Program-made: the position numbers and the translations under genes
The notes under the pieces: model-generated
Databases searched by the model: none
Seen by the model: the letters and a program-made list of their open reading frames with translations, nothing else
What the model was told of the DNA's origin: nothing
Source of the DNA: Patescibacteria group bacterium
GTDB lineage: Bacteria > Patescibacteriota > Minisyncoccia > Phycocordibacterales > PALSA-1337
Length of the DNA stretch: 64,000 nt
Assembly (NCBI GenBank): GCA_038065415.1
Contig: JBBTRA010000006.1
Location: 15,262 to 79,261 of the forward strand
Reading direction: 5' to 3'
In this document: piece by piece, positions 1 through 64,000 of the stretch
Layout: each line of letters opens with the position of its first letter
How positions within the stretch are numbered: position 1 is the stretch's first letter

Positions 1-255
1 ACGGTACGCGACACGCAAAGCATTGGGGAGAGAGCCATCGTTAGAAGACATGGCTCGCATATGGAACGGAGGACCAAAAGGCTGGAGGAAGCAAAGTACC
101 CTCGGGTATTGGTCCAAGGTTCAAAAAGCACTAGCAAAACGTCAATAAATCCCGCGCCGCCATCGAGCATCCTCGAGGCGGCGCTTTCCTATATCCGCAT
201 GCATAACGAAACACACCCCACGAGGGTGGAGTGTGTCATTTCAAATGGTTGATTT

Positions 256-1479
256 TTATTCAGCTTTTTTCTCCTCAGTCTTCTCTTCTTCTTTGACCTC
301 CTCTACCTTCTCAGCTTCTTTTGTTTCTGTAACTTCCTCTGTATCTTCATCTTCGTCATCAGCGCCGACGCCATCAGATTTGATATCTATTTTCCAGCCG
401 GTGAGCTTGGCGGCGAGACGGACGTTCTGACCACCCTTGCCGATAGCGAGCGATTGTTCGTCTTCGGTGACGGTGACGATGGCACGGTGATCGCGTTCAT
501 CGAGCTCGAGAGAAACGACTTCTGCAGGTGAGAGGGCTTCTTCGATGAAGAGTGCTGGGTCCTCATTCCATTCGATGATGTCTATCTTCTCACCAGAGAG
601 CTCGCTGGTGACCGTAGAGACACGGACGCCACGCTGGCCGACCATGGAGCCAATCGGATCGATATGCGCGTCATGAGAGACCACAGCGATCTTGGAGCGT
701 GAACCTGCTTCGCGAGCAATGGCCTTGATCTCGACCGTACCGGAAGCGATTTCTGGAGCTTCGGTTTCGAAGAGTTTGGCGAGGAACTTGGGATGAGAAC
801 GGGAGAGTTTGAGGACGATACCGCGAGGAGATTCCTCAACTGCATAGAGATATGCGCGGATACGATCGCCAGTCTTCCAGCGTTCGCTCGGGATCTGCTC
901 CTCGTAAGGAATGATACCGAGTGCGCGGCCCATGTTGACGTGAACCATGCCGCGCTCTACGCGCTCTACGGTACCGGCAACAATTTCACCTTCCTTAGCG
1001 CCATATTCACCCATGACGGAGACCTTCTCGGCTTCGCGAATCTTCTGGATGATGATCTGCTTTGCTGTCTGTGCAGCGATGCGGCCGAAGTCAGCTTTTG
1101 CTTCGAGAGGAAATACGAGTTCGTCACCGATTTCTGCATTTTTCTTGATTTTCTTGGCATCCTCGATGAGCATATGCTGCTCAGGGTTGAAGCGAATCTT
1201 GATATCGTCGACATTTGCTTCCTTGAGATCGATATCCTGTTCTTCGTCACCTTCCATGATGACTTGATCACGATCTACGACGACTTTGACCTGCCAGAAC
1301 TCGACGCTGCCTGTATTCTGATCGAATGAGGCGCGTACGATCTGACCCTTCTTGCCGTACTCTTTCTTGTAAGCGGTAGCGAGGGACATGGCGATAGCCT
1401 CCAAGGTTTTTTCCTTGGGGATTCCTCGCTCTTCCTCGAGCTGCTGAACGACTGAATTGATTACTTTAAGATCGAACAT
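256..1479 (-). CDS. nusA: Transcription termination/antitermination factor NusA with acidic Glu/Lys-rich C-terminal tail
   Basis: 407-aa ORF with S1 and KH-like stretches (GEIVAGTVERVERGMVHVNMG, IGSMVGQRGVRVSTVTSEL, LAIGKGGQNVRLAAKLTGWKIDI) typical of NusA; ATG start at 1479. Confidence 0.9.
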   Translation of the reverse strand: MFDLKVINSVVQQLEEERGIPKEKTLEAIAMSLATAYKKEYGKKGQIVRASFDQNTGSVEFWQVKVVVDRDQVIMEGDEEQDIDLKEANVDDIKIRFNPEQHMLIEDAKKIKKNAEIGDELVFPLEAKADFGRIAAQTAKQIIIQKIREAEKVSVMGEYGAKEGEIVAGTVERVERGMVHVNMGRALGIIPYEEQIPSERWKTGDRIRAYLYAVEESPRGIVLKLSRSHPKFLAKLFETEAPEIASGTVEIKAIAREAGSRSKIAVVSHDAHIDPIGSMVGQRGVRVSTVTSELSGEKIDIIEWNEDPALFIEEALSPAEVVSLELDERDHRAIVTVTEDEQSLAIGKGGQNVRLAAKLTGWKIDIKSDGVGADDEDEDTEEVTETKEAEKVEEVKEEEKTEEKKAE

Positions 1480-1844
1480 ATATGTAGTTATTATTTAGTT
1501 TTGATATTAAATTGTAGTTGCCATAAGGGCCTGTAGACCCCATCTAGCAAACGAGTCCGCCGGTGGGCGAACTGGTTACTTGAGTACTATACCATATTTG
1601 ACGGGGAATGCAAATCCTGCGCGGTCCTCGCCGTCCGTATATACAAGAAACCGGACCACCGTGCGAGACAGTGGTCCGGAAACCAAACCCAGTAGAGAAG
1701 AACAGGCGGCCATAGACCGTATGTTATCTGGCAGAGTTGATGGAATGTTCTTTGTCCATTTTGATAGAAGCAAAGCGGACGGAATGATACTTCGATTCGA
1801 TTCTAGCATACGATTCCTTTGGATGACAACAGGATTTTGGTGTA

Positions 1845-1877
1845 TTAAAAACCGCCCAACATGGATTTGTGGGGCGG
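1845..1877 (-). terminator. Rho-independent terminator downstream of the sigma-factor gene
   Basis: GC stem ccgccc(1852-1857)/gggcgg(1872-1877); A-run 1846-1850 gives the U-run on the minus-strand transcript. Confidence 0.5.
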
Positions 1878-1928
1878 CAAGCTCGTGAGGCGATTGTATT
1901 AGTGCGGCTATGTCAGGCGGTCGGGAGA

Positions 1929-2855
1929 CTATCCTTGCGAGTGTGTCTTGCGAGTGTGCCCATTTTTCCGGGGAATTCCCCACTCCTCCTGGTATCCGTT
2001 GACCTGATTTCTTTGGTGCATGAGCTTCTGGAGTTTTTCCAACGCTTGGTTTTGAATCTGACGGATGCGTTCGCGGGTCACTCCGAACTTTTTTGCGACG
2101 TCCTCGAGTGTCCTCTCAGTGCCATTGTTCAATCCGAAGCGATACTCAAGAATCTTCTGTTCGCGTTCGGAGATTTTCTTCAGTACTTCACGCAGCAGAT
2201 CCAAGTTCGAAGCGTTCTCTTCCGCGCAAGACGGGTCAACCGCGTATGGATCTGCTATATGCTCGGCAATGGTCACGTCAGTATCTTGTCCGACCGGAGC
2301 GTCGAGGGGTACAGGCGCAACAGAGTGTTGCTTCATGAGATCGAGTTTTTTCAGTGTGACTCCCATTTCGGCTGCAAGCTCTTCGTCCTCCGGTTCACGC
2401 CCAAGTGTCTCAGTCAAACGCATATGCACCCGGCGCATCGCCACGATCTTGTCGACCATGTGGATAGGGACACGAACCGTACGGGCATGGTTACCGAGAG
2501 CGCGTTTGATGCTCTGTTTGATCCACCATGAGCCATAGGTGGAGAACTTCGCACCGTAGTCAGGGTCGAACTTCTCGACCCCTTTCATGAGTCCGATATT
2601 TCCTTCATTGATAAGATCGAGCAGAGGAAGGCCGCAGCCTTGGTAGTCCTTGGCTATCTTCATGACCAATCGGAGATTGGCTTTGACCATATACATCCGT
2701 GCTCGCTCGTCGCCTTTTTGGACTAATTTGCCCAGCTGTATCTCCTGTTCTCGCGTGAGTAACGGAGTCTTGCTGGCTTCAGTCTGGTACATCAGGAGGA
2801 TATCTCTAGGGGCATGTTCAAGGTACTCATGCCCAGTATCGTCGAATTGAGACAT
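1929..2855 (-). CDS. rpoD: Primary-type sigma-70 family RNA polymerase sigma factor
   Basis: 308 aa; regions 2-4 recognisable (DLINEGNIGLMKGVEKFDP, STYGSWWIKQSIKRAL, TLEDVAKKFGVTRERIRQIQNQALEKL). Confidence 0.85.
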   Translation of the reverse strand: MSQFDDTGHEYLEHAPRDILLMYQTEASKTPLLTREQEIQLGKLVQKGDERARMYMVKANLRLVMKIAKDYQGCGLPLLDLINEGNIGLMKGVEKFDPDYGAKFSTYGSWWIKQSIKRALGNHARTVRVPIHMVDKIVAMRRVHMRLTETLGREPEDEELAAEMGVTLKKLDLMKQHSVAPVPLDAPVGQDTDVTIAEHIADPYAVDPSCAEENASNLDLLREVLKKISEREQKILEYRFGLNNGTERTLEDVAKKFGVTRERIRQIQNQALEKLQKLMHQRNQVNGYQEEWGIPRKNGHTRKTHSQG

Positions 2856-3017
2856 GGTAAACCTTTCGGTTACGGGTTATGTGAAATAACTAAAAAACCT
2901 TGTAAACAATACTCCCAACCCTGTTTTTGTCAATGAATTTGCCGAATAATGCATCGGCGGTGTGAGTAATAAAAAAACCGCTCACGGGAGGAGCGGTGTG
3001 TATGGCATGTTGATCGG

Positions 3018-4109
3018 TTAGTATTCGTGTTCAGCGATCACATACTTCTTCATTTTGTTGTACAGCGTTTGTCGGCCAATACCAAGGTGCTGTGCGCTTA
3101 CAAGCTTGTTGCCCCCGAATTGGTTCAGTGCTTGTACGATCAGGACTCTTTCCGCTGACTCCATGACGGTTAAGGGGATGATACGGTCGATTCCGCTGAT
3201 TGGTTGTCCAAACTGCGTATTCGGTCGAACTCTCAGACGGAGATCTTGTGGTTCGATCGTTCCGGTACCATTGGAGTAGCGTATGCCGCGCATGATGCAG
3301 TTACGCAGTTCGCGCACATTACCTGGCCAACAATGACTCTTGATGAGCTGTTCTGTTTCAGCGCTCAAGATTTTCTGGCGATTGGAGTACTGGTCGACGA
3401 AGTGGCTGGCCAAACGCACCAGGTCATCCACCCGCTCGCGCAAAGAGGGAACCTCGATGACGAACTGCTCGATGCGGAAGTATAGATCTTCTCGGAACAT
3501 GCCTTCATCGACCATCTTGTGAAGATCACGGTTGGTTGCTGTGATCAGGTTGAAGTCCGAATGAATTCTGGTACTGCCACCGACGCGCTGGAACTCGTGA
3601 TCTTGCAGAACACGGAGCAATCCCGCCTGCAAATGGAGAGGTAACTCTCCGATTTCATCGAGGAATACAGTACCTCCATCCGCAAGCTCAAAAGCACCTT
3701 TGCGCTGGAGGATTGATCCGGTGAATGCGCCCTTTTCATGCCCAAACAGTGCGCTTTGCATCAATTCGGGTGTCAGATTGGCGCAGTCAACTATCGATAG
3801 GTGAGCCCTCCCACGCTTTCCTCGCTGGTGCAGAGCTTTTGCTATGAGTTCTTTGCCGGTACCGTTCTCCCCCAGAATCAGCACAGCCTCGACATCAAGG
3901 GATTGGTCCAATTGACGAACCACTTCCTTCATTTTTGAATCACGGCACTCCCTGAGAAGTTCATACGGAGTAAGACCATGATCTATTTCTGGGAGATGTT
4001 GAGGCTCTTCTACGGGCGCTGGTTGAGGTGATGGTTGAAGTTCTGGCGGTGGGGCTGGCTTGGGAGGCGGCTCATGCATCCCCAGGCATATAAATGGTTT
4101 CTTCTCCAT
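3018..4109 (-). CDS. Sigma-54-dependent transcriptional activator (AAA+ plus Fis-type HTH) with no receiver domain and a Pro-rich N-terminus
   Basis: Walker A GENGTGKE, GAFTGS motif (ESALFGHEKGAFTGS), C-terminal HTH QHLGIGRQTLYNKMKKY. Likely start is ATG 4109, preceded by AAGGAGAG; the track ORF extends to a TTG at 4175. Confidence 0.8.
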   Translation of the reverse strand: MEKKPFICLGMHEPPPKPAPPPELQPSPQPAPVEEPQHLPEIDHGLTPYELLRECRDSKMKEVVRQLDQSLDVEAVLILGENGTGKELIAKALHQRGKRGRAHLSIVDCANLTPELMQSALFGHEKGAFTGSILQRKGAFELADGGTVFLDEIGELPLHLQAGLLRVLQDHEFQRVGGSTRIHSDFNLITATNRDLHKMVDEGMFREDLYFRIEQFVIEVPSLRERVDDLVRLASHFVDQYSNRQKILSAETEQLIKSHCWPGNVRELRNCIMRGIRYSNGTGTIEPQDLRLRVRPNTQFGQPISGIDRIIPLTVMESAERVLIVQALNQFGGNKLVSAQHLGIGRQTLYNKMKKYVIAEHEY

Positions 4110-4270
4110 AAGGCAGTCTCTCCTTGGTTGTGATTTTTCAAAACGTCTGGCAGTACTTTGCTCCTCAAATGACAAAATGTCAAGCCGCGATCTGGTGGTG
4201 TTGAATATATAAAAAATCCCACAACGTTTCCGTTGTGGGATTGGGACACACTGTTATGCCGAGGCAATGT

Positions 4271-5584
4271 TCAGGCGACCGGTTTTGTGGCCGCCCGAAT
4301 TTTCTGAACCAGCTGCGCATCCGTGATCGTCAGACGTCCTACTGCTGTGTAGACGCTCTCGATTGGGACGCCGAAGCCGTCAGCGACTTGTTCTGCTGCA
4401 ATGCCGGCCTCAATCAGTGCACAGATACACACATCTTGGGCGAGACCGGGATCTGCACCACTGGTTGCCGGTTTCGTGCTGCGATGGACAGCGGCCACGG
4501 GTTTCGTCGGCGCTGCTGTTGTCGTCGGCGTTGCGCCTGTGCCAGTAAACTTCTTTGCCCGTTCAACGATGTCTTCGGACAAGGCTTTGTACTTGCTTTT
4601 CTTCGCGAGGTCCTTGCCCTTGCCTGCGATCCCATATAGAGCGCCGGTGTTTTGGGCATCCGGGCTAAAGAGGGGAAGCAGCTGAGACACTGGCCTGATG
4701 CCGATGAGGTCCTTCAGCAGATGAACAGCTAGTTTCCGTCCATCAGCTTCGGGACCATTCCGTTCGCTGGGCTTGAGCAGACCCTCGACTGTGACATTCA
4801 GTCCAGTTGCGATCTGCAGGAGCGTCCAATCAATGAGGGGCTTCTGGCTTTCAGTCTTCTTCATAGGTGCTGTGTTCTTTCTCGTGCGCGGTGTTGTTTG
4901 TGTTGAGGATTCAGCGCTGCGCGGGGCGCTAGGTCTCACTGGTGCGATCGATCTTGGAGCCGCTGATGCTTCGGTTGTTGCCGGAGAAACAGGTCTTGCG
5001 ATAGGGGAGATGGCCGGTGCGGGCGATCTCGGTGGAACCACGGGCTCGACTTCCCCGGAAGCCGTTTCAATAGGCGCCGCGGCGGGGAGTACGGTTGTTC
5101 CGAGGATGTCGCTGAGCGTTGCCTCGTCCGCACTCTTTGTGATAGCGGGTCTCGGAGGCTCAGGTGAGCTGCTTGGTATCGGTATGGCTACTGCCGTCAT
5201 TTGAAGGCTCGTGTTAGCGATCGTGCACTCAACGGTTACCTCCAGAAGGTAGTTGCATTGAATGGTGAAGATCCGGTGTTCCGGGTCTCCATTAACGGAC
5301 GAGTCGCGGATGATGATCCCGTGGTCGAGCTTCAATCCACCAGCTCCGTCATCGAATATCAATTTTCCGCGGTGGCCAGACCCTTCGGCCCAGACCTTGA
5401 ATTTGATCTTTCCCACATGGACTTCCATGGGGACTGCGTGTTCGTTGAGCTCTTTTCCCGGTGTTCCCGGTTGTAAGTACCAATTTCTCAGTACTTTGTT
5501 CGCAGTGGTGTCGGGAGTTCCTCCACCCTGACTGCGTCCTTTGATACTGACCACATAGTAATCAGTAGTGGCGGTTCTTTCCAT
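4271..5584 (-). CDS. Hypothetical protein with a central Pro/Ala/Ser/Thr-rich low-complexity linker
   Basis: 437-aa ORF with ATG start. N-terminal ~120 aa contains DSSVNG, weakly PilZ-like. No confident family. Confidence 0.45.
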   Translation of the reverse strand: MERTATTDYYVVSIKGRSQGGGTPDTTANKVLRNWYLQPGTPGKELNEHAVPMEVHVGKIKFKVWAEGSGHRGKLIFDDGAGGLKLDHGIIIRDSSVNGDPEHRIFTIQCNYLLEVTVECTIANTSLQMTAVAIPIPSSSPEPPRPAITKSADEATLSDILGTTVLPAAAPIETASGEVEPVVPPRSPAPAISPIARPVSPATTEASAAPRSIAPVRPSAPRSAESSTQTTPRTRKNTAPMKKTESQKPLIDWTLLQIATGLNVTVEGLLKPSERNGPEADGRKLAVHLLKDLIGIRPVSQLLPLFSPDAQNTGALYGIAGKGKDLAKKSKYKALSEDIVERAKKFTGTGATPTTTAAPTKPVAAVHRSTKPATSGADPGLAQDVCICALIEAGIAAEQVADGFGVPIESVYTAVGRLTITDAQLVQKIRAATKPVA

Positions 5585-5745
5585 AGTTGGCCTTTCGTTG
5601 GTGAAACAGTGTGTGTCAAAAAACGACTTGTTCAGTCTCGAACATTACTTATTCAAATAGGTTTTGTCAATAGCACACACTCGGAGTCAAATAAGGGCTA
5701 TTCACCTACGCCAGAGCTGTGCCATCTGATATAATTGATCATAAT

Positions 5746-7494
5746 ATGCTCGTCGAAGATACCCAGCTGTACAAATTCATCCTGGACTCCGGACTCGTTT
5801 CCAAGGAGGACCTTGAAGATGCGCGCAAAGAGGCCGACAAGAAGGGAAAACGCCTCGGTGCTATTCTGGTAACCCAGGGCAAGATTACGGCCGACAATCT
5901 ACGCCGTATGGAGGCATACTGTCTCGGCATCCCTTTCGTTGATCTAAAGGGCAGGAAGATAGATTTTGATACACTCTCGCTCATTCCAGAGCCGATCGCT
6001 CGTGGACACAGCATTGTTGCTTTCAAGAAAACAGACAGCTCGCTCGAGGTCGCTATGCTCGATGTGAACGACCTTTCGGCTATCGATTTCATCAAGAAGA
6101 AGGTCAATCTCAAGATCCAGCCACGTCTCACTGATTCGGACTCTATCAAAGAAGTGCTGGTGCAGTATCAAAAGAGTCTCAAAGCAGAATTTGGAGATCT
6201 CATCCAGAAAGAGACGGCCACACTGAAGACTATCGCCGAAGATGCGGGAGACTCCACTTCCGAGGCAGACATGAAGAAGTTGGCAGAGGATCTGCCAGTT
6301 GTGCGCATCGTTGATACGCTCATCAAGCATGCTGCTATCCAAAATTCGTCCGATATCCATATAGAACCAATGGAGGATCAGGTGCTCGTCAGGTATCGTA
6401 TCGACGGTCTGCTTCACGATGCGATGGTTCTGCCGCGTCAGGCTGGACCATCCGTATCCGCTCGTATCAAAGTGCTCTCCAACCTTAAGCTCGATGAGAA
6501 GCGCCTTCCGCAGGATGGTCGTTTCAAAGTAGACATGAATGGGGAGAAAGTTTCATTCCGTGTCTCGATATTGCCGACCTATTATGGTGAGAAGATCGTG
6601 ATGCGTCTCCTCCGTGAGAGTATTTCCGGATTTACGCTGGAGTATCTCAATTTCCATGGGGAGGGACTTGAGCGCATCCACAAAGCTCTCAAGCAAACGA
6701 CGGGTCTCATCCTCACTACTGGTCCGACTGGTTCTGGTAAAACCACGACCCTCTATACAATGCTTGATCTCCTCAATCAGCCTGATGTGAATATTTCAAC
6801 CATTGAGGACCCGATCGAATACCAGATGGCGCGCATCAATCAAACTGCTGTACGTCCTGATATTGGTTTTACTTTTGCAAGTGGTATCCGTACACTCGTC
6901 CGTCAGGATCCGGATATCATCATGGTGGGAGAGATCCGCGACAATGAGACTGCGGCACTGGCCGTCAATGCAGCCCTCACGGGTCACCTCGTGCTCTCGA
7001 CGCTCCATACCAATAGCGCTGCAGGCGCCATGCCACGCCTTCTCGATATGGGAGTCGAATCATTCTTGTTGGTGTCTACTCTCAATATCGTGATCGGACA
7101 ACGTCTCGTCCGTCGCCTCACAGACACCAAACAGCAGTACAAGCTCACTAAGGACGAATTTGCAGAGCTGGAAAGGCTTGCAGATATGGATCGCGTGCTC
7201 GCTGCTCTCAAAGCAGACAAAGTGATCAAGCCGAGTGATACATGGAAAGACCTCCCATTCTGGAAGGCTACTCCACAAGGAGATGATGACGGCTTCAAGA
7301 CTCGTGTTGGTATCCATGAAATTCTCAAGATGAGTCCGAGTATCAAGGATCTTGTCATGAAAGGAGCTACCTCGGCGGAGATAGAGGTGCAGGCCAAGAA
7401 AGAGGGGATGCTCACAATGTTGGAGGATGGTATCTACAAGTGTGTGACAGGATTGACCACGATAGAGGAGGTGTTGAGGGTGGTGAGCGAGTAA
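5746..7494 (+). CDS. pilB: Type IV pilus assembly ATPase PilB (GspE family)
   Basis: N-terminal GspII_E_N-like domain, Walker A GPTGSGKTT, Asp/His boxes. ATG 5746 sits 10 nt after an extended -10 TGATATAAT (5727-5735); the track start 5719 is a GTG. Confidence 0.9.
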   Translation: MLVEDTQLYKFILDSGLVSKEDLEDARKEADKKGKRLGAILVTQGKITADNLRRMEAYCLGIPFVDLKGRKIDFDTLSLIPEPIARGHSIVAFKKTDSSLEVAMLDVNDLSAIDFIKKKVNLKIQPRLTDSDSIKEVLVQYQKSLKAEFGDLIQKETATLKTIAEDAGDSTSEADMKKLAEDLPVVRIVDTLIKHAAIQNSSDIHIEPMEDQVLVRYRIDGLLHDAMVLPRQAGPSVSARIKVLSNLKLDEKRLPQDGRFKVDMNGEKVSFRVSILPTYYGEKIVMRLLRESISGFTLEYLNFHGEGLERIHKALKQTTGLILTTGPTGSGKTTTLYTMLDLLNQPDVNISTIEDPIEYQMARINQTAVRPDIGFTFASGIRTLVRQDPDIIMVGEIRDNETAALAVNAALTGHLVLSTLHTNSAAGAMPRLLDMGVESFLLVSTLNIVIGQRLVRRLTDTKQQYKLTKDEFAELERLADMDRVLAALKADKVIKPSDTWKDLPFWKATPQGDDDGFKTRVGIHEILKMSPSIKDLVMKGATSAEIEVQAKKEGMLTMLEDGIYKCVTGLTTIEEVLRVVSE

Positions 7495-7499
7495 AAACA

Positions 7500-8717
7500 A
7501 TGTCCCACTTTATTTTCAAAGCAAAAAAGCCAACTGGCGAGATCTATTCTAGTGAGAAGGATGTCGCAGATCGCTACGAACTCTACAAGCTGATTCGCGA
7601 GAGTGGTGATGAGGTCGTTGAGGTCAAAGAAAAAGCCGCATCAAAAGGGGTGCATATGAACATATCGCTCAACATCTTCAAGCACGTCAAGACTATCGAG
7701 AAGATCAACTTTGCACGCAATCTGGGCTCAATGCTCGATGCGGGTCTTGCTCTGTCGCGTGCACTGTCGGTCATCGAGCGTCAGTCGCACAACAAGACAT
7801 TCAAAGGAATACTCACCGAGCTCATCGGAGAGATCAATCGTGGTGCAACATTCTCTGATGCCCTCGGAAAGCATCCCAAGGTTTTCTCTCCGTTGTTCGT
7901 GTCGATGGTCCATGCGGGCGAGCAGTCGGGAACACTCGCCGACTCACTCAAAGTTGTTGCGACCCAGATGGATAAGTCCTATGAACTCGAGCGCAAGGTC
8001 AGGGGGGCGCTCATATATCCGAGCGTTATCGTATTTGCTATGGTCATCATCGCTATTCTGATGTTCATCTTCGTTATACCAACTCTGATGAAGACATTCA
8101 CCGAACTCAATGTGCCGCTCCCAATTACGACACGCATCATTCTCGGTATCAGTAACGCATTTCAGAACTATGGACTCTTGGTGCTAGCGGGAGCTCTCCT
8201 TATCGGATTCGGATTTGTGTGGTGGGCAAAACAGAAGAGCGGCAAAAGGGTCATTCATGCGCTCATTTTGAAACTGCCTATCATCGGAGGTTTGGTCCAA
8301 GAGACTAACGCCGCCCGTACTGCCCGTACGATGGCTTCGCTTCTCAGCTCTGGTGTGGACGTAGTGGAATCCGTGAGTATCACCTCAGGTGTCGTACAAA
8401 ATGTGTATTTCAAAGATGTGCTCGACAAAGCGGGGGAAGCTATCAAAAAAGGGGAGCTCATGTCCAAGGTGTTCAATGATGCTACAAAATACTACCCAAT
8501 ATTCATGGCTGAGATGATGAGCGTCGGAGAAGAGACGGGTAAGACGGGTGAAATGCTTGCAGGAGTTGCGCGCTACTACGAGGATGATGTTGAACAGAAG
8601 ACTAAGGATATGTCGACGATCATTGAGCCGTTCCTCATGATTCTGATTGCAGCAGCAGTTGGTTTCTTTGCGGTCGCTATGATCTCCCCAATGTACTCGC
8701 TCGTGAATGTTATCTAA
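7500..8717 (+). CDS. pilC: Type IV pilus inner-membrane platform protein PilC (GspF family)
   Basis: Two GspF-like repeats and three TM segments; ATG at 7500 (MSHFIFKAKK) immediately after the pilB stop. Confidence 0.85.
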   Translation: MSHFIFKAKKPTGEIYSSEKDVADRYELYKLIRESGDEVVEVKEKAASKGVHMNISLNIFKHVKTIEKINFARNLGSMLDAGLALSRALSVIERQSHNKTFKGILTELIGEINRGATFSDALGKHPKVFSPLFVSMVHAGEQSGTLADSLKVVATQMDKSYELERKVRGALIYPSVIVFAMVIIAILMFIFVIPTLMKTFTELNVPLPITTRIILGISNAFQNYGLLVLAGALLIGFGFVWWAKQKSGKRVIHALILKLPIIGGLVQETNAARTARTMASLLSSGVDVVESVSITSGVVQNVYFKDVLDKAGEAIKKGELMSKVFNDATKYYPIFMAEMMSVGEETGKTGEMLAGVARYYEDDVEQKTKDMSTIIEPFLMILIAAAVGFFAVAMISPMYSLVNVI

Positions 8718-8719
8718 CT

Positions 8720-10534
8720 ATGAAGTTACATATATGGAGTAGGAAGCAGGGAGGTACAAAAAGAGGCTTCACTCTCACTGAAGTCCTTGTGGGCTCTGCA
8801 GTTTTCCTGATCATCGCACTCGCTGCATATAATGCATATGTGGGTCTTTTCCACCTGATCAACTTGAGCCAGTACAAGGTGCTTGCGGTTAGCCTTGCAA
8901 ACGAACAGTTTGAGATTGCTCGCAACATGCCCTATACGGATGTAGGTATCGAAGGTGGTATACCAGACGGTAAGCTTCAGCACATACAGACACTTGTGCG
9001 TGGCGGGGTAACTTTCACTGTTACCACAACGGTGCGCAACATTGATTTGCCATTCGATGGGACGATCGGCGGTAGTCCCAACGATATCTCTCCGGCCGAT
9101 AATAAATCTTTGGAAGTGGCAGTGTCATGTATCGGATGTAGGGATATGCAGCCTATCCGATTGACTGGGCAGATTGCCCCGAAAAATCTAGAGACCGCCT
9201 CAAACAACGGAGCTCTGTTCATCAGAGTTTTTGATGCAAATGGCCAGCCGGTACAGGGAGCTTCCGTTCATGTGGAGAATATAGCTACGACAACAACGAC
9301 TATCGTGATCGATGATGTCACTGATGCGACGGGCATGCTCCAGCTCATCGATGTTCCTCCGGATACAGAAGCATACCGAGTGGTCGTAACAAAATCCGGG
9401 TATTCAACAGATAGGACATATCCTCCAGGAGGTGTAGGGAACCCAACTCCATCCAAGCCGGATGCTACGGTGATCGTACAGCAAGTGACGCAGGTTAGTT
9501 TCGCAATCGATCGCATCGGTTCTCTCGAAATATCGAGCGTGACACCTCTCTGTGTAGTCGTTCCTAATTTTGATTTTTCTCTGGCAGGGTCGAAGCAAAT
9601 TGGTACCAGTGTGCCCAAATATTCGCAAAACCTCTCAACTGGAGCTGGTGGTACATTGCTGCTCTCGTCGATGGAGTGGGATACGTATACGATGACCCCG
9701 ACTGATAGTGCATATGATGTCGCCGGTCTTAATCCGCTCAATCCTATCACCGTCAATCCGGGAGCTGCACAGCAGGCGCAGATCATCGTCGTGCCCGACG
9801 CACCACTTGGTCTGCTCGTTACTGCTAAAGATAACGCTACTCAACTGCCGATATCTGGCGCCGAGGTGACGCTCACTAAAGTAGGATTTAGCGAAGTCCT
9901 CACTACTGGTAAAGGATATATCAATCAGACCGACTGGTCTGGTGGGGCAGGGCAAGCAACTTCATCTAATGTAGCAAAGTATTTTCAGGATGATTCCAAT
10001 GTTGATGTTTCAGTGAGTGTGGGAGAGATTCGTCTCAAAGAGGTATTCGGAGAATATAATCCATCGGGAATACTCGAGTCTTCCTGGTTCGATACGGGAT
10101 CAGAGAGTAACTTTTATTCGCTGGTCTGGACTCCATCGGACGCTCCTGCTCTTGCTGGTTCCGATGCGGTCCGTTTCCAGATTGCGACTGCGAGCACGTC
10201 AGAGCCAACTTCGTGGACATTCAGAGGTCCTGATGGAACAGGTGCGACATACTATTCGGTCTCTGATTCTCCGGTTGCCGCGATTCATAATGGAGACCAA
10301 TTTTTCCGCTACAAGGTGTATCTTTCTACAGAAACTGCCACAGTGACGCCGAGCATCTCGGACGCTGCGTTCACCTTCACTTCTTCCTGTACGCCTCCGG
10401 GTCAGGTTATATTTTCAGGACTCGATGCGGGCACTTATCACATCACCATAACAAAGTCAGGGTATGCACAGTATGATCAAGATGTTGTCGTGAGCAGTGG
10501 CTGGATGGAAGTGCAGGCTGCGATGGCTCCATAA
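8720..10534 (+). CDS. Large prepilin-like protein with a class III signal and repeated beta-sandwich (carboxypeptidase-regulatory-like) domains; candidate pilus tip or minor pilin
   Basis: N-terminus KRG|FTLTEVLVGSAVFLIIALA carries the G|FTLxE prepilin cleavage/methylation motif. 604 aa with repeats such as GQPVQGASVHVEN...VVVTKSGYS and GTYHITITKSGYAQYDQDVVV. Confidence 0.7.
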   Translation: MKLHIWSRKQGGTKRGFTLTEVLVGSAVFLIIALAAYNAYVGLFHLINLSQYKVLAVSLANEQFEIARNMPYTDVGIEGGIPDGKLQHIQTLVRGGVTFTVTTTVRNIDLPFDGTIGGSPNDISPADNKSLEVAVSCIGCRDMQPIRLTGQIAPKNLETASNNGALFIRVFDANGQPVQGASVHVENIATTTTTIVIDDVTDATGMLQLIDVPPDTEAYRVVVTKSGYSTDRTYPPGGVGNPTPSKPDATVIVQQVTQVSFAIDRIGSLEISSVTPLCVVVPNFDFSLAGSKQIGTSVPKYSQNLSTGAGGTLLLSSMEWDTYTMTPTDSAYDVAGLNPLNPITVNPGAAQQAQIIVVPDAPLGLLVTAKDNATQLPISGAEVTLTKVGFSEVLTTGKGYINQTDWSGGAGQATSSNVAKYFQDDSNVDVSVSVGEIRLKEVFGEYNPSGILESSWFDTGSESNFYSLVWTPSDAPALAGSDAVRFQIATASTSEPTSWTFRGPDGTGATYYSVSDSPVAAIHNGDQFFRYKVYLSTETATVTPSISDAAFTFTSSCTPPGQVIFSGLDAGTYHITITKSGYAQYDQDVVVSSGWMEVQAAMAP

Positions 10535-10549
10535 GGTATAATCAAGCTG

Positions 10550-11173
10550 ATGAAGTTCACAGAATCACAACGTGCGCAGAGTAACGGATTCACTCTGGTG
10601 GAGGTGCTTGCATCGATCTCCATTCTTGTGGTGGTCATGATTGCGGTGAGCTCTTTTCAGTATAATGTCATCAACTACAATCGTTCGTCGGCAGTATCTC
10701 TTACCAACGCTCAGGAGGCTCAATCTCTCCTGAAGGTCATGTCCAAAGAAATCCGTTCAATGGAACCGAGTTCAAATGGGGCGTATCCGATCGCGTCCGC
10801 AGGAACAAGCAGTCTGACCTTTTTTGCTGATATTGATAGCGATGGTACAAAAGAGCAGGTCCGCTACTATATTTCGACCACCACAGTGTTTCGCGGCACT
10901 ATCAAGCCGACGGGATCGCCGCTTGCATATATGGGCGCTGAAATAAGGAGAACACTTGCGACGGGCATTCGTAATTCGAGTACGACACCCATATTCGAAT
11001 ATTTCGATGGTACATATGCGGGCACGTCGACTCCTATGACGTATCCACTCACTATTACCTCTATTCGCCTAGTCAAGATGAATCTCACGATAGATACTGA
11101 TCCGAGCAAAGCCCCGATATTGAGGACATTCACAACTCAGGCGGGATTGAGAAATCTCAAGGATAATCTATAG
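10550..11173 (+). CDS. Prepilin-type N-terminal domain protein (minor pilin / pseudopilin)
   Basis: SNG|FTLVEVLASISILVVVMIAV motif; 207 aa. Confidence 0.7.
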   Translation: MKFTESQRAQSNGFTLVEVLASISILVVVMIAVSSFQYNVINYNRSSAVSLTNAQEAQSLLKVMSKEIRSMEPSSNGAYPIASAGTSSLTFFADIDSDGTKEQVRYYISTTTVFRGTIKPTGSPLAYMGAEIRRTLATGIRNSSTTPIFEYFDGTYAGTSTPMTYPLTITSIRLVKMNLTIDTDPSKAPILRTFTTQAGLRNLKDNL

Positions 11174-11177
11174 CACC

Positions 11178-12692
11178 ATGAAACAGGAAATCAATAATAA
11201 CAATCGAAAATGGGTACAGGCACATTCAGGTATGGTCCTCGTGAATGTGCTCATATTCGCCACGATCGCAGTTACAGTGACGACTGGTCTGGTCAATTGG
11301 GGAGCTACTGTTCTCAAGACAACTAGGACACTAGATGCTCGTGAGCAAGCATTCCAAGTTGCAGAGGCAGGGATAGAATATTATCGGTGGCATCTCGCGC
11401 ATGCACCGACTGACTATCAGGATGGTACGGGAGCACCTGGTCCCTATGTACACACGGTACTAGATGCTGATGGTGATATGGTGGGGAGTTATTCGTTGAC
11501 GATAACTCCTCCGGCTACAGGATCGACGATCGTAAGGGTCCGTTCGACAGGTACCGTAGTAGTTGATCCGAGCATTTCACGAACGATACAAGCGACTCTC
11601 GCTATACCATCCCTCGCAAAGTATGCAGTCGTAGCGAATGCAGCCATGCGTTTTGGTGAGGGGACGGAAGTGTTCGGCCCTATTCATTCGAACGCCGGTA
11701 TTCGTTTTGATGGATTGGCACATAATATCGTCACCAGTGGAGTGGCAAGCTATGACGATCCTGATCACGATGAATCAGGATCTGAGAGATTGGAGTATGG
11801 TGTGCATACCCACGTTGCTGCACCACCTGGATCTGGAGTCAATGATTCATATCGACCAGCAGAGATGCCTCCGGCGACTCCTCCGAACAGGGCAGATGTA
11901 TTTATGGCGGGGAGACAGTTTCCTGTACCGACATTTGATTTCACGGGATTGACTACAGATTTGTCTGCTATGAAGTCTAATGCTCAGGCGTCGGGAAGGT
12001 ACTATGCTCACTCGGGATCGCAGGGGTACCATATCGTGCTCAAAACAAACGACACATATGATTTGTATCGTGTGAACTCTCTTCGCTCTGCACCGAATAA
12101 CTGTACCAATACGGCAAACCAGACCAACTGGGGAACATGGAGTGTCAATTCGCAAACTCTCATCGCTTCCAACCAAACCTTTCCCGCAAACGGCATCATT
12201 TTCCTTGAAGATCATGTGTGGGTGGATGGGACGATAAATGGTGCTCGTTTGACGATCGCTTCAGGAAGATTCCCTGATAATGTGACGACGCGCACAGATA
12301 TCACCATCAATGACGATCTTCTGTATACGAACTATGATGGTACCGACGTGATCTCTCTTATTGCGCAGAGGAATATCAATGTAGGACTTTGGAGTCAGGA
12401 TGATTTGCGCATCGATGCCGCACTGGTTGCTCAGAACGGTAGAGCAGGACGGTGGTACTATGAAAATGATTGTCGTACGACAGGAGGGGGAGGGCAGAAT
12501 TATTATGTACGTAATCAGCTCACACTCTACGGAATGATCGCCACCAATGAGCGATACGGATTCGCATATACGGACGATACAGGATATACCAATCGAGACA
12601 TCATATACGATAGTAATCTCCTGTACGGCCCACCACCGTCATTTCCACTGACTTCGAGTCAGTACACGACTATCTCTTGGCAAGAGATATAA
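11178..12692 (+). CDS. PilX-like pilus-associated protein (N-terminal TM plus PilX_N-like helix)
   Basis: N-terminal hydrophobic segment followed by REQAFQVAEAGIEYYRWHL, which resembles the PilX N-terminal domain; 504 aa, same operon as pilBC. Confidence 0.55.
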   Translation: MKQEINNNNRKWVQAHSGMVLVNVLIFATIAVTVTTGLVNWGATVLKTTRTLDAREQAFQVAEAGIEYYRWHLAHAPTDYQDGTGAPGPYVHTVLDADGDMVGSYSLTITPPATGSTIVRVRSTGTVVVDPSISRTIQATLAIPSLAKYAVVANAAMRFGEGTEVFGPIHSNAGIRFDGLAHNIVTSGVASYDDPDHDESGSERLEYGVHTHVAAPPGSGVNDSYRPAEMPPATPPNRADVFMAGRQFPVPTFDFTGLTTDLSAMKSNAQASGRYYAHSGSQGYHIVLKTNDTYDLYRVNSLRSAPNNCTNTANQTNWGTWSVNSQTLIASNQTFPANGIIFLEDHVWVDGTINGARLTIASGRFPDNVTTRTDITINDDLLYTNYDGTDVISLIAQRNINVGLWSQDDLRIDAALVAQNGRAGRWYYENDCRTTGGGGQNYYVRNQLTLYGMIATNERYGFAYTDDTGYTNRDIIYDSNLLYGPPPSFPLTSSQYTTISWQEI

Positions 12693-12703
12693 CTACTATA
12701 TTC

Positions 12704-12823
12704 ATGGAAACAATCATACTTGTGATTATCGTCGTCGCGCTCATCTACTCGAGCAGTTCTTCGAAGTCGAAAGAAAAGGATGGGGGCAAAAAGGGTGGAG
12801 ATAAGGGTAAGAAGGGGAAATAG
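12704..12823 (+). CDS. Possible 39-aa small TM plus Lys/Gly-rich peptide
   Basis: ATG 12704, TAG 12821-12823; METIILVIIVVALIYSSSSSKSKEKDGGKKGGDKGKKGK; below the track size cut-off; followed by a hairpin. Confidence 0.25.
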   Translation: METIILVIIVVALIYSSSSSKSKEKDGGKKGGDKGKKGK

Positions 12824-12899
12824 GTAACAGCTGGGTATCATCGAAATAAAAATCCCGCGTCAAGATTGTTCTTGATGCGGGGTTGTCCGTGTCGGTTGA

Positions 12900-13928
12900 T
12901 CACGCAGCCACTGCGTGGGGATGGAGCAGGTCCTCGATGATCTGCTTGACCTCAATGGGTGTGATACGACTGCCAGTAGCCCGGGGACTACCGCCGATCG
13001 TGTCGCCTCCACCCCAGTGGTTCACTGTATCGCCCTCGTGTTCGTCGAGTGTGCTCAAAATTTCGGTCACGGGGAATGGTATGAATATCGACCGCCTGCC
13101 GATCGAATAGGTGTACCTGCTATTACCCAGAGCTTTTGCAGCCACAAAGGCGTTGATGCCGTTGGCATACATTCCGATGCGCGCATTGAAGCCAATTTCT
13201 CGCACCATGGACCAACCGGTCCCGGTGTCGATAACTTCATAGCGAACATCGAGTTCGAGTTTTTCGCCGCCGCCGGCGAGCGTCCGACTGATACGGTCAC
13301 ATCCTGCGTCGATGATCGAGCGGAACTCCACAGGATCGCGACGCGCAAGAGCCCCGTTGAGCCGGGCGATCTTGTAGTGTTCGAATACCCAGTTGTTCTC
13401 CATGATCGCGGGCATCTGAGGCGAGAAGCCGTAGGCGCCAGCGGTTGTGTCGAGTAGGTCTTCGACGTTGATGATCCGATTCAGGATAGGGTTCGAGGTA
13501 GTTTCCACACGATGTGCATTCTGGAATGACCACACAGTAGCGGTCACATCCTCATCGCAGTCGTTCATCCAGAGGTGCAGTTCACCAGCGCCTTCGAGTG
13601 CGCGCATGAGTCCGCTCCTGATGAGTATGTTTGCCTGGGCTGCGGTGCAGCGAGTTGTCAGACGATCGCAACCCTCATGATGGTTGAGGTTGAGTATTTT
13701 TCGTAGCGGATCCCATTGCACGGGTCCGTACACGTATCCATCGATGGCGATTGATCCGGGGGGTGATTTGGCGCGGAACTCCTCCCAGCTGAGCGGGGGA
13801 GTATTGGGCTCTATGTGCAGAGTCACTTTCATACGGTTTTTCAAAGATCGCTGGATAGCTTCGAGGCTCTGGCAGCCTGATCCAGGTACTACGATACAAT
13901 ATTTATCAAGATTAGTAAAGTGTACCAA
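12900..13928 (-). CDS. Conserved hypothetical protein, possibly ASKHA or hydantoinase-like
   Basis: 342-aa ORF with motifs EVIDTGTGWSMV and HWGGGDTIGGSPR; family not confidently recognised. Confidence 0.45.
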   Translation of the reverse strand: MVHFTNLDKYCIVVPGSGCQSLEAIQRSLKNRMKVTLHIEPNTPPLSWEEFRAKSPPGSIAIDGYVYGPVQWDPLRKILNLNHHEGCDRLTTRCTAAQANILIRSGLMRALEGAGELHLWMNDCDEDVTATVWSFQNAHRVETTSNPILNRIINVEDLLDTTAGAYGFSPQMPAIMENNWVFEHYKIARLNGALARRDPVEFRSIIDAGCDRISRTLAGGGEKLELDVRYEVIDTGTGWSMVREIGFNARIGMYANGINAFVAAKALGNSRYTYSIGRRSIFIPFPVTEILSTLDEHEGDTVNHWGGGDTIGGSPRATGSRITPIEVKQIIEDLLHPHAVAA

Positions 13929-13991
13929 TCATACGTGCGCGCGCCTGTGTACGCGTTTTCTTTGGCTGGGATAGTACGCTACAATACCCTC

Positions 13992-14747
13992 ATGAAAAAA
14001 CTCGTTATCGGAAATTGGAAGATGAACCCGGCCACATTTGATGAGGCGAAGGTAATCGCTCAGAAGAGTCGTCGTTTGGCAGCAGGGCTCTCGCATACGG
14101 AGGTTGTCGCATGTCCGCCATTTGTTTTTCTCGGAGCAGTCATATCTGAGAGAGATCCAGATACACTCAAAGTAGGTGCCCAGTCGGTCTCATATGAAGA
14201 GGGTGGTCCTCATACAGGGGAAGTGGGTGCGATTATGCTCAAGGACATGGGTGTGAAGTATGTCATTGCTGGGCACTCGGAGGAGCGTGCTCGCGGTGAT
14301 ACGGATGAGTCGGTCTCAAAGAGGGTCAAAGCTATCGTCGAGGCAGGGATGGAAGCTGTACTCTGTGTTGGTGAGAAGGAGCGCGACGAGAATGGTGCGT
14401 ATCTTGATGGTTTGAAAGAACAGATAAAGAACAGTCTTGCGAATGTTCCGGCAAATAAGGCAAAGAATATCATCTTGGCATATGAACCGGTCTGGGCAAT
14501 AGGGGCTAAAGAAGCCATGGCTCCCGAACAGGTCTATGAGATGGCGCTGTTTGTGAGGAAAGTTTTTTCTGATGTTTTCAATGCCGATCAGGCCCTCAAG
14601 GCGACGGTTCTCTATGGTGGCTCAGTCAATTTTCGCAATGCTGCAGATATTATCAAGACCGGGCAGGTGGACGGTCTACTCGTCGGGCGTGAGAGTGTCA
14701 ACATGCCTGGTTTCACAGAATTATTGAAGGCAGTGGATGAAATATAA
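13992..14747 (+). CDS. tpiA: Triosephosphate isomerase
   Basis: MKKLVIGNWKMN, AYEPVWAIG, GGSV motifs; ATG at 13992. Confidence 0.9.
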   Translation: MKKLVIGNWKMNPATFDEAKVIAQKSRRLAAGLSHTEVVACPPFVFLGAVISERDPDTLKVGAQSVSYEEGGPHTGEVGAIMLKDMGVKYVIAGHSEERARGDTDESVSKRVKAIVEAGMEAVLCVGEKERDENGAYLDGLKEQIKNSLANVPANKAKNIILAYEPVWAIGAKEAMAPEQVYEMALFVRKVFSDVFNADQALKATVLYGGSVNFRNAADIIKTGQVDGLLVGRESVNMPGFTELLKAVDEI

Positions 14748-15859
14748 TGAAAACGATCAAAGATATCCCATACCTGGAAGGCGTAAAGGTTCTGGTTCGT
14801 GCCGACTTCAATGTGCCGATAACTAACGGTAGTGTCGTCGATGATTTTCGTATTCGAGCGGCGCTACCGACTATTTCGTATTTGAAGGAAAAAGGGGCGA
14901 CTATTCTCCTAATAAGCCATCTTGAAGCTGCTGATGGAGGCAATCCTTCATTGGAGCCAGTCGCGAAGCGATTGATAGATCTTGGGGTGGAAACATCATT
15001 TGTTAGTGATTACAAAAAAGCATCTAGCATGGTCGAAGCTGCACCAGGAAGCTGTTTCTTGCTGGAAAATCTCCGCTTCTTCGATGGTGAAAAAAATAAT
15101 GACCCGAAATTTGCACAGGAACTCGCGTCACTCGCTGATATCTATGTGAACGACGCGTTCTCTGTTTCACATCGTGAGCACGCATCGGTAGTTGGCGTAC
15201 CGAAGCTCATGCCGAGCTATGCAGGTCTCCAGCTCGAACAGGAGATCGTACACCTCTCAAAAGCATTTGATCCGTCGCATCCATTCCTATTCATTCTTGG
15301 TGGGGCAAAGTTTGATACCAAAATGCCGCTTGTTGAGAAGTTCTCGGTATTGGCAGATTCTATATTTATCGGAGGTGCTCTCGCAAACGATCTTTTGAAA
15401 GCTCGTGGCAAGGAAGTGGGTACATCCAAAGTATCATCATCGCCGATTGATCTCACCAAGATTCTCGCTAACCCCAAGATTTTTTCTTGTGTAGATGTGG
15501 CTATCGCAAATGAGGGCACCAAAGACATAGATAGTATCGAAGTTGATGATCTTATCGCGGATATCGGGGCCAAGTCGGTCGCCTTGCTCAAGGAGAAGAT
15601 CGCCGAAGCGAAATTTATTCTTTGGAACGGTCCATTTGGTATTTATGAAAAAGGGTTCACTTGGGGGACGGAGGAGTGTGCACGCCTCATTGCAGAGAAC
15701 CCTGTCGCCATGAAGATTGTTGGTGGTGGAGATACATTGGCAGCTATCGCGAAGCTCGGTGTCGAAGATAAGTATTCATTTGTCTCCACAGGTGGCGGAG
15801 CTATGTTGGATTTCTTGGCAAAAGGAACGTTGCCGGGTATTGAGGTGCTAAAGGGGTAG
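14747..15859 (+). CDS. pgk: Phosphoglycerate kinase
   Basis: RADFNVPI N-terminus and GGGDT-like C-terminal motif; start overlaps the tpiA stop (ATAATGA). Confidence 0.9.
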   Translation: MKTIKDIPYLEGVKVLVRADFNVPITNGSVVDDFRIRAALPTISYLKEKGATILLISHLEAADGGNPSLEPVAKRLIDLGVETSFVSDYKKASSMVEAAPGSCFLLENLRFFDGEKNNDPKFAQELASLADIYVNDAFSVSHREHASVVGVPKLMPSYAGLQLEQEIVHLSKAFDPSHPFLFILGGAKFDTKMPLVEKFSVLADSIFIGGALANDLLKARGKEVGTSKVSSSPIDLTKILANPKIFSCVDVAIANEGTKDIDSIEVDDLIADIGAKSVALLKEKIAEAKFILWNGPFGIYEKGFTWGTEECARLIAENPVAMKIVGGGDTLAAIAKLGVEDKYSFVSTGGGAMLDFLAKGTLPGIEVLKG

Positions 15860-15929
15860 GTTTTTGCGTGTACCTACTGTTGACTTATCTGTATGTTGGC
15901 GTATGGTATATCGAGAAGGAGACAAGTGT

Positions 15930-16256
15930 ATGAACAATGAAGTCAGTCTTGCGAAGAGTAGGCAAGAGTGTGCACCCGGTGGCTGTGATTCCTCTGATAG
16001 TGATGTGTGCAATTGCCAATGCCACGATCCCGATTTTGGTCAGTTCGTACGACATACTGCACCGTGTTGCCATGGTTGTCCGCACTGCGGTCAGATGATC
16101 AAAGTGCATTCACTGACTGTTCATATCGAGGAATGTTTAAAGGCAAAAAGAGCGCAAGCGTCTCTAGGGGTGTCCCCGAGCTCATTTACTGAAGTGCAAT
16201 TGCGGACGCTTGCAAGTCATCCTGAAGCGTTCAGTGATATTTCTCAGGCAGATTGA
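15930..16256 (+). CDS. Cys-rich small protein (putative zinc-ribbon or metal-binding)
   Basis: ATG 15930 preceded by GGAG; about 12 Cys in CxxC, CNCQC and CCHGCPHC patterns. Confidence 0.5.
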   Translation: MNNEVSLAKSRQECAPGGCDSSDSDVCNCQCHDPDFGQFVRHTAPCCHGCPHCGQMIKVHSLTVHIEECLKAKRAQASLGVSPSSFTEVQLRTLASHPEAFSDISQAD

Positions 16257-16309
16257 GTTTCTCGTGCCGCTGGATAAAACCGGCGGCATTTTTGGTCCCA
16301 GCGGCATCA

Positions 16310-16669
16310 CTATCTGAGTGCGGCTATGATCTTTTGTTTGTTGCCCTCAAAGTCGTTTTTGTCGCCAGCAATCTTGTTGTCAGGTATGAGCCAGATGTGT
16401 GCATGAGGAACTTCTTCGCCGATCATTTTGCCGACGATGAGTTCGGTGCCGAATGCTACGCGCTGGGCGCGCACAATCTTTTGGGCAACTTCGAAGTATA
16501 TGCCGATATTCTCTACATCCCAAACCCAGCGATAATGTTTTTTGGGTATTACGAGCGTGTGGCCAGGAGACATGGGACGGATGTCGAGGAATGCAACAAA
16601 ATCAGTATCCTCATAGACGATATGGGCAGAGACTTCTTTGGCGGCTATTTTACAGAAAATACAATCCAT
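16310..16669 (-). CDS. HIT-family (histidine triad) hydrolase
   Basis: PMSPGHTLVIPKKH and the HxHxH-type motif VPHAHIWLIP. Confidence 0.8.
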   Translation of the reverse strand: MDCIFCKIAAKEVSAHIVYEDTDFVAFLDIRPMSPGHTLVIPKKHYRWVWDVENIGIYFEVAQKIVRAQRVAFGTELIVGKMIGEEVPHAHIWLIPDNKIAGDKNDFEGNKQKIIAALR

Positions 16670-16752
16670 AGGTATCCAGATTCTATCATATAGTTGAGGG
16701 TATTTTATTTTGTGATGGTTTGGTATATCCTGTGAAGAGAAGGGAATCGACT

Positions 16753-16926
16753 ATGAATATGCTCGTGAAGCTCTTTGCGGAAGGTGTCGATGCGGATTAT
16801 GGCCTGGAGAAAGGATCTGAGTTCAGGGCGAAGTTTCCTGAACGGCTTGAGGATGAGGTCCCGTTCGGCACCCTGATGAGTGCGCTCAGGGAGATCGTTC
16901 CGGGTGAGAAGAAGTGTACAGATTGA
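16753..16926 (+). CDS. Small hypothetical protein
   Basis: 57-aa ORF (MNMLVKLFAEG...) between HIT and recJ, ending just before an intrinsic terminator. Confidence 0.3.
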   Translation: MNMLVKLFAEGVDADYGLEKGSEFRAKFPERLEDEVPFGTLMSALREIVPGEKKCTD

Positions 16927-16937
16927 TGTCGAATCTC

Positions 16938-16963
16938 GAGGACCCCCAGAGGGTCCTTTTTTG
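16938..16963 (+). terminator. Rho-independent terminator
   Basis: gaggaccc / ccaga / gggtcct stem-loop followed by TTTTTT. Confidence 0.6.
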
Positions 16964-16981
16964 CATGATATACTTCCACGC

Positions 16982-18733
16982 ATGAGCGTTATGAACTACT
17001 TGACTCGCAAGCCGTTATCCGTCGATGAGCGCAATGCTGTCGGGGGAGTGTCAGATATTGTGGCACACCTTTTGTTTCACCGTGGCATCACAGACAGGGT
17101 ATCTGCAGAGAAGTTTTTGGCGCCAGACTATGATGCGCATATCCTCGACCCATTCTTGCTCAAAGACGCAGAGAAGGCGGCACAACGAATTATTCATGCA
17201 ATAGAAAGTGGTGAGCGTATCACACTCTATTCTGATTATGATGCTGATGGTATACCTGGGGCGGTGATGTGGAACGACTTTTTCAAGCGCATCGGGTACG
17301 CCAATTATTCTATATATATACCGCACCGGCATAATGAGGGGTTTGGTTTGAACATCGAAGCAGTGGAACAACTGGCGGCAGAAGGAGTAAAGCTCCTCAT
17401 CACGCTTGATTGTGGTATCTCTGATGTCACGCCTGTGAGGCGTGCGAATGAACTCGGTATCGAGGTTATCATCACGGATCACCACGAACCACCTCCAGAA
17501 TTGCCGGCCGCATTTGCGATCATCGATCACAAGCAAGATGACTGTGCGTATCCTGACAAGAATCTGTGCGGTTCGGCAGTTGGGTACAAACTGATTCAGG
17601 CGGTGATCAAGAAAGGGATACCGTGGAAAGCCGGTCATGAAAAATGGTTCCTCGATATGGTGGGTATCGCGACCCTTTCGGATATGGTCCCCCTCACGGG
17701 CGAGAATCGGATATTCGCATACTATGGTTTGTCAGTGCTCCGCAAAAGTCCGCGCAAGGGTTTGATGAAGCTTCTCTCCAAGCTCAAGATGTCCCAGCCT
17801 CATCTGACTGAAGATGATATCGCCTTCATGATCACGCCGCGTATCAATGCCGCATCACGCATGGGTGTGCCAATGGATGCATTCAAACTTCTTACTGCCG
17901 AAAATGATGAGGATGCCAAACAGTATGCGGATCATCTCGATGAGATCAACAATGAACGCAAAGGAATCGTGGCGGCATTGGTCAAAGAGGTAAAGAAGAT
18001 TGTCACGGAGAGGTACGAAGTCCCTCCACGAGCAATTGTTCTCGGTAATCCAGATTGGAAACCCTCGCTCCTCGGCCTTGTCGCAAATACATGTGCAGAA
18101 GAATTTGATCGACCGGTTTTCTTGTGGGGTAGAGATGGGGACAATGTCATCAAAGGATCATGTCGTTCGGAAGGTACGAGCAATATTGTAGAGATCATGA
18201 GGGGTGTTCCTGCGGGCGCGTTTATACAATTTGGTGGACACAAGCACTCAGGAGGATTTGCAGTAGACAATGAGCAGGTGCATTTTTTGGAAAAGCATCT
18301 GAATGAATCAGCAGAGAAAATTCATGATAAGAAAAATGCTGCCTCAGGAGGCGAAAAATCACCGGAAGATTTTGATGGTGAATACGTCGATATGGAATTG
18401 TCGCTCGACAAAGTTGATTGGAGGCTGCAAGAAGACATCGACCGGCTGGCCCCATTTGGTACGGGCAACTCGAAACCCATGTTCATGTTCAAGAAAGTGA
18501 AACCTTCCAGTATTCGCAAGTTCGGCAAGACGCAAGGGCATGTTGAAGTTGGTTTCAAAAGGTCGAACGGCACACCTCTTGCGGCAATCGCATTTTTCGC
18601 AGCCGATCAAGAGTGGGTGAAGGTATTGGAAGGAGATACGGAAAAGTTGATCGATCTTGTGGCCTCGATAGAGAAATCCATGTTCCGCGGGAGGAAGGAG
18701 TTGAGGTTGCGTATCGTGGACGTCATCATTTGA
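16982..18733 (+). CDS. recJ: Single-stranded-DNA-specific exonuclease RecJ (DHH/DHHA1)
   Basis: DHH motifs (YSDYDADGI, ITDHHEPP), DHHA1-like C-terminus; likely ATG at 16982 (MSVMNYL). Confidence 0.85.
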   Translation: MSVMNYLTRKPLSVDERNAVGGVSDIVAHLLFHRGITDRVSAEKFLAPDYDAHILDPFLLKDAEKAAQRIIHAIESGERITLYSDYDADGIPGAVMWNDFFKRIGYANYSIYIPHRHNEGFGLNIEAVEQLAAEGVKLLITLDCGISDVTPVRRANELGIEVIITDHHEPPPELPAAFAIIDHKQDDCAYPDKNLCGSAVGYKLIQAVIKKGIPWKAGHEKWFLDMVGIATLSDMVPLTGENRIFAYYGLSVLRKSPRKGLMKLLSKLKMSQPHLTEDDIAFMITPRINAASRMGVPMDAFKLLTAENDEDAKQYADHLDEINNERKGIVAALVKEVKKIVTERYEVPPRAIVLGNPDWKPSLLGLVANTCAEEFDRPVFLWGRDGDNVIKGSCRSEGTSNIVEIMRGVPAGAFIQFGGHKHSGGFAVDNEQVHFLEKHLNESAEKIHDKKNAASGGEKSPEDFDGEYVDMELSLDKVDWRLQEDIDRLAPFGTGNSKPMFMFKKVKPSSIRKFGKTQGHVEVGFKRSNGTPLAAIAFFAADQEWVKVLEGDTEKLIDLVASIEKSMFRGRKELRLRIVDVII

Positions 18734-18786
18734 CATTTTAGGATTATTTTGAATAATAAGGGAGAACTCTGTGAAAGGTTGAAATC

Positions 18787-18987
18787 ATGAAAATAGTTAT
18801 GTCCCTACTTGCGGTCTTAGTGGCACTGATTCCTCTGTGGATCTTTCTGCTGGCCCGGCTTCTTTTTCAGCCAGAAGGGTTTTGGCAAAATCTTGTACTG
18901 ACAGGTTTGGGCATCTGGTTAATGGGCGCAATTCAGCTTGTTTTTCTTGTCGTATTGATGTTTGTGCTTATCGCCATCTGGGAGTAA
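18787..18987 (+). CDS. Small hydrophobic membrane protein
   Basis: 66 aa, two predicted TM helices; overlaps the non-coding 5' extension of the track ORF 18837. Confidence 0.35.
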   Translation: MKIVMSLLAVLVALIPLWIFLLARLLFQPEGFWQNLVLTGLGIWLMGAIQLVFLVVLMFVLIAIWE

Positions 18988-19002
18988 CTGCGGATGTTTC
19001 TT

Positions 19003-19032
19003 GGCGACTCGATATTTTGAGTCGCTTTTTTT
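19003..19032 (+). terminator. Rho-independent terminator
   Basis: ggcgactc / gatatttt / gagtcgc followed by TTTTTTT. Confidence 0.6.
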
Positions 19033-19088
19033 GTATAAAATTTCAGATAAAAGCAGCAAAAAGGTATCTTTGTGATATTATCAGGTAC

Positions 19089-19811
19089 ATGATTAGCATC
19101 TTCACCGACGGCTCATCTCGCGGCAATCCTGGTCCAGGCGGATGGGGGAGCGTTGTTGTGAATGACGGGAAAGTCATCGAGCTCGGCGGTGGCGAGAAGC
19201 ACACCACGAACAATAGGATGGAGCTCATGGCTGCAATCAGTGGATTGAGAGCGGTCCCCGAAGGAGCGCAGGCAAAAGTTTTTGCAGATTCGTCGTATGT
19301 GATCAATGGCATCACTAAGTGGGTGCATGGCTGGAAGAGGAATGGCTGGAAGACAAAAACAAAAGATGATGTGCTCAATGTAGATCTCTGGAAGATGCTT
19401 GATGATGCAGTTGCGAAGGTTGGTTCGAAGAATGTTGTTTGGGAATATGTGGGTGGACATATCGGTATTGTGGGCAATGAACGGTGCGATGAGATCGCAA
19501 CAGCATTCGCTGATAGCGAGTCCCCGGTGCTCTACCAGGGCCCTCTCTCAGAGTACTCGATTCCGAATATTCTTGATGTTTCACACGATGAAATACTGCT
19601 CAAGGCAAAGAAGTCGAACTCTTCAAAATCAAAGTCAGGCGCGAAAGCATATTCATATGTAAGCTCGGTCGGTGGCAAGATAGAGATACATCGCACGTGG
19701 GTGGAGTGTGAGAAGAGGGTCAAAGGTGCCAAGGGCGCGCGGTTCAAAAAATCATTTAGTGCCGACAATGAAAAGGAAGTGATCAGCGAGTTTGGCGGTG
19801 CGTCATTTTGA
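19089..19811 (+). CDS. rnhA: Ribonuclease HI with a C-terminal Cauli_VI-like (viroplasmin-type) domain
   Basis: RNase H core FTDGSSRGNPGPGGWG...NNRMELMA...GHIGIVGNERCDEIA. The C-terminal ~60 aa (AYSYVSSVGGKIEIHRTWVECEKRVKGAKGARFKKSF) matches the Cauli_VI/RNase H1 N-terminal hybrid-binding domain pattern, here in reversed position. ATG 19089 sits 7 nt after a TATTAT box. Confidence 0.8.
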   Translation: MISIFTDGSSRGNPGPGGWGSVVVNDGKVIELGGGEKHTTNNRMELMAAISGLRAVPEGAQAKVFADSSYVINGITKWVHGWKRNGWKTKTKDDVLNVDLWKMLDDAVAKVGSKNVVWEYVGGHIGIVGNERCDEIATAFADSESPVLYQGPLSEYSIPNILDVSHDEILLKAKKSNSSKSKSGAKAYSYVSSVGGKIEIHRTWVECEKRVKGAKGARFKKSFSADNEKEVISEFGGASF

Positions 19812-19882
19812 TAAATCGGAGCGTCATCATATTTCCGGCAATTTCTCATGAATCTCTCATGAAGATATTCTAAACTCCCCTC

Positions 19883-21238
19883 ATGAGCAGGGGAGTTTTT
19901 ATTTTCTGGAGTGTGTTTGTCGTGGCTGCTCTTGTGCGGTTGGTACTTTCTGCATCAGGGCAAAGGGAGGGTGTCATCGTGTGTGCAAAACAAGTTGTGT
20001 CCGGAAGTGGTGTCCTCACGCGAGAGCCAGAGCGCAAAGAAACGGGACAAATATTCGTTGTGCGCACAGGAGATATTTTTTCAGGTGGATCGATCTGTGC
20101 GAAGGATCTTCATATCCGTATGAAGACACAGCTCTATCCTCGGCTTGCGTATGGTGACCACGTGTCTTTTGAAGGGAAGATATCACAGCCGTTTAATTTC
20201 CGAAGTGAGAGTGGAAGATTATTTGACTACCAAGGGTATCTCGCAAAAGACGGCATCTTCTATGAGATCAAAAGTGCAAAGGTTGTGAAGATGGAAAATA
20301 CGGATGGAAATATTTCTACCACTTTATTTTCTTTGAAGCGGCGATTCGTTGCAAATCTAGAACATGCACTTGGAGAACCATATGCGGCTTTGGCGGCAGG
20401 ATTGGTAGTAGGAGAAAAGAGTGCGCTCGGCAAAGACCTGCTCGAAGATTTCCGTATCGTCGGGTTGATACATATCATCGTGTTGTCTGGCTTCAACATC
20501 ACCATCGTCGGTGATGCGATGCGGCGTATGCTCTCATTTTTACCACGAGTCTGGGGCATCGTTGTGGGCGGTATCGGCATCATGCTTTTCGGTGTGATGG
20601 TCGGTGGGGGAGCGACGGTGGTACGCTCCTGTTTCATGGCAGGAGTCGCGCTGTCTGCAGACCTGATCCGTCGAGATTACCAGGTTATGCGAGCACTGAT
20701 TTTCGCAGGACTCCTCATGATCATTCAGAATCCTACTATTCTCTTTCATGACCCTTCATTTCAACTATCGTTTCTTGCCACGCTCGGCCTCATCCTTCTG
20801 GCGAGCCCAATCGAGAAGAGACTCCTGTTTATTTCTGAGAAGTTTGGTATTCGGGGTATCGTAGCTTCGACGGTGGCAACACAGATCTTCGTTTCACCAG
20901 TCATCCTCTATATGATGGGAACGATGTCTGTTATCGGTATGGTCGTGAACATTCTCGTTCTACCTATCATCCCCATTACGATGCTTCTTGTATTTTTGAC
21001 TGGTGTAGCCGGTTTCATCTGGTTTCCGGTAGCTCAAATCTTCGGTTGGGCCGCTCATCTGCTCTTATCTTACGAATTGTCCATGGTCGATATTTTTGCA
21101 CGGGTGCCGTATGCATCCGTGAGTGTACCCATGTTTTCCAAGTGGTGGGTGGTGGGATTTTACTGTGTATTCTTCGCGGTATTCGTCTGGTTGAATTGGC
21201 GTGCGCGGAAGAAGCGTCTCGTTACTGTGCCTTCTTGA
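19883..21238 (+). CDS. comEC: ComEC/Rec2 competence protein, N-terminal part (DUF4131 plus competence channel domain)
   Basis: 451-aa polytopic membrane protein with ComEC competence-domain features (VGLIHIIVLSGFNITIV...). Confidence 0.75.
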   Translation: MSRGVFIFWSVFVVAALVRLVLSASGQREGVIVCAKQVVSGSGVLTREPERKETGQIFVVRTGDIFSGGSICAKDLHIRMKTQLYPRLAYGDHVSFEGKISQPFNFRSESGRLFDYQGYLAKDGIFYEIKSAKVVKMENTDGNISTTLFSLKRRFVANLEHALGEPYAALAAGLVVGEKSALGKDLLEDFRIVGLIHIIVLSGFNITIVGDAMRRMLSFLPRVWGIVVGGIGIMLFGVMVGGGATVVRSCFMAGVALSADLIRRDYQVMRALIFAGLLMIIQNPTILFHDPSFQLSFLATLGLILLASPIEKRLLFISEKFGIRGIVASTVATQIFVSPVILYMMGTMSVIGMVVNILVLPIIPITMLLVFLTGVAGFIWFPVAQIFGWAAHLLLSYELSMVDIFARVPYASVSVPMFSKWWVVGFYCVFFAVFVWLNWRARKKRLVTVPS

Positions 21239-21815
21239 AATTTTCCTCGATGACTGCCCAGTTCAGGTTCTTGAAGAAATCCTCGACATATTGTTTCTTG
21301 CCAGATGGTTGATAGTCAGCGACGAAGGAGTGTTCCCACATATCGAGACCAAGTACGAGTGCACAATCTTGAAGCTGGCCCAAATGTTGTTCGTCGATCC
21401 AGGCGTTGAGGAGGCGATCGTCCTTCTTGTCGTAGTAAAGCATGGCCCAACCGATGCCGCGGGTGAGTGCGATTGATTTGAATTCTGAAAACCACGCCTC
21501 GAATGACCCCCATTCTTCGTTGATAGCTGTGCGTAACGGACTTACATCGCCCAGCTCTTTCGCACCACCTTCCAGGGAAGAGAAATAGATTTCATGGTTA
21601 CGCATGCCGTTGTATTCAAATCCGAATCGACGCATGATTTCGCCGAGGGCGTAGGCGTTCTTCTCGGCGTCCTTCTTGTATTCTGCTATCTTCTCAAGAA
21701 TAAGATTGGCGTGTTTTACATATCCCGCATAGAGCTTGAGATGTTCCTCGATAGTCTTGGTCGATATGCCGACAAGCGCAGGTACGGTGAATGTTTTTGG
21801 GGTGAATTGTTTCAT
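21222..21815 (-). CDS. sodA: Fe/Mn superoxide dismutase
   Basis: 197 aa with metal-ligand context (DMWEHSF, HLKLYAGYVKHAN); convergent with and overlapping the end of comEC by 17 nt. Confidence 0.85.
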   Translation of the reverse strand: MKQFTPKTFTVPALVGISTKTIEEHLKLYAGYVKHANLILEKIAEYKKDAEKNAYALGEIMRRFGFEYNGMRNHEIYFSSLEGGAKELGDVSPLRTAINEEWGSFEAWFSEFKSIALTRGIGWAMLYYDKKDDRLLNAWIDEQHLGQLQDCALVLGLDMWEHSFVADYQPSGKKQYVEDFFKNLNWAVIEENFKKAQ

Positions 21816-21886
21816 AAATTGATTATATCACTCTCACGGTATCTTCATAGATTACTCACGCAGCCTTCATCGATGGTGGTTATGAT

Positions 21887-22801
21887 ATGGCTATGCCAGC
21901 AAAACTATCCTCGAAGCCCGTCATTATTGCGAGCGTTGCAACTGTTGCGGCATCTGTACTTGGTGGCTACATTTGGCACGAAGAACATCGACCATCTATC
22001 GCTGAGGCGTATGTATTCGCACTGAAGTCGGGGCGTTCGACGCTGATCCGGACTCCTGATGATCATCGTATCTTGATCGATGGCGGTGCAAACTCTGAGG
22101 TCATCAGGCACCTGAGCTCAGTCTTGCCATTCTATTCTCGTCGCCTCGATGCGGTTATCGCGACCAATACTGATGGCAAGAATGTATCGGGACTTGTAGA
22201 CATATTGGAGCGGTATCAGGTTGACCGTGTGTATATTCCAGCTGTTACCGTGAGCAGTCTAGGCATATCGACATCAACTCATCTCGCGTATCAGGTTTTC
22301 ATCGATACGATCGAAAGTAAGAGCATTGAACTCAAAGAGCTTGTGGTAGGGGATACGGTCTTCCTTGGAGATGTAGCTATAGAGGTATTATTCCCGGTCT
22401 CAGAGGACTCTTTCGTATACTCGAGAGCCAGTGCCCCGGAATTGGTCTTGAAAATTTCCTACGGAAACAGTTCCATCTTGATGATGAATGGTGTGAGCAT
22501 TAAGATCCAAAAGCATATTGCCTCACATATACAAATGAAAGGTGGCGATGTTCTCGTCGTATCCCATAGCGCCGCTCCTGCGGCGGTGGCGTACGATCTG
22601 GTCTCTGAGGTTCAGCCGAAGTTCTTGGTGTATTCAAAAACGCCGTCAAAGTCGGTAGGGCGAACATTGTCCAGTGTCAGCAAAAAGATCGTTGATCCTC
22701 TGGCGGGCATCTTGGAGAAAGACAGATTCAACCTGAAGGAGGTGGGTACGGTCAGGATCTCTATGGATGGAGAAGATGCGGAGATAACAAAAACCGACTA
22801 G
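21887..22801 (+). CDS. ComEC C-terminal metallo-beta-lactamase-like domain protein with a degenerate metal-binding motif
   Basis: LIDGGAN...DAVIATNTDGKNVSGL occupies the position of the canonical HxHxDH motif (His replaced by Asn/Thr). Confidence 0.6.
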   Translation: MAMPAKLSSKPVIIASVATVAASVLGGYIWHEEHRPSIAEAYVFALKSGRSTLIRTPDDHRILIDGGANSEVIRHLSSVLPFYSRRLDAVIATNTDGKNVSGLVDILERYQVDRVYIPAVTVSSLGISTSTHLAYQVFIDTIESKSIELKELVVGDTVFLGDVAIEVLFPVSEDSFVYSRASAPELVLKISYGNSSILMMNGVSIKIQKHIASHIQMKGGDVLVVSHSAAPAAVAYDLVSEVQPKFLVYSKTPSKSVGRTLSSVSKKIVDPLAGILEKDRFNLKEVGTVRISMDGEDAEITKTD

Positions 22802-22836
22802 GAAGTCGGTTTTTGAGAGAGGGGCTAAAGAGATGC

Positions 22837-23079
22837 TTAGATTATGCCGGCCTTCTTGAGTGTGTGGTATGCGCCATTCTTCTGGATGGTGCGGAGGGCG
22901 CGAGTGGAGATAGTGAGGACCACTGTTTTCTTGAGTTCGGGAACGTAAATACGCTTCTTCTGGAGATTTGGGTGGCGTCGAACCTTGCCGCACGGATTGT
23001 ACTGTGTTGCACGGGTGCGGTTCGAGTATCGTCCTCCGACGACTGAGCCTCTTTTGGTTATTGCGCATACTTTTGCCAT
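22837..23079 (-). CDS. rpmB: 50S ribosomal protein L28
   Basis: MAKVCAITKRGSVVGGRYSNRTRATQYNP is the typical L28 N-terminus. Confidence 0.85.
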   Translation of the reverse strand: MAKVCAITKRGSVVGGRYSNRTRATQYNPCGKVRRHPNLQKKRIYVPELKKTVVLTISTRALRTIQKNGAYHTLKKAGII

Positions 23080-23138
23080 AGGTAAAACATGGTATCATAT
23101 TTCATGCGGATTGCAAGCAATTCCGTCCGAATATCGCC

Positions 23139-23741
23139 ATGCTCACCATTCTTTCGATAGCCATCCTTATCCTCTCGATCATCATCCATGAGATATCTCA
23201 TGGCTATATGGCAGATCGTTTGGGTGATCCGACGGCTCGTTTGCAGGGGAGACTCACCCTCAATCCGATCAAACATATAGACCCCATCGGTTCTATCGTT
23301 GTTCCACTCCTCACTTCTTTGGGCGGGTTCACCTTCGGCTGGGCAAAGCCGGTGCCGTACAATCCATACAATCTCAAGAATCAGCGTACAGGAGAATTCT
23401 TGATCGCTGCAGCTGGCCCGTTGTCGAACTTGGCCATCGCTCTCATATTCGGCACCATCATCAGATTCATAGCTGCTGGAGAGATGACACCCTTCATCGA
23501 AATCTCTGCCCATATCGTCATCATCAATATAGTTCTTGCGGTTTTCAATCTCATACCGATTCCTCCGCTCGATGGGTCCAAGCTGCTTTTTGCATTTTTG
23601 CCGAGCCAGTATGGACGTACCCGTATGCTTCTTGAGACATATGCGCCTATCTTGATCCTCGTCGTTGTCTTTTTCCTCTGGCAGGTTATTTCGCCTATAA
23701 TATGGCCTATCTTTAGGGTTTTTACAGGAATGAGTCTTTGA
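23139..23741 (+). CDS. M50-family (site-2 protease-like) membrane zinc metalloprotease
   Basis: HEISH (HExxH) within a TM helix and a second motif region; 200-aa polytopic protein. Confidence 0.7.
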   Translation: MLTILSIAILILSIIIHEISHGYMADRLGDPTARLQGRLTLNPIKHIDPIGSIVVPLLTSLGGFTFGWAKPVPYNPYNLKNQRTGEFLIAAAGPLSNLAIALIFGTIIRFIAAGEMTPFIEISAHIVIINIVLAVFNLIPIPPLDGSKLLFAFLPSQYGRTRMLLETYAPILILVVVFFLWQVISPIIWPIFRVFTGMSL

Positions 23742-23755
23742 GGTGACTGGTATCG

Positions 23756-23784
23756 TTGACATCTATCTAGATAGGTGCTATAAT
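23756..23784 (+). promoter_or_regulatory. Consensus sigma-70 promoter (TTGACA-17-TATAAT) for the rpsL operon, with a 12-bp perfect palindrome (ctatctagatag) in the spacer
   Basis: TTGACA 23756-23761, 17-nt spacer, TATAAT 23779-23784; about 320 nt upstream of the rpsL ATG. Confidence 0.7.
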
Positions 23785-24103
23785 AGATAGCGGGTTGATC
23801 CTTGGTTTGCAGTTTGTCATGATTCTGCACACCAGTACATTTTTTACTTTTTCATCGGTTCCTCCGATGATTGTGTGGGAGGGCGTCGCGCGGATTATGT
23901 CCATGATCCGCAGGCGCCCTCTTTCTATTTTACCGGTGCAATCTTGCACCTTTTTTATTTCTCTGGTAAGGTGTTCCCACTGTCTCCTTGGGAGAACAGC
24001 GTTCGATTAACAACGCATTCTGAGTAATCGTCTAGGCATTCTCCGAGAGGGGACCTCAAGCCAAAGCGGTGAAGGATTCAGGGTGCTAACAATATTATAG
24101 GTA

Positions 24104-24520
24104 ATGCCTACTATCAATCAGCTCACAAAGCGGAATCGTACCCGATTCACGCGCAAGTCGAAGTCTATTGCTTTGACGCGTACTTTTAATAGCATAAAAA
24201 ACCACCCGATCTTCTTCCCAGCTCCGTTCAAGCGTGGAGTATGTGTGAAGGTTACGACCAAGACTCCGAAGAAGCCAAACTCGGCTATTCGTAAGATTGC
24301 TCGTGTTCGTCTCTCGAACGGTATGGAAGTCACGGCGTATGTTCCGGGTGAGGGACACAACCTCCAGGAACACTCAGTGGTTCTCCTCCGTGGTGGTCGC
24401 GTCAAGGACGTCGGTCTCCGTTATACAGTGGTCCGCGGCGTGCTCGATGCAGCAGGTGTAGAGAAGCGCAGGAAAGGTCGAAGCCAATACGGCAACAAGA
24501 AGCCGAAGGCAGCAAAATAA
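24104..24520 (+). CDS. rpsL: 30S ribosomal protein S12 (with a ~12-aa insertion after residue ~25)
   Basis: [10 protein letters not shown]...[22 protein letters not shown]...[31 protein letters not shown]. Confidence 0.95.
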
Positions 24521-24532
24521 TCTCCAACTAAC

Positions 24533-25003
24533 ATGCGAAGAAAACTAAACATAAAGAGAGAGATCAAGCCGGACATAAATTTCCAATCTGTGAAGCTTGG
24601 TAAGTTCACCAACTACATTATGGAATCCGGTAAGAAGAATATTGCCCGCGCTATCGTTGCTGACTGCATGAAGGAGATCAAGGAAAAGGCCAAGGTGGAG
24701 AATCCACTTGAAGTCTTCGAGCTTGCTCTCAAGAACACTATGCCAGCCATGGAGGTCCGTTCACGCCGTGTCGGTGGAGCGAACTACCAGGTTCCTCGTG
24801 AGGTCCGACCTGAGCGCCGCCAGGCTCTCTCGATGAAGTGGATCGTCGAGGCTGCTCGCAACAAGAAGGGTAAGCCTATTGCTATCAAGCTCGCTGAAGA
24901 GATCCTCGCCGCTTCAAAGAATGAAGGTGAGGCTATCAAGAAGCGTGAGAATATGCACAAAATGGCTGAGGCCAACAAGGCATTTGCTCACTTTGCTTGG
25001 TAA
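24533..25003 (+). CDS. rpsG: 30S ribosomal protein S7
   Basis: [14 protein letters not shown]...[12 protein letters not shown]...[11 protein letters not shown]. Confidence 0.95.
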
Positions 25004-25023
25004 GGAATACTTTGGTTTCCTAC

Positions 25024-25049
25024 AAAAAACGCCCCACTGGGCGTTTTTT
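25024..25049. terminator. Bidirectional intrinsic terminator
   Basis: A-run, then acgccc / cact / gggcgt, then T-run. Confidence 0.6.
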
Positions 25050-25055
25050 CGTACC

Positions 25056-25454
25056 TTATTTTTCCGAGGATTTCTTGGTGTCCATCGCGTGTTTAACCTG
25101 ATCCTTTGCCATGTCGGCAGCATCTGCGAGATCATCCTTGATATCCTTCCAGTGTGAACGCATGCGATTTGCAAGTTCCGATACTTCATCAGCATCTACG
25201 TCTTTCAAAGCGCGATACTTTTCTGCAGCAGTATCAACGATGTTCTGGTACCCTTCTTCCGTGAGCTCTTTGGCCTCTTCGATCTTGTCCATGACCTCAG
25301 CTTTCATTTTGAGCATCCAACTTTTTACTTTCCTGCGATTTTTTGAGACTTTGTCAGAGCCGTAGAGGTAGTATGCACCTGCGGCGGCTGCCGCGAGGGC
25401 GGCGAGACCGAACCCTATGGCTGTCTTGTGGGATTCGTGTTTGTGGTTTGTCAT
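25056..25454 (-). CDS. YtxH-like membrane-anchored coiled-coil protein
   Basis: N-terminal TM (IGFGLAALAAAAAGAYYLY) followed by a charged helical region. Confidence 0.5.
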   Translation of the reverse strand: MTNHKHESHKTAIGFGLAALAAAAAGAYYLYGSDKVSKNRRKVKSWMLKMKAEVMDKIEEAKELTEEGYQNIVDTAAEKYRALKDVDADEVSELANRMRSHWKDIKDDLADAADMAKDQVKHAMDTKKSSEK

Positions 25455-25512
25455 ATGGTAGTTAAGGATTAGTATAATAAACGCACGCTGTACTCAATAG
25501 GACGCACAGAGT

Positions 25513-25779
25513 CTACCGTCCTTTCAGGTGCCTGAATATCCCGTAGAAGAAGCGTGCGGCAGCACCTAGATTGAAGGTGCCGCGCTTCACTCGATCTCGG
25601 AGCTCCTCGATGTCCTCGGCGATGAGGCCACTCCCAGTTTTCACGGTGGTGGCGATGTCCTTCAGCAAAGCGAGTATCTTGATGATGTACACCAAGGCGA
25701 TGACTGCTCCGATGCCGAACAGGATGACGACGATGGTTGTCACAAAGAAGAATATGTCTGCGTGTATGAGGGTTTGCAT
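25513..25779 (-). CDS. Small membrane protein (one TM plus charged tail)
   Basis: 88-aa ORF with a hydrophobic N-terminus. Confidence 0.4.
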   Translation of the reverse strand: MQTLIHADIFFFVTTIVVILFGIGAVIALVYIIKILALLKDIATTVKTGSGLIAEDIEELRDRVKRGTFNLGAAARFFYGIFRHLKGR

Positions 25780-25875
25780 ATCTCCATAGTACTCCGTATT
25801 TTGAGAAAGGGAAGGGATGATCGCTGATAAATAAAAATCCCGCCGTAAAAACAGCGGGATGCTCAGGGGACACTT

Positions 25876-26580
25876 TTATTGACTGATTCCAAAAGTCGCC
25901 TTGGTTACAACCAATCCGTTTTGGGCCAGCAGGGGATTGAGATACTCTTCCATCAGCTTCCGGTATGAATCTTGCTGGGTCGCATCCAACGGATTGAAGA
26001 ATTGAGCAAGATCTTTCGAATGCGTATTGTTCAGATCGTAGAATATTCTTTGTAGTACCAATTCGACATTTCTATCGATGCAGTTTTCTGTGGTAGTGGT
26101 GGTTGGTCCTCCGGATCGCTCGTTCATGGAGATTCTCGAAGGATCGGCCCCATAGAAGACCTGGGCATTCGTGACGCGTACGGAGACATGATGATCGAGA
26201 GTTCGAACCTTAGGGTTATCCGTCAGCAGACTGACGGTAGGCAGACGCCAAGGAGAGATGTCACCGCGCGGCAAGTTCGAATATTTCCCGCCTAACCCCA
26301 AGGTGAAGACTCCGTAAGGGTGCAAGACAATTCTTCCTTCTTTGTCGAGGGTGACGGGAATGTATTCGTACTTTGCAAACTCATAGATGAGCGGGGTTAC
26401 AACCCACGTAATAACGCATAGCACGCAGACCAATACCGCAAGCAAATCGCGTCCGGTGTGCCACATGTCTCTCACCCAGTATTTCTTTTTTCGATCGAGC
26501 ACTATGGCGATAAATATGATGGCGCAGATGACAAGTACAGACAAAGCGCAATAGGCCAAAAACTGAGATATGATAGGCAT
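25876..26580 (-). CDS. Hypothetical membrane protein
   Basis: 234 aa, two N-terminal TM helices; a terminator hairpin at 25833-25860 sits downstream. Confidence 0.45.
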   Translation of the reverse strand: MPIISQFLAYCALSVLVICAIIFIAIVLDRKKKYWVRDMWHTGRDLLAVLVCVLCVITWVVTPLIYEFAKYEYIPVTLDKEGRIVLHPYGVFTLGLGGKYSNLPRGDISPWRLPTVSLLTDNPKVRTLDHHVSVRVTNAQVFYGADPSRISMNERSGGPTTTTTENCIDRNVELVLQRIFYDLNNTHSKDLAQFFNPLDATQQDSYRKLMEEYLNPLLAQNGLVVTKATFGISQ

Positions 26581-26758
26581 TTTCTTTTCGAGGTTTTCAA
26601 GTTTCTATGTATTCATGTTCCGCATCCGCGGACTGAATGTGTCTGGATGCTTTTTACCATAACTACACATGAATGTACAGGCGTTCCATTTGATTATTTC
26701 CGCCTTTTCCCGTATAGTACAAGCCACACAAAGCAAGCCTGCTTTTTTGTTTACTTCA

Positions 26759-27058
26759 ATGAATAAAATGAAAAAAGTATTTTGGATAGGATTTACCGTA
26801 GGGATAATCTATTTTCTGGCGACATACTTATATGAAGTTTTCGCATTAGGGTGCCCTTGGAACCTTGAAGAATCAATGTGTGGCCTACTTGTGTATGTAG
26901 CCAGTTTACCATCTATACTGATAGTGGAAACTGCATTGGAAACATTAGGCGCACCAGATATAGTAGTGTATTCATTAGGTGCTGTACTTGATGGAATAAT
27001 CCTAGGCCTTGTTTTTATTGGCATCCGTAGCATATTTAATAAATTATTCAGAAAATAA
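26759..27058 (+). CDS. Small polytopic membrane protein
   Basis: ATG 26759 (MNKMKKVFWIGF...); about 3 TM helices. Confidence 0.4.
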   Translation: MNKMKKVFWIGFTVGIIYFLATYLYEVFALGCPWNLEESMCGLLVYVASLPSILIVETALETLGAPDIVVYSLGAVLDGIILGLVFIGIRSIFNKLFRK

Positions 27059-27059
27059 C

Positions 27060-29225
27060 ATGAACCGCGACTACCCACTCGAACGCATGCGTAACTTCGG
27101 CATCATCGCTCATATCGATGCCGGCAAGACCACCACCTCGGAACGCATCCTCTACTACACTGGCATGATCCACAAGATCGGCGAGGTGCACGAAGGGGAG
27201 ACCACCACCGACTGGATGGAGCAAGAGCGCGAGCGTGGTATCACCATCACGGCCGCTGCCATCACCTGTTTCTGGAATCCGACCTACATGCGCGGACTCA
27301 AGAGTGCTGACGGTAAGGACGATCTCTCCAAGAAAGTCCGTTTCAACATCATCGATACCCCAGGACATATCGACTTTACCGTAGAGGTGAAGCGCTCTCT
27401 TCGCGTGCTCGACGGTGCAGTTGTCGTTTTTGACGGTGTTGCAGGTGTAGAACCCCAGTCAGAGACCAATTGGCGCTATGCTGATGAGGCCAATGTTCCT
27501 CGTCTTTGTTTCATCAACAAAATGGATCGCACAGGAGCTTCATTCGAGAAATCATATGCCTCCATTCTCGAGCGCCTCAACAAGCGTGCCGTTCGCTTCC
27601 AGCTTCCGATCGGATCAGAGGGAGACCATGTTGGTGTCGTCGATCTCCTCAAAATGAAGGCATATACCTTCTCAGGTGAGAAGGGTATCGATATAAATGA
27701 GAGCGAGATTCCGGCTGATATGCTCGCAGATGCCAAGAAGTATCGTGCAGAAATGATAGAGAAAGTCGTTGAAACAGATGATGTTGCTATGCAGAATTTT
27801 CTTGATGGAAAAGAAATCTCCAACGAAGAATTCAAGGTGATCTGTCGCAAGGCAGTTATCGCTAACAAGATCTTCCCGGTTTTCACAGGATCAGCCCTTA
27901 AGAACGTCGGCGTTCAGCTCGTTCTTGATGCGGTCGTTGACTATCTCCCATCTCCGCTCGATATGCCAGCTATCAAGGGTATCGATCCAAATACTGGCGG
28001 CGAACTCGAGCGCCACGCGTCGGATGCGGAGCCATTCTCAGCACTCGCATTCAAACTTCAGAACGATCCATTCGTCGGAGCACTCACATTCTTCCGTGTC
28101 TATTCAGGAACAATTGAGGCGGGAACCTATATATACAATGCCACAACTGGTAAAAAAGAGCGTCTCGGCCGTATCGTTCGTCTCCAGGCTGACAAGCGCG
28201 AAGAGGTCAAGAAGGTTTTCGCGGGTGAGATTGCAGCAGCAGTAGGTCTCAAGGATGCCCTCACTTCACACACCTTCTGCGATGAGGCAAATCCAATTGT
28301 CCTCGAAGTTATCAAGTTCATGGAGCCGGTCGTGTCTCTCCGTATCGAGCCAAAGACCAAGGCGGATCAAGAGAAGATGGGTATGGCCCTCAAGAAACTC
28401 GGCAACGAAGACCCTACCTTCCGCATCTCATCAAATCAAGAGACAGGGGAAACCATTATTTCAGGTATGGGAGAGCTTCACCTCGAGATCATGGTGGATC
28501 GTATGAAGCGCGAGTTTAGCGTGGAAGCCAATGTCGGTGAACCTCAGGTGGCATATCGTGAGACGATCATGAATACGGCCGAGGCTGAGCACAAGTATAT
28601 CAAGCAGACTGGTGGTAAGGGTCAGTACGGACACGTTCGTCTCACTTTGAAGCCGATGGAACCATGGCCAGAAGGAGAAAAGATCCCTAAGAACGTCAAG
28701 CGTTATGATGACTTCGAATTCATCAACTCTATCAAAGGGGGAGTTATTCCGAACGAGTTCATCCCTGCAGTCGAAAAGGGTGTCCGTGAAGCCTTGGATC
28801 GCGGTATTGTCGCCGGATTTAAGATGGTGAACGTTTCCTGTGAGCTCACTTTTGGTTCGTACCACGATGTCGATTCATCAGAAATCGCCTACAAGATTGC
28901 TGCTTCTCAGGCATTCCAGGATGCTGCAAAGCGTGCCAAGCCGGTTATTCTCGAGCCGATCATGAAGCTCGAAGTCGTCTGTCCTGAAAAGTATATGGGA
29001 GACGTCAATGGATCCATCGCTTCCAAGCGTGGTCAAGTTGAAGGTTCAGAACCACGCGGTCAGGCTATTGCTGTCCACGCCAAGGTGCCTCTCTCAGAAA
29101 TGTTCGGGTATACCACAGCACTTCGCTCTATGACTTCGGGTCAGGGCAGCGCGATGATGGAATTTGATCACTATGAGGTTGTACCAGGTAACGTTGAGAA
29201 GGAAATCGTCGAGAAGAGGAAATAA
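27060..29225 (+). CDS. fusA: Elongation factor G
   Basis: G-domain motifs AHIDAGKTT, DTPGH, NKMD; ATG at 27060. Confidence 0.95.
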   Translation: MNRDYPLERMRNFGIIAHIDAGKTTTSERILYYTGMIHKIGEVHEGETTTDWMEQERERGITITAAAITCFWNPTYMRGLKSADGKDDLSKKVRFNIIDTPGHIDFTVEVKRSLRVLDGAVVVFDGVAGVEPQSETNWRYADEANVPRLCFINKMDRTGASFEKSYASILERLNKRAVRFQLPIGSEGDHVGVVDLLKMKAYTFSGEKGIDINESEIPADMLADAKKYRAEMIEKVVETDDVAMQNFLDGKEISNEEFKVICRKAVIANKIFPVFTGSALKNVGVQLVLDAVVDYLPSPLDMPAIKGIDPNTGGELERHASDAEPFSALAFKLQNDPFVGALTFFRVYSGTIEAGTYIYNATTGKKERLGRIVRLQADKREEVKKVFAGEIAAAVGLKDALTSHTFCDEANPIVLEVIKFMEPVVSLRIEPKTKADQEKMGMALKKLGNEDPTFRISSNQETGETIISGMGELHLEIMVDRMKREFSVEANVGEPQVAYRETIMNTAEAEHKYIKQTGGKGQYGHVRLTLKPMEPWPEGEKIPKNVKRYDDFEFINSIKGGVIPNEFIPAVEKGVREALDRGIVAGFKMVNVSCELTFGSYHDVDSSEIAYKIAASQAFQDAAKRAKPVILEPIMKLEVVCPEKYMGDVNGSIASKRGQVEGSEPRGQAIAVHAKVPLSEMFGYTTALRSMTSGQGSAMMEFDHYEVVPGNVEKEIVEKRK

Positions 29226-29245
29226 CACACACCTCGATAGTATGC

Positions 29246-29273
29246 AAAAGGCCGCATTTGTTGCGGCTTTTTG
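29246..29273 (+). terminator. Rho-independent terminator after fusA
   Basis: ggccgca / tttgt / tgcggc followed by TTTTT. Confidence 0.6.
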
Positions 29274-29373
29274 CATGTAAGAAGGCTGTATATCAGGCGT
29301 CTTGTATCTACAGTGGCAACATGCCATAGTAATTACGGTGTCGGTTATCAGATGTAATATCTATATCTATTCT

Positions 29374-30039
29374 ATGACTATCTCAAACAAGAATGTGGCA
29401 CGATTGAGCGGGCTTATTTTCGGAGCAATGCTCGCGCTCGTAGCTTCGTCGTCGGTACAAGCGGCCGAAATAGCCGTTTCGGGTGTGTCCACAGACGTCA
29501 AAGCAACTATGCAACTCGGTCTCTCGTCGACATCTACAGGTCCAGGGGCAAATGTTGATGCTGCTGGGGATGTTCGTGTCTATAAGGGCGATAGCTCAAG
29601 CAGTACAGCCAACGATAAGAACAACAATCAGGAAACTTCTACTGATGTGGATCTTGCTGCAACAGTTCAGTCAGATGAAAATGTGACCAAGGTGGAGAGC
29701 GACGATGAGTCCGTGAGCTTGTGGTACAAAGTTCCTGCCAAGCTTTTCGGTTTCATACCGATGGGTATGACCGTGAGGACTACCGTTGGGGCTGCTGGCG
29801 AGGTGAAAGTCTCACATCCGTGGTATTCATTCCTTGTCAGTTCTGAGGATGATGATGCCGAAGCAGTCATTCAGACTGAGGTTAATGCAACACTGGGTGC
29901 GTCAGGAACAACTACTGACGGGGATGCCAAGCTGACCGGTGCCGCCAAGGCTGCATTTGTAAAGGCTATTCACAGTGGTCTCAAGAGTACGGTTGGAGCA
30001 CAAGCCTCAGTTGATGCGTCAGCAGGAGCTTCGTATTAG
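29374..30039 (+). CDS. Secreted Ser/Thr/Ala/Asp-rich hypothetical protein
   Basis: Signal peptide MTISNKNVARLSGLIFGAMLALVASSSVQA. Confidence 0.5.
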   Translation: MTISNKNVARLSGLIFGAMLALVASSSVQAAEIAVSGVSTDVKATMQLGLSSTSTGPGANVDAAGDVRVYKGDSSSSTANDKNNNQETSTDVDLAATVQSDENVTKVESDDESVSLWYKVPAKLFGFIPMGMTVRTTVGAAGEVKVSHPWYSFLVSSEDDDAEAVIQTEVNATLGASGTTTDGDAKLTGAAKAAFVKAIHSGLKSTVGAQASVDASAGASY

Positions 30040-30413
30040 TCGTCTGGGGATAACTCGAGTTGTCAGAATTTCGGAGAGTGGTACAATATCACCACTACCC
30101 AAGACATGTCTCAGACGAGACATGTCTTTCTCCGTTATCTGAGTACGACGGAGAGAGTTCATTAACAAGATCGTAACCCAATCAAAAAATATGTTGATCA
30201 ATCATAAGGCAGCGTTTTCAAAGAGAGATTTTCAGTACATTATGACTCTCACAGCGCTCGCATGGATTACATTCACTATGCCAGCAGTTCAGGCAGCTAT
30301 CGCGGGATAATCCCCGTCGCTGTTTGTGGGGAGGGAAGGGGAGAGCTATACTGGTGCAAGTAACATGTGTCGCTTTATCAAAATAGGTTCAGTAGTGTTT
30401 CTAATTTTATAGA

Positions 30414-33400
30414 ATGAAAAAATCAATCTTCTCGTTCGTCATCCCGCTCGCGCTCTTCTCGCTGGCGGTTTTTGCTGCACCGGGGAACGTTGGGGCGCAG
30501 ACCTATGAATGTCCGGTAGGGTATACGTGCGTTCCTGCGAGCACGAGCACTCCTACTATAACAGTACTTTCACCTAGTGGAGGAGAGGTGTATTCACTTG
30601 GTAAAGGAATACTCGTGACATGGACAAGTCAAAATATAGCATCAGACCAGTCTATGACTATTGGGTTGCGAAATACGGCGACGGGCAAAGATTACTGGGT
30701 AGCGGATACTCTCAATGATGGTAACGAGATTATTTCCGTAGAGAAGGTGTCAGAAGCTTTAGAAGCCGGCATGTATAAGTTATTTATAAAAACAGCCATT
30801 TTTATTAATGGCGATAGTATTCATGGTTGGAGCAATTCATTTACCCTGACCTCTTCGACAAATCCCCCGACTGTCCCTTCGGTTTCCGTATTCTCCCCAA
30901 AAGCCGGCGAGATACTGGTTCAGGGTACACAAATACACATAGGTTGGAAAATGAACCAGTTTCCGTTGACTCAAAAATTGAGGATTGATCTTATGGTAGT
31001 TTTGGGAGATGCTCAAAATGGCAATATTGGCAAACAAATAGCGCTCGATGTTCCTAATACTGGCTCCTACGTCTGGACCGTGAAGTCGATAGAGCCTTTC
31101 TTTGATTCTGAATCCAATAGGATGGTAACTCCTATAGGTAAATATACGATTATGGTTTCTTGTGCGTATAATGAAGCGGGGTGTAATATGACACCGAACT
31201 TCATAGAAAGTGGAGTATTTAATATCGCCTTCCCAGTTACCCCTGTCCCTTGCTACACCTTCTCCACTAACCTTCAGCTCGGTTCACGGGGCGCTGATGT
31301 CGCTGCTCTGCAGACATTCTTGGTTGCTAAGGGCTTCAAGATTTCTGATCTCTCGGTCGGCCGCGGTTCCGAAAAGGGTTATTTTGGTCGCTCTACTTTC
31401 GAGGCACTCAAGAAATATCAAGAGAGCGTTGGCCTTCCAGCAACAGGATTCTTTGGTCCTCTGACACGAGCCAAGGTTAATGCGGACTGTTCAAATCCGT
31501 CGCCAGCTGAAGTTACGCTCACTGCTCTTCAGGTTGGGTACGAAGGCCAGTATCCCGCCTTCACCATATCTGCATCGTCTGCAAATAAGGTTCCAAGCTA
31601 TTGGGATTTGAAACTGGACTGCCCTAAGGGGGTCGACGCGATGATGAAGGGGGGAGGATGCGGTGCAACCTCACGTTTCATGGGATCTCTGCTCAACCTG
31701 ACATCTCTCACATTCAATAATCCAGGTAGGACCGAGGCGAGAGTTACCGTTACGGCGTCAGCCTATGACACTGCGGGTGCGCGCATCGGTCAAGCGAGCA
31801 TGCCTATAGTTGTTCCGGTCAATACGACTTTGAGCAAGAACTCAGTTAAGGTTACTCGTCCAGCAGCCGGTGAAGTGCTGAGCACAGGTATGCAGTACAA
31901 GATCGTTTGGACCACAAACTCTCTCGACAAAGACGCACTCTTTGACATCACATTGTTTGCAGACAATGGAAAAGGTTTGATTGCAGAAGGTCTTACGACG
32001 GCGCAGGCGAGCTGTACAGGCGTGAATTTTGAGAAAAAAGGAGGCCCTCTCTATACCTGTATTACAGGGTGGACACCGACCGAAGGGTCAGTGAAGGCTC
32101 AACTTGCTGTTAGCAAGCGCGGTACGAGCGAAGTTGGATATTCGGGTAGCTTTTCCATAGCATTCCCAGTGACTCCAGCAATAAACCTCGTGTCGATTCC
32201 GAATAGCTCAACTATTCCAAATAGTTTTGACTACGTTATTACTTCTGCGGGATCTGCATTTGATCGGATTGTGTTGCGTGCGGAATGTAATGACGGAGAA
32301 ATTTCTATTGGATCAAAGGGGGGTATGTTCTGCGGAGAGAATATTACAATAAATCTCACCGCCCCGGCAGGCAGGTATGTATTTCCGGTCACTTTCGAAA
32401 GCAAGGATGGCAAGAGCCATACAGTTGGAATGACTGTGACGGCGTACACAGGTGCTAGTATCGTAGGTGCGGACAAGGACGCTGTGACTGTCACTCCATC
32501 TACAAATCCACCAAAGCCTGCCATTCACACAATTATTTCGCCTAATGGAGGTGAGACCTACAATACAGGCGACACCGTTAACATCAAGTGGAGCCCTTCG
32601 GGAACTTCTGGTGATACAGTGAAGATCGAAGTCGGCTATGTTCATCCTGATAGCACCTATCCTGGTGGCACATATGTAGAGGATTGGATTATTGATAAAA
32701 CCGCGAATACAGGATCCTACAGTTGGGTCATACCTGAATATTATGGTACCGGTATCCGTACAGGTTCATTCTCAATCAAAGTTACTTCTGTCGCGAATGG
32801 CATGGATTATTCGGACAATAAGTTCACTATAAAACAGGGTGTTAACAGGCCAAACATAGTTGTTTCAAAGCCGGCTAACGGTGATGTGTATAAGAAGGGA
32901 GCTACGGTAAATATAGTGTGGCCATCTTCAGGTGATTCATATGGTGCTTCGTTGTTGAGGGTTGAGGATCCGTTGTTCCTCAGGTTTATGCTCAATACCG
33001 GAGGACTGAATGGTAATCTCACGTGGACGGTGCCTACGGATATACCAGATGCAAAGGATTACTACATACGAATAAACGAAGGAGTGTACCGCAATAAGAC
33101 AGGGTACAGTGGTATCTTCTCTGTTGGTTCAGATGTGCCTCCAGCTCAACCTACCATCAATGTTGTCACCCGTCTTGGTGGCCGTGTCTTGTCTTCGAGC
33201 GCTACAAATCCATGCGTGTCGAGCCTTGCTGGTCCGACAGGGAACAATACTGCAGGCTGTGTACGCACACTCACCAATCAGGCTCCTGGTACATACTCGG
33301 TAGTCTGGTACGGTGGGTATCCTGCAGGAGCTGATACGAGCAAGAAGCCAGTCATCACAGGAGCCCAGACGCTCGGTAGCAGTCCGATAACCTTCTACAT

Positions 33401-33500
33401 TGACTTCAGTCCAAAGCCGATCATCGAGGTCTACAATGGATCGAGCATATCTGCTTCTATCTGGGATGCAATCAATGAGTACTGGGAGAATAACCCATAA
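30414..33500 (+). CDS. Giant secreted surface protein with five Ser/Thr-rich GPI/Kre9-like repeat modules and one peptidoglycan-binding domain
   Basis: Signal peptide MKKSIFSFVIPLALFSLAVFA. Repeats of the type SPxGGExxxxGxxxxIxW: VLSPSGGEVYSLGKGILVTW, FSPKAGEILVQGTQIHIGW, TRPAAGEVLSTGMQYKIVW, ISPNGGETYNTGDTVNIKW, SKPANGDVYKKGATVNIVW. PG_binding_1-like LGSRGADVAALQTFLVAKGF...ALKKYQESVGLPATGFFGPLTRAKV. Confidence 0.6.
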   Translation: MKKSIFSFVIPLALFSLAVFAAPGNVGAQTYECPVGYTCVPASTSTPTITVLSPSGGEVYSLGKGILVTWTSQNIASDQSMTIGLRNTATGKDYWVADTLNDGNEIISVEKVSEALEAGMYKLFIKTAIFINGDSIHGWSNSFTLTSSTNPPTVPSVSVFSPKAGEILVQGTQIHIGWKMNQFPLTQKLRIDLMVVLGDAQNGNIGKQIALDVPNTGSYVWTVKSIEPFFDSESNRMVTPIGKYTIMVSCAYNEAGCNMTPNFIESGVFNIAFPVTPVPCYTFSTNLQLGSRGADVAALQTFLVAKGFKISDLSVGRGSEKGYFGRSTFEALKKYQESVGLPATGFFGPLTRAKVNADCSNPSPAEVTLTALQVGYEGQYPAFTISASSANKVPSYWDLKLDCPKGVDAMMKGGGCGATSRFMGSLLNLTSLTFNNPGRTEARVTVTASAYDTAGARIGQASMPIVVPVNTTLSKNSVKVTRPAAGEVLSTGMQYKIVWTTNSLDKDALFDITLFADNGKGLIAEGLTTAQASCTGVNFEKKGGPLYTCITGWTPTEGSVKAQLAVSKRGTSEVGYSGSFSIAFPVTPAINLVSIPNSSTIPNSFDYVITSAGSAFDRIVLRAECNDGEISIGSKGGMFCGENITINLTAPAGRYVFPVTFESKDGKSHTVGMTVTAYTGASIVGADKDAVTVTPSTNPPKPAIHTIISPNGGETYNTGDTVNIKWSPSGTSGDTVKIEVGYVHPDSTYPGGTYVEDWIIDKTANTGSYSWVIPEYYGTGIRTGSFSIKVTSVANGMDYSDNKFTIKQGVNRPNIVVSKPANGDVYKKGATVNIVWPSSGDSYGASLLRVEDPLFLRFMLNTGGLNGNLTWTVPTDIPDAKDYYIRINEGVYRNKTGYSGIFSVGSDVPPAQPTINVVTRLGGRVLSSSATNPCVSSLAGPTGNNTAGCVRTLTNQAPGTYSVVWYGGYPAGADTSKKPVITGAQTLGSSPITFYIDFSPKPIIEVYNGSSISASIWDAINEYWENNP

Positions 33501-33520
33501 AAAGTCTTAAGGTGATCGTC

Positions 33521-33550
33521 GAACCCCCGCTTTGTTGCGGGGGTTTTCGT
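33521..33550 (+). terminator. Rho-independent terminator
   Basis: aacccccgc / tttgtt / gcgggggtt followed by T-rich sequence. Confidence 0.6.
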
Positions 33551-33572
33551 TACAAGGTAGACTGTAGCGACT

Positions 33573-34184
33573 ATGCAGAACAATAATCAATCGAAATTGC
33601 AGGCGTACATATTCATCGGACGATCCGGGTGTGGCAAGGGTACACAGTCAGAACTCTTGACCAAGAAATTGAGAGAGTCTGACTCGAATATCAAGATATT
33701 GCATATCGAGAGCGGCAATGAGCTTCGCAAATTTGCCAAGGAGGAGAATTATACAGCCATTCAAGTCAAGAAAATCCTCTCAGAAGGAGGTTTGATGCCA
33801 GAATTCATCCCGGGATATTTGTGGGGCAAACTGTTCGTGGATGGATTCACGGGGAATGAGACATTGATATTCGATGGGACACCTCGCAAGCTCCTTGAGG
33901 CGAAGATCCTTGATTCACTTTTTCCTTTTTATGATATCGATAAGCCGTGGGTTGTCTATCTCGACGTGAACCACGAGGAGTCGACCAAGCGTCTCAAGGG
34001 ACGTGGTCGATCTGATGATACTGAAGAGGCAATCAAGAGGCGTATGGAGTGGTATGAGAACGATGTTAGGCCTTCGGTTGAGTTCTACCGTGCCAATCCC
34101 AATGTGAGATTTGTCGACATCGATGGTCATCGACCTATTGACGAAGTACATGCCGATATTGTAAAAAAGGTCGGTTTGGTGTAA
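33573..34184 (+). CDS. adk: Adenylate kinase
   Basis: P-loop GRSGCGKGTQ; NMP-binding and LID-like regions. Confidence 0.85.
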   Translation: MQNNNQSKLQAYIFIGRSGCGKGTQSELLTKKLRESDSNIKILHIESGNELRKFAKEENYTAIQVKKILSEGGLMPEFIPGYLWGKLFVDGFTGNETLIFDGTPRKLLEAKILDSLFPFYDIDKPWVVYLDVNHEESTKRLKGRGRSDDTEEAIKRRMEWYENDVRPSVEFYRANPNVRFVDIDGHRPIDEVHADIVKKVGLV

Positions 34185-34194
34185 TTTTGAGGGT

Positions 34195-34962
34195 GTGATA
34201 ACCATCAAGACCAAAGAAGACATCTCCATACTCCGTGAAGGGGGTAAGCGTCATGCCTATATACTCAAAGAGGTCGCTAAGCTGGCGAAACCTGGTGTGC
34301 ACGTAGCAAAGCTTGACGAGAAAGCTGTGGAACTCATCCATGAAGGAGGGGATACTGCGGCGTTTTTGAACTATCAGCCATACGGCGCATCTCGTCCGTA
34401 TCCAGCAACTCTGTGCGTCTCGATCAACGATGAGATCGTGCACGGTATACCAACTGAGGGAGACAAGGTGCTCAAGGCGGGCGATATTGTCAGTATCGAC
34501 CTGGGATTGATCCATAAGGAGCTCATCACTGATGGTGCTATAACAGTTGCGGTAGGTAAAGTTGCTCCGGAACTCGAGAAGCTTCTCATGGTAACCAAAG
34601 AAGCGCTCATGGCAGGTATCAAGGCTGCAAAGGCTGGGGCGCGAGTGGGAGATATCAGTAATGCCATACAGAAGATCGGTGTTGCTCATGAATACGGTAT
34701 AGTCGAAGAATTGGCAGGACATGGTGTCGGCTATCATGTTCACGAAGATCCCTATGTGCCAAATTTCGGGCGTGCCGGAAAAGGTGATCTCCTGAAAGAG
34801 GGGATGGTGATCGCTATTGAGCCTATGTTCAATCTGGGCACCAAGAAGATCAAGCTCGATACTGATGGATATACCTACAGGACGGCTGATGGAAGTCCGA
34901 GTGCGCATTTTGAGCATACCGTGGTCATCACCAAGAGTGGTGCAGAGATTTTGACTGCGTAG
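34195..34962 (+). CDS. map: Methionine aminopeptidase type I
   Basis: Metal ligands in DIVSIDLG, AGHGVGYHVHE, IEPMF; GTG start. Confidence 0.9.
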   Translation: MITIKTKEDISILREGGKRHAYILKEVAKLAKPGVHVAKLDEKAVELIHEGGDTAAFLNYQPYGASRPYPATLCVSINDEIVHGIPTEGDKVLKAGDIVSIDLGLIHKELITDGAITVAVGKVAPELEKLLMVTKEALMAGIKAAKAGARVGDISNAIQKIGVAHEYGIVEELAGHGVGYHVHEDPYVPNFGRAGKGDLLKEGMVIAIEPMFNLGTKKIKLDTDGYTYRTADGSPSAHFEHTVVITKSGAEILTA

Positions 34963-34971
34963 TCTGATTAC

Positions 34972-35081
34972 AGACGCAAGAGAGCACACTGTTTTCTGAG
35001 TGGTTATGTCGTGTCGGTACACTACACATCAGTATACCGTTCTGCATAACCACTCAGAAAACAGTGTGCTCTCTTGCGTCT
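34972..35081. repeat. Long perfect palindromic element, copy A: 37-bp arms around a 36-nt loop
   Basis: Left arm 34972-35008 (agacgcaagagagcacactgttttctgagtggttatg) is the exact reverse complement of right arm 35045-35081. Loop tcgtgtcggtacactacacatcagtataccgttctg. Lies between map and ndk. Confidence 0.9.
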
Positions 35082-35108
35082 CTGTACAACTAGTCCTACA
35101 ATGACCCC

Positions 35109-35717
35109 ATGACAACACACCCCAAAAAAGAACGTACGCTCGTAATCATTAAGCCTGATGGTATTCAGAGGACCCTCATCGCAGAACTCATCGGTCGGTA
35201 TGAACGCATTGGCCTCAAGATGGTCGGTATCAAGATGATGGTTCCAACGGCCGAGCTCATCGAGAAACACTATACTCTTGATTCGGAATGGCGCGTGAAG
35301 ACGGGTCTCAAAACCATAAAAGGGTACACCGATAAAGGGCTGACGCCTCCGGAGATGGATCCGCTCAAGATTACCGCCAAGATATTGACTCGACTCGTGG
35401 AATACATGACCAAAGGACCTGTCATTGCTATCGTATGGGAAGGTGCTCACGCAGTCGAAGTTGTGAGGAAACTCACGGGAAGTACCGAACCGGTTACTTC
35501 TGATGTCGGAACGATTCGCGGTGACTTGGTGCTCGACTCGTATCGTATGAGCGATGCTGATAATCGTTCCATCAGGAACCTCGTGCATGCATCTGGCACG
35601 GTCAAAGAAGCTGAAGATGAGATTGCGCACTGGTTCAAGAAAGAAGAACTCATCGATTACCATCTCGTCATGGAGCATATCGTCTACGATGTCGCTCTGG
35701 ATGACATACTCGGGTAA
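35109..35717 (+). CDS. ndk: Nucleoside diphosphate kinase with a ~50-aa internal insertion
   Basis: ERTLVIIKPDGIQR..., catalytic-His region NLVHASG; 202 aa versus ~140 in typical Ndk. Confidence 0.8.
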   Translation: MTTHPKKERTLVIIKPDGIQRTLIAELIGRYERIGLKMVGIKMMVPTAELIEKHYTLDSEWRVKTGLKTIKGYTDKGLTPPEMDPLKITAKILTRLVEYMTKGPVIAIVWEGAHAVEVVRKLTGSTEPVTSDVGTIRGDLVLDSYRMSDADNRSIRNLVHASGTVKEAEDEIAHWFKKEELIDYHLVMEHIVYDVALDDILG

Positions 35718-35953
35718 TGTGAGCTGTCAACATTGTCTCGTGAGGGAAAAGATGTCGTAACTGCACTGTGCACTTGCACTCTTGAATGAGAGGAATACAA
35801 TGAGTACAGGTTACGAAGTATTAAATCCTATACCACATCTTTCGGGAGTCCAACGAATGCTTTGCATTCACATTAGATCGCACCTTGGTGTTGATCTTGC
35901 GGGCACCCACCTAGTGTAACTAGGTTAATAATACTTCGTAGCCGATCAAGAAC

Positions 35954-35976
35954 CGTCCTCCAGAGGACGATTTTTG
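35954..35976 (+). terminator. Rho-independent terminator
   Basis: cgtcctc / cag / gaggacg followed by TTTTT. Confidence 0.55.
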
Positions 35977-36008
35977 ATTTATGGGACAAAAACGCATATA
36001 CTTACCCA

Positions 36009-36383
36009 ATGCGCACATATTTTTTCGCCCTCGTTATCCTCTCTGCAGTTCTCCTTGCGCATATGTTCGGACTCACCGGTGCATATGTAGATATAGATGG
36101 GTATGACATCATGATGCATATCCTGGGAGGAGTCGGTATCGGTCTTTTTGTAGCAGCTATCCTGAAACTTCATGGGCAACATGTGAAGCATCCACGATTG
36201 ACTATCATTTTTTGGGTGATTATCGCGGGACTTCTGTGGGAGTTTTTTGAGATATATTATGACCTCATCGGATATCCATTTGGCACCAAGGGGTATTGGG
36301 TCGACACGATCAAAGATATGATCGACGATACTATCGGGGGAGCTGTCGTGGCCTGGATAACAAATAGAAAACACGGAGTTTAG
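36009..36383 (+). CDS. Small polytopic membrane protein
   Basis: 124 aa, about 4 TM helices. Confidence 0.45.
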   Translation: MRTYFFALVILSAVLLAHMFGLTGAYVDIDGYDIMMHILGGVGIGLFVAAILKLHGQHVKHPRLTIIFWVIIAGLLWEFFEIYYDLIGYPFGTKGYWVDTIKDMIDDTIGGAVVAWITNRKHGV

Positions 36384-36403
36384 TCCGAATAACGCATACG
36401 ATC

Positions 36404-37783
36404 ATGTCTACGAAACCAAGCATCACATTTTTCACCGGCGTCAGTACTGTCACCGGTGCAAACTTTTTGCTCGATACGGGGAGTTCGAGGATACTCATCG
36501 ATTGCGGTATGGTGCAAGGGGAGCGATTTGCTACGGAAGAGAATGCCAAGCCATTTGGGTACGATGTGTCATCTATCGACGCCCTCATCATCACTCATGC
36601 GCACCTGGACCATGTGGGCAGGATCCCAAAGCTGGTGAAAGAGGGGTATCAAGGTCCGATCTACTCAACTCCAGTTACCCGCGAACTGGCCGAGCTTGTG
36701 TTGAGCGATGCGGTGGGTATCTTGGCTATGGATGCCAAGCAAAATGGTACGCTTCCTATGTATGATACCGAGGATGTACAGGCTACATTTCCGCTCTGGA
36801 AGACGATACCGTATCATGAGCAGACTGATATAACGGATGATGTCTCGGTGTTCTTGAAAGATGCGGGGCATATCCTGGGATCTGCGATGATTGAAGCGAG
36901 CATCAAGAGTCCAGGCAAAAATCCTTTGAAGGTACTTTTCACCGGTGATGTTGGCAATTCGCCAGCTCCACTCTTGTGTGACACGGAAACAGTAGGGGAT
37001 GTGGACTATATGGTGATGGAGAGCGTCTACGGCGACCGCAATCACGAGTCGAGAGCGCAAAGACTCGACCAGTTCACCAAAGTTATCAATGACACTTTGA
37101 ATCGTGGTGGCACACTAGTTATCCCTGCATTTTCGATTGATCGTACGCAACTACTTCTCTATGAGCTCAACAATTTGGTCGAGAAGAAACTGATTCCTTC
37201 AGTTCCTGTGTTCGTAGATTCTCCGATGGCCATCAAGGCGACGCAGGTGTATCAGGCTAATACAGAGCTTTTCAATGATGGGGTCAAGAAACAGATTTCG
37301 GGAGGTGACAATATTTTCGATTTCCCACACTTACAGTTCACTGTATCGCAGAATGAATCTCGTGATATTGAACGACTCAGTGGAGCAAAGATCATTCTTG
37401 CTGGCTCAGGTATGTCGGTGGGTGGCAGGGTGGTGAGCCATGAGGCGGGCTATCTTCCTGATGCTCGGAACACAATACTCCTCGTCGGATATCAGACGGC
37501 AGGATCACTCGGTCGCAAGATTGCTGATGGTTCTAAGGAGGTGACCATCCATGGTCAGAAGGTTCAGGTGAAAGCTCATGTAGAGACTTTGTACGGTTAC
37601 TCTGCACACAAGGATAGTGATCACTTGGTTGATTTTGTTGCTACAGCATCAGATCGGTTGAAGAAGGCCTTTGTGGTGATGGGTGAGCCAAAGGCGGCGA
37701 TGCATCTCGCACAGAGATTGAACGATGAGCTCGACATGGAAGCAGTGGTACCGGAAAGGTTGAAAGAGTACGAGGTCAAATAA
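36404..37783 (+). CDS. Beta-CASP family metallo-beta-lactamase-fold ribonuclease (RNase J / CPSF-like)
   Basis: HAHLDHVG (HxHxDH) motif, beta-CASP region, C-terminal RNA-metabolising domain; 459 aa. Confidence 0.75.
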   Translation: MSTKPSITFFTGVSTVTGANFLLDTGSSRILIDCGMVQGERFATEENAKPFGYDVSSIDALIITHAHLDHVGRIPKLVKEGYQGPIYSTPVTRELAELVLSDAVGILAMDAKQNGTLPMYDTEDVQATFPLWKTIPYHEQTDITDDVSVFLKDAGHILGSAMIEASIKSPGKNPLKVLFTGDVGNSPAPLLCDTETVGDVDYMVMESVYGDRNHESRAQRLDQFTKVINDTLNRGGTLVIPAFSIDRTQLLLYELNNLVEKKLIPSVPVFVDSPMAIKATQVYQANTELFNDGVKKQISGGDNIFDFPHLQFTVSQNESRDIERLSGAKIILAGSGMSVGGRVVSHEAGYLPDARNTILLVGYQTAGSLGRKIADGSKEVTIHGQKVQVKAHVETLYGYSAHKDSDHLVDFVATASDRLKKAFVVMGEPKAAMHLAQRLNDELDMEAVVPERLKEYEVK

Positions 37784-37810
37784 AAAACGCCGAGAGATTC
37801 TCGGCGTTTG
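37782..37810. terminator. Bidirectional intrinsic terminator
   Basis: A-run, cgccgaga / tctcggcg, T-run. Confidence 0.6.
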
Positions 37811-37824
37811 AGCTGGTGTGGTAG

Positions 37825-38265
37825 TTATTTCGGAATGTAAGATTTTTCGAATATGGAAGGAACATCTTCCCAGCGGTCGAATTCTCGGTATGCGAATCGT
37901 GGCAGGTTGCATTCTGTGATCATGGGAGTGGTCTCGTTTCCACGAGGAGCAACAGCCAAAACGAACGCAGGGTTCGGTTTCATGGTCACGGGGTGCCGGC
38001 GCGTGAGGCAAAATGCGACTTCCATACCCATGCCGGTCGAAGGACTCAGTGTCACAGCGATCATGGCGTCGCAATCCATGCATTGCTTATAGTCCCAGGT
38101 AAAGACAGTTCCTTTTTGAGCTTGCCGGTTGGCATCACTTCTGAAGTCGAGGACGTCATGTCCGCGATCCCGGAGTGTTGTCCTGAGTGTGAAGATACGA
38201 TCTTTCATTTTCACCCATTCCGCCTCGGCCAGGCCTTTGATGGCACATCCGACATATATTTTCAT
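37825..38265 (-). CDS. Nucleoside 2-deoxyribosyltransferase-like protein
   Basis: MKIYVGCAI... N-terminus and CDAMIAVTLSPSTGMGMEVAF (SxGxGxE) pattern. Confidence 0.45.
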   Translation of the reverse strand: MKIYVGCAIKGLAEAEWVKMKDRIFTLRTTLRDRGHDVLDFRSDANRQAQKGTVFTWDYKQCMDCDAMIAVTLSPSTGMGMEVAFCLTRRHPVTMKPNPAFVLAVAPRGNETTPMITECNLPRFAYREFDRWEDVPSIFEKSYIPK

Positions 38266-38338
38266 AATGTTCTTTCTGTTGGTTATCCTTGGCCTAGACT
38301 AGCATCGAATAAGGCTCTGTCAATGGTATGCTATATGC

Positions 38339-38896
38339 ATGATCCTCAAGAATGGAAGGCGGGTACAACTGATCGCTGAAGTGAAGGTATGCTCGCCTTT
38401 TGGTTTTACATCTGAAAAAAGCTGGGATGAACTGTTCATGATTGCTGAAAAAGCGGGCGATATGATTTCTATACATACTGATCCGCGTTGGGGAGGGTCT
38501 TTTGAGTTGATTCGAAAAGCGAAGTCATTGACGCAAAAACCGATTCTCGCAAAGGGAATACATGAGACGGATGATCTGGTTGAACAAGCTGTTCAAGCCG
38601 GCGCGGATCTTGTACTAGTTGTTGGTAGGGTGCCGCAAGTTCACATTGAGAAGTGCGTGATCGAACCCTACTCTTTAGAAGAATTGAAGACGATCCCGTA
38701 TGACATAAAAGTGGTCTGGAATAGCCGTGATCTCAAGACGGGCGGACTGAAAAAGGAGACATTCGAGCAAACTCGAACGATATTTCCTGGTTGGCTGTGT
38801 CAGGCAAGCAATATCAAGACGACCGATGACATCAAAGAAGGTGCAGATGCGGTGTTGGTAGGGGAGAGGTTGGAAGGGTTTGTTGAGTCGTTGTAA
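38339..38896 (+). CDS. Indole-3-glycerol-phosphate synthase-like TIM-barrel protein (short, orphan)
   Basis: IAEVKVCSPFG resembles the IGPS hallmark E(I/F)KRxSPSxG; 185 aa. Confidence 0.4.
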   Translation: MILKNGRRVQLIAEVKVCSPFGFTSEKSWDELFMIAEKAGDMISIHTDPRWGGSFELIRKAKSLTQKPILAKGIHETDDLVEQAVQAGADLVLVVGRVPQVHIEKCVIEPYSLEELKTIPYDIKVVWNSRDLKTGGLKKETFEQTRTIFPGWLCQASNIKTTDDIKEGADAVLVGERLEGFVESL

Positions 38897-38898
38897 AT

Positions 38899-38930
38899 AA
38901 AAAATCCCGAGGCATTCTCGGGATTTTTCG
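38899..38930. terminator. Bidirectional intrinsic terminator
   Basis: aaaaatcccgag / gcatt / ctcgggattttt. Confidence 0.65.
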
Positions 38931-38932
38931 TG

Positions 38933-39277
38933 TTACTTAACCTTGGCAACAATGCGTGCGAATGTCTCGGGCTTGAATTCTGCGAGGTGAGCGAGAGCCT
39001 TGCGATCGAGCTCAATACCTTTCTTCTTGGCAGCGCCAATGAACTTGGAGTATGAGAAACCGAGTGGACGGAGGCCGGCATTGATCTTCACATTGAAGAG
39101 GCGGCGCATGTCACCCTTCTTGTCGCGACGATGAGCGAAAGCGTAGGCACCAGCGTGCTGGAGGGCGTCGATTGCCATGCGCTCTTTCTTGGAACGACCA
39201 AAGCGCATACCTTTTGCGGCTTTGAGGACGGTGCGGCGGTATTTGAGGGCGTGAACTGCTTTTTTGACTCGTGTCAT
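38933..39277 (-). CDS. rplT: 50S ribosomal protein L20
   Basis: MTRVKKAVHALKYRRTVLKAAKG... Confidence 0.95.
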   Translation of the reverse strand: MTRVKKAVHALKYRRTVLKAAKGMRFGRSKKERMAIDALQHAGAYAFAHRRDKKGDMRRLFNVKINAGLRPLGFSYSKFIGAAKKKGIELDRKALAHLAEFKPETFARIVAKVK

Positions 39278-39296
39278 GGTAGTTGATTAAAAGTGA

Positions 39297-39488
39297 TTAT
39301 TGATTGACCAGGAAGCGGCTCTTGGCTTTGTTATCCATATGGATAACCGTCATGCGCTTCTTGTTGCCGCTGGTACGGCTGCGTTCCTTGGCATTGAAAT
39401 GGTTCTGACCAGCCTTGCGCGCCAAAATCTTGCCATTTTTGGTGACTTTGAGACGCTTCAGGTATGATTTGTTGGTTTTGATTGTCAT
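39297..39488 (-). CDS. rpmI: 50S ribosomal protein L35
   Basis: MTIKTNKSYLKRLKVTKNGKILARKAG. Confidence 0.9.
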   Translation of the reverse strand: MTIKTNKSYLKRLKVTKNGKILARKAGQNHFNAKERSRTSGNKKRMTVIHMDNKAKSRFLVNQ

Positions 39489-39499
39489 GGTAATTGTTC

Positions 39500-40009
39500 T
39501 TATTTCTTTTCGATGACGATAGTGAGTCCCTTTGGCCCCTTGGTGACATCCTGAGCTATCTTGTATTCGACGGTGATCAGTTTGAGCACACGATCGAGGC
39601 GTTCCTTGAGGAAGTTAAGATCCATGTACTTGGAACGCCCGATGAGGAAGAGGTCTACTTTGACGCGGTTACCTTCGGCGAGCCACTCAGAGACCTTCTT
39701 GGCCTTGAGTTCGAGGTCGTGTTCTCCAGTGCCGATCTTGACCTGGACGATCTTGAGCTCGCTTACCTGGACTTTGGCCTTGGCAACCTTCTCCTTCTTC
39801 TTTTCATCGTACTGATACTTGCCGTAATCCATGATCTTGGCGACCGGTGGTATCGCAGTAGGGGAGATCTCGATGAGGTCGAGTGACCTCTTTTGAGCCT
39901 CTGCCAATGCGATGTTGAGCGCTATAACACCGAGATTCTCTCCTTCGGCGGTTATGACGCGCAACTCGGGCGCTTTGATCTGATGGTTTATTTTGACGCG
40001 GATGACCAA
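39500..40009 (-). CDS. infC: Translation initiation factor IF-3 (non-AUG TTG start)
   Basis: IF-3 N- and C-domains; first codon is TTG, consistent with the atypical starts that autoregulate infC. Confidence 0.9.
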   Translation of the reverse strand: MVIRVKINHQIKAPELRVITAEGENLGVIALNIALAEAQKRSLDLIEISPTAIPPVAKIMDYGKYQYDEKKKEKVAKAKVQVSELKIVQVKIGTGEHDLELKAKKVSEWLAEGNRVKVDLFLIGRSKYMDLNFLKERLDRVLKLITVEYKIAQDVTKGPKGLTIVIEKK

Positions 40010-40052
40010 TTGATTGGGATTACAGGGGTTATTTATAGCATGCGGTTAGAGG

Positions 40053-40170
40053 AAACGCAAGGGTGCGAGATATGTATTTTCTGGGAGGTTATGTAGTGTC
40101 AGTACACGAAACTTTAGGGAACCGTTCTGCATAACCTCCCAGAAAATACATATCTCGCACCCTTGCGTTT
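40053..40170. repeat. Long perfect palindromic element, copy B: 41-bp arms around a 36-nt loop
   Basis: Left arm 40053-40093 (aaacgcaagggtgcgagatatgtattttctgggaggttatg) is the exact reverse complement of right arm 40130-40170. Loop tagtgtcagtacacgaaactttagggaaccgttctg is 26/36 identical to the copy-A loop. Sits in the infC 5' region. Confidence 0.9.
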
Positions 40171-40236
40171 TGTCACTCCATGTCATGGGGATAAATGCCA
40201 TTGTGGATGCATGCATAATAAGGGTAAAATAATGAC

Positions 40237-40551
40237 ATGATTGATCTTCCTACAAAGAAGGATATAGCACATCCTCATCACCGCAGAGCAGTTGGCGCTC
40301 TGGTTGCCGCTGGTATCGTATTCATGATGCTTATAGCGGCATATGCTCTCAACCCTGTCGATACGCAGACTCCATCTGCAGATCGAAGCACTGCAACTCG
40401 TCAGGCACTCGTTCTACAAGCCAACCCTCCTGCACTCTTGACCGCTGGGGAAGTCAGGATGCGTCAGATGACCGCAGAAAGTAACAATCCGATGGCCACA
40501 CTAACCCCTGAGCAAGTGCGTGCGCGCCAAGCTCTGATCGGAGGTTACTGA
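40237..40551 (+). CDS. Small membrane-anchored hypothetical protein
   Basis: 104 aa with one TM helix. Confidence 0.4.
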   Translation: MIDLPTKKDIAHPHHRRAVGALVAAGIVFMMLIAAYALNPVDTQTPSADRSTATRQALVLQANPPALLTAGEVRMRQMTAESNNPMATLTPEQVRARQALIGGY

Positions 40552-40592
40552 TCAGTTTCTGCAGTATTTATCCGTACTTAACTAGTTAATTT

Positions 40593-41396
40593 ATGAAAAA
40601 AACCCTCTCCCTCACCCTCATCATCCTCGGCTTCCTCCTCGGAGCATCAGCTCTCTCAGCTGTAGCTGCATGGACAGCTCCAGGCTGTGCACCAACAGGA
40701 TGTAATACAGATGCCCCTATCAACGCATCTTCCTCTCCTCAAACCAAATATGGTCCTCTTACCCTTAACTTCAGCAATATCTATGCTATAGGACTCAAAG
40801 TACTCGGAAGTGTCCAAATCGTAGATGGTACTCAGGGAGCAGGTAAAGTCCTCACCTCTGATGCGAGTGGTATAGCGTCGTGGGAGTATGTTTCTTCTGC
40901 AAGCTCTGCTGCTGCAAGCGCAGTTTCATTCTCTGCATCAGGTAGCGGGACGGTTCCTGCTAATGCGAGATTTGCACGCATAACAGTAGTCGGTGGTGGA
41001 GGAGGGGGATACTCTAGCTGTAACACAGGTAATGGTTGTGTCCCTACAATCTATACCGGAGGTGATGGTGGTCTGGCTATAAAAACCATCCCTGTAACAC
41101 CGGGTGCAGCTGTTACGGTGACAGTTGGTGCGGGAGGTGCTACAGGAGGTGGTTCGTTGCCACCGGGATACATGACGCCAGGAGGTACGACAAGTGTTGC
41201 CATTACCGGTCAGGCGACAGTTAGTGCAAGCGGCGGTCAAGGTGGTAGTGGTGCGACACCTGGTCCTAATGGAGCTGATGGATCGAGTACTACTGGTGAC
41301 TTCAATGCAGCAGGGCCTCACTATGGATATGGTACGGGAGGTGTAGGAAGTGGATCGCCAGGAAGACCGGGTGTAGCATTTATCGAATATTTTTAA
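40593..41396 (+). CDS. Secreted glycine-rich protein (phage tail-fibre-like Gly-rich domain)
   Basis: Signal peptide MKKTLSLTLIILGFLLGASALSAVAA; long GGxGG/GxG tracts (VVGGGGGGYSS...GGDGG...GGATGGGS). Confidence 0.5.
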   Translation: MKKTLSLTLIILGFLLGASALSAVAAWTAPGCAPTGCNTDAPINASSSPQTKYGPLTLNFSNIYAIGLKVLGSVQIVDGTQGAGKVLTSDASGIASWEYVSSASSAAASAVSFSASGSGTVPANARFARITVVGGGGGGYSSCNTGNGCVPTIYTGGDGGLAIKTIPVTPGAAVTVTVGAGGATGGGSLPPGYMTPGGTTSVAITGQATVSASGGQGGSGATPGPNGADGSSTTGDFNAAGPHYGYGTGGVGSGSPGRPGVAFIEYF

Positions 41397-41400
41397 AAAC

Positions 41401-41446
41401 AAGAAGACACAAAAGCCCCGAGTAGTCGGGGCTTTTGTGTCTTCTT
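41401..41446. terminator. Bidirectional terminator with a 21-bp perfect stem
   Basis: aagaagacacaaaagccccga / gtag / tcggggcttttgtgtcttctt. Confidence 0.6.
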
Positions 41447-41456
41447 GGGGATGTGA

Positions 41457-42605
41457 TTAAAGAAACTTCCTGATAAATCTGATCGCAAAGAAAAGTATCT
41501 TGTCGGTGAAAAATTTCTTGTCCCATTCATCCTTCCTGACCTCTCGTGATCCGTGCATGTCACGGACGAAGTGGGCCGAGAGCTCTTCGACGAACTTCAC
41601 ATTGGTAGTGATGATGTTCGCTTCAAAATTGTAGAGGAGGCTGGCACTATCGAGATTCATGGATCCGACGGTTGCCCATTCACCGTCGATGACGACAGCT
41701 TTGCTGTGAATCACATTGCCTTCATAGAGGAATATACGTGCACCCGAATGAAGAAGTGTCTTGAAATATGAACGAGCTGCAAGATCGAGCGTGGGGTAGT
41801 GGTCGGTACGTTCGGGTAGTATGATCTTCACATCTACTCCTCGATGGGCAGCAAGTTTAATAACACGAGCAAGTCGGCGAGTTGGTACGAAGTAGGGAGT
41901 GGTAATGTACACATACTTACGGGCACTGCGGAGAGCCTCGATGAGTTCGGCATATACATGTCTGCGCTTGGGAGCAGGGTAGTTGGTAACATACCGGAAT
42001 TCATGGTCACGGATGCGGACTCGCGGAGGGAGTGGGGTATGCTCGGTGGCACGGGCCCACATACGATCGAAGGCATTGCTCATTTCACGCACCACGGCCC
42101 CTTCGAAACGGGCATTGGTGTCGCGCCAACCCTTCATGCGATCGCTTACGCAGATGCTGCCAGTGTAGCCAATATGTTCGTCGATCACGAGCGTGCGACG
42201 GTGATTGCGGAGATACCATGAGCGGAAGTTTGGCACCTTGAAATATCCCGGAATAAGAGTTTTCCAGAAAACAAGTTCGATGCCGCGCTTCTTGAGGTCC
42301 TTGGCGATGTCAGATCCGAAGAATGAGAAGCTGCCCGCGGCATCCCAGAGGAACCGGACTGTCACTCCTGTCGCTGCACGCTCAGCACAAATATCGATGA
42401 GCTTCTTACCGTACTCATCATTGGTGAATATGAATTGTTCGAGCGCTATGCTCTTTTTTGCTTGCGCACAATCTGCGAGCATTGCTGACCAAGCCTCTTC
42501 GTTGGTGGCATAGAGGGTCCAGGAGGTGGGGGAGATCATGGGGGTATGATAGCGCAGAATGGAGAGGAGTTCTAATGCGTATGTGCTGGAATAAAAAAGC
42601 CGCAT
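41457..42605 (-). CDS. Phospholipase D / cardiolipin synthase family protein
   Basis: Two PLD domains; second HKD motif IHSKAVVIDGEWATVGSMNLD. Start uncertain: ATG at 42605 or 42539, whereas the track ORF reaches 42686. Confidence 0.7.
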   Translation of the reverse strand: MRLFYSSTYALELLSILRYHTPMISPTSWTLYATNEEAWSAMLADCAQAKKSIALEQFIFTNDEYGKKLIDICAERAATGVTVRFLWDAAGSFSFFGSDIAKDLKKRGIELVFWKTLIPGYFKVPNFRSWYLRNHRRTLVIDEHIGYTGSICVSDRMKGWRDTNARFEGAVVREMSNAFDRMWARATEHTPLPPRVRIRDHEFRYVTNYPAPKRRHVYAELIEALRSARKYVYITTPYFVPTRRLARVIKLAAHRGVDVKIILPERTDHYPTLDLAARSYFKTLLHSGARIFLYEGNVIHSKAVVIDGEWATVGSMNLDSASLLYNFEANIITTNVKFVEELSAHFVRDMHGSREVRKDEWDKKFFTDKILFFAIRFIRKFL

Positions 42606-42633
42606 GGGATCACCTATGCGGCTGAGGAAGATA

Positions 42634-43158
42634 TTAGAGCAAGATAACTTCAATGAGCTCATGTCGCTCCAGCACCTCATGCTCATAGACGCGTAGTACT
42701 TGTTCGCGGTTGATCCGTCCCGTCGCTGAGCTGATGTTGGCCTTGCCGTAGATACCTTCGATGACGGAGATCTTTTGTTCGGTGGTCATAGCCCCGTGCT
42801 CCTCATAGAGCTCATCGAGGAATTTTTGCGCTTCTTCGGGCCATGCACCCGATACTTTCGGCAGTCCAAGAATTTCACAACAGATCCTCTGTGCAAATAA
42901 AGCTTCAGTTGAGGAAGCGTCTTCTGATGATGCTCCGGAAACATCCGGATGTTGAAGGCTGGGGGTTATGGCAAGATGTTCTTCGAGTGCCGCCAAAACT
43001 TCCAAGGTCATACCTCTCTCTGAGGAATGAAGTAAAACATTGGTGACATGATAGGCGTATGTCGGTCCGTAGCTACGGAATACCGTCAAGGCACGATCCC
43101 ATGAATAGCCCAGTTTCATTTCCAGCATTGCCCGGAACTGCTGCTCGTTGATTTTCAT
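42634..43158 (-). CDS. Hypothetical protein
   Basis: 174-aa ORF with no recognised motifs. Confidence 0.4.
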   Translation of the reverse strand: MKINEQQFRAMLEMKLGYSWDRALTVFRSYGPTYAYHVTNVLLHSSERGMTLEVLAALEEHLAITPSLQHPDVSGASSEDASSTEALFAQRICCEILGLPKVSGAWPEEAQKFLDELYEEHGAMTTEQKISVIEGIYGKANISSATGRINREQVLRVYEHEVLERHELIEVILL

Positions 43159-43241
43159 ATGTGCGGTCTTTCTCTAGGGGGTGTTGTTCAGGGTAATACT
43201 ACGCGTCGTCTTCCATAAGTCAATATGCTACGATATCCTTC

Positions 43242-43688
43242 ATGGCCACTCTTATAGACAACGGCAAAATCCATTTCGACTACGAGATCCTGGAGACATT
43301 CGAGGCGGGTATTGAGCTGTTGGGTTTTGAGGTCAAGTCAGTGAGGGCGAAGAAGGGCTCTCTTGAAGGGTCATATATCATTGTGCGAGGAAGTGAAGCT
43401 TTCCTTATGGGTATGCTTATATCGCCCTACCAAGAGAACAACACTCCAGAAGGGTATGATCCTCGCAGGAATCGTCGCCTGCTCCTTACTGCCGAAGAAA
43501 TCAGAAAATTGGCAGATATTGGCGATGGAAAAGGCTTGACAATAGTGCCAATAAAGCTGTATAATAAAAATACGCTTATCAAGGTCTCTGTTGGTGTGGT
43601 GCGCGGCAAGAAGAAATACGACAAGCGCGAGACTACAAAGAAGAGGGAGACTGATAGGAATGTCAGAAGGGAGTTTAGAGATCGTTGA
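43242..43688 (+). CDS. smpB: SsrA-binding protein SmpB
   Basis: IDNGKIHFDYEILETFEAGIELLGFEVKS..., basic C-terminal tail. Confidence 0.9.
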   Translation: MATLIDNGKIHFDYEILETFEAGIELLGFEVKSVRAKKGSLEGSYIIVRGSEAFLMGMLISPYQENNTPEGYDPRRNRRLLLTAEEIRKLADIGDGKGLTIVPIKLYNKNTLIKVSVGVVRGKKKYDKRETTKKRETDRNVRREFRDR

Positions 43689-43706
43689 AAAATAAATAGA
43701 CTTCAT

Positions 43707-44068
43707 GGGGATGCCAGGCATAGACAGTCGACCATGTTCGTTCGTGCGGCGCGAGCACCGTTATCTCGTAAATCTGACGGAAACCCTAAATGCTAAAACA
43801 ACCTCACCGTATTTCACGGCCAAGGACTTTGCATTCGTCCCTGCATAAGGGATGCGCTCGCCCCGGGGGATTCTGACTCGGGGGCCGGGTGTTATAACCT
43901 GAATGTAGGACTGATAGAGCTTCTCGCCCTATTGTCCGAATAAAAGAGATCGTGAGTATGCGTTTTGTTTGCTTTCTTAACATACTCATTAAACTTCAAG
44001 GCATTCTACCGCCGTAGAATCGTTCGACGCATATCGATTGCACGCGAGTTCAATTCTCGCCATCTCCA
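43707..44068 (+). ncRNA. ssrA: tmRNA (SsrA)
   Basis: 5' GGGGATG pairs with 3' CATCTCC (44061-44067), including a G3-U wobble; discriminator A at 44068. 3' tRNA-like domain GCACGCGAGTTCAATTCTCGCCATCTCCACA closely parallels E. coli GGACGCGGGTTCAACTCCCGCCAGCTCCACCA. 5' GTCGAC D-loop analogue. Immediately downstream of smpB. Confidence 0.85.
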
Positions 44069-44195
44069 CAATAATTGACTTACATAGTCAAGAATATTAA
44101 GATACAGTCAGAAGTTATTTGGTGCGGACTTTCAGGTCTTAAGTGACTCCGTTTGAGATCTAGGAGTTCGTATCAAATTCAACCAAAAAGGAAGT

Positions 44196-44486
44196 ATGTT
44201 TGATAAGTTAGGCAACTTAATTGTGTCCATTATTGTAAATGGACTGTTGGTACTAATCCCTGCGGCTTTGCTTGCTTTCGTAAGTGGCATTGCCCTCGCG
44301 ATTCTTAATGTCCCGTTGTCGTTGCTTCCCGATGTTGTACATCACCCCATAATGGGTTTGTTCAGGTTTTTGTTCTCGTTCAAATTCATCTTCAGCGTCG
44401 CATTAATTTGCGGAGTGGCCGATGACTTTGGTCTTCCAAACCTGAAGACGTATTTCAAGAAACGTCTCAAGAAATTCTTTGCATGA
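44196..44486 (+). CDS. Small polytopic membrane protein
   Basis: 96 aa, about 3 TM helices; followed by a terminator. Confidence 0.45.
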   Translation: MFDKLGNLIVSIIVNGLLVLIPAALLAFVSGIALAILNVPLSLLPDVVHHPIMGLFRFLFSFKFIFSVALICGVADDFGLPNLKTYFKKRLKKFFA

Positions 44487-44497
44487 TTGAAACTGAC

Positions 44498-44526
44498 GCC
44501 GACTTCACAAGAGTCGGCTTTTTTAT
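44498..44526 (+). terminator. Rho-independent terminator
   Basis: gccgact / tcacaag / agtcggc followed by TTTTTT. Confidence 0.6.
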
Positions 44527-44563
44527 TTGATTGGATCAAAACTCGCTGTGCTATAATCTGCTC

Positions 44564-45232
44564 ATGACAGAATCAAAACCCACCTCACTTGCAGGGAATA
44601 ACAAGCTCGCATTTGGACTGACTATTGCTGCTATTGTCGTCGCATTTGGTATTGGTGGTGTGTTTGCGTATAACAGGGTATATACGAACCAAGTAGAATC
44701 ACAACCAATTGTCATTGATACAACTGTTAAGGGTGCGGACACTAGTGTCAAAGCTACGACATCATCGCCTGTTGTCGCGCCGAAGCCAGTGGTCGCCACT
44801 CCGACGACCTGCTTAGACGGCGCATGTTTCGCGCGAGCGATACGATCATGTTCGCGGGCTATGTATCAAGCAATATCAAAGGTGAGCACTTTCGGTTCGA
44901 CAGTCGAATCTGAATTACGATTTGACCTGACTCAATCAGGTGGTAGCTGTCAATTGACGATGCAACTCATAGCTTTCCATGTTGGCTCATCTACAGATGC
45001 GGGGAATAGTGCGCACGGGATGGAAATATCGGGACTTAGTCAGGATGAGGCTTATCTCAAATTGAACAAAGATATGCAGGAAAAATATGTTGGCAAGAAG
45101 GGAGTATGTACTATAGCGCAAGACAAAGAAGCTTTTGCTGGCCTTTTTGAGAGGAATACTCAGGCATATGCATTCTTGGATCCAGATCGACGTATTTGTT
45201 CGGGAGATTTGTTCATAGAATTTGGGTATTAG
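44564..45232 (+). CDS. Membrane-anchored hypothetical protein
   Basis: N-terminal TM (LAFGLTIAAIVVAFGIGGVFAY); start uncertain (44531 or 44564). Confidence 0.45.
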   Translation: MTESKPTSLAGNNKLAFGLTIAAIVVAFGIGGVFAYNRVYTNQVESQPIVIDTTVKGADTSVKATTSSPVVAPKPVVATPTTCLDGACFARAIRSCSRAMYQAISKVSTFGSTVESELRFDLTQSGGSCQLTMQLIAFHVGSSTDAGNSAHGMEISGLSQDEAYLKLNKDMQEKYVGKKGVCTIAQDKEAFAGLFERNTQAYAFLDPDRRICSGDLFIEFGY

Positions 45233-45369
45233 GTAGGGCTCGGATATAGCTATTTGACTTTTTCATATAAGTAGTGTACATTCACATATAGACCAGACCG
45301 ATATTTTCAATACTGGTCACTAGCTCACACACAACACAATAAACAATAAATCGTTCACGGAGGAATGCA

Positions 45370-45969
45370 ATGATTACACTATTAATTGTCGGATTGATCG
45401 CAATGGCAGGTTTTTTCATCGCTCGCGCGTTGCGCCGGAAACATATCGAATACATCCAGCATGAGCGCGCGTGTACATGCCCAGAAAATGAGAAGAGCAC
45501 GCGTGTCTGTGGATTGCCGACGATTCGGTACTTCCAGATGATTGATCTCACTAAGCCGGGCGGAGCGACTCGACGGGGGGCGCCGTTCGACTGGCACGTC
45601 TTTGACAAATGCGGCCAAGGGCACGTGCAACAGATTAAACATGGGAGCAAATGGTTCGTCTGGTACAAGCTCTGGTGGAGACGCCTCTACGATCCAGAGC
45701 AGTTTGTGCTCAACGAGAGTCTCTTCAAGGACGCGGCCCTTATTGAAGAGACTGTTAGAGGGCTGCACGAGAGGATAGCCCTCTTCGAATCAGAGTGCAG
45801 GCTGAGGAACGAGAAATTCACAAAAGGATCGGTTGTCGTCAACGCCGTTCTGCCGCGGCCCGGCAAAGGCAGGCTACTCTCCACACGGGTGCATCTCACT
45901 GAGGCGTCTGTTGCCGCTAACCACCTACGGATACCTCCCGTCGCCGGTGTCCGCATTTCCGAAGAATGA
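45370..45969 (+). CDS. Hypothetical protein with an N-terminal TM helix
   Basis: 199-aa ORF preceded by GGAGG; locally higher GC. Confidence 0.45.
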   Translation: MITLLIVGLIAMAGFFIARALRRKHIEYIQHERACTCPENEKSTRVCGLPTIRYFQMIDLTKPGGATRRGAPFDWHVFDKCGQGHVQQIKHGSKWFVWYKLWWRRLYDPEQFVLNESLFKDAALIEETVRGLHERIALFESECRLRNEKFTKGSVVVNAVLPRPGKGRLLSTRVHLTEASVAANHLRIPPVAGVRISEE

Positions 45970-46052
45970 CCAGTGTGCTTTGGTTCGTAGCCATATCTCC
46001 CAAGATATGGCTTTTTTCTTTCCTTTATAGCGCTTTTCTGTATAATCAACGC

Positions 46053-47984
46053 ATGCCCGATAATACATCTCCGAACCAGCAGGGAAGCAATCGACCCAAC
46101 AAACAGGGTCGAAAAGGGTTGATGCCGCCGCGTATGAACTTCTTGAGCACGGTAGTTATTGCACTTCTCGCATTCCTGCTTCTCGCGGGTTTGTATTCAG
46201 AGTTTTCAGGTGACTCCACAGCGACTCCCGCAACGTCGCTCTCCACGATAGCTGCTGATGTTGAGCAGGGTTCTATTTCCAAGTTGACGATACAGGGCGA
46301 TACAATCGTTGCTGAATATATTGATAAGACGCAGAAGTCCGCACAGAAGGAGGGGGACGCTTCTCTTACCGAGACACTCTCTCGTCTCGGCGTCTCATCT
46401 GCGCAGCTTGCTTCTACTACGATTATGGTCGAGAACCCGAGCGGGTTTGGCTACTGGCTCGGTCAGTTGGCACCTTTTCTTGCACCGATACTCTTCCTCG
46501 TTTTCTTCATATGGATGCTCTCCAGACAGGTCAAGGGTGCTGGTGTGCAAGCTATGTCATTTGGTCAGTCAAAAGCACGCATCACATTACCGGATGATCA
46601 GCGTGTGAAAGTGAAGTTCAAGGATGTCGCTGGAGCCAAGGAGGCCAAGCAGGAACTTTCTGAGATCGTGGACTTCCTCAAGAATCCCAAGAAGTTCATT
46701 GAGATTGGAGCGGAGATACCAAAAGGTGTGCTTCTCATGGGAGCTCCGGGTACGGGTAAGACGCTCCTTGCGCGTGCGGTTGCGGGCGAAGCAGGTGTTG
46801 CATTCTTTGCAATCTCTGGTTCAGAATTCGTGGAGATGTTCGTCGGTGTCGGTGCTTCACGTGTGAGAGATCTCTTCAAGATGGCCAAGGAAGCTGCTCC
46901 GGCGATCGTCTTCGTCGATGAGATCGATGCAGTTGGACGTGCCCGCGGATCTGGCATGGGCGGCGGCAACGATGAAAGGGAGCAAACACTTAACCAGATT
47001 CTTGTGGAGATGGATGGCTTTGAACCGAACATGAAGGTCATCGTCATGGCTGCAACCAACAGACCTGACGTGCTCGATCCAGCACTCCTTCGTCCAGGAC
47101 GATTTGATCGCCGTGTAGTCATCGACATACCTGACCGTGGTGACCGCCAGGATATATTGAAGATTCATGCTGCAAAGAAGAAGTTAGCCGCTGACGTCAA
47201 TCTCGGCATCATTGCAGAGCGCACGCCAGGATTCTCGGGAGCAGATCTTGCATCGCTTATGAATGAAGGTGCTATCCTGGCTGCCCGCGAAGACCGCACG
47301 GAGATCGGTCAGTTCGATCTTATCCGTTCAATCGAAAAGGTTATGCTTGGTCCGGAGCGTCGCAGTCATATATTGAGCCCGCAGGAGAAGGAAATCACCG
47401 CGTATCACGAAGCTGGCCACGCTATTGTTGCCTCGGTTCTGCCTCATGCGGATCCGGTGCACAAGATATCGATCATTTCTCGTGGTCGTGCAGCGGGGTA
47501 CACACTTAAGCTGCCGCTTGAAGATCGCAAACTCCAGTCACGTAAAGAATTCCTCGATGACATCGCTGTTTCACTTGGAGGATATGTAGCTGAGCGTATG
47601 GTGTTTGGCGATTTCACAACAGGTGCATCTAATGATCTCCAGGTATCGACTGCGCTCGCGCGTAGCATGGTGACGCAGTATGGAATGTCAGAGAAGATCG
47701 GGCCAGTTGCTCTCGAGGAGCCGCGCGGGAAGGTCATGTTCGGCATGGGCGTCGAGGCGCGTGACTACTCAGAGAAAGTTGCGGCTGAGATCGATGCAGA
47801 GGTGACGCGTATCATGACCGAGGCGCGTACCCTCGCAGAAAAAGTATTGAACGAACACAAGACCGTCTTCGAGATTGTTTCCAAGAGACTGATCGAAACT
47901 GAAACTATCGAGCGTGAGGAATACGAAACGCTCATCATGGCGCAGGGGATAGTGCTCAAGAAGAAGTGGGAACCAAAAGTATAA
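46053..47984 (+). CDS. ftsH: ATP-dependent zinc metalloprotease FtsH
   Basis: Two N-terminal TM helices, AAA+ ([13 protein letters not shown]), zinc-binding HEAGHA. Confidence 0.95.
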
Positions 47985-48027
47985 GTAGGTTTACTGCTGC
48001 CGTTTTTTTGTTTAGTATTAACGTATC

Positions 48028-48101
48028 CCGCCCTTAGCTCAGTTGGTTAGAGCACAGAGCTTATACCTCTGGGGTCCTTGGTTCGAATCCAAGAGGGCGG
48101 A
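48028..48101 (+). tRNA. tRNA with anticodon UAU (tRNA-Ile reading AUA)
   Basis: Cloverleaf: acceptor ccgccct/agggcgg, D-arm gctc..gagc, anticodon stem cagag/ctctg with loop cTTATac (anticodon T48062-A-T48064), T-arm cttgg-ttcgaat-ccaag, discriminator A; CCA not encoded. Confidence 0.8.
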
Positions 48102-48161
48102 CAGGTTTTTGCACAGCTTCTATTGTTGACACGGTGATCTACATGGTAGAATAGAACCTAC

Positions 48162-48743
48162 ATGAAACGCGGCTTCACACTGATAGAACTCTTGGTTGTT
48201 ATATCCATCATGAGCATGCTGAGCAGTATACTTTTTGCCTCAATTGCTTCTGCGCGTATGAAGGGGAGAGACGGGCTCAGGATATCTCAGCTCCATCAGA
48301 TAGATCTTGCGGTACAACTCTATATGACATCGAACAACAGGGCTCCTGATCTTCAGGGAACTTGTCCTTCTTCTGCAACGCCAGATAATTCAACTGTTAC
48401 CAATTGTGTCGCGAATGCTACCACCAACTCGACAGCATGGGATCGATTCAAGTCGGACATCCAACCATATATGAAGACGGTTCCAAGTGATCCGTGTATA
48501 GCAAATAGCTCGTGTATAAGTGGGGCATCTGGATACACGCTTGGATATACCTATGTAGCTCCTGCTGCAGTGAAATATCAGTGCGCCGAGGATTCGGGGG
48601 GCACATGTCCACAGACCAGTACAGTGCTCAATCAGTACTATCAACTCTACGCTCCGCTTGAGAGACAAAATATGCCTACAGGGGTAAAGTCTCTCGGTTC
48701 TGCGTTCTTCACACCACCATCTCCTGGAGGATATGGCTTCTAG
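48162..48743 (+). CDS. Type IV pilin (prepilin with MKRGFTLIELLVV leader)
   Basis: Class III signal MKRG|FTLIELLVVISIMSML; C-terminal Cys pairs; shares the motifs GYTYVAP..YQLYAPLER with the three downstream pilin paralogs. Confidence 0.85.
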   Translation: MKRGFTLIELLVVISIMSMLSSILFASIASARMKGRDGLRISQLHQIDLAVQLYMTSNNRAPDLQGTCPSSATPDNSTVTNCVANATTNSTAWDRFKSDIQPYMKTVPSDPCIANSSCISGASGYTLGYTYVAPAAVKYQCAEDSGGTCPQTSTVLNQYYQLYAPLERQNMPTGVKSLGSAFFTPPSPGGYGF

Positions 48744-50205
48744 GTACATGTCCATCTTACGTGTGCCACGGGTATGGCTATATATAGGGGTTGCAACTTT
48801 TTTGGTTGCAGCTGCATTTATCTGGCTACCTTCTGTTCGTGTTGTATTGCACTCGATCGTCAATGTATTTGCAACTGGTCGAACAGGTACCAAGGCGCTG
48901 ATATTCATGGCGTATGTGATATCAGTTTCAGGTATCCTCTATGTGCGTTCTAAGAAAACAGAGTCTACGCATACGCTACGGTACTGGAAGGTGTTCACTG
49001 CTACGAGCGCTCTTGGTGCGTATGTTCTTAATTTTTTCACATATCTGTGGACGATGAAGCTCTGGCATATCCCGGTGTTCACGTATTCACTCATTTATAA
49101 CAACGGTTCATTCACATCATTTCAATTCGTACATAATCATGCAACTAAGGGAGCTATCGCTGTTCTGACACAGCTACTCCCAGAAGGGGTCTTCGGCCAT
49201 CTCGATGCAGGCACAGCTCTTCTTGGGATAATTCCGAATGCACTCTTATCGCTACAGGCGCTACTTGTTCTGGGATGCATCATCGGTATATACGGAATAT
49301 GGCATGCTGTGCTTCCAAGGATCACAGCTCTCTCTTCGAGACGAGCAGTAGTATATGTAGCGATGTTGATCCTGAGTTCGTTCATGGTACTCAAGTCTCT
49401 TCTTGATGGGGGAATCTTCAGTTTTGAAGCTGTTGTCGGTTTGTCCTTCTTCTTTTTCCTCATATCGAAAGGTTCGACTCGGGCACGGAATACACTGCTC
49501 GTGGTCAATGGTGCATATTTCATCCTTCTTGGCTTACTGTATTGGGTGGGCTACTTTGCCACAGATAGTAACTATGGATATCATAATTTCTCTTTCGTCA
49601 CTATCTTGCTTGTAATGACAGCTTTGTATGGGATATATGAATTTGGGAAGACAAGGCTCACGATGCTCGTACTCATGATGGCGGTCATACCTCTGTGCGT
49701 TCAGGTGTACAACGGCTTGACTGTATTTGAGTACAGAAATATTTCGGTAGAAAAGGATGACATCGCGTACATTTTCTCATATGAGAACCTTGATATTCCG
49801 GGGTATACGTTGCGCCATAGTATAGGGAAGATCAATCTCTATACATTCTCGCCGAGGGAGCCTATGGCTATAGCGGACATCATCCCGCATACAGGGTTTG
49901 CTGACAATATGACGCCAGTTAGTGTTGCGTGGAAGACGTGCGTACCACCTGCGCCCCGAACGAGCTACACACTCAATGTTGTTTCTCCGAATGCGATCGA
50001 TATGGATAACGAGGTTACCCAGTTGTATCGAATGGACGCGGTACCACTTGGTACATATGACGATGGTTTTCATCGATACTCGGTCACTATATCGGCGCAT
50101 CCATGTTCGGTTCCTCAGCTCATCGTATTTGTACAAGAAATCTTAGCGAAGCATTTTGGGGGATTCGCTATATACGATATACAGCAGTTCGAAAACGGCG
50201 AATAA
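48733..50205 (+). CDS. Large polytopic membrane protein translationally coupled to the pilin (candidate pilin-modifying O-oligosaccharyltransferase-like enzyme)
   Basis: 490 aa with at least 10 TM helices and a soluble ~120-aa C-terminal domain; start overlaps the pilin stop. Function inferred from position only, by analogy to tfpO/pilO downstream of pilA. Confidence 0.5.
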   Translation: MASRYMSILRVPRVWLYIGVATFLVAAAFIWLPSVRVVLHSIVNVFATGRTGTKALIFMAYVISVSGILYVRSKKTESTHTLRYWKVFTATSALGAYVLNFFTYLWTMKLWHIPVFTYSLIYNNGSFTSFQFVHNHATKGAIAVLTQLLPEGVFGHLDAGTALLGIIPNALLSLQALLVLGCIIGIYGIWHAVLPRITALSSRRAVVYVAMLILSSFMVLKSLLDGGIFSFEAVVGLSFFFFLISKGSTRARNTLLVVNGAYFILLGLLYWVGYFATDSNYGYHNFSFVTILLVMTALYGIYEFGKTRLTMLVLMMAVIPLCVQVYNGLTVFEYRNISVEKDDIAYIFSYENLDIPGYTLRHSIGKINLYTFSPREPMAIADIIPHTGFADNMTPVSVAWKTCVPPAPRTSYTLNVVSPNAIDMDNEVTQLYRMDAVPLGTYDDGFHRYSVTISAHPCSVPQLIVFVQEILAKHFGGFAIYDIQQFENGE

Positions 50206-50206
50206 C

Positions 50207-50710
50207 ATGATGATTGATATACTACAGGCGGCCATCATATTTGCGCTGCCATGTTGGGTGGCGAATATGGCATTTTCCCTCATTGTGCCCCTGAAGAGGG
50301 TAGTGCCTCTAGTGGCACAGATCGATCGACCACTTGATCACGGAGCGTCTTTGGGTGGTTCACGTATTTTTGGGGATTCCCGGAACTATGCAGGACTTAT
50401 TCTTGCGCTTGTTCTTGCATTATCGTGGGGGATTGCGGCACATGATCCACTGGTTGGAGCAAAGATTATGCTTACCTTTGTGGGGGCGGTGCTCGGCAGT
50501 TTCATCAAACGTAGGTTTAGGCTACGTTCAGGGCAGAAGATGCCCGTGCTCGATCAGCTTGATTATATGTTTGTAGTCGGAGGTATCTGGTATTTTTTTG
50601 GTTTTGAGAGTGGGGCTGTTGTCTGCATGGCGATGCTGATCACCCTTATTGGTCAACCGACTATTTCGTATGTAGCTTTTTTGCTCCGGTTGAAGGACAA
50701 GCCTTACTAG
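50207..50710 (+). CDS. CarS/DUF46-like CTP-transferase family membrane protein (CDP-archaeol synthase / polyprenol-kinase-like)
   Basis: LPCWVANMAFSL, GSRIFGDSRNYAG and GAVLGSFIKRRFRLRSGQKMPVLDQLDYMF match the CarS (DUF46) signature GDxxGSFxKRRxxxxxGxxxPxxDQLDF. Confidence 0.6.
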   Translation: MMIDILQAAIIFALPCWVANMAFSLIVPLKRVVPLVAQIDRPLDHGASLGGSRIFGDSRNYAGLILALVLALSWGIAAHDPLVGAKIMLTFVGAVLGSFIKRRFRLRSGQKMPVLDQLDYMFVVGGIWYFFGFESGAVVCMAMLITLIGQPTISYVAFLLRLKDKPY

Positions 50711-50739
50711 CACCTCCACATTCGAAAGTATCTTTAGTG

Positions 50740-50890
50740 TTATACTATTCCCATGAAACGAGGCTTCACTCTCGTAGAACTCCTGGTGGTTATATCCATC
50801 GTATCGATGCTCGCTAGTATCGTGATGGTGCAGATTAGTCTTGCGCAAGCAAAAGGCCGTGATTCACTGCGTACACAGCAAATCAGGCAA
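50740..50890 (+). repeat. Near-identical ~150-nt block (promoter plus pilin 5' end), copy 1
   Basis: Matches 51645-51795 with about 5 mismatches, starting at the TATACT -10 box and running through codon ~45. Confidence 0.85.
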
Positions 50891-51607
50891 ATAGATACGG
50901 CTATGCAATTGTATGTAGAGACATATAAGAGGGCACCCTTGGCAGATAGTTTGACGGGGTGCGATATTCAGTCAGAAAATCCGACCGAATATGAGGATGT
51001 CTCTTCCTGCTTTGCAGTATCGACAAATGGGACTGAGACTCAAGAGCAGAATTGGGATACCTTGAGAACAGAACTTCAAGAATTCATACGGTTACCAGAA
51101 GATCCGTGTGGCACATGTGTTTCGGGGTCAGATGGATTTCTTATCGGGTATACATATGTTGCTCCCTATGCGATGCAGTACTACTGCTACACAACAGGGA
51201 CATGTATAGCGACCAATGAGTCCTATCAGGTGTACGCCCCCCTTGAGCGTCAGACGATGCCGACCGGTAGTGAAGGATCATCACAAAACTACGCATCTCC
51301 AAATCAGCCTCCCGCTTCATATGCTTTGAGTACGCCCACGGGCTTAGGAGCAATTCCATGGCAACCTCCTTCTAAACTGCTTTCATGGCAACCGTCGACA
51401 GGGGCACCTGAGGGTGCGTCAATACTCTATTATGTTCGAAAGGAAGGAAACCCTCAGGAACATCTGGTCGAAGGCACAACTTCTTTTTGGGCACGAGTCG
51501 GGGATTATGGGTGGATTGCTCCATATTGTTGGACTGTGCGCGCAGAGGATCCTGAAAATGGACTTTACTCGGATCGTAGTGAACCTTCCTGTGTATCAGC
51601 GCCGTAG
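50753..51607 (+). CDS. Type IV pilin paralog
   Basis: MKRG|FTLVELLVVISIV...; conserved SSCFAVS, GYTYVAP, YQVYAPLER motifs. Confidence 0.85.
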   Translation: MKRGFTLVELLVVISIVSMLASIVMVQISLAQAKGRDSLRTQQIRQIDTAMQLYVETYKRAPLADSLTGCDIQSENPTEYEDVSSCFAVSTNGTETQEQNWDTLRTELQEFIRLPEDPCGTCVSGSDGFLIGYTYVAPYAMQYYCYTTGTCIATNESYQVYAPLERQTMPTGSEGSSQNYASPNQPPASYALSTPTGLGAIPWQPPSKLLSWQPSTGAPEGASILYYVRKEGNPQEHLVEGTTSFWARVGDYGWIAPYCWTVRAEDPENGLYSDRSEPSCVSAP

Positions 51608-51644
51608 TACCCAGGTGAGTTTGGAAAGCTAGCATGACCATATG

Positions 51645-51795
51645 CTATACTATTCCCATGAAACGAGGCTTCACTCTCGTAGAACTCCTGGTGGTTATAT
51701 CCATCGTATCGATGCTCGCTAGTATCGTGATGGTACAGGTTAGTTTGGCGCAAGCAAAAGGCCGTGATTCACTGCGTACACAGCAAATCAGGCAG
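51645..51795 (+). repeat. Near-identical ~150-nt block (promoter plus pilin 5' end), copy 2
   Basis: See copy 1. Confidence 0.85.
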
Positions 51796-52911
51796 ATAGA
51801 TCTTGCGACTCAGATGTATATAGAAGCGAATGGTCATGCTCCGTATCTAGAAGATCTCCAAAACGATGTTCCGCCGACCCTTTGTGACATTCAGTCTGAA
51901 ATTCCTGAAGAAAGCGAGGCATCGGCATGCTTTGCTGTGTCGTCTCAGGGTGTAGATACCCCAGCAGGGAGGGCGTGGGAAGCTTTCAAGAAAGATCTCG
52001 CGCCATACATGAATGTGCCCAATGATCCTTGCGGCAGTTCATGTGCCTCGGCTTCGGATTTTCCGATCGGATACACGTACGTGTCGCCACTTGCTATGCA
52101 GTACTACTGTTCCTATTCCGGCTGTATTGTGACTGACGATTCGTATCAGCTCTATGCTCCGTTGGAACGCGAGTCGAACCCGAGTGGTAATAGTGGATCT
52201 TCGAGCAACTATTCCCATAATCCAGGGAGTTCATCGGGAGGAGATGGCGGGCAAGATGATTCTGTACCTCCGAGCGTGCCAGCTAATGTAGACGTTACCT
52301 TGAATTCACTCTGGACCGGAGGGTCGATTGGTATCGAGATCACTTGGGACGCATCTACAGACGATGATTCGGGAATTGCGGGCTACAAAGTATCGCCGTT
52401 GGATGATAACTCATATAGTGGCTATGATGATGAAGGAAATCCGATACCTACGGATCCAACACCGGGAACTTCTCGAGATACGCACGGCCTGATCTGGTCG
52501 ATGGGCATGAGTTTCTGTTATAGCGTCAGAGCCTATGATACTGCAGGCAATCCATCTGGGCCGAGCGATGAGGTTTGTACCCCGAATATACCAGCATTCT
52601 TCGGGGCCCCTACGGGCGTTACCGCTATCCGTCAAGGTAATCAGGTAACGGTCAATTGGAATGCGGCTGCAAACCTAACATCTGACGCGGTCGTCAAATA
52701 CCAGGTCTATCATCCAGGCGGCTTCCTCATAACAGAGACCACCCAGTTGTCTGCTACCTATGATGCGGTGGGTTGGGGTAACTGCGTCAGGATTGCTCCG
52801 GTGGGGTATGTCAATTTTGAGGGTTCTGAATGGCTCCTGTATAACGACAATAGTGGTTTCGGACTACCTCCAATCTCAAGTGCTACCACATGTGCATCTC
52901 CAGGTATTTAA
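51658..52911 (+). CDS. Type IV pilin paralog with a C-terminal fibronectin-III-like extension
   Basis: ATG 51658 sits 6 nt after TATACT (the track start 51634 is rejected). N-terminus is identical to the previous pilin for ~45 aa. C-terminal about 180 aa contains PPSVPANVDVT...SIGIEITWDASTDDDSGIAGYKV, which is FN3-like. Confidence 0.8.
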   Translation: MKRGFTLVELLVVISIVSMLASIVMVQVSLAQAKGRDSLRTQQIRQIDLATQMYIEANGHAPYLEDLQNDVPPTLCDIQSEIPEESEASACFAVSSQGVDTPAGRAWEAFKKDLAPYMNVPNDPCGSSCASASDFPIGYTYVSPLAMQYYCSYSGCIVTDDSYQLYAPLERESNPSGNSGSSSNYSHNPGSSSGGDGGQDDSVPPSVPANVDVTLNSLWTGGSIGIEITWDASTDDDSGIAGYKVSPLDDNSYSGYDDEGNPIPTDPTPGTSRDTHGLIWSMGMSFCYSVRAYDTAGNPSGPSDEVCTPNIPAFFGAPTGVTAIRQGNQVTVNWNAAANLTSDAVVKYQVYHPGGFLITETTQLSATYDAVGWGNCVRIAPVGYVNFEGSEWLLYNDNSGFGLPPISSATTCASPGI

Positions 52912-52923
52912 TTTATAACGAAT

Positions 52924-53754
52924 ATGAACGGTATACATACTAAAGCATTCACTTTGATAGAGCTCCTGGTAGTCATCTCCATTCTCTCAATGTTGGCCAG
53001 CGTGATACTCGTCAATACCGCCTCGGTGCGCGCATCAGGCCGAGATGGTGTGCGTGTGCAGCAGATACGCCAGATAGATCTGGCAGTGAAGTTATACACT
53101 GAGGCGAATGGGCATGCTCCATTGTTGACTGGTTGTGATGTTCAGTCTCAGAATCCATCTGTGTCGCAAGCGCAGGCCTCGTCTTGTTTCGCAGTTTCAA
53201 CCGGAGGACTAGCATGGGATTCTTTTAAGAGTCAGATTGCTCCATATATGCCACAGACACCAGGCGATCCTTGTCCTACAGGGTGCACATCTCCTTCAGG
53301 TTTTCCTATCGGATATGCGTATGGAGCACCGCTCGCCATGCAATATTATTGCGGCCTGGCCGGGTATTCGTGCACCGCTAACAGGAAGTCGTATCAACTA
53401 TATACACCACTTGAGAAGAGTCCCAATCTCGTCGGCACAAAAGATGTAGGTGACTTTTTCACACCAACGATGGCTGCGCCCGTTATAACAAATTTCAATT
53501 CATTCCCGTTCTTCAATGGACCGCAACAAACCCCAGGACGTCATTTTGTCTGGCAAGTTACCAATGCGCCGAGCTGCATACTATCGGATAGTTTTGGTAC
53601 TATTCCTATAACAACAGTGCTGATTAGTGAGGCGGGGAATGGGTCACAGTCATTCATAGGAGCAAGCTTCTTTGGTCCGAACGATATAGTGACTGTTACG
53701 TGTTCGACGGCTGGAGGTACTGCTACAGCTCAATATATAGTTCCTGCGCAGTAG
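52924..53754 (+). CDS. Type IV pilin paralog (Ala at the -1 position)
   Basis: MNGIHTKA|FTLIELLVVISILSML; conserved SSCFAVS, GYAYGAP, YQLYTPLEK. Confidence 0.75.
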   Translation: MNGIHTKAFTLIELLVVISILSMLASVILVNTASVRASGRDGVRVQQIRQIDLAVKLYTEANGHAPLLTGCDVQSQNPSVSQAQASSCFAVSTGGLAWDSFKSQIAPYMPQTPGDPCPTGCTSPSGFPIGYAYGAPLAMQYYCGLAGYSCTANRKSYQLYTPLEKSPNLVGTKDVGDFFTPTMAAPVITNFNSFPFFNGPQQTPGRHFVWQVTNAPSCILSDSFGTIPITTVLISEAGNGSQSFIGASFFGPNDIVTVTCSTAGGTATAQYIVPAQ

Positions 53755-53767
53755 GTTGTGAGCATTC

Positions 53768-56113
53768 TTATTCGAAGTGACTTTCTTTTGCTGATCGATC
53801 CACAACTTTTTTGAGCAATGGATATTTTCCGAGAGAGGTATCTTCGGCGATAAGCTTCATTGCCTCATTTCTCGCCGCTTCTACCATTTTGAGATTTTTG
53901 AGTGCTTCCATAGCTACATCTGAGACTCCCCATTGGCGTAGACCAGAGAGTTCACCGGCACCGCGCTGGGTGAGGTCGAGTTCGGCCAACTCAAAACCAT
54001 TCTTGGCTGTAGCGAGGGCCGTCAGACGCTCGATTGACTTGGCGGAATTGGTCTCAGTGAATGCATAACAGTAGGCCTGGTGCGCACTTCTCATGACGCG
54101 TCCGCGGAGCTGGTGGAGCTGGGCGAGACCAAACCGCTCAGCACCTTCGATGATGATGACTGTCGCGTTCGGTACATTGACTCCGACTTCAACGACTGAG
54201 GTGGCGCAGAGGATATTGATCTTACCAGATTTGAAGTCGGCCATTGCACGATCTTTTTCGTGAGGCTTCATCTTGCCGTGCAGGATACCGACTTCATATT
54301 CAGGGAATACCGACCGACTGAGACGAGCCGCTTCTTCCTTTACTGACTTGGCGATAACGGCTGCTTCTTTGTCCGGGTCGGGCTCATCGATGCGTGGACA
54401 GATGACATAGAGTTGTCTGCCGTCCGCGAGTTCTCTGCGGATCTTTTCATATGTTTCGCTACGCTTGTCCGGTAGAACGAGCTCGGTGATGATGGGCTTG
54501 CGTCCTGCAGGGCTCTGGTCGAGGATGGTGAGATCAAGGTCGCCATAAATAGTCAGTGCGAGGGTTCGTGGGATGGGTGTAGCGGTCATGGAAAGGAGAT
54601 GGGGAGCAAGTGCATTTCCGTGCTCCATGTTCTTCTGCACAAGTCGTTTGCGTTGGCCGATACCGAAGCGATGCTGTTCGTCGATGATGGCATATGCAAG
54701 CCGCTTGAACTTCACAGACTTCTGGATGAGTGCTTGGGTGCCTATGACTGCCGCGATCGAACCGTCGGCTACCCATTTTAAGAGTTGAGACCGTGATATA
54801 TCGGTCCAACTTTTTGGATTCACCTTGGAAGGGAACACGCGGCATCCGGAGCCTGTGATAAGTGCAATGCGTATCGGCATGTATGAGAAATACTGGATGA
54901 ATGATTCAAAATGCTGGGTGGCTAATATTTCCGTGGGACACATATATGCGATCTGAAGACGCGCGTTCATTACTGCATATGCAGTTGCTGCTGCGACGGC
55001 CGTCTTGCCAGAACCGACGTCTCCTTCGAGGAGTCTGGACATGGGCTGTTCACGTGACATATCGCCGACGATAGTCTCGATGGCTCTTTTCTGTGCATCA
55101 GTGGCCTGGAATGGGAAGCGGCGGATGAATTCATGCACATGTCCCATATCGGTCTCGAGAACGAATGAAGGGTACTGTTCGTAGAGCTTGCGAGCCTGTT
55201 GGCGTCCGAGCTGTATCATGAATATCTCTTGGAATGAGAACCGTTTGCGTGCAGACAAGGCATCATCGTGTTTCTGGGGAGCGTGCATCCAGATACATGC
55301 AGTCTTGATCCCTGGAAGGTTATATTTCTTCAGGATGTCCGCCGGAATGGGATCTTCGAGTGCATCCAAGATGCCTGTCTTGAAGAGCTTCTGTAGAGAA
55401 TGGTACATCCAAAGAGAGCTGATACCTCGGGATTCAGGGTAGACAGGATACAAGGTGTGAGATTCGCCATCAGTTCCGAAGAGTGAGTCGCCGACACCTA
55501 CCGGAAGTTTGTCGATGAGTTCGATTTTTGGGTTAGAGAAGTATAACTTCGCATTATCAGGCTCCACAAAAACAGGCTCTTCACCCACGATAGCCTTTGC
55601 TCGCATGGAGGAAGAGCTCGCAAAGGCTTCTTTTCTCGGCGTTGTGTTCGTGGTGAACGGGATACTATGTCCCAACGCCTCCGAAGAGGGATCAGAACCT
55701 ATTTTTGTTTCGCTTTCAATGCTCCTTACTTCTTTCCCCTTACTCCTCCGCTGACTGACCTTACCCTCGATACGGACGAGGGCGCCCTCGGGGGTCATTT
55801 TTGCGATATAGGGTTGATTGAACCAGATGCACTGGATCGTACCGCTCTCGTCTTCGACGGTTGCTGTGGCCATGGTCATCTTGGTCTTGAAACCCTTGGT
55901 TGCTTTGAGGTGGGTGATTTTGCCGAATATGGCAACCGCATCGCCTTTTTTGAGGGAGCTTATGCTCCGCGCCTCGGCTGTGTCACCATAGCGTACGGGA
56001 AAATGATAGAGGAGGTCTTCTAGGGTGTGTACACCAAGCTTCTTCAGTGCATCCTTCTGGATTGGTGTGATACGGAAATGCTCGGATACAGGTATATCGG
56101 GAGAGATGGGCAT
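53768..56113 (-). CDS. recG: ATP-dependent DNA helicase RecG (with a ~90-aa low-complexity insertion in the N-terminal wedge region)
   Basis: Helicase motifs GDVGSGKT, DEQHRFG and others; N-terminal wedge domain; 781 aa. Confidence 0.9.
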   Translation of the reverse strand: MPISPDIPVSEHFRITPIQKDALKKLGVHTLEDLLYHFPVRYGDTAEARSISSLKKGDAVAIFGKITHLKATKGFKTKMTMATATVEDESGTIQCIWFNQPYIAKMTPEGALVRIEGKVSQRRSKGKEVRSIESETKIGSDPSSEALGHSIPFTTNTTPRKEAFASSSSMRAKAIVGEEPVFVEPDNAKLYFSNPKIELIDKLPVGVGDSLFGTDGESHTLYPVYPESRGISSLWMYHSLQKLFKTGILDALEDPIPADILKKYNLPGIKTACIWMHAPQKHDDALSARKRFSFQEIFMIQLGRQQARKLYEQYPSFVLETDMGHVHEFIRRFPFQATDAQKRAIETIVGDMSREQPMSRLLEGDVGSGKTAVAAATAYAVMNARLQIAYMCPTEILATQHFESFIQYFSYMPIRIALITGSGCRVFPSKVNPKSWTDISRSQLLKWVADGSIAAVIGTQALIQKSVKFKRLAYAIIDEQHRFGIGQRKRLVQKNMEHGNALAPHLLSMTATPIPRTLALTIYGDLDLTILDQSPAGRKPIITELVLPDKRSETYEKIRRELADGRQLYVICPRIDEPDPDKEAAVIAKSVKEEAARLSRSVFPEYEVGILHGKMKPHEKDRAMADFKSGKINILCATSVVEVGVNVPNATVIIIEGAERFGLAQLHQLRGRVMRSAHQAYCYAFTETNSAKSIERLTALATAKNGFELAELDLTQRGAGELSGLRQWGVSDVAMEALKNLKMVEAARNEAMKLIAEDTSLGKYPLLKKVVDRSAKESHFE

Positions 56114-56163
56114 GAGGATAGTTTACCGTTTATGACGAAAAGGGGGAAGTTGCGTACTAACTC

Positions 56164-57006
56164 TTATTTGATTGAGTATGTTTTATTGTGCACCATCAAA
56201 AACCCCTCCTTCACTAAATCCCTCAAATTTTTCTCCAGTTTCACCCGTTCGATCTTTTCTTTTTTGAAATACTCAAAAATATCCTCTGCTTTCATGGGCC
56301 TCTCCAACACCAATCTCAATATCCTCGATCTCAGTTCACGGTTTGAGCCTTTGAAAGGCTTTTGTTTGATATGGTGTGTGCTTCGGCGTGAAGGATTCGA
56401 GGTCTGCTTCTTCAGGTGCGACCCATAGTCCATCAGGGCATAGTACCACTCACGGGGGTTCTTCTTGTTTTTCGTGTGCAGCAGTGATTTTTCTATGAGT
56501 GGCATGAGCTGCGCGTCAGAAACCTTTTTTCGCGATCTTTTGAAAAAGTGCTCGATAAATACCGACCGTATGTTGGTTTCGATGAAAGGATGAGGAATAT
56601 TATATGCAAAAGCGAGTATCGAGCCGGCAGTGTTGGGTCCGATACCTGGAAGTTCACGGAGCTGATCGAACGACCGAGGCAATTCGCCCGAACCTTTTTC
56701 ATTATTCGTAATAGTTTCAGCTATCCTCTTCAAATAGAGTGCTCGCCGATTGTACCCGAGCCCAGACCATTCTTGTAAGACTTCTTTGGTAGGTGCACAC
56801 GCCAGTGTTTGCCAGTCGGGGAAGCGTGCGATGAATGACTCGAATTTCCTTGTGACCCTGTCTACCTGCGTCTGCTGGAGCATGATTTCGGATACTACTA
56901 TGTAATACGGACGGGTATCGGTGCGCCAGGCCATGGTCCGTCGATGTTTGCTCCGATAGTTCCAGATTTTCTGGATGAGCTGCTCAAGCGTACTCATGCT
57001 ATTCAA
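56164..57006 (-). CDS. HhH-GPD superfamily DNA glycosylase (MutY/Nth-like), no obvious Fe-S Cys cluster
   Basis: LPGIGPNTAGSILAFA helix-hairpin-helix, followed by a catalytic Asp region. Confidence 0.65.
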   Translation of the reverse strand: MNSMSTLEQLIQKIWNYRSKHRRTMAWRTDTRPYYIVVSEIMLQQTQVDRVTRKFESFIARFPDWQTLACAPTKEVLQEWSGLGYNRRALYLKRIAETITNNEKGSGELPRSFDQLRELPGIGPNTAGSILAFAYNIPHPFIETNIRSVFIEHFFKRSRKKVSDAQLMPLIEKSLLHTKNKKNPREWYYALMDYGSHLKKQTSNPSRRSTHHIKQKPFKGSNRELRSRILRLVLERPMKAEDIFEYFKKEKIERVKLEKNLRDLVKEGFLMVHNKTYSIK

Positions 57007-57556
57007 ATTTGAGTCGCTCGATACCGAGGGCTATGACTATCGCTCCCGTGGTGATGCCGGCATAGACAGAGATGATTGTTATATAGGAGAGTGTTAGGCC
57101 ACTGAGGAGACCGAGACTGAATGCAGAACACCAAGATACCAGCGAGATTGCTCCACAGGCGAAGGCAAGAGTGCGAGCTTGACGTTCTTTTTTTGAGGTC
57201 AAAAAACCACCCTGTGCCATATGAGGTTGTATCCAGCGTGCTAGAACAAAACCATTTACAGTCAGCACACCGACGATAGTCATTTTGGATAGAAACTTGG
57301 CTGATTCAGAATACCCTGCAGGATTTGATATGAATAGCGCCACGCCACTTACTATGATCACTGCAAGCGCTATCCAGATGATGCGTGAGAGACGCTCGAG
57401 CGTCTTTCGTTCCTGGGTATCTAGTGAACGATCGCGGCCATAGAAACTGAACAACACATCGGATGCAAGGGCTGCTCCCATGCCGACGATGGCACTGATG
57501 GCATGTAAGGCGATGCTATACGGCTTCAGTTCTAGGAAAAATCCGGTTATTTCCAT
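56999..57556 (-). CDS. Polytopic membrane protein
   Basis: 185 aa, about 5 TM helices. Confidence 0.45.
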   Translation of the reverse strand: MEITGFFLELKPYSIALHAISAIVGMGAALASDVLFSFYGRDRSLDTQERKTLERLSRIIWIALAVIIVSGVALFISNPAGYSESAKFLSKMTIVGVLTVNGFVLARWIQPHMAQGGFLTSKKERQARTLAFACGAISLVSWCSAFSLGLLSGLTLSYITIISVYAGITTGAIVIALGIERLKFE

Positions 57557-57578
57557 ATCGTTCTATGGTGGTGGGGTG

Positions 57579-58265
57579 TTAGTTGCTGACCCGGGTTGCT
57601 TTGATGGTGGCAGTCACAGTGAATTCCTCATCAACTCCGGCAACAGACTTGACCTCAGGTATCTTGAGACCAAAATCAGCTCGCTTGAGTTTGAGTGTGG
57701 CGGTACCAGTGAGTGCATCGTCAGCAACCTTCATGACGACTGCAAAAGTTGCAGGTTTGGTCATACCAGCGATGGTAAGGTCGCCAGATACAATGAGATT
57801 GAGAGTCGTGGTTGTCGCTATGGTAGCAGGTACTCCCGTCACCATTTTCGGGGTAAAGGTCATGAACTCATTGCCGTCTTCTTCGGACTTGAGAATGAAA
57901 CGAGCAATCGCACCATCACGCTTCTCGCTGTCAGTCTTGAACGTGCGTGCGTTGACAGCGAGTGGACCAAACATGACGGAATTGCGGGATATGGTGATGA
58001 CGCCTGCGACTTCTGTTGTGGTGCCTATTACGGTCTTTGGATTGCTGTTGAGGATTTCTCCGATGCGGAATTCAACGAGGGATTCGGATTGAGAGATACG
58101 ATAGATTCTCGATGTGGTAGCGGTGCTTGATACGGCTGAGCTGTTTGGAATAGTGGCAGAATCAACACTTTGGCTTGGGGCTGCGGCGGGGCGGGTTGCA
58201 TAAAGGAATATGCCAATAGCAACAAGAATGATGAGGATGATAGTAATGAGTATTTTTTTGATCAT
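57579..58265 (-). CDS. YceI-like family protein (membrane-anchored or secreted)
   Basis: N-terminal TM; KTDSEKRDGAIARFILKSEEDGNEF fits the YceI pattern (T..RD.hl.s.dfFd). Confidence 0.6.
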   Translation of the reverse strand: MIKKILITIILIILVAIGIFLYATRPAAAPSQSVDSATIPNSSAVSSTATTSRIYRISQSESLVEFRIGEILNSNPKTVIGTTTEVAGVITISRNSVMFGPLAVNARTFKTDSEKRDGAIARFILKSEEDGNEFMTFTPKMVTGVPATIATTTTLNLIVSGDLTIAGMTKPATFAVVMKVADDALTGTATLKLKRADFGLKIPEVKSVAGVDEEFTVTATIKATRVSN

Positions 58266-58286
58266 ATATGGTATTTTAGCACATCC

Positions 58287-59108
58287 TTATTTTGACACTT
58301 TGTTCCTGAATAGGTGAGCGGCTAGGGGTATACAGATCGCTATAATCGCTAGGCACCAGATGAGCGTCGCCCATCCGTGGTTGCCGAGAGGCGTGCCGAC
58401 CATAAGTGCACGCATGGCTTCAATCACATGTGTGACTGGCTGATTTTCGGCGAAGATGCGCAGGTACTTCGGCATGGTCTCAGTGGGCACGAATGCGGCG
58501 CTTGCGAAGGTTAGAGGGAAAACAAGGACGAATCCGAACCACTGCACCGCTTCGACACTCTTGGCGAGGAGTCCTATGACCGCAGAGAGCCAGGAGAAGG
58601 CGAAGGTGAACAGGAGAAGCAAGCCGAGGATCATGAGCCAATCCGTGAAAGAAGCAACGGGTCGGAAGTCGATGAATAGGGCGACAATGATCATGACGAT
58701 AGACGAGAGCACGTTCCTCACCAGGTCAGCGACGACGTGACCCGTGAGGACTGCGGAGCTCAGGATGGGAAGTGATTTGAGGCGATCGATGATGCCTCTC
58801 TGGACGTCAGTGGCTACAGAGAGGGAAGTGGTCGTGGCTCCAAATGCTGCAGTTTGAATAAGAATACCAGCGACGAGGAAGTTCACATATGAGGTTCCTC
58901 CGGTGTCGATCGCCCCACCGAAGACATAGCGGAAGAGCAGCATGAACATGATTGGCTGCATCACGATGGACAGAAGCTGATCCATGTTGCGGAAGATGTG
59001 TCTGAGACTCCTCTGAATCAGTACGAAGGAATCAGAAAATCCAGACACGAAAGCAGAGTGATGCTTGGCGTTCTCTTCTTTGGGTATTGAAAGCAACGTG
59101 TCGTTCAT
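58287..59108 (-). CDS. ABC-2 type transporter permease
   Basis: 273 aa, six TM helices, ABC-2 topology; downstream of an ATPase gene. Confidence 0.75.
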   Translation of the reverse strand: MNDTLLSIPKEENAKHHSAFVSGFSDSFVLIQRSLRHIFRNMDQLLSIVMQPIMFMLLFRYVFGGAIDTGGTSYVNFLVAGILIQTAAFGATTTSLSVATDVQRGIIDRLKSLPILSSAVLTGHVVADLVRNVLSSIVMIIVALFIDFRPVASFTDWLMILGLLLLFTFAFSWLSAVIGLLAKSVEAVQWFGFVLVFPLTFASAAFVPTETMPKYLRIFAENQPVTHVIEAMRALMVGTPLGNHGWATLIWCLAIIAICIPLAAHLFRNKVSK

Positions 59109-59119
59109 ATGCGTGTATG

Positions 59120-60094
59120 TTATGATTTTGCACTCTCAGCCTGCTCAAGTGTCGCGGCGTGACCAGTAAGGCGAAGGAATACGTCATCGAGTGTAGGCTT
59201 TTGTATCGACATTGACTCTATAGCGATGTTTGCGCCGCTTACGGTATCGAGGATTTTCTTGACGTCTTCTACGCCACCCTCGATAGGTATAACGAGTACA
59301 TGGCGGTCGTCTTGTTCGACAATCGAACCGGAACCATTGATCTTGAGGGCCTTGTCAGCATCCTCAGGACGGGAAAATACGAGTTCGAGTCTGTCGCTAC
59401 CGACTTTTGCCTTGAGCTCGTCGGCTGTCCCCTCGACTATCACTCGACCGTGATCAATCACTGCAATCCGGTCGGCAAGCTTGTCCGCTTCTTCGAGATA
59501 TTGGGTGGTGAGAAGGATAGTTGCCCCGTCCTTCATGAGGCGTTCGATAACATTCCACATGGCTATTCTCGAGCGAGGATCGAGACCGGTAGTTGGTTCA
59601 TCGAGGAAAAGTACTGGAGGTGTTGCGACGAGAGAGAGGGCAAGATCGAGCCTCCTCTTCATGCCGCCGGAATATGTCTTGGCAATCCTCTTGCCGGCAT
59701 CGACGAGGTCGAACTGCTCCAAGAGCTTCTTTGCCCTGCGAGTGCTCTCTTCTAGTCCGAGGTGGTAGAGCCTTCCCATCATGATGATGTTCTCTTCGCC
59801 GGTGAGGTATTCATCGATGGCAGCGTATTGCCCTGTGAGACCGATGAGACTGCGTACTTTGCGGGAATCCTTTACCACGTCGAAGCCTTCTACGTATGCG
59901 TTACCTCCAGTAGGTTTGAGGAGGGTAGAGAGGATGCGTACGGTCGTGGTCTTGCCGGCGCCGTTTGGTCCAAGGAGTGCAAGCATCTTGCCCTTGGGCA
60001 CTGTAAGATCGAGTCCCTCAAGGACTTTGAGATCCTTGAAGTTTTTCTTGAGACCTTTCACTTCTATCGAGTTTTTTGTAGAGGTGGTTGCCAT
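59120..60094 (-). CDS. ABC transporter ATP-binding protein (DrrA-like)
   Basis: Walker A GPNGAGKTT, signature YSGGMKRRL, Walker B LFLDEPTTGLD. Confidence 0.85.
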   Translation of the reverse strand: MATTSTKNSIEVKGLKKNFKDLKVLEGLDLTVPKGKMLALLGPNGAGKTTTVRILSTLLKPTGGNAYVEGFDVVKDSRKVRSLIGLTGQYAAIDEYLTGEENIIMMGRLYHLGLEESTRRAKKLLEQFDLVDAGKRIAKTYSGGMKRRLDLALSLVATPPVLFLDEPTTGLDPRSRIAMWNVIERLMKDGATILLTTQYLEEADKLADRIAVIDHGRVIVEGTADELKAKVGSDRLELVFSRPEDADKALKINGSGSIVEQDDRHVLVIPIEGGVEDVKKILDTVSGANIAIESMSIQKPTLDDVFLRLTGHAATLEQAESAKS

Positions 60095-60243
60095 ACTAGT
60101 GTGTGTCTATTTATATCATATCGAGGTGCGACTCGACTATTGTTGAACGTCAAAAATTGTGGTAGAAACATTACCTTTTTGATCGCATACTTCTTGTCTA
60201 TTTGTATATCGCGATTTACGCTGCATATACTTTATTTTTTCTG

Positions 60244-60330
60244 CGGAGACGGTGGGATTCGAACCCACGAGGGAGTTTCCCCCCTAACACCTTAGCACGG
60301 TGCCGCTTTCGACCACTCAGCCACGTCTCC
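60244..60330 (-). tRNA. tRNA-Ser (anticodon GCU), type II with a long variable arm
   Basis: Minus-strand sequence GGAGACGTGGCTGAGTGGTCGAAAGCGGCACCG-TGCTAAG-GTGTT...GTGGGTTCGAATCCCACCGTCTCCG; anticodon loop gtGCTaa; acceptor GGAGACG/CGTCTCC. Confidence 0.85.
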
Positions 60331-60595
60331 GTATATTATATTTTATCTTGAACTCCTCTCTTTTGTAACCCTTCTTACATTCTTTTTCTAGCATTCGAGC
60401 TTCTTTTTCCGATGTGCAAGCCATGGATTCTAGAAGTACAAAAGGTCTTTTTGATCGGATTGAAGGCGTCTGTCCCGAATTGTGTTCGGCAAGCCTTCGC
60501 TGCATATCGTTGGTTTTACCGATATACAAACTTTCGTCTTTTGTACTTTTTAGAATGTACACGTAATGCATAGTTTGGAATTTTAATGTACTCAT
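60317..60595 (-). CDS. GIY-YIG nuclease family protein
   Basis: HYVYILKS...LYIGKTNDMQRRLAEHNSG is a GIY-YIG motif. The 3' end (..NIRRRG*) overlaps the first 14 nt of the tRNA-Ser. Start is ATG 60595 or 60571; the track start 60682 reads through a tRNA fragment and is rejected. Confidence 0.7.
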   Translation of the reverse strand: MSTLKFQTMHYVYILKSTKDESLYIGKTNDMQRRLAEHNSGQTPSIRSKRPFVLLESMACTSEKEARMLEKECKKGYKREEFKIKYNIRRRG

Positions 60596-60644
60596 GCCGC
60601 TTTCGACCCCTGCCTGCCGGCAGGCAGGACTCAGCCACGTCTCC
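60596..60644 (-). repeat. Duplicated tRNA-Ser 5' fragment (nt 1-29) interrupted by a 20-nt perfect palindrome
   Basis: Minus strand reads GGAGACGTGGCTGAGT-[CCTGCCTGCCGGCAGGCAGG]-GGTCGAAAGCGGC, identical to tRNA positions 1-16 and 17-29 with the palindrome inserted between them; abuts the GIY-YIG start codon. Confidence 0.85.
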
Positions 60645-60695
60645 AGTTCCGCCATTCTTGCACAAAACCGTATATTTATCAAAAATCACACTCTG

Positions 60696-60724
60696 TTGCA
60701 TACCATATATATCGGCTGTACAAT
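60696..60724 (+). promoter_or_regulatory. Sigma-70-like promoter TTGCAT-17-TACAAT
   Basis: TTGCAT 60696-60701, 17-nt spacer, TACAAT 60719-60724; ATG at 60751. Confidence 0.55.
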
Positions 60725-60750
60725 GGAGCCATTAATCAGCCAACACGCAT

Positions 60751-61158
60751 TTGCACACATATATGAACCCAGATACCACGCAGAACCCAGCGCCTACACC
60801 AGCACAGGAACCTACTCCTACTCCAGCGCCAGCTCCCGAATCAGTCGCTGCGCTGCCTCCGAAGCACAATACCCTCATGGCAGTACTTGCGTACATTGGT
60901 CCGCTTGTTCTCGTTTCGTACCTTACTGCTAAGGATGATTCATTTGTTAAGTTCCATATCAAGCAAGGACTTGTCCTTCTCGTGATTGAAGTCATCGTCT
61001 GGGTGATCGTTCGCATGATCTGGATGCTCTGGCCGGTTGGGCAGATCGTACATCTTGTAGTATTCATCCTCGCCATCGTCGGTATCGTCAATGTTCTGAA
61101 AGGCAGGGAGAAGGCGCTGCCGTTCGTCGGGTCATTTGCAGCGCACTTTAAGATATAG
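60751..61158 (+). CDS. DUF4870-like membrane protein with a Pro/Thr/Ala-rich N-terminus
   Basis: LAYIGPLVLVSYLTAKDDSFVKFHIKQGLVL pattern and TM helices. Confidence 0.5.
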   Translation: MHTYMNPDTTQNPAPTPAQEPTPTPAPAPESVAALPPKHNTLMAVLAYIGPLVLVSYLTAKDDSFVKFHIKQGLVLLVIEVIVWVIVRMIWMLWPVGQIVHLVVFILAIVGIVNVLKGREKALPFVGSFAAHFKI

Positions 61159-61161
61159 TCC

Positions 61162-62361
61162 GTGAAGACCGTCACCGATACAGCTCGCATCGAAGCCCTC
61201 TTCGCCCGCGCCACGGTGACGGATATCTTGCCGACCAAGGACGCGTTCACCGCGCGCCTCCTTTCTGGTGAGAAGCTCAGGATGTATATCGGTTTTGATC
61301 CTACGTTCACCTCGCTCCATCTCGGTCATGCCAAAAACCTCATGTTTCTGGAAGAGCTCCGTCAGCTCGGCCATGAGGTCATCGTACTTTTCGGTGACTT
61401 CACTGCACAGATCGGAGATCCGAGTGACAAGGCGGCAACGAGAAAGCAGCTCACTACAGAGGATGTGAAGAGAAATGTCGCCGGTTGGGTCAAGCAGGTC
61501 AAACCACTCCTTGATTTTGATGCCGCGGAAAACCCTGCGGTCATCAGATACAACTCAGAGTGGCTCTCAAAGCTTTCATTCTCTGATGTCGTCAGCCTCG
61601 CTTCAAACTTTACTGTCCAGCAAATGTTGGAGCGTGATATGTTCCAGAAGCGCCTCAAGGAGAACAACCCGATTCATGTTCATGAGTTCATGTATCCACT
61701 TATGCAGGGATATGACAGCGTTGCCATGGATGTGGATGCTGAGCTTTGTGGTACGGATCAGATTTTCAATGCGCTCGCCGGCCGTACACTCATGAAGCGC
61801 CTCAAAGACAAGGAGAAGTTCGTGGTCGCCCTCAATCTCATCGCCAACCCTAAAACGGGTGAACTCATGTCCAAGTCAAATGGTACTGGGGTTTTCATAG
61901 ACCAGTCGCCGAATGAGCTGTTCGGCTCGCTCATGGCTTTGCCGGATCCGATGATAGAGCCTTTGTTCCTCAACTGTACGCGTATTCCTATGGAAGAAAA
62001 AGATGCCCTCATGGCACTCGGTCCACGCCTCGCCAAAGCTCGGGTTGCATCTGATATTGTGAAGCGTTTCCATGGCGAGAAGGCCGCCGTTGATGCTGAA
62101 CAGGCATTCGAGAATACCTTTGCCAAAGGTGGTGTGCCAGAAGATATTCAGGAAGTGAAGTTTGCTTCAGGTGACGTACTTTCAGACGTACTTGTGAAGG
62201 CGGGTATCGTGCCGTCAAAAGCAGAGTGGCGCCGACTGATCGATGGTGGCGGTATCAAGACCGAGGATGATACCAAGATAACTGATCCGCATTTCCTGCC
62301 CAAGGAGACGATGGTGCTCAAGATAGGGAAGCGTAGGTTCGTGAAGATTGTTGTGTCTTAA
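61162..62361 (+). CDS. tyrS: Tyrosine--tRNA ligase
   Basis: Class I HIGH motif (DPTFTSLHLGH), KMSKS-like ELMSKS, C-terminal S4 domain. Confidence 0.85.
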   Translation: MKTVTDTARIEALFARATVTDILPTKDAFTARLLSGEKLRMYIGFDPTFTSLHLGHAKNLMFLEELRQLGHEVIVLFGDFTAQIGDPSDKAATRKQLTTEDVKRNVAGWVKQVKPLLDFDAAENPAVIRYNSEWLSKLSFSDVVSLASNFTVQQMLERDMFQKRLKENNPIHVHEFMYPLMQGYDSVAMDVDAELCGTDQIFNALAGRTLMKRLKDKEKFVVALNLIANPKTGELMSKSNGTGVFIDQSPNELFGSLMALPDPMIEPLFLNCTRIPMEEKDALMALGPRLAKARVASDIVKRFHGEKAAVDAEQAFENTFAKGGVPEDIQEVKFASGDVLSDVLVKAGIVPSKAEWRRLIDGGGIKTEDDTKITDPHFLPKETMVLKIGKRRFVKIVVS

Positions 62362-62365
62362 TCAC

Positions 62366-62794
62366 ATGGTTTATCTTGAGAAGCCAGATACATTTTCACC
62401 CGCATTTGAAGTCGCGAGTTGTTTTTTTGAGCATGATGGGGAGATCCTCTTGTTGCATAGGAATGACGGGCTCGGCGAAAAAGATACGTGGGGAGTCCCT
62501 GCGGGTAAGATAGAGATCGGCGAGGAGGCGGCAGAGGCAATAATCAGGGAAGCCCGGGAAGAGGCCGGCATCATCATCGATTCACCCGATCTGACATTTT
62601 TTAAAAAAGTGTATGTGAAATATCCGGACAAAGACTTTGTGTTTCATATGTTCCACTTTCCTTTGAAGGAAAAGCCAGTCATCACTATCAATGACGAGAG
62701 CAAGGCGTTCACGTGGATGAAGCCGGCCGAAGCATTGAATCTCAATCTGATCCAGGATGAGGATGCCTGCATCAATCTTTTTTATTTCCAGTAG
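62366..62794 (+). CDS. NUDIX hydrolase
   Basis: Nudix box GVPAGKIEIGEEAAEAIIREAREEAGI. Confidence 0.8.
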   Translation: MVYLEKPDTFSPAFEVASCFFEHDGEILLLHRNDGLGEKDTWGVPAGKIEIGEEAAEAIIREAREEAGIIIDSPDLTFFKKVYVKYPDKDFVFHMFHFPLKEKPVITINDESKAFTWMKPAEALNLNLIQDEDACINLFYFQ

Positions 62795-62864
62795 CCTAGG
62801 ATGTGCTTTTGAAATCATGCTAGAATCATAGGAGGAAGATTATACATCTAATAACATCACTCAT

Positions 62865-63026
62865 ATGAACAAAGGCAATTCAACAACCAATGCAATCCTC
62901 GTTATCTTGCTTGTGATCGTGGTGGCATTCGCTGTCTGGTATATGACCATGCGCACAGCCACAGCTCCTGTAGAAGATGGTGCAAATATCGAGCTTAATC
63001 TCGGAGGTAGCAGTGGTCAGGAATAA
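62865..63026 (+). CDS. Possible 53-aa small membrane protein (below track cut-off)
   Basis: ATG 62865, TAA 63024-63026; MNKGNSTTNAILVILLVIVVAFAVWYMTMRTATAPVEDGANIELNLGGSSGQE. Confidence 0.3.
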   Translation: MNKGNSTTNAILVILLVIVVAFAVWYMTMRTATAPVEDGANIELNLGGSSGQE

Positions 63027-63056
63027 AATAAACGAGGTAGGCTTTCTGTGAGCTGG

Positions 63057-63773
63057 TCAGTGCGCGAGTGAAAGTGCTCGTACATTCTCAAATCCGACAC
63101 CTTTGAGTGTTTTTATAGCTTCATGCACGGTACTTCCTGTGGTGATCACATCGTCAATGATGAGTACGGGGGCTTTTCGAGCCGCTATATCTTGGTAGTT
63201 CAACCTTTCCAGTACCTCATGATCGATACTAAAGATTCCTCGAGCGCTTTCTAGGCGGTCTGCACGCCCCTTGAGCGTTTGTCTTGCTGCGTGCTGGGTG
63301 CGTATGAGCAGGTTTTTCTCAAAAATAAAAGATCCGCTTGACTCAATTTTTGCGAGCCGCTCCACTTCATCAATCAGTAACTCGCATTGATTGTATCCGC
63401 GTTCACGCCGTCGACGGGGAGTGATAGGAACAGGTACGATAAGGGTTTTCTTGAGATTTTCTGGGGTCGTGGCAGATTGGTGCTCTTGTAGTATCATCCG
63501 CAACAACGCATATCCGCCTAGCTGTATCGCCCATGGTGACTTCTTGTACTTTATACTCCACACTAGCTTCGAAACACGTTCGTCCTGATAGGCGAACACT
63601 GATCGTGCGCCCGGCAAGGGAAGTGCGAGGCCAGAAAAATCAGGGGCTGGCGGGAGTGACAGGTATGCATCCTTTGGAGAGTATGACAAAAGCTCCTGTT
63701 CTGCTGGGGAAAGAGGGAACAGGGCATCCAGTATTATTTTGCCTATACGTAACCCGAATCTTGTAGGGGTCAT
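63057..63773 (-). CDS. comFC: ComF family protein (ComFC-like phosphoribosyltransferase domain)
   Basis: C-terminal PRTase motif VLIIDDVITTGSTV; N-terminal region typical of ComF. Confidence 0.75.
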   Translation of the reverse strand: MTPTRFGLRIGKIILDALFPLSPAEQELLSYSPKDAYLSLPPAPDFSGLALPLPGARSVFAYQDERVSKLVWSIKYKKSPWAIQLGGYALLRMILQEHQSATTPENLKKTLIVPVPITPRRRRERGYNQCELLIDEVERLAKIESSGSFIFEKNLLIRTQHAARQTLKGRADRLESARGIFSIDHEVLERLNYQDIAARKAPVLIIDDVITTGSTVHEAIKTLKGVGFENVRALSLAH

Positions 63774-63885
63774 GAGTCGAGCATAGCAGGGGCATATGAT
63801 GAAATGATGAAGATAGCGGAAATACGCGCTTTTCTAGAATTCTCACAGGTTTCCTTCTTTGCTTCTTTCCATATATAATACCTCT

Positions 63886-64000
63886 ATGGCCCTGTTTTCC
63901 TCATTTTTCAAAAAAGAATCAAGTGTATTGGGCATAGATATCGGGTCATCTGCTATCAAAATCATACAGATCAAGAAGAAGCGTGGTCGTGCCGTCCTGG
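63886..64000 (+). CDS. pilM: Type IV pilus assembly protein PilM (actin-like ATPase), N-terminal fragment that continues beyond the window
   Basis: MALFSSFFKKESSVLGIDIGSSAIKIIQIKKK; ATG 63886 sits 6 nt after TATAAT (63874-63879). Confidence 0.5.
   Translation, partial: MALFSSFFKKESSVLGIDIGSSAIKIIQIKKKRGRAVL

Follow-up and report, generated by a model that had tools for sequence, protein, structure and literature searches.

Two neighbouring type IV pilin genes, pilins 2 and 3, are in all likelihood old head-to-tail paralogues whose 5' module was recently made uniform by partial gene conversion, which points to concerted evolution and not to a programmed switch. They lie in a 64,000-nt stretch of DNA from a Patescibacteria group bacterium (the whole stretch that was analysed, called the window below), and this stretch matches, letter for letter, a contig of 0.1-um-filtered groundwater from Hainich (ENA ERZ1292624). 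What is seen here is concerted evolution of the ordinary sort, met in a new lineage; the event is of a well-known kind and the mechanism is not new. An earlier note on this DNA had claimed recent gene conversion or recombination within the constant N-terminal region of the two genes, and this claim held up on two counts, namely near-identity at synonymous sites against saturation further downstream and the comparison with orthologues.

The two copies of the shared block (Table 1) form a direct repeat with an offset of 905 nt, found both by ungapped comparison and by the repeat finder (family D1). There are 6 mismatches in 159 nt (BLAST identity 96.2%), located at -13, +77, +81, +87, +89 and +137 relative to the ATG, and the longest exact runs inside the repeat are 89 nt and 47 nt. 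Only one of the six mismatches changes an amino acid (I30V), and 47 of 48 residues are identical between pilins 2 and 3. Four of the six fall inside 13 nt, and this cluster may reflect two tracts or patchy repair. The 5' limit of the block is the TG of TGnTATACT, 15 nt 5' of each ATG, and similarity is absent further upstream. The earlier estimate of about 5 differences in 150 nt, reaching to about codon 45, was essentially right.

At the 3' side, the identity ends abruptly. In the codon alignment, nucleotide identity between pilins 2 and 3 is 97% over codons 1-48 and 57% over the remaining pilin head, while third-position identity falls from 94% to 34%. A maximum chi-square scan peaks at 73.5 and sets the breakpoint directly after codon 48; none of 500 permutations gave a value as high. 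Past the block, the two heads are still homologous (57% nt and 50% aa identity), with the Cys/Trp/Tyr pattern kept, and it turned out that sequence similarity is undetectable only when the C-terminal tails of pilins 2 and 3 are compared. The sharp boundary described in the earlier note is therefore real, whereas its wording that the genes then diverge completely is overstated for the heads and applies to the tails alone.

Table 1. Positions of the pilin genes, the repeated block and related features in the window
Feature	Position	Strand	Description	Basis
Type IV pilus machinery	5746..11173	+	about 40 kb upstream of the cluster; context	Pfam T2SSE, T2SSF, N_methyl
PilB-like ATPase and PilC-like platform protein genes	5746-8717		part of the pilus machinery	T2SSE (PilB-like), T2SSF (PilC-like)
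Pilin 1	48162..48743	+	193 aa, short paralogue without tail domain; orthologue L5_b234	
Two non-pilin genes between pilins 1 and 2	48733..50710	+	context	
Promoter-like element of pilin 2	50738..50746	+	extended -10, TGtTATACT; ends 6 nt before the ATG	sequence inspection
Block copy A	50738..50896	+	159 nt; -10 element, spacer, ATG and codons 1-48 of pilin 2	
Pilin 2	50753..51607	+	284 aa; one C-terminal beta-sandwich (FN3-like) domain	Pfam N_methyl, TIGR02532
Promoter scan match of pilin 3	51622-51651		TGGAAA-18-TATACT with upstream TG	promoter scan
Promoter-like element of pilin 3	51643..51651	+	extended -10, TGcTATACT	sequence inspection, promoter scan
Block copy B	51643..51801	+	159 nt, 5' end of pilin 3; 96% identical to copy A	
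Pilin 3	51658..52911	+	417 aa; two C-terminal FN3-like domains	Pfam N_methyl, TIGR02532, AF2, Foldseek
Pilin 4	52924..53754	+	276 aa; different N-terminal subtype, without the block; orthologue L5_a269	

The cluster lies between ftsH and recG, with recG adjoining it. The earlier note spoke of four tandem pilins; there are indeed four pilin genes, but pilin 1 is set apart from the others by two non-pilin genes. One of these encodes a 490-aa multi-pass membrane protein, for which Pfam and NCBIfam searches gave no family, and the other a 166/167-aa CarS-like protein (CDP-archaeol synthase family). The same gene pair is also found between pilins in the related genome L005. Pilin 4 begins 12 nt past pilin 3. 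The start of pilin 3 was placed at 51658, in agreement with the public gene call and with the homology to pilin 2; the ORF finder also gave an earlier ATG, at 51634. Pilin 1 shares 78% identity with pilins 2 and 3, confined to the first 69 nt (repeat family D2), and has its own TTGACA / TGgTAGAAT promoter-like sites. Besides, two additional pilin-like genes accompany the PilB-like and PilC-like genes of the pilus machinery.

As expected of type IV pilins, which are class III signal peptide proteins, all four genes have a start codon and a signal peptide, and Pfam N_methyl (PF07963) is above cutoff for each of them, while TIGR02532 matches pilins 1-3. The prepilin cleavage and methylation motif is MKRG followed, after the cleavage point, by FTLVELLVVISIV, which runs into a hydrophobic stretch; the block encodes the signal peptide MKRG with FTLVE after the cleavage point. 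AlphaFold2 (AF2) models have a pLDDT of 83 for pilin 2 (helix at residues 7-58, beta domain at 196-281) and 81 for pilin 3 (helix at 7-58, then the head, then two beta-sandwich domains). The predicted shape is a lollipop, in which the alpha-1 helix carries a small alpha/beta head where Cys pairs are conserved, and the Cys columns are invariant in the pilin alignment. The tails of both pilins are predicted as beta-sandwich domains, and for pilin 3 Foldseek ranks tandem fibronectin type III domains as the best matches in the PDB (E 2e-7). Since the predicted helix spans residues 7-58, the tract would lie within the assembly helix, covering the signal peptide and most of alpha-1.

An extended -10 promoter-like element precedes pilins 2 and 3 (Table 1), and -10-like elements are present in pilins 1-3. 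No Shine-Dalgarno sequence was found upstream of pilins 2 and 3, and their transcripts are probably leaderless. The extended -10 layout precedes 24 of the 66 crude ORFs in the window, compared with 10 preceded by SD-like motifs, so leaderless transcription is probably what this organism normally uses, and the TATACT box is not specific to pilins. The TGnTAnnnT motif is kept ahead of orthologous pilins, whereas the spacer between the -10 element and the ATG varies (ATTCCC here versus TATTTGT, TAGCTCC and CACTTC in orthologues). Within the block, the -10 motif alone is plausibly constrained at the nucleotide level.

Protein constraint alone is insufficient to account for the block, because orthologues keep the N-terminal residues and scramble the synonymous sites. 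The N-terminal proteins of all pilin family members are very similar. For example, L5_c409 and L8_298 share 85-92% of the first 48 residues with pilins 2 and 3 at the amino-acid level, with third positions identical at just 40-52%. Where residues are identical, the same codon is used at a frequency of 0.93 between pilins 2 and 3, versus a mean of 0.42 for between-genome pairs. At the codon level, the identity of the block is best read as the product of recombination and not of protein constraint.

The rest of the two genes looks much older. Past codon 48, third positions match no better than they do between any two members of the family. The 247-aa tail of pilin 3 shares 69% aa and about 73% nt identity with L5_c409 of L005, and FtsH and RecG share 73-76% nt identity between the same two genomes, with third positions at 41-47%. 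Pilin 3 and its tail predate the lineage split, because the divergence of the tail equals that of the flanking FtsH and RecG genes. The block of pilin 3, in turn, is 72% identical to the block of its orthologue versus 97% to that of pilin 2. The 5'-block tree pairs pilins 2 and 3 with 100% support, whereas the head protein tree places pilin 3 with pilin 4 and L5_a269 (77% support) and pilin 2 loosely with the group of L5_c409, L8 and L94. Judged from these comparisons, the block appears far younger than the remainder of the genes, as expected of partial gene conversion between tandem paralogues.

The signal of the head domain is weaker and ambiguous, and the history of the heads is only partly settled. 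A neighbour-joining tree of the head nucleotides, built on saturated sites, pairs pilins 2 and 3 weakly (50%) and pairs the paralogues of L007 and of L100 strongly; because it pairs paralogues, a lineage-specific duplication or low-level whole-gene conversion of the heads may have taken place as well. This tree was set aside as evidence for being saturated and noisy, and the argument is carried by the synonymous sites and the tail comparison. A genome of intermediate divergence for dating the conversion event was sought, and none was found.

The ftsH-recG site is syntenic among relatives, and in six genomes it holds from 1 to 4 pilins: 4 in this window, 3 in L005, 2 each in L007, L100 and L094 (the last also seen as L090 plus L092), and 1 in L008. 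We compared six adjacent tandem pairs from five genomes for 5' tracts in which identity is raised, synonymous sites included. Besides the 159 nt at 96% in pilins 2 and 3, there is a tract of 209 nt at 89% in the L007 pair (breakpoint at codon 60, 93% vs 57%), one over the first ~53 aligned nt at 96% in the L100 pair, and one of 38 nt at 100% in the L005 pair; the L094 pair (uniform 72%) and pilins 3 and 4 of this window have none. Given the tracts in L007, L100 and L005, occasional 5' conversion between neighbours is thus a property of the family and not a one-off. The locus carries the marks of concerted evolution, that is, a near-identical tract including synonymous sites with a supported breakpoint, incongruent trees, and recurrence in other lineages. 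A metagenome scan with the head-domain query returned 4 loci. In a scan of species representatives with the full-length pilin alignment, no close relatives were among the matches listed; those listed are generic pilin N-termini from Planctomycetota, Verrucomicrobiota and others. One pilin of L094, L94_a401, carries two kinds of tail module, one pilin-3-like and the other pilin-2-like.

As for the mechanism, we infer a non-reciprocal homologous recombination, in which the 5' module of one gene would have been copied onto the other, in either direction. The copied module would begin with the extended -10 element and the start of a probably leaderless transcript and reach through the prepilin signal peptide to residue 43 of the mature protein; these 43 residues make up most of the predicted alpha-1 assembly helix. 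The event may have been a RecA-type strand exchange between adjacent copies, seeded by the similarity of the paralogues (78-88% over the first 48-69 nt), which purifying selection on the N-terminal helix would maintain; the tract would then stop just past the conserved QIRQID codons, where similarity collapses. The outcome would be two genes with identical core promoter, processing site and polymerisation helix and with different heads and FN3-like tails, so that both pilins could be made, cleaved and polymerised interchangeably by a single pilus machine. The direct repeats may also drive unequal exchange, which fits the 1-4 pilin copies in relatives. Homogenisation may simply be a neutral side effect, tolerated since the modules can stand in for each other, and any functional benefit of it is conjecture.

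Several other explanations of the near-identical block have to be weighed against gene conversion. A collapsed or chimeric repeat produced by metagenome assembly has a practically nil probability. The contig is indeed metagenome-assembled and the 89-nt exact run is longer than common k-mer sizes, but the copies differ at 6 positions, the tandem A-R-B-R'-C layout permits a single consistent path, and two replicate assemblies are identical over 20.8 kb, barring a scaffold gap of Ns (a 14-nt indel between them, considered as a strain variant, was rejected as being this gap). Independent k=31 Logan unitigs of run ERR3858120 end at 50770 and resume at 51765, where unitig L103 starts, 30 nt before the last mismatch at 51795; they break at the edges of the exact repeat, as a k=31 de Bruijn graph would be expected to do at a true two-copy repeat. 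It is also barely credible that the block is held constant as a regulatory element acting in DNA or RNA, for instance through an mRNA structure, a leaderless translation signal or a regulator site. That the block begins exactly at the promoter element, whose TGnTAnnnT motif recurs before orthologous pilins, would suit such an element, whereas neither the synonymous sites nor the spacer are kept in orthologues; the RNA reading was dropped after the block folded no better than shuffled sequence (z = -0.5) and found no match in Rfam. Extremely improbable, too, is a recent duplication of the whole gene followed by very fast diversification past codon 48 with the N-terminus under purifying selection. 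Heads and tails of pilins are exposed at the surface and as a rule evolve fast, and in the nucleotide tree of the heads pilins 2 and 3 form a weakly supported pair; against this, selection on the protein cannot saturate the downstream third positions (34%) while the block is 4% diverged, and the tail of pilin 3 has an orthologue in another genome at housekeeping-level divergence. The variable 3' part might instead have been imported as a cassette from another strain, by transformation and homologous recombination, with the conserved 5' blocks of consecutive pilin genes as homology arms. We regard this as improbable. Locus content varies strongly among relatives, FN3-like modules look shuffled (L94_a401 is an example), and a tRNA-Ile gene shares the window with the pilus machinery, but 96% identity of two blocks within one genome still needs duplication or conversion, and the search turned up nothing resembling a donor: the nearest non-self relative of pilin 2 is 48-66% identical.

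The earlier note went further and saw in the block the substrate of an antigenic-variation system like pilE/pilS of Neisseria, by which variable pilin C-termini could be swapped. That the block is a working recombination substrate for programmed or high-frequency pilin variation, of the pilE/pilS kind or as a recombinational switch, is very unlikely. Some features would suit it: exact runs of 89 and 47 nt in a 159-nt direct repeat suffice for RecA-mediated exchange, pilin copy number varies among relatives, the paralogues look mosaic, and the adjoining recG recalls the action of RecG in gonococcal pilin variation (PMC3547852). However, all four genes are full-length, with start codon and signal peptide, and pilins 1-3 have a -10-like element. 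A search of the 64-kb window for silent, 5'-truncated or partial pilin copies (tblastn and blastn with the variable parts) returned the four complete genes only, and a G4 motif (G3+N1-7 x4) is absent from both of its strands. The repeats are direct, no inverted repeats were detected in the pilin cluster by the repeat finder, and no recombinase Pfam families were recorded on genes within 10 kb. The converted tract is located in the constant and not the variable region, and the 6 differences accumulated in the block indicate that conversion is not continuous. The proposed swap of C-termini would have no effect, as both genes already share the promoter core and the N-terminus; because they carry the same 5' module, exchange inside the block yields no new protein and only deletes or duplicates pilin 2.

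The five Hainich contigs found with these genes have one arrangement and zero SNPs, within the limit that assemblies cannot reveal minority variants; the alternative arrangements that the earlier note suggested looking for did not appear among them. Exact-protein look-ups with pilins 2, 3, 4 and the CarS-like protein gave only the reference arrangement and repeat-broken unitigs. Besides, the label of episymbiont given to the organism is an assumption, which the data do not show. An active use of the repeats, in which RecA-mediated unequal exchange or repeated conversion would create subpopulations differing in the FN3-tailed pilins carried or expressed, is quite unlikely. If it were true, an ultra-small Patescibacteria cell would be able to change what it attaches to cheaply, by recombination, with selection preserving the uniform 5' module as a 'universal adaptor'.

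The partial gene conversion favoured here has precedents. In Salmonella, tufA and tufB undergo concerted evolution by partial gene conversion between duplicated genes. Concerted evolution by gene conversion is likewise described for duplicated mtrA in methanogens (PMC4632066). The pilin locus resembles both cases in having a near-identical tract, including synonymous sites, within old paralogues, with a sharp breakpoint, within-genome clustering for the tract only, and recurrence in separate lineages. It differs from them in that the tract consists of the promoter core and 48 codons, a modular 'assembly handle', while the displayed parts of the proteins differ. In Haloferax volcanii, the hydrophobic H-domain of the adhesion pilins PilA1-PilA6 is nearly fully conserved and required for assembly, and each of these pilins can form pili (PMC4371748). 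The likeness consists in several pilins with a near-identical N-terminal assembly domain and different exposed parts; the H. volcanii genes, however, are archaeal and dispersed, and only 2 of the 4 paralogues share the block here.

Among systems with true pilin variation, that of Neisseria gonorrhoeae and N. meningitidis has a single complete expressed pilE, whose variable part is overwritten from many partial silent copies in a process that requires a G4 element and an sRNA promoter (PMC2188307, PMC2188579, PMC3547852). Both systems involve type IV pilins with a constant N-terminus and a variable C-terminal part, and non-reciprocal recombination between copies, but the copies here are all complete, most with their own promoter-like element, and it is the constant region that is converted. 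The tfpQ/tfpI inversion of Moraxella bovis and M. lacunata and the R64 shufflon each depend on a dedicated site-specific recombinase (Piv, Rci) together with inverted repeats, and they have one promoter-bearing N-terminus only. They have in common with our locus recombination sites within the pilin coding sequence and a constant N-terminus with alternative C-terminal parts, whereas our locus has direct repeats, a separate 5' end for every gene and no recombinase gene nearby.

Attachment of CPR bacteria to surfaces or partner cells is believed to depend chiefly on type IV pili, whose pilins diversify quickly. In Saccharibacteria TM7x, which also belong to Patescibacteria but to a different class, multiple type IV pilins combine conserved N-terminal features with globular or C-terminal domains that have diversified, and those large pilins that bear additional C-terminal domains have been linked to host binding; the terms 'recombination' and 'tandem' are absent from that paper (PMC11623550). 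Our literature search turned up neither a description of gene conversion among patescibacterial pilins nor a paper devoted to the concerted evolution of N-termini in tandem pilins.

The locus shows at nucleotide resolution how a pilin family evolves in an uncultivated groundwater lineage. A 'handle' of core promoter, signal peptide and assembly helix is apparently kept uniform between neighbours by gene conversion, while heads and FN3-like tails diverge and reshuffle and gene number ranges from 1 to 4 at a conserved chromosomal site. Its value is modest, both for the biology of CPR pili and for the way genomes are assembled and annotated: it helps to put pilin repertoires in context when CPR genomes are annotated and warns that such a repeat breaks short-k assemblies, and it is unsuitable as a citation for antigenic variation in CPR. 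At gathering thresholds, Rfam matched a tmRNA and two tRNAs as the sole RNAs in the window, and a tRNA-Ile gene is found in the same window as the pilus machinery.

The tails of the pilins, that is, their C-terminal FN3-like parts, look like modules that have been shuffled among genes and genomes. For instance, L94_a401, a pilin from a related genome's public contig (L094), contains one module similar to the first tail domain of pilin 3, while its terminal module is similar to the pilin 2 tail, including the motif CWTV(R/K)A(E/Q)D...SEP.CV. A short, near-identical patch is also shared by pilins 3 and 4 (51815-51840 vs 53093-53118), which is located just 3' of the 159-nt near-identical 5' segment of pilins 2 and 3. 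It reads GCGAATGG(T/G)CATGCTCC and encodes EANGHAP, and the two pilins also cluster together in the protein tree of the head, the pilin domain after the N-terminal helix. A mosaic of three parts is thus a possible reading of pilin 3.

In several short public contigs of relatives, a pilin gene begins some 115-140 nt from the contig start (L094 1-140, L095 1-141, L009 1-115). Assemblies may often break at the repeated pilin 5' ends, so that the pilin copy number in MAGs with such contigs is perhaps under-counted.

Two non-pilin genes lie between pilin 1 and pilin 2. The first shares 11 nt with the 3' end of the pilin 1 gene and encodes a 490-aa multi-pass membrane protein, which had no match in Pfam or NCBIfam; the second encodes a CarS-like protein (CDP-archaeol synthase family). 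The pair is also kept between pilin genes in L005, another related contig. In Pseudomonas, the pilin-modifying membrane enzymes TfpO/TfpW are encoded beside pilA, and the likeness suggested for the pair here is that of gene position near a pilin.

On the upstream flank, the tRNA-Ile carries an anticodon (TAT) that is uncommon in bacteria, where AUA is usually read by a lysidine-modified CAT tRNA. On the other flank, recG adjoins the pilin cluster at every related locus examined, probably as plain synteny; its product is involved in gonococcal pilin variation (PMC3547852).

Features of the window and their counterparts in related contigs
Feature	Position	Strand	Remark
Sigma-54-type activator	3018-4109	-	AAA+ domain and Fis-type HTH
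1028-aa secreted protein	30414-33500		Has a peptidoglycan-binding domain as well as Ig-like ones (Big_7, Kre9/KNH)
Two related hairpins	34972-35081; 40053-40170		5 kb apart
tRNA-Ile (TAT)	48028-48102		60 nt upstream of pilin 1
Membrane protein, then CarS-like protein	48733-50710		Counterpart L005 7968-9946
FN3-like tail modules	51320-51604 (pilin 2); 52270-52908 (pilin 3)		Also L094 141-1346
recG	53768-56113	-	Directly downstream of pilin cluster, convergent
Example starts with TAnnnT upstream	16982; 19089; 21815 (-); 36009; 44564; 50753; 51658

Among the 66 ORFs of a crude set covering the whole window, 24 carry a TAnnnT hexamer that stops 5-9 nt short of the ATG, frequently with TGn in front (extended -10), and an SD-like motif was found in only 10 of the 66. 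On these motifs, leaderless mRNAs may be the main expression mode in this organism.

Besides, the two hairpins, each about 110 nt, are 81% alike, with arms of 37-44 nt (98-100% complementary) and loops of 30-36 nt. They had no match in Rfam and could represent a small repeated element or a structured RNA. The sigma-54-type activator gene is divergent from the pilB-pilC operon (5746-12692, +) and lies about 1.6 kb upstream of it; this operon also encodes two pilin-like proteins, one of 604 aa with a CarboxypepD_reg domain and one of 207 aa.

Follow-up and report, generated by a model that had tools for sequence, protein, structure and literature searches.

In fungal mitochondria, mobile endonuclease ORFs such as the one at atp6 of Allomyces insert at the end of a gene, bring along a replacement for its terminal segment and leave a fragment behind. 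Short mobile palindromes are known as well, among them the palindromic elements of Rickettsia and the GC clusters of yeast mitochondria. REP elements with their RAYT transposases are of the same kind (PMC2817692). In T4-like phages, the Seg proteins are free-standing GIY-YIG homing endonucleases, and SegB is found in a tRNA gene cluster (PMC2330249). GIY-YIG ORFs have also been reported from non-intron insertions in rRNA genes of the CPR (PMC11270868); that article contains neither the term tRNA nor any mention of palindromes, and the passages of it that were searched say nothing of inverted-repeat ends. Eukaryotic Slx1, another GIY-YIG nuclease, carries a zinc-finger domain at its C-terminus and depends on Slx4 (PMC7017083). 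For the UPF0213 (YhbQ/YazA-type) family, which comprises 19,290 clusters at 50% identity, we found in the literature searched neither an assigned function nor, for its bacterial members, a role in mobile elements.

In this study we analyse a locus within a stretch of 64,000 nucleotides from a Patescibacteria contig (the window), in which a UPF0213/Slx1-like nuclease gene, a tRNA fragment and a 20-bp palindrome, here called P1, occur together. Searches of the literature for the palindrome sequence, for GIY-YIG in combination with tRNA, tmRNA or terminal inverted repeats (TIRs), and for UPF0213/YhbQ returned no description of this arrangement. What we see at this locus suggests that there is a family of very small mobile DNA elements, so far undescribed, which settle at RNA genes.

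Results

Organisation of the locus

Read along the minus strand, the locus consists of a promoter-like site, tRNA nt 1-16, P1, tRNA nt 17-30, a GIY-YIG ORF and an intact tRNA-Ser(GCU). The intact tRNA (60243..60330, minus strand) has 88 nt and a long variable arm, was called by ARAGORN and matches Rfam RF00005 over its full length with 57.1 bits; it is the functional copy and lies directly downstream of the cassette. The ORF (60317..60571, minus strand) encodes 84 aa when counted from the ATG at 60571. Its TGA coincides with tRNA nt 12-14, and the last four codons together with this TGA fall within tRNA nt 1-14. A preliminary description of this DNA had placed the ORF between the intact tRNA-Ser and a second copy of the tRNA 5' end, with the end of the ORF and its stop codon overlapping tRNA nt 1-14, and ARAGORN, Rfam and the ORF list (ORF end at 60317) bear out both points.

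The second copy had been given as nt 1-29, split between nt 16 and 17 by a perfect palindrome. It is an exact duplicate and is split at this very place, but its length is 30 nt instead of 29: GGAGACGTGGCTGAGT (60629..60644, minus strand) equals tRNA nt 1-16, P1 (CCTGCCTGCCGGCAGGCAGG, 60609..60628, identical on both strands) is a perfect palindrome of 20 bp, and GGTCGAAAGCGGCA (60595..60608, minus strand) equals nt 17-30, matching 60314-60301 exactly. The description is also right in that the duplication concerns the 5' and not the 3' end of the tRNA. The 16-mer of tRNA nt 1-16 occurs only twice in the window (0.06 occurrences expected even with 2 mismatches), and P1 is single-copy in the window even with 3 mismatches, with none expected by chance. 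Between the fragment and the likely start codon lies an AT-rich spacer (60572..60594, minus strand) with no obvious Shine-Dalgarno sequence.

Ahead of the fragment, a consensus scan found the promoter-like site TTGATA-17 nt-(TG)AAGAAT (60654..60682, minus strand). The same sequence block precedes an uninterrupted tRNA at the related locus L207, and the alignment of both loci puts the GGAGACGTGGCTGAGT copy at the place of the tRNA 5' end in this empty allele. The site is presumed to be the native tRNA-Ser promoter, which would now precede the fragment, P1, the ORF and the tRNA. A weaker site, GTTACA-18 nt-TAAAAT (60340..60369, minus strand), was detected by the consensus scan only; it lies inside the 3' end of the ORF, stops 9 nt short of the tRNA and could be a second tRNA promoter. 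The scan gave 3 promoter-like sites in the region compared to 1.7 expected, so the evidence for this second promoter is weak. The cassette lies between the native promoter flank of the tRNA and the intact tRNA, and the displaced copy of nt 1-30, divided by P1, is still joined to this flank.

The insert measures ∼300 bp, and on its two sides a segment of the tRNA is directly repeated, namely nt 1-16, or nt 1-30 if the interruption by P1 is allowed for. As tRNA genes are classic integration sites, such repeats might suggest the remnant of an integrase-mediated island or prophage, or else a group I intron with its endonuclease. However, an insert of just this size, the duplication of the 5' end, the lack of an evident integrase-like ORF among the translations of neighbouring ORFs and a downstream tRNA that is complete and uninterrupted without splicing all speak against this explanation, and Rfam at E<=1 gives the tRNA alone, with no intron, in 59000-62000. 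It is effectively refuted by the anatomy and we consider it most improbable. The neighbours in the window are an ABC transporter, a small membrane protein and TyrRS. Among loci, the fragment forming the direct repeat differs in length (19-42 nt), which is unlike the result of a fixed staggered cut.

The nuclease

The ORF product matches the Pfam GIY-YIG family (PF01541) with E=2e-16, scoring 60.3 bits where the curated cut-off is 22.6, and is 100% identical to a database protein of 84 aa (P0001). In the preliminary description the end of the fragment coincides with the start codon of the ORF, which would be the ATG at 60595 and would give 92 aa. This does not seem to hold: gene callers (P0001) and homologues of ∼80 aa start at MHYVYIL, and from this comparison the true start is probably the ATG at 60571, 24 nt past the one abutting the fragment. 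Among homologous cassettes the distance from palindrome to ATG ranges from 9 to 42 nt, with the spacer sequence varying as well, and the adjacency seen in the window is probably a coincidence.

Among proteins of solved structure, the matches were 1ZG2 (E=2e-13), 1YWL (1e-11), SLX1 (1e-5), UvrC (7e-3) and I-TevI (0.025), so by sequence similarity the protein is nearer to the UPF0213 and Slx1 branches than to those of UvrC or I-TevI. Invariant in 27 sequences are V4-Y5, Y16-I17-G18, R25/R26, E29-H30-N31 and E62, of which Y5, Y16, R25/R26 and E62 presumably have catalytic roles by analogy with I-TevI and UvrC. Pfam reports the nuclease core alone in the 84-aa protein and no DNA-binding domain within this catalytic core of ∼80 aa, which makes a homing specificity for long sites doubtful. 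We rejected an Slx1 orthologue, as 84 aa leave out the C-terminal RING/PHD zinc-finger domain, and likewise membership in a defence system, for which PADLOC gave marginal partial matches only (E=1e-4 across ∼30 residues).

Most homologues stop at ..KYN[LI]/KYGL, 1-13 nt ahead of the tRNA, and reading through into the tRNA (..KYNI-RRRG*) is seen in few loci (the window, L015-L017, L054 and L061). The codons of the C-terminal KYN were also considered as a conserved TATAAT promoter, which was rejected because other loci have TACGGT and the like.

Empty and alternative alleles

The preliminary description had proposed to look for empty sites at related loci, and such sites were found. At L207, where TyrRS is 88% identical to that of the window, a flank homologous to the window's upstream flank is joined directly to a tRNA-Ser(GCU) without a cassette. 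In close relatives, the orthologous locus between infB and tRNA-Ser has four allelic states: it is empty in L261, holds an ORF-less palindrome of 30 nt in L258, the P1 cassette in L010/L011 and a LAGLIDADG gene in L260. This is presence/absence polymorphism at a conserved target, as in homing endonuclease genes. The genomic context of the window cassette differs from that of the infB group. Between the window and its relative L207 the identity of tRNA-Ser is 72%, but between the window and L020 it is 88%, in conflict with the host phylogeny, and both types of tRNA-Ser occur with and without cassettes.

The infB group is of interest in another respect. Its order of infB, cassette and tRNA is kept across genomes whose IF-2 proteins are only 47-57% identical, while nuclease identity in the same genomes is 64-74%. 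Between L010 and L011 the ORF shows 12 synonymous codon differences and 1 nonsynonymous one, a pattern that indicates strong purifying selection on the nuclease. Recent transfer between these two was rejected, since with 12 synonymous changes their protein identity of 98.8% is due to purifying selection. From these comparisons the cassette of the infB group looks vertically inherited over deep divergence under such selection. We note that vertical inheritance in this group also fits a domesticated gene, which weighs against reading the locus as a mobile cassette.

Another possible explanation is a UPF0213 nuclease, domesticated or housekeeping, whose gene and tRNA-Ser are stably transcribed together; its mobility would be ancient, and the fragment and P1 would form a conserved 5' regulatory leader. 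Such a leader could be an operator bound by the nuclease, or an RNA hairpin setting mRNA stability or translation; I-TevI, for example, represses its own promoter. The purifying selection and the deep synteny are in line with this, as are the position of P1 upstream of the start codon, on a transcript from the putative tRNA promoter, and the near invariance of P1, which does not covary and so suggests sequence-specific recognition. However, a stable leader is at odds with the four allelic states in close relatives and the empty L207, with the different context of the window, with cassettes on a viral contig and at tRNA genes of several kinds, and with the variation both in P1-to-ATG spacing and in the position of P1 within the fragment. 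The region 60560-60660 folds no better than shuffled sequences (z = -0.8 as RNA, -1.6 as DNA), and solo copies of P1 would be left unexplained. Taken together we regard this explanation as unlikely, although it deserves to be kept in mind. A structured or tRNA-like leader was rejected as well: the same region folds into the P1 hairpin alone and has no Rfam match, and the differing position of P1 in the tRNA fold makes a conserved tRNA-mimic structure unlikely.

The preliminary description had named a housekeeping UPF0213-type gene as an alternative to mobility. The gene is indeed of this type, but it behaves as a mobile cassette here, so type and mobility are not alternatives. The proposed footprint of a tRNA-targeting mobile or homing element is supported by the empty alleles at L207 and at infB|tRNA-Ser, and by the recurrence of the layout at several tRNAs and on a viral contig.

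Recurrence at other RNA genes

Matching layouts were found at ∼24 further loci, mostly in Patescibacteria genomes or metagenome contigs and in one viral contig. Their tRNAs are those for Ser, Lys, Leu and Asn, with one His locus in which P1 is interrupted. The combination of tRNA fragment, P1 and ORF is found in each of the 16 closest genome homologues, and the intact tRNA-Ser (GCU, GGA or UGA) is present in 15 of the 15 whose contig extends beyond the ORF; like these, ∼8 more distant homologues carry P1 within a fragment of 20-50 nt directly ahead of the ORF, one copy being disrupted. Despite tRNAs that differ between genomes, the fragment agrees with its own tRNA at 328/332 nt before P1 and at 233/241 after it. 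At L010, the fragment does not follow tRNA changes over short times, which counts against a mobile cassette. P1 enters the fragment at nt 8, 9, 10, 11 or 16, and in L068 after nt 31, which by locus corresponds to the D-loop, the D-stem, the nt 8-9 linker or the anticodon stem of the tRNA fold. L013 and L164 contain a second unit of fragment and P1 in tandem.

Each nuclease clade has its own characteristic DNA motif upstream of the ORF. In the sister clades, units of ∼300 bp carry this motif as TIRs around the ORF; inverted repeats of at least 10 bp were found in 27 of 36 sister-clade loci compared to 24 of 1800 shuffles, and TIRs enclosing the element are present in the sister 'CCCCCACACC' clade. 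These elements lie within genes for tRNA and 16S rRNA or adjoin those for tmRNA, and one of them is inside a 16S rRNA gene. An ORF-less copy of the sister-type repeats forms a palindrome at the tRNA position that the P1 cassette uses. Neither in the window nor in any P1-clade locus was the ORF surrounded by TIRs or by half-sites of P1; the trivial complementarity of the acceptor stem was the one exception. With no inverted-repeat pair enclosing the ORF of the P1 clade, simple transposition by its ends is not supported.

P1 as a dispersed element

The search for further copies that had been suggested showed that P1 is no local oddity but widely dispersed and an element in its own right: it occurs in at least 120 metagenomic and 47 viral stretches. 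Scans of the DNA counted ∼190 copies in 167 stretches (1.13 Mb), and in only 4 is the nuclease gene directly adjacent. The GIY-YIG nuclease is the only gene recurrently next to P1. That few P1 copies adjoin a nuclease gene, and that the window has a single P1, are observations that count against a mobile cassette. P1 is GC-rich and common to AT-rich CPR contigs and GC-rich viral contigs. Its variants include C13T and a paired change, T9/A16, found in both L012 and L043. These variants, and the fact that cassettes from many independent projects have P1 at orthologous places, led us to reject an artefact of assembly or adaptors.

Solo copies are enriched in hairpin loops (12 of 125, compared to 0.75% in controls). 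They are also nested at the centre of other P1 copies, lie in frame inside protein genes, e.g. pheS and ligA, and in one case in the variable loop of a phage tRNA. Around solo copies, exact target-site duplications of fixed length are rare and a target consensus is not clear; approximate flanking direct repeats accompany ∼10% of P1 copies as opposed to 0.8% of controls. P1 is a conserved cis-element of its cassette clade and a dispersed solo element elsewhere.

Since most copies are solo, distant from any nuclease gene and in many kinds of sequence, P1 and the nuclease might have met by chance: the tRNA 5' end would have been partly duplicated long ago, as the ORF arrived, and an unrelated REP-like palindrome without functional link to the nuclease would have entered later. 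Against this stand P1 in the fragment upstream of the ORF in all of the closest and in the more distant homologues, its entry at no fewer than six different positions in different tRNAs, and the other nuclease clades with a motif of their own at the same place. A neutral fragment and palindrome would also have decayed at these divergences, and both are intact. We therefore judge a chance association to be quite improbable.

Discussion

The most probable explanation, which we hold with some confidence, is that a minimal GIY-YIG nuclease of the UPF0213/Slx1 type forms the core of a mobile cassette, and that this cassette uses the tRNA promoter and has P1 as its cognate cis-element. The ORF would be co-transcribed with the tRNA from the tRNA promoter, and RNase P would free the tRNA. 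With the stop codon in the tRNA or at most 13 nt before it, the processed mRNA would have no usable stop, and this could limit nuclease output. P1 may be the cognate site of the nuclease, bound or cut as a symmetric duplex or as a hairpin. If P1 is equivalent to two fused element ends, this would explain why it spreads alone. The cassette itself might move by recombination initiated by the nuclease, a transfer that we infer, with tRNA sequence on both sides, the fragment upstream and the whole tRNA downstream, as portable homology. These same direct repeats would make precise loss and tandem amplification possible. A putative full-length element is the CCTGCCTGCC-ORF-GGCAGGCAGG unit. A nuclease that recognised the tRNA gene would, however, also find a target in the intact tRNA downstream, a point that speaks against the mobile cassette.

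More tentatively, and with less than even probability, the UPF0213/Slx1-like mini-nucleases might be the mobilising enzymes of an unrecognised class of ultra-small DNA elements. If so, this class would span autonomous units of ∼300 bp bounded by inverted repeats, cassettes capping tRNA, tmRNA and rRNA genes, and ORF-less derivatives of 20-36 bp that consist of two ends fused to each other. In that case few known mobile elements would be smaller than P1, and a structure-selective nuclease, opening hairpin loops or the tips of cruciforms, would move it in trans. Such opening would explain the presence of P1 in hairpin loops, in other P1 copies, in tRNA loops and in bacteria as well as phages.

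Our data provide evidence that UPF0213 nucleases drive compact selfish elements, if not generally then in Patescibacteria and in some other uncultivated lineages. If indeed such elements colonise tRNA, tmRNA and rRNA genes, the family would gain a testable function, and some odd insertions and fragments around RNA genes of the CPR would be accounted for. It would also suggest that tRNA genes are exchanged horizontally along with the cassettes, and the 20-bp palindrome would be a mobile sequence crossing phyla that could serve both as a marker and to model palindrome spread in a simple system. Annotation pipelines will mishandle the tRNA fragments, and the ORFs reading into tRNAs, that such cassettes create.

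Comparison with known systems

As in integrative elements that target tRNA genes (att sites of phages and ICEs), segments of the tRNA form direct repeats here and the tRNA stays functional; in those elements, however, the duplicated part is the 3' end, an integrase is required and the length runs to kilobases. P1 resembles the REP, Rickettsia and GC-cluster palindromes in being GC-rich and multi-copy, in occurring in intergenic hairpins and in lying in frame in protein genes. It differs from them in that it has only 20 bp and in that the one gene regularly linked to it is a GIY-YIG nuclease and not an HUH or tyrosine transposase. Among enzymes, the UPF0213 proteins BH0048 (1ZG2) and EF2693 (1YWL), the family that includes YhbQ in E. 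coli as well as YazA in B. subtilis, have the catalytic core in common with the window protein, whereas Slx1 is set apart by its zinc-finger domain and its partner Slx4, neither of which applies here.

With the rRNA insertions of the CPR our cassettes share the phylum, the nuclease superfamily and the insertion into conserved RNA genes, and one such case (L079) is a member of the nuclease family described here. The Allomyces atp6 case is similar in that a nuclease ORF comes with a partial duplication of the host gene, which stays intact with the fragment beside the ORF. There, however, the duplication affects a protein gene at its 3' end, and the fragment becomes divergent, whereas here it is a tRNA 5' end, ∼98% identical to the tRNA and split by a palindrome. 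The Seg proteins, of ∼200 aa, have a separate DNA-binding domain and do not duplicate their target, in contrast to the 80-aa core of the window protein and its cassette with a duplicated 5' tRNA fragment and a conserved palindrome. As with Seg, a GIY-YIG gene adjoins tRNA genes, is present or absent between relatives, and appears to take neighbouring tRNA sequence along when it travels.

Anatomy of the tRNA-Ser(GCU) locus

All features of the locus are read on the minus strand of the window. A sigma-70-like site, TTGATA-17-(TG)AAGAAT (60682-60654), is the putative promoter. It is followed by GGAGACGTGGCTGAGT (60644-60629), an exact match to nt 1-16 of the tRNA, by the 20-bp perfect palindrome that we call P1 (CCTGCCTGCCGGCAGGCAGG, 60628-60609) and by GGTCGAAAGCGGCA (60608-60595), an exact match to tRNA nt 17-30. 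An AT-rich spacer of 23 nt separates this tRNA fragment from an ORF with a GIY-YIG domain (E=2e-16; ATG 60571 to TGA 60317), whose last 14 nt overlap the intact tRNA-Ser(GCU) gene (60330-60243). By chance, the window would be expected to contain neither the repeat nor P1; P1 and the GIY-YIG gene each occur in it once. Direct repeats of a tRNA segment around a nuclease gene had been claimed in the preliminary description, and both repeat halves are indeed exact. The ORF start proposed there, ATG 60595, is probably wrong, as the identical database protein has 84 aa and homologues start with M-[HFY]-[YC]-VYIL. The window also carries a tRNA-Ile gene (anticodon TAT, 48028-48102) and a tmRNA gene (43707-44069, tag AKTTSPYFTAKDFAFVPA), with no GIY-YIG cassette or P1 adjoining either of them.

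Recurrence of the cassette

Homologues at 54-76% identity were found in Patescibacteria only, and the first contexts inspected had the order tRNA-Ser 5' fragment, same palindrome, ORF, intact tRNA-Ser. Scanning one genome per species with the protein as guide gave 80 loci (L-numbers denote homologous or P1-bearing loci). The layout was present in all 16 closest loci, at tRNA-Ser(GCU), (GGA) or (UGA), with the contig of one of them, L019, stopping before any tRNA. In more distant members P1 lies within tRNA-Lys and tRNA-Leu fragments (the tRNA-Leu case having two tandem P1), a tRNA-His locus (L084) has an interrupted P1, and DNA scans added examples at tRNA-Asn, at a tRNA-Lys-like gene and on a viral contig.

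The tRNAs vary between genomes, and in 22 units the fragment matched its own tRNA at 328 of 332 positions before P1 and 233 of 241 after it; in L010 two tRNA positions have changed and the fragment is unchanged at both. P1 is placed within the tRNA fragment and does not flank the ORF. It mostly sits between nt 16 and 17, but also at 8/9, 9/10, 10/11, 11/12 and 31/32, and, judged by eye, within the D-arm at about nt 20-23 in L197 and L252. The 3' limit of the fragment varies from nt 19 to 42, and at most loci the ORF stop falls between -23 and +13 nt from tRNA nt 1. L013 and L164 have a second unit of fragment and P1 between ORF and tRNA.

Several single loci show further peculiarities. In L002 (2944-2956) the tRNA fragment contains, besides P1, a GC-rich insert of 12-13 nt (TGGGCCCGAGGC, GGGCCC core) at nt 12/13. 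In L252 (820-1000), 3' of the cassette, a structured insert seems to split the tRNA behind its anticodon stem, and no tRNA is called there by ARAGORN. In L064 the GIY-YIG ORF is followed, after about 130 nt, by a group I intron (2647-2883; Rfam, 90 bits). A second GIY-YIG gene on the contig of L001 (676-975, minus) reads into tRNA-Cys(GCA) (624-696), ending ..KYNIGLIAKW*, with no obvious fragment or palindrome upstream; L261 (2918-3166) is arranged similarly.

Empty sites and allele states

Empty-site alleles had been named in the preliminary description as the test of mobility, and they exist at two loci. In L207, whose TyrRS is 88% identical to that of the window, tRNA-Ser(GCU) lacks a cassette. 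The 5' flank of this tRNA, promoter-like block included, can be aligned with the sequence upstream of the window fragment. The fragment therefore sits where the 5' end of the tRNA gene originally lay, with the ORF now between promoter and tRNA. L207 also has a divergently oriented second tRNA-Ser-like gene (3023-3110), 85 nt from tRNA-Ser(GCU), to which ARAGORN assigns the unusual anticodon ACT.

At a second orthologous locus, infB followed by a divergent tRNA-Ser, four states are found among relatives with IF-2 81-100% identical, all in homologous intergenic surroundings. L261 is empty. L258 has a perfect 30-nt palindrome (halves CCCCACCAATTAGAT and ATCTAATTGGTGGGG; 36 nt counting CCTCC/GGAGG) with about tRNA nt 2-9 duplicated (GAGGCGTG) and no ORF; it lies at 185-235 on the minus strand, upstream of tRNA-Ser(GCU) (117-206) at its 5' end. 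P1 cassettes occur in L010, L011 and L003. In L260 a 333-aa HTH/LAGLIDADG-like gene (111-1112, minus), adjoining tRNA-Ser (1-90) and infB, is directly upstream of tRNA-Ser(GCU) in the slot that the cassette takes in L010 and L011. A second LAGLIDADG-like gene lies at L260:2958-3677.

Identities of tRNA-Ser clash with the host phylogeny (window against L207 72%, against L020 88%; L011 against L002 92%, with IF-2 only 47%). The disagreement is consistent with tRNA sequence travelling with cassettes but is no proof of it, as both tRNA types are found with and without them.

The nuclease family and its motifs

The closest solved relatives are UPF0213 proteins (1ZG2, 2e-13; 1YWL, 1e-11), followed by SLX1 (1e-5), with far weaker matches to UvrC and I-TevI. 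Slx1 has been described as the founder of a family including YhbQ and YazA (PMC7017083). The nuclease profile covers 19,290 clusters at 50% identity, proteins mostly of 80-130 aa. Of the codon differences between the ORFs of L010 and L011, 12 are synonymous and 1 is nonsynonymous, and among five genomes with a common infB neighbourhood identity is 64-74% for the nuclease and only 47-57% for IF-2. These comparisons show that the ORF is functional and under selection.

DNA motifs preceding the ORF track the nuclease clades on a tree of 81 family members. P1 is the motif of the window's clade and one other, and a tRNA-Ser(UGA) clade has a 32-nt palindrome. A separate clade lies directly downstream of tmRNA genes (L037:1712-2472, L049:474-1244, L083:98-830), where the conserved hairpin motif GAAGCAGTG...GTAGC..GCGAAG precedes the nuclease. 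A large clade has CCCCCACACC, which is one arm of terminal inverted repeats (TIRs) enclosing the ORF. Such units measure 285-320 bp, have inverted repeats of 10-25 bp and were found in 27 of 36 loci against 24 of 1800 shuffles. Those in L022, L024, L027, L034, L053, L072, L085 and others (about 2450-2790) each contain a 66-75-aa GIY-YIG ORF; one lies inside a 16S rRNA gene (L079:2463-2772), and others abut tRNA ends, the repeat providing the displaced tRNA nucleotides. Several are flanked by 3-4-bp duplications. At about 300 bp these units may rank with the smallest elements that look autonomous.

The L258 palindrome looks as if two TIR arms from the GIY-YIG 'CCCCCACC' class of elements had been joined with no ORF between them, and its site is the same tRNA position as that of the full element in L082. 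P1 (CCTGCCTGCC and GGCAGGCAGG) may by analogy consist of two element ends fused together; an ORF bounded by P1 was not found.

P1 on its own

Scanning for the exact pattern found P1 in at least 120 metagenomic stretches, and a viral scan added 47, many on contigs with 60-69% G+C. Family nuclease genes numbered seven in 1.13 Mb around P1 copies, four of them directly adjoining P1 as cassettes. Only 12% of the copies without the nuclease cassette (solo P1) lie in long ORFs, compared with 36% of random positions. In 12 of 125 cases they are central in another perfect inverted repeat of at least 7 bp (0.75% in controls), and about 10% have approximate direct repeats on either side (against 0.8%). 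At several loci P1 is nested within 1 nt of another P1's centre, and some contigs have 5-6 copies. P1 is in frame, encoding ..LPAGRQ.., in pheS upstream of the FPFVEPG motif (L098:5257-5276), in a likely ligA (NAD-ligase) upstream of KIDG (L174:8498-8517) and in an 893-aa ORF (L133:4699-4718). It also occupies the variable loop of a tRNA-Met on a viral (phage) contig (L241:2239-2330), which ARAGORN still calls, with a length of 92 nt and P1 as extra arm, and the T-loop of a tRNA-Ala 3' fragment (L144). L213 has a copy related to the L241 tRNA-Met with a damaged T-arm. Two variants recur, C13T and, at two loci, the paired change T9/A16, which preserves the 6-bp hairpin CCTG[C/T]C-GGCA-G[G/A]CAGG. 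From its dispersal, hairpin centring, nesting, in-frame and tRNA-loop copies and variants, P1 therefore behaves as a mobile mini-palindrome. A viral-contig stretch with 54% G+C (L255:3900-4128) has a tandem array of ten 21-nt units with the P1 variant CCATGCCTACCGGCAGGCAGG, reading (MACLPVG)n.

Possible mechanism and relation to known elements

The gap from stop to tRNA is only 0-13 nt, so either ORF and tRNA would be co-transcribed from the promoter ahead of the fragment or the tRNA would have a promoter within the ORF, for which 60369-60340 is a weak candidate. RNase P cleavage would then leave an mRNA without a usable stop codon; in the window the ORF stop falls within the tRNA, and there is a tmRNA gene at 43707-44069. 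P1 is probably the recognition site of the nuclease, as supported by its symmetry, its invariant (non-covarying) sequence and the pairing of clade and motif; the fold belongs to a structure-selective family. The cassette would probably spread by break-induced recombination with tRNA sequence on both sides as homology, allowing entry into tRNA-Ser genes whatever the genomic context, and the direct repeats would let it excise precisely (empty sites) and form tandems by unequal exchange (L013, L164). A serious rival is a domesticated, autoregulated nuclease gene, with the I-TevI operator as the analogy for autoregulation. The nuclease consists of the core only and would have to avoid, or tolerate, cutting the intact tRNA gene that adjoins the cassette. 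The data themselves show a compact nuclease cassette that occupies the tRNA-Ser 5' end, comes and goes between relatives, is under selection and has a clade-specific cis-motif.

A survey of rRNA insertions in CPR bacteria describes GIY-YIG ORFs in non-intron insertions, judged to be outside a homing context, and does not contain the terms tRNA or palindrome (PMC11270868). The searchable literature contains neither the P1 sequence nor UPF0213/GIY-YIG genes tied to tRNA 5' duplications, tmRNA or inverted-repeat ends. The cassette/P1 system has a real chance of defining a new class of ultra-small elements; the known kinds that we rate as closest are free-standing homing-endonuclease cassettes and REP- or MITE-like palindromes.
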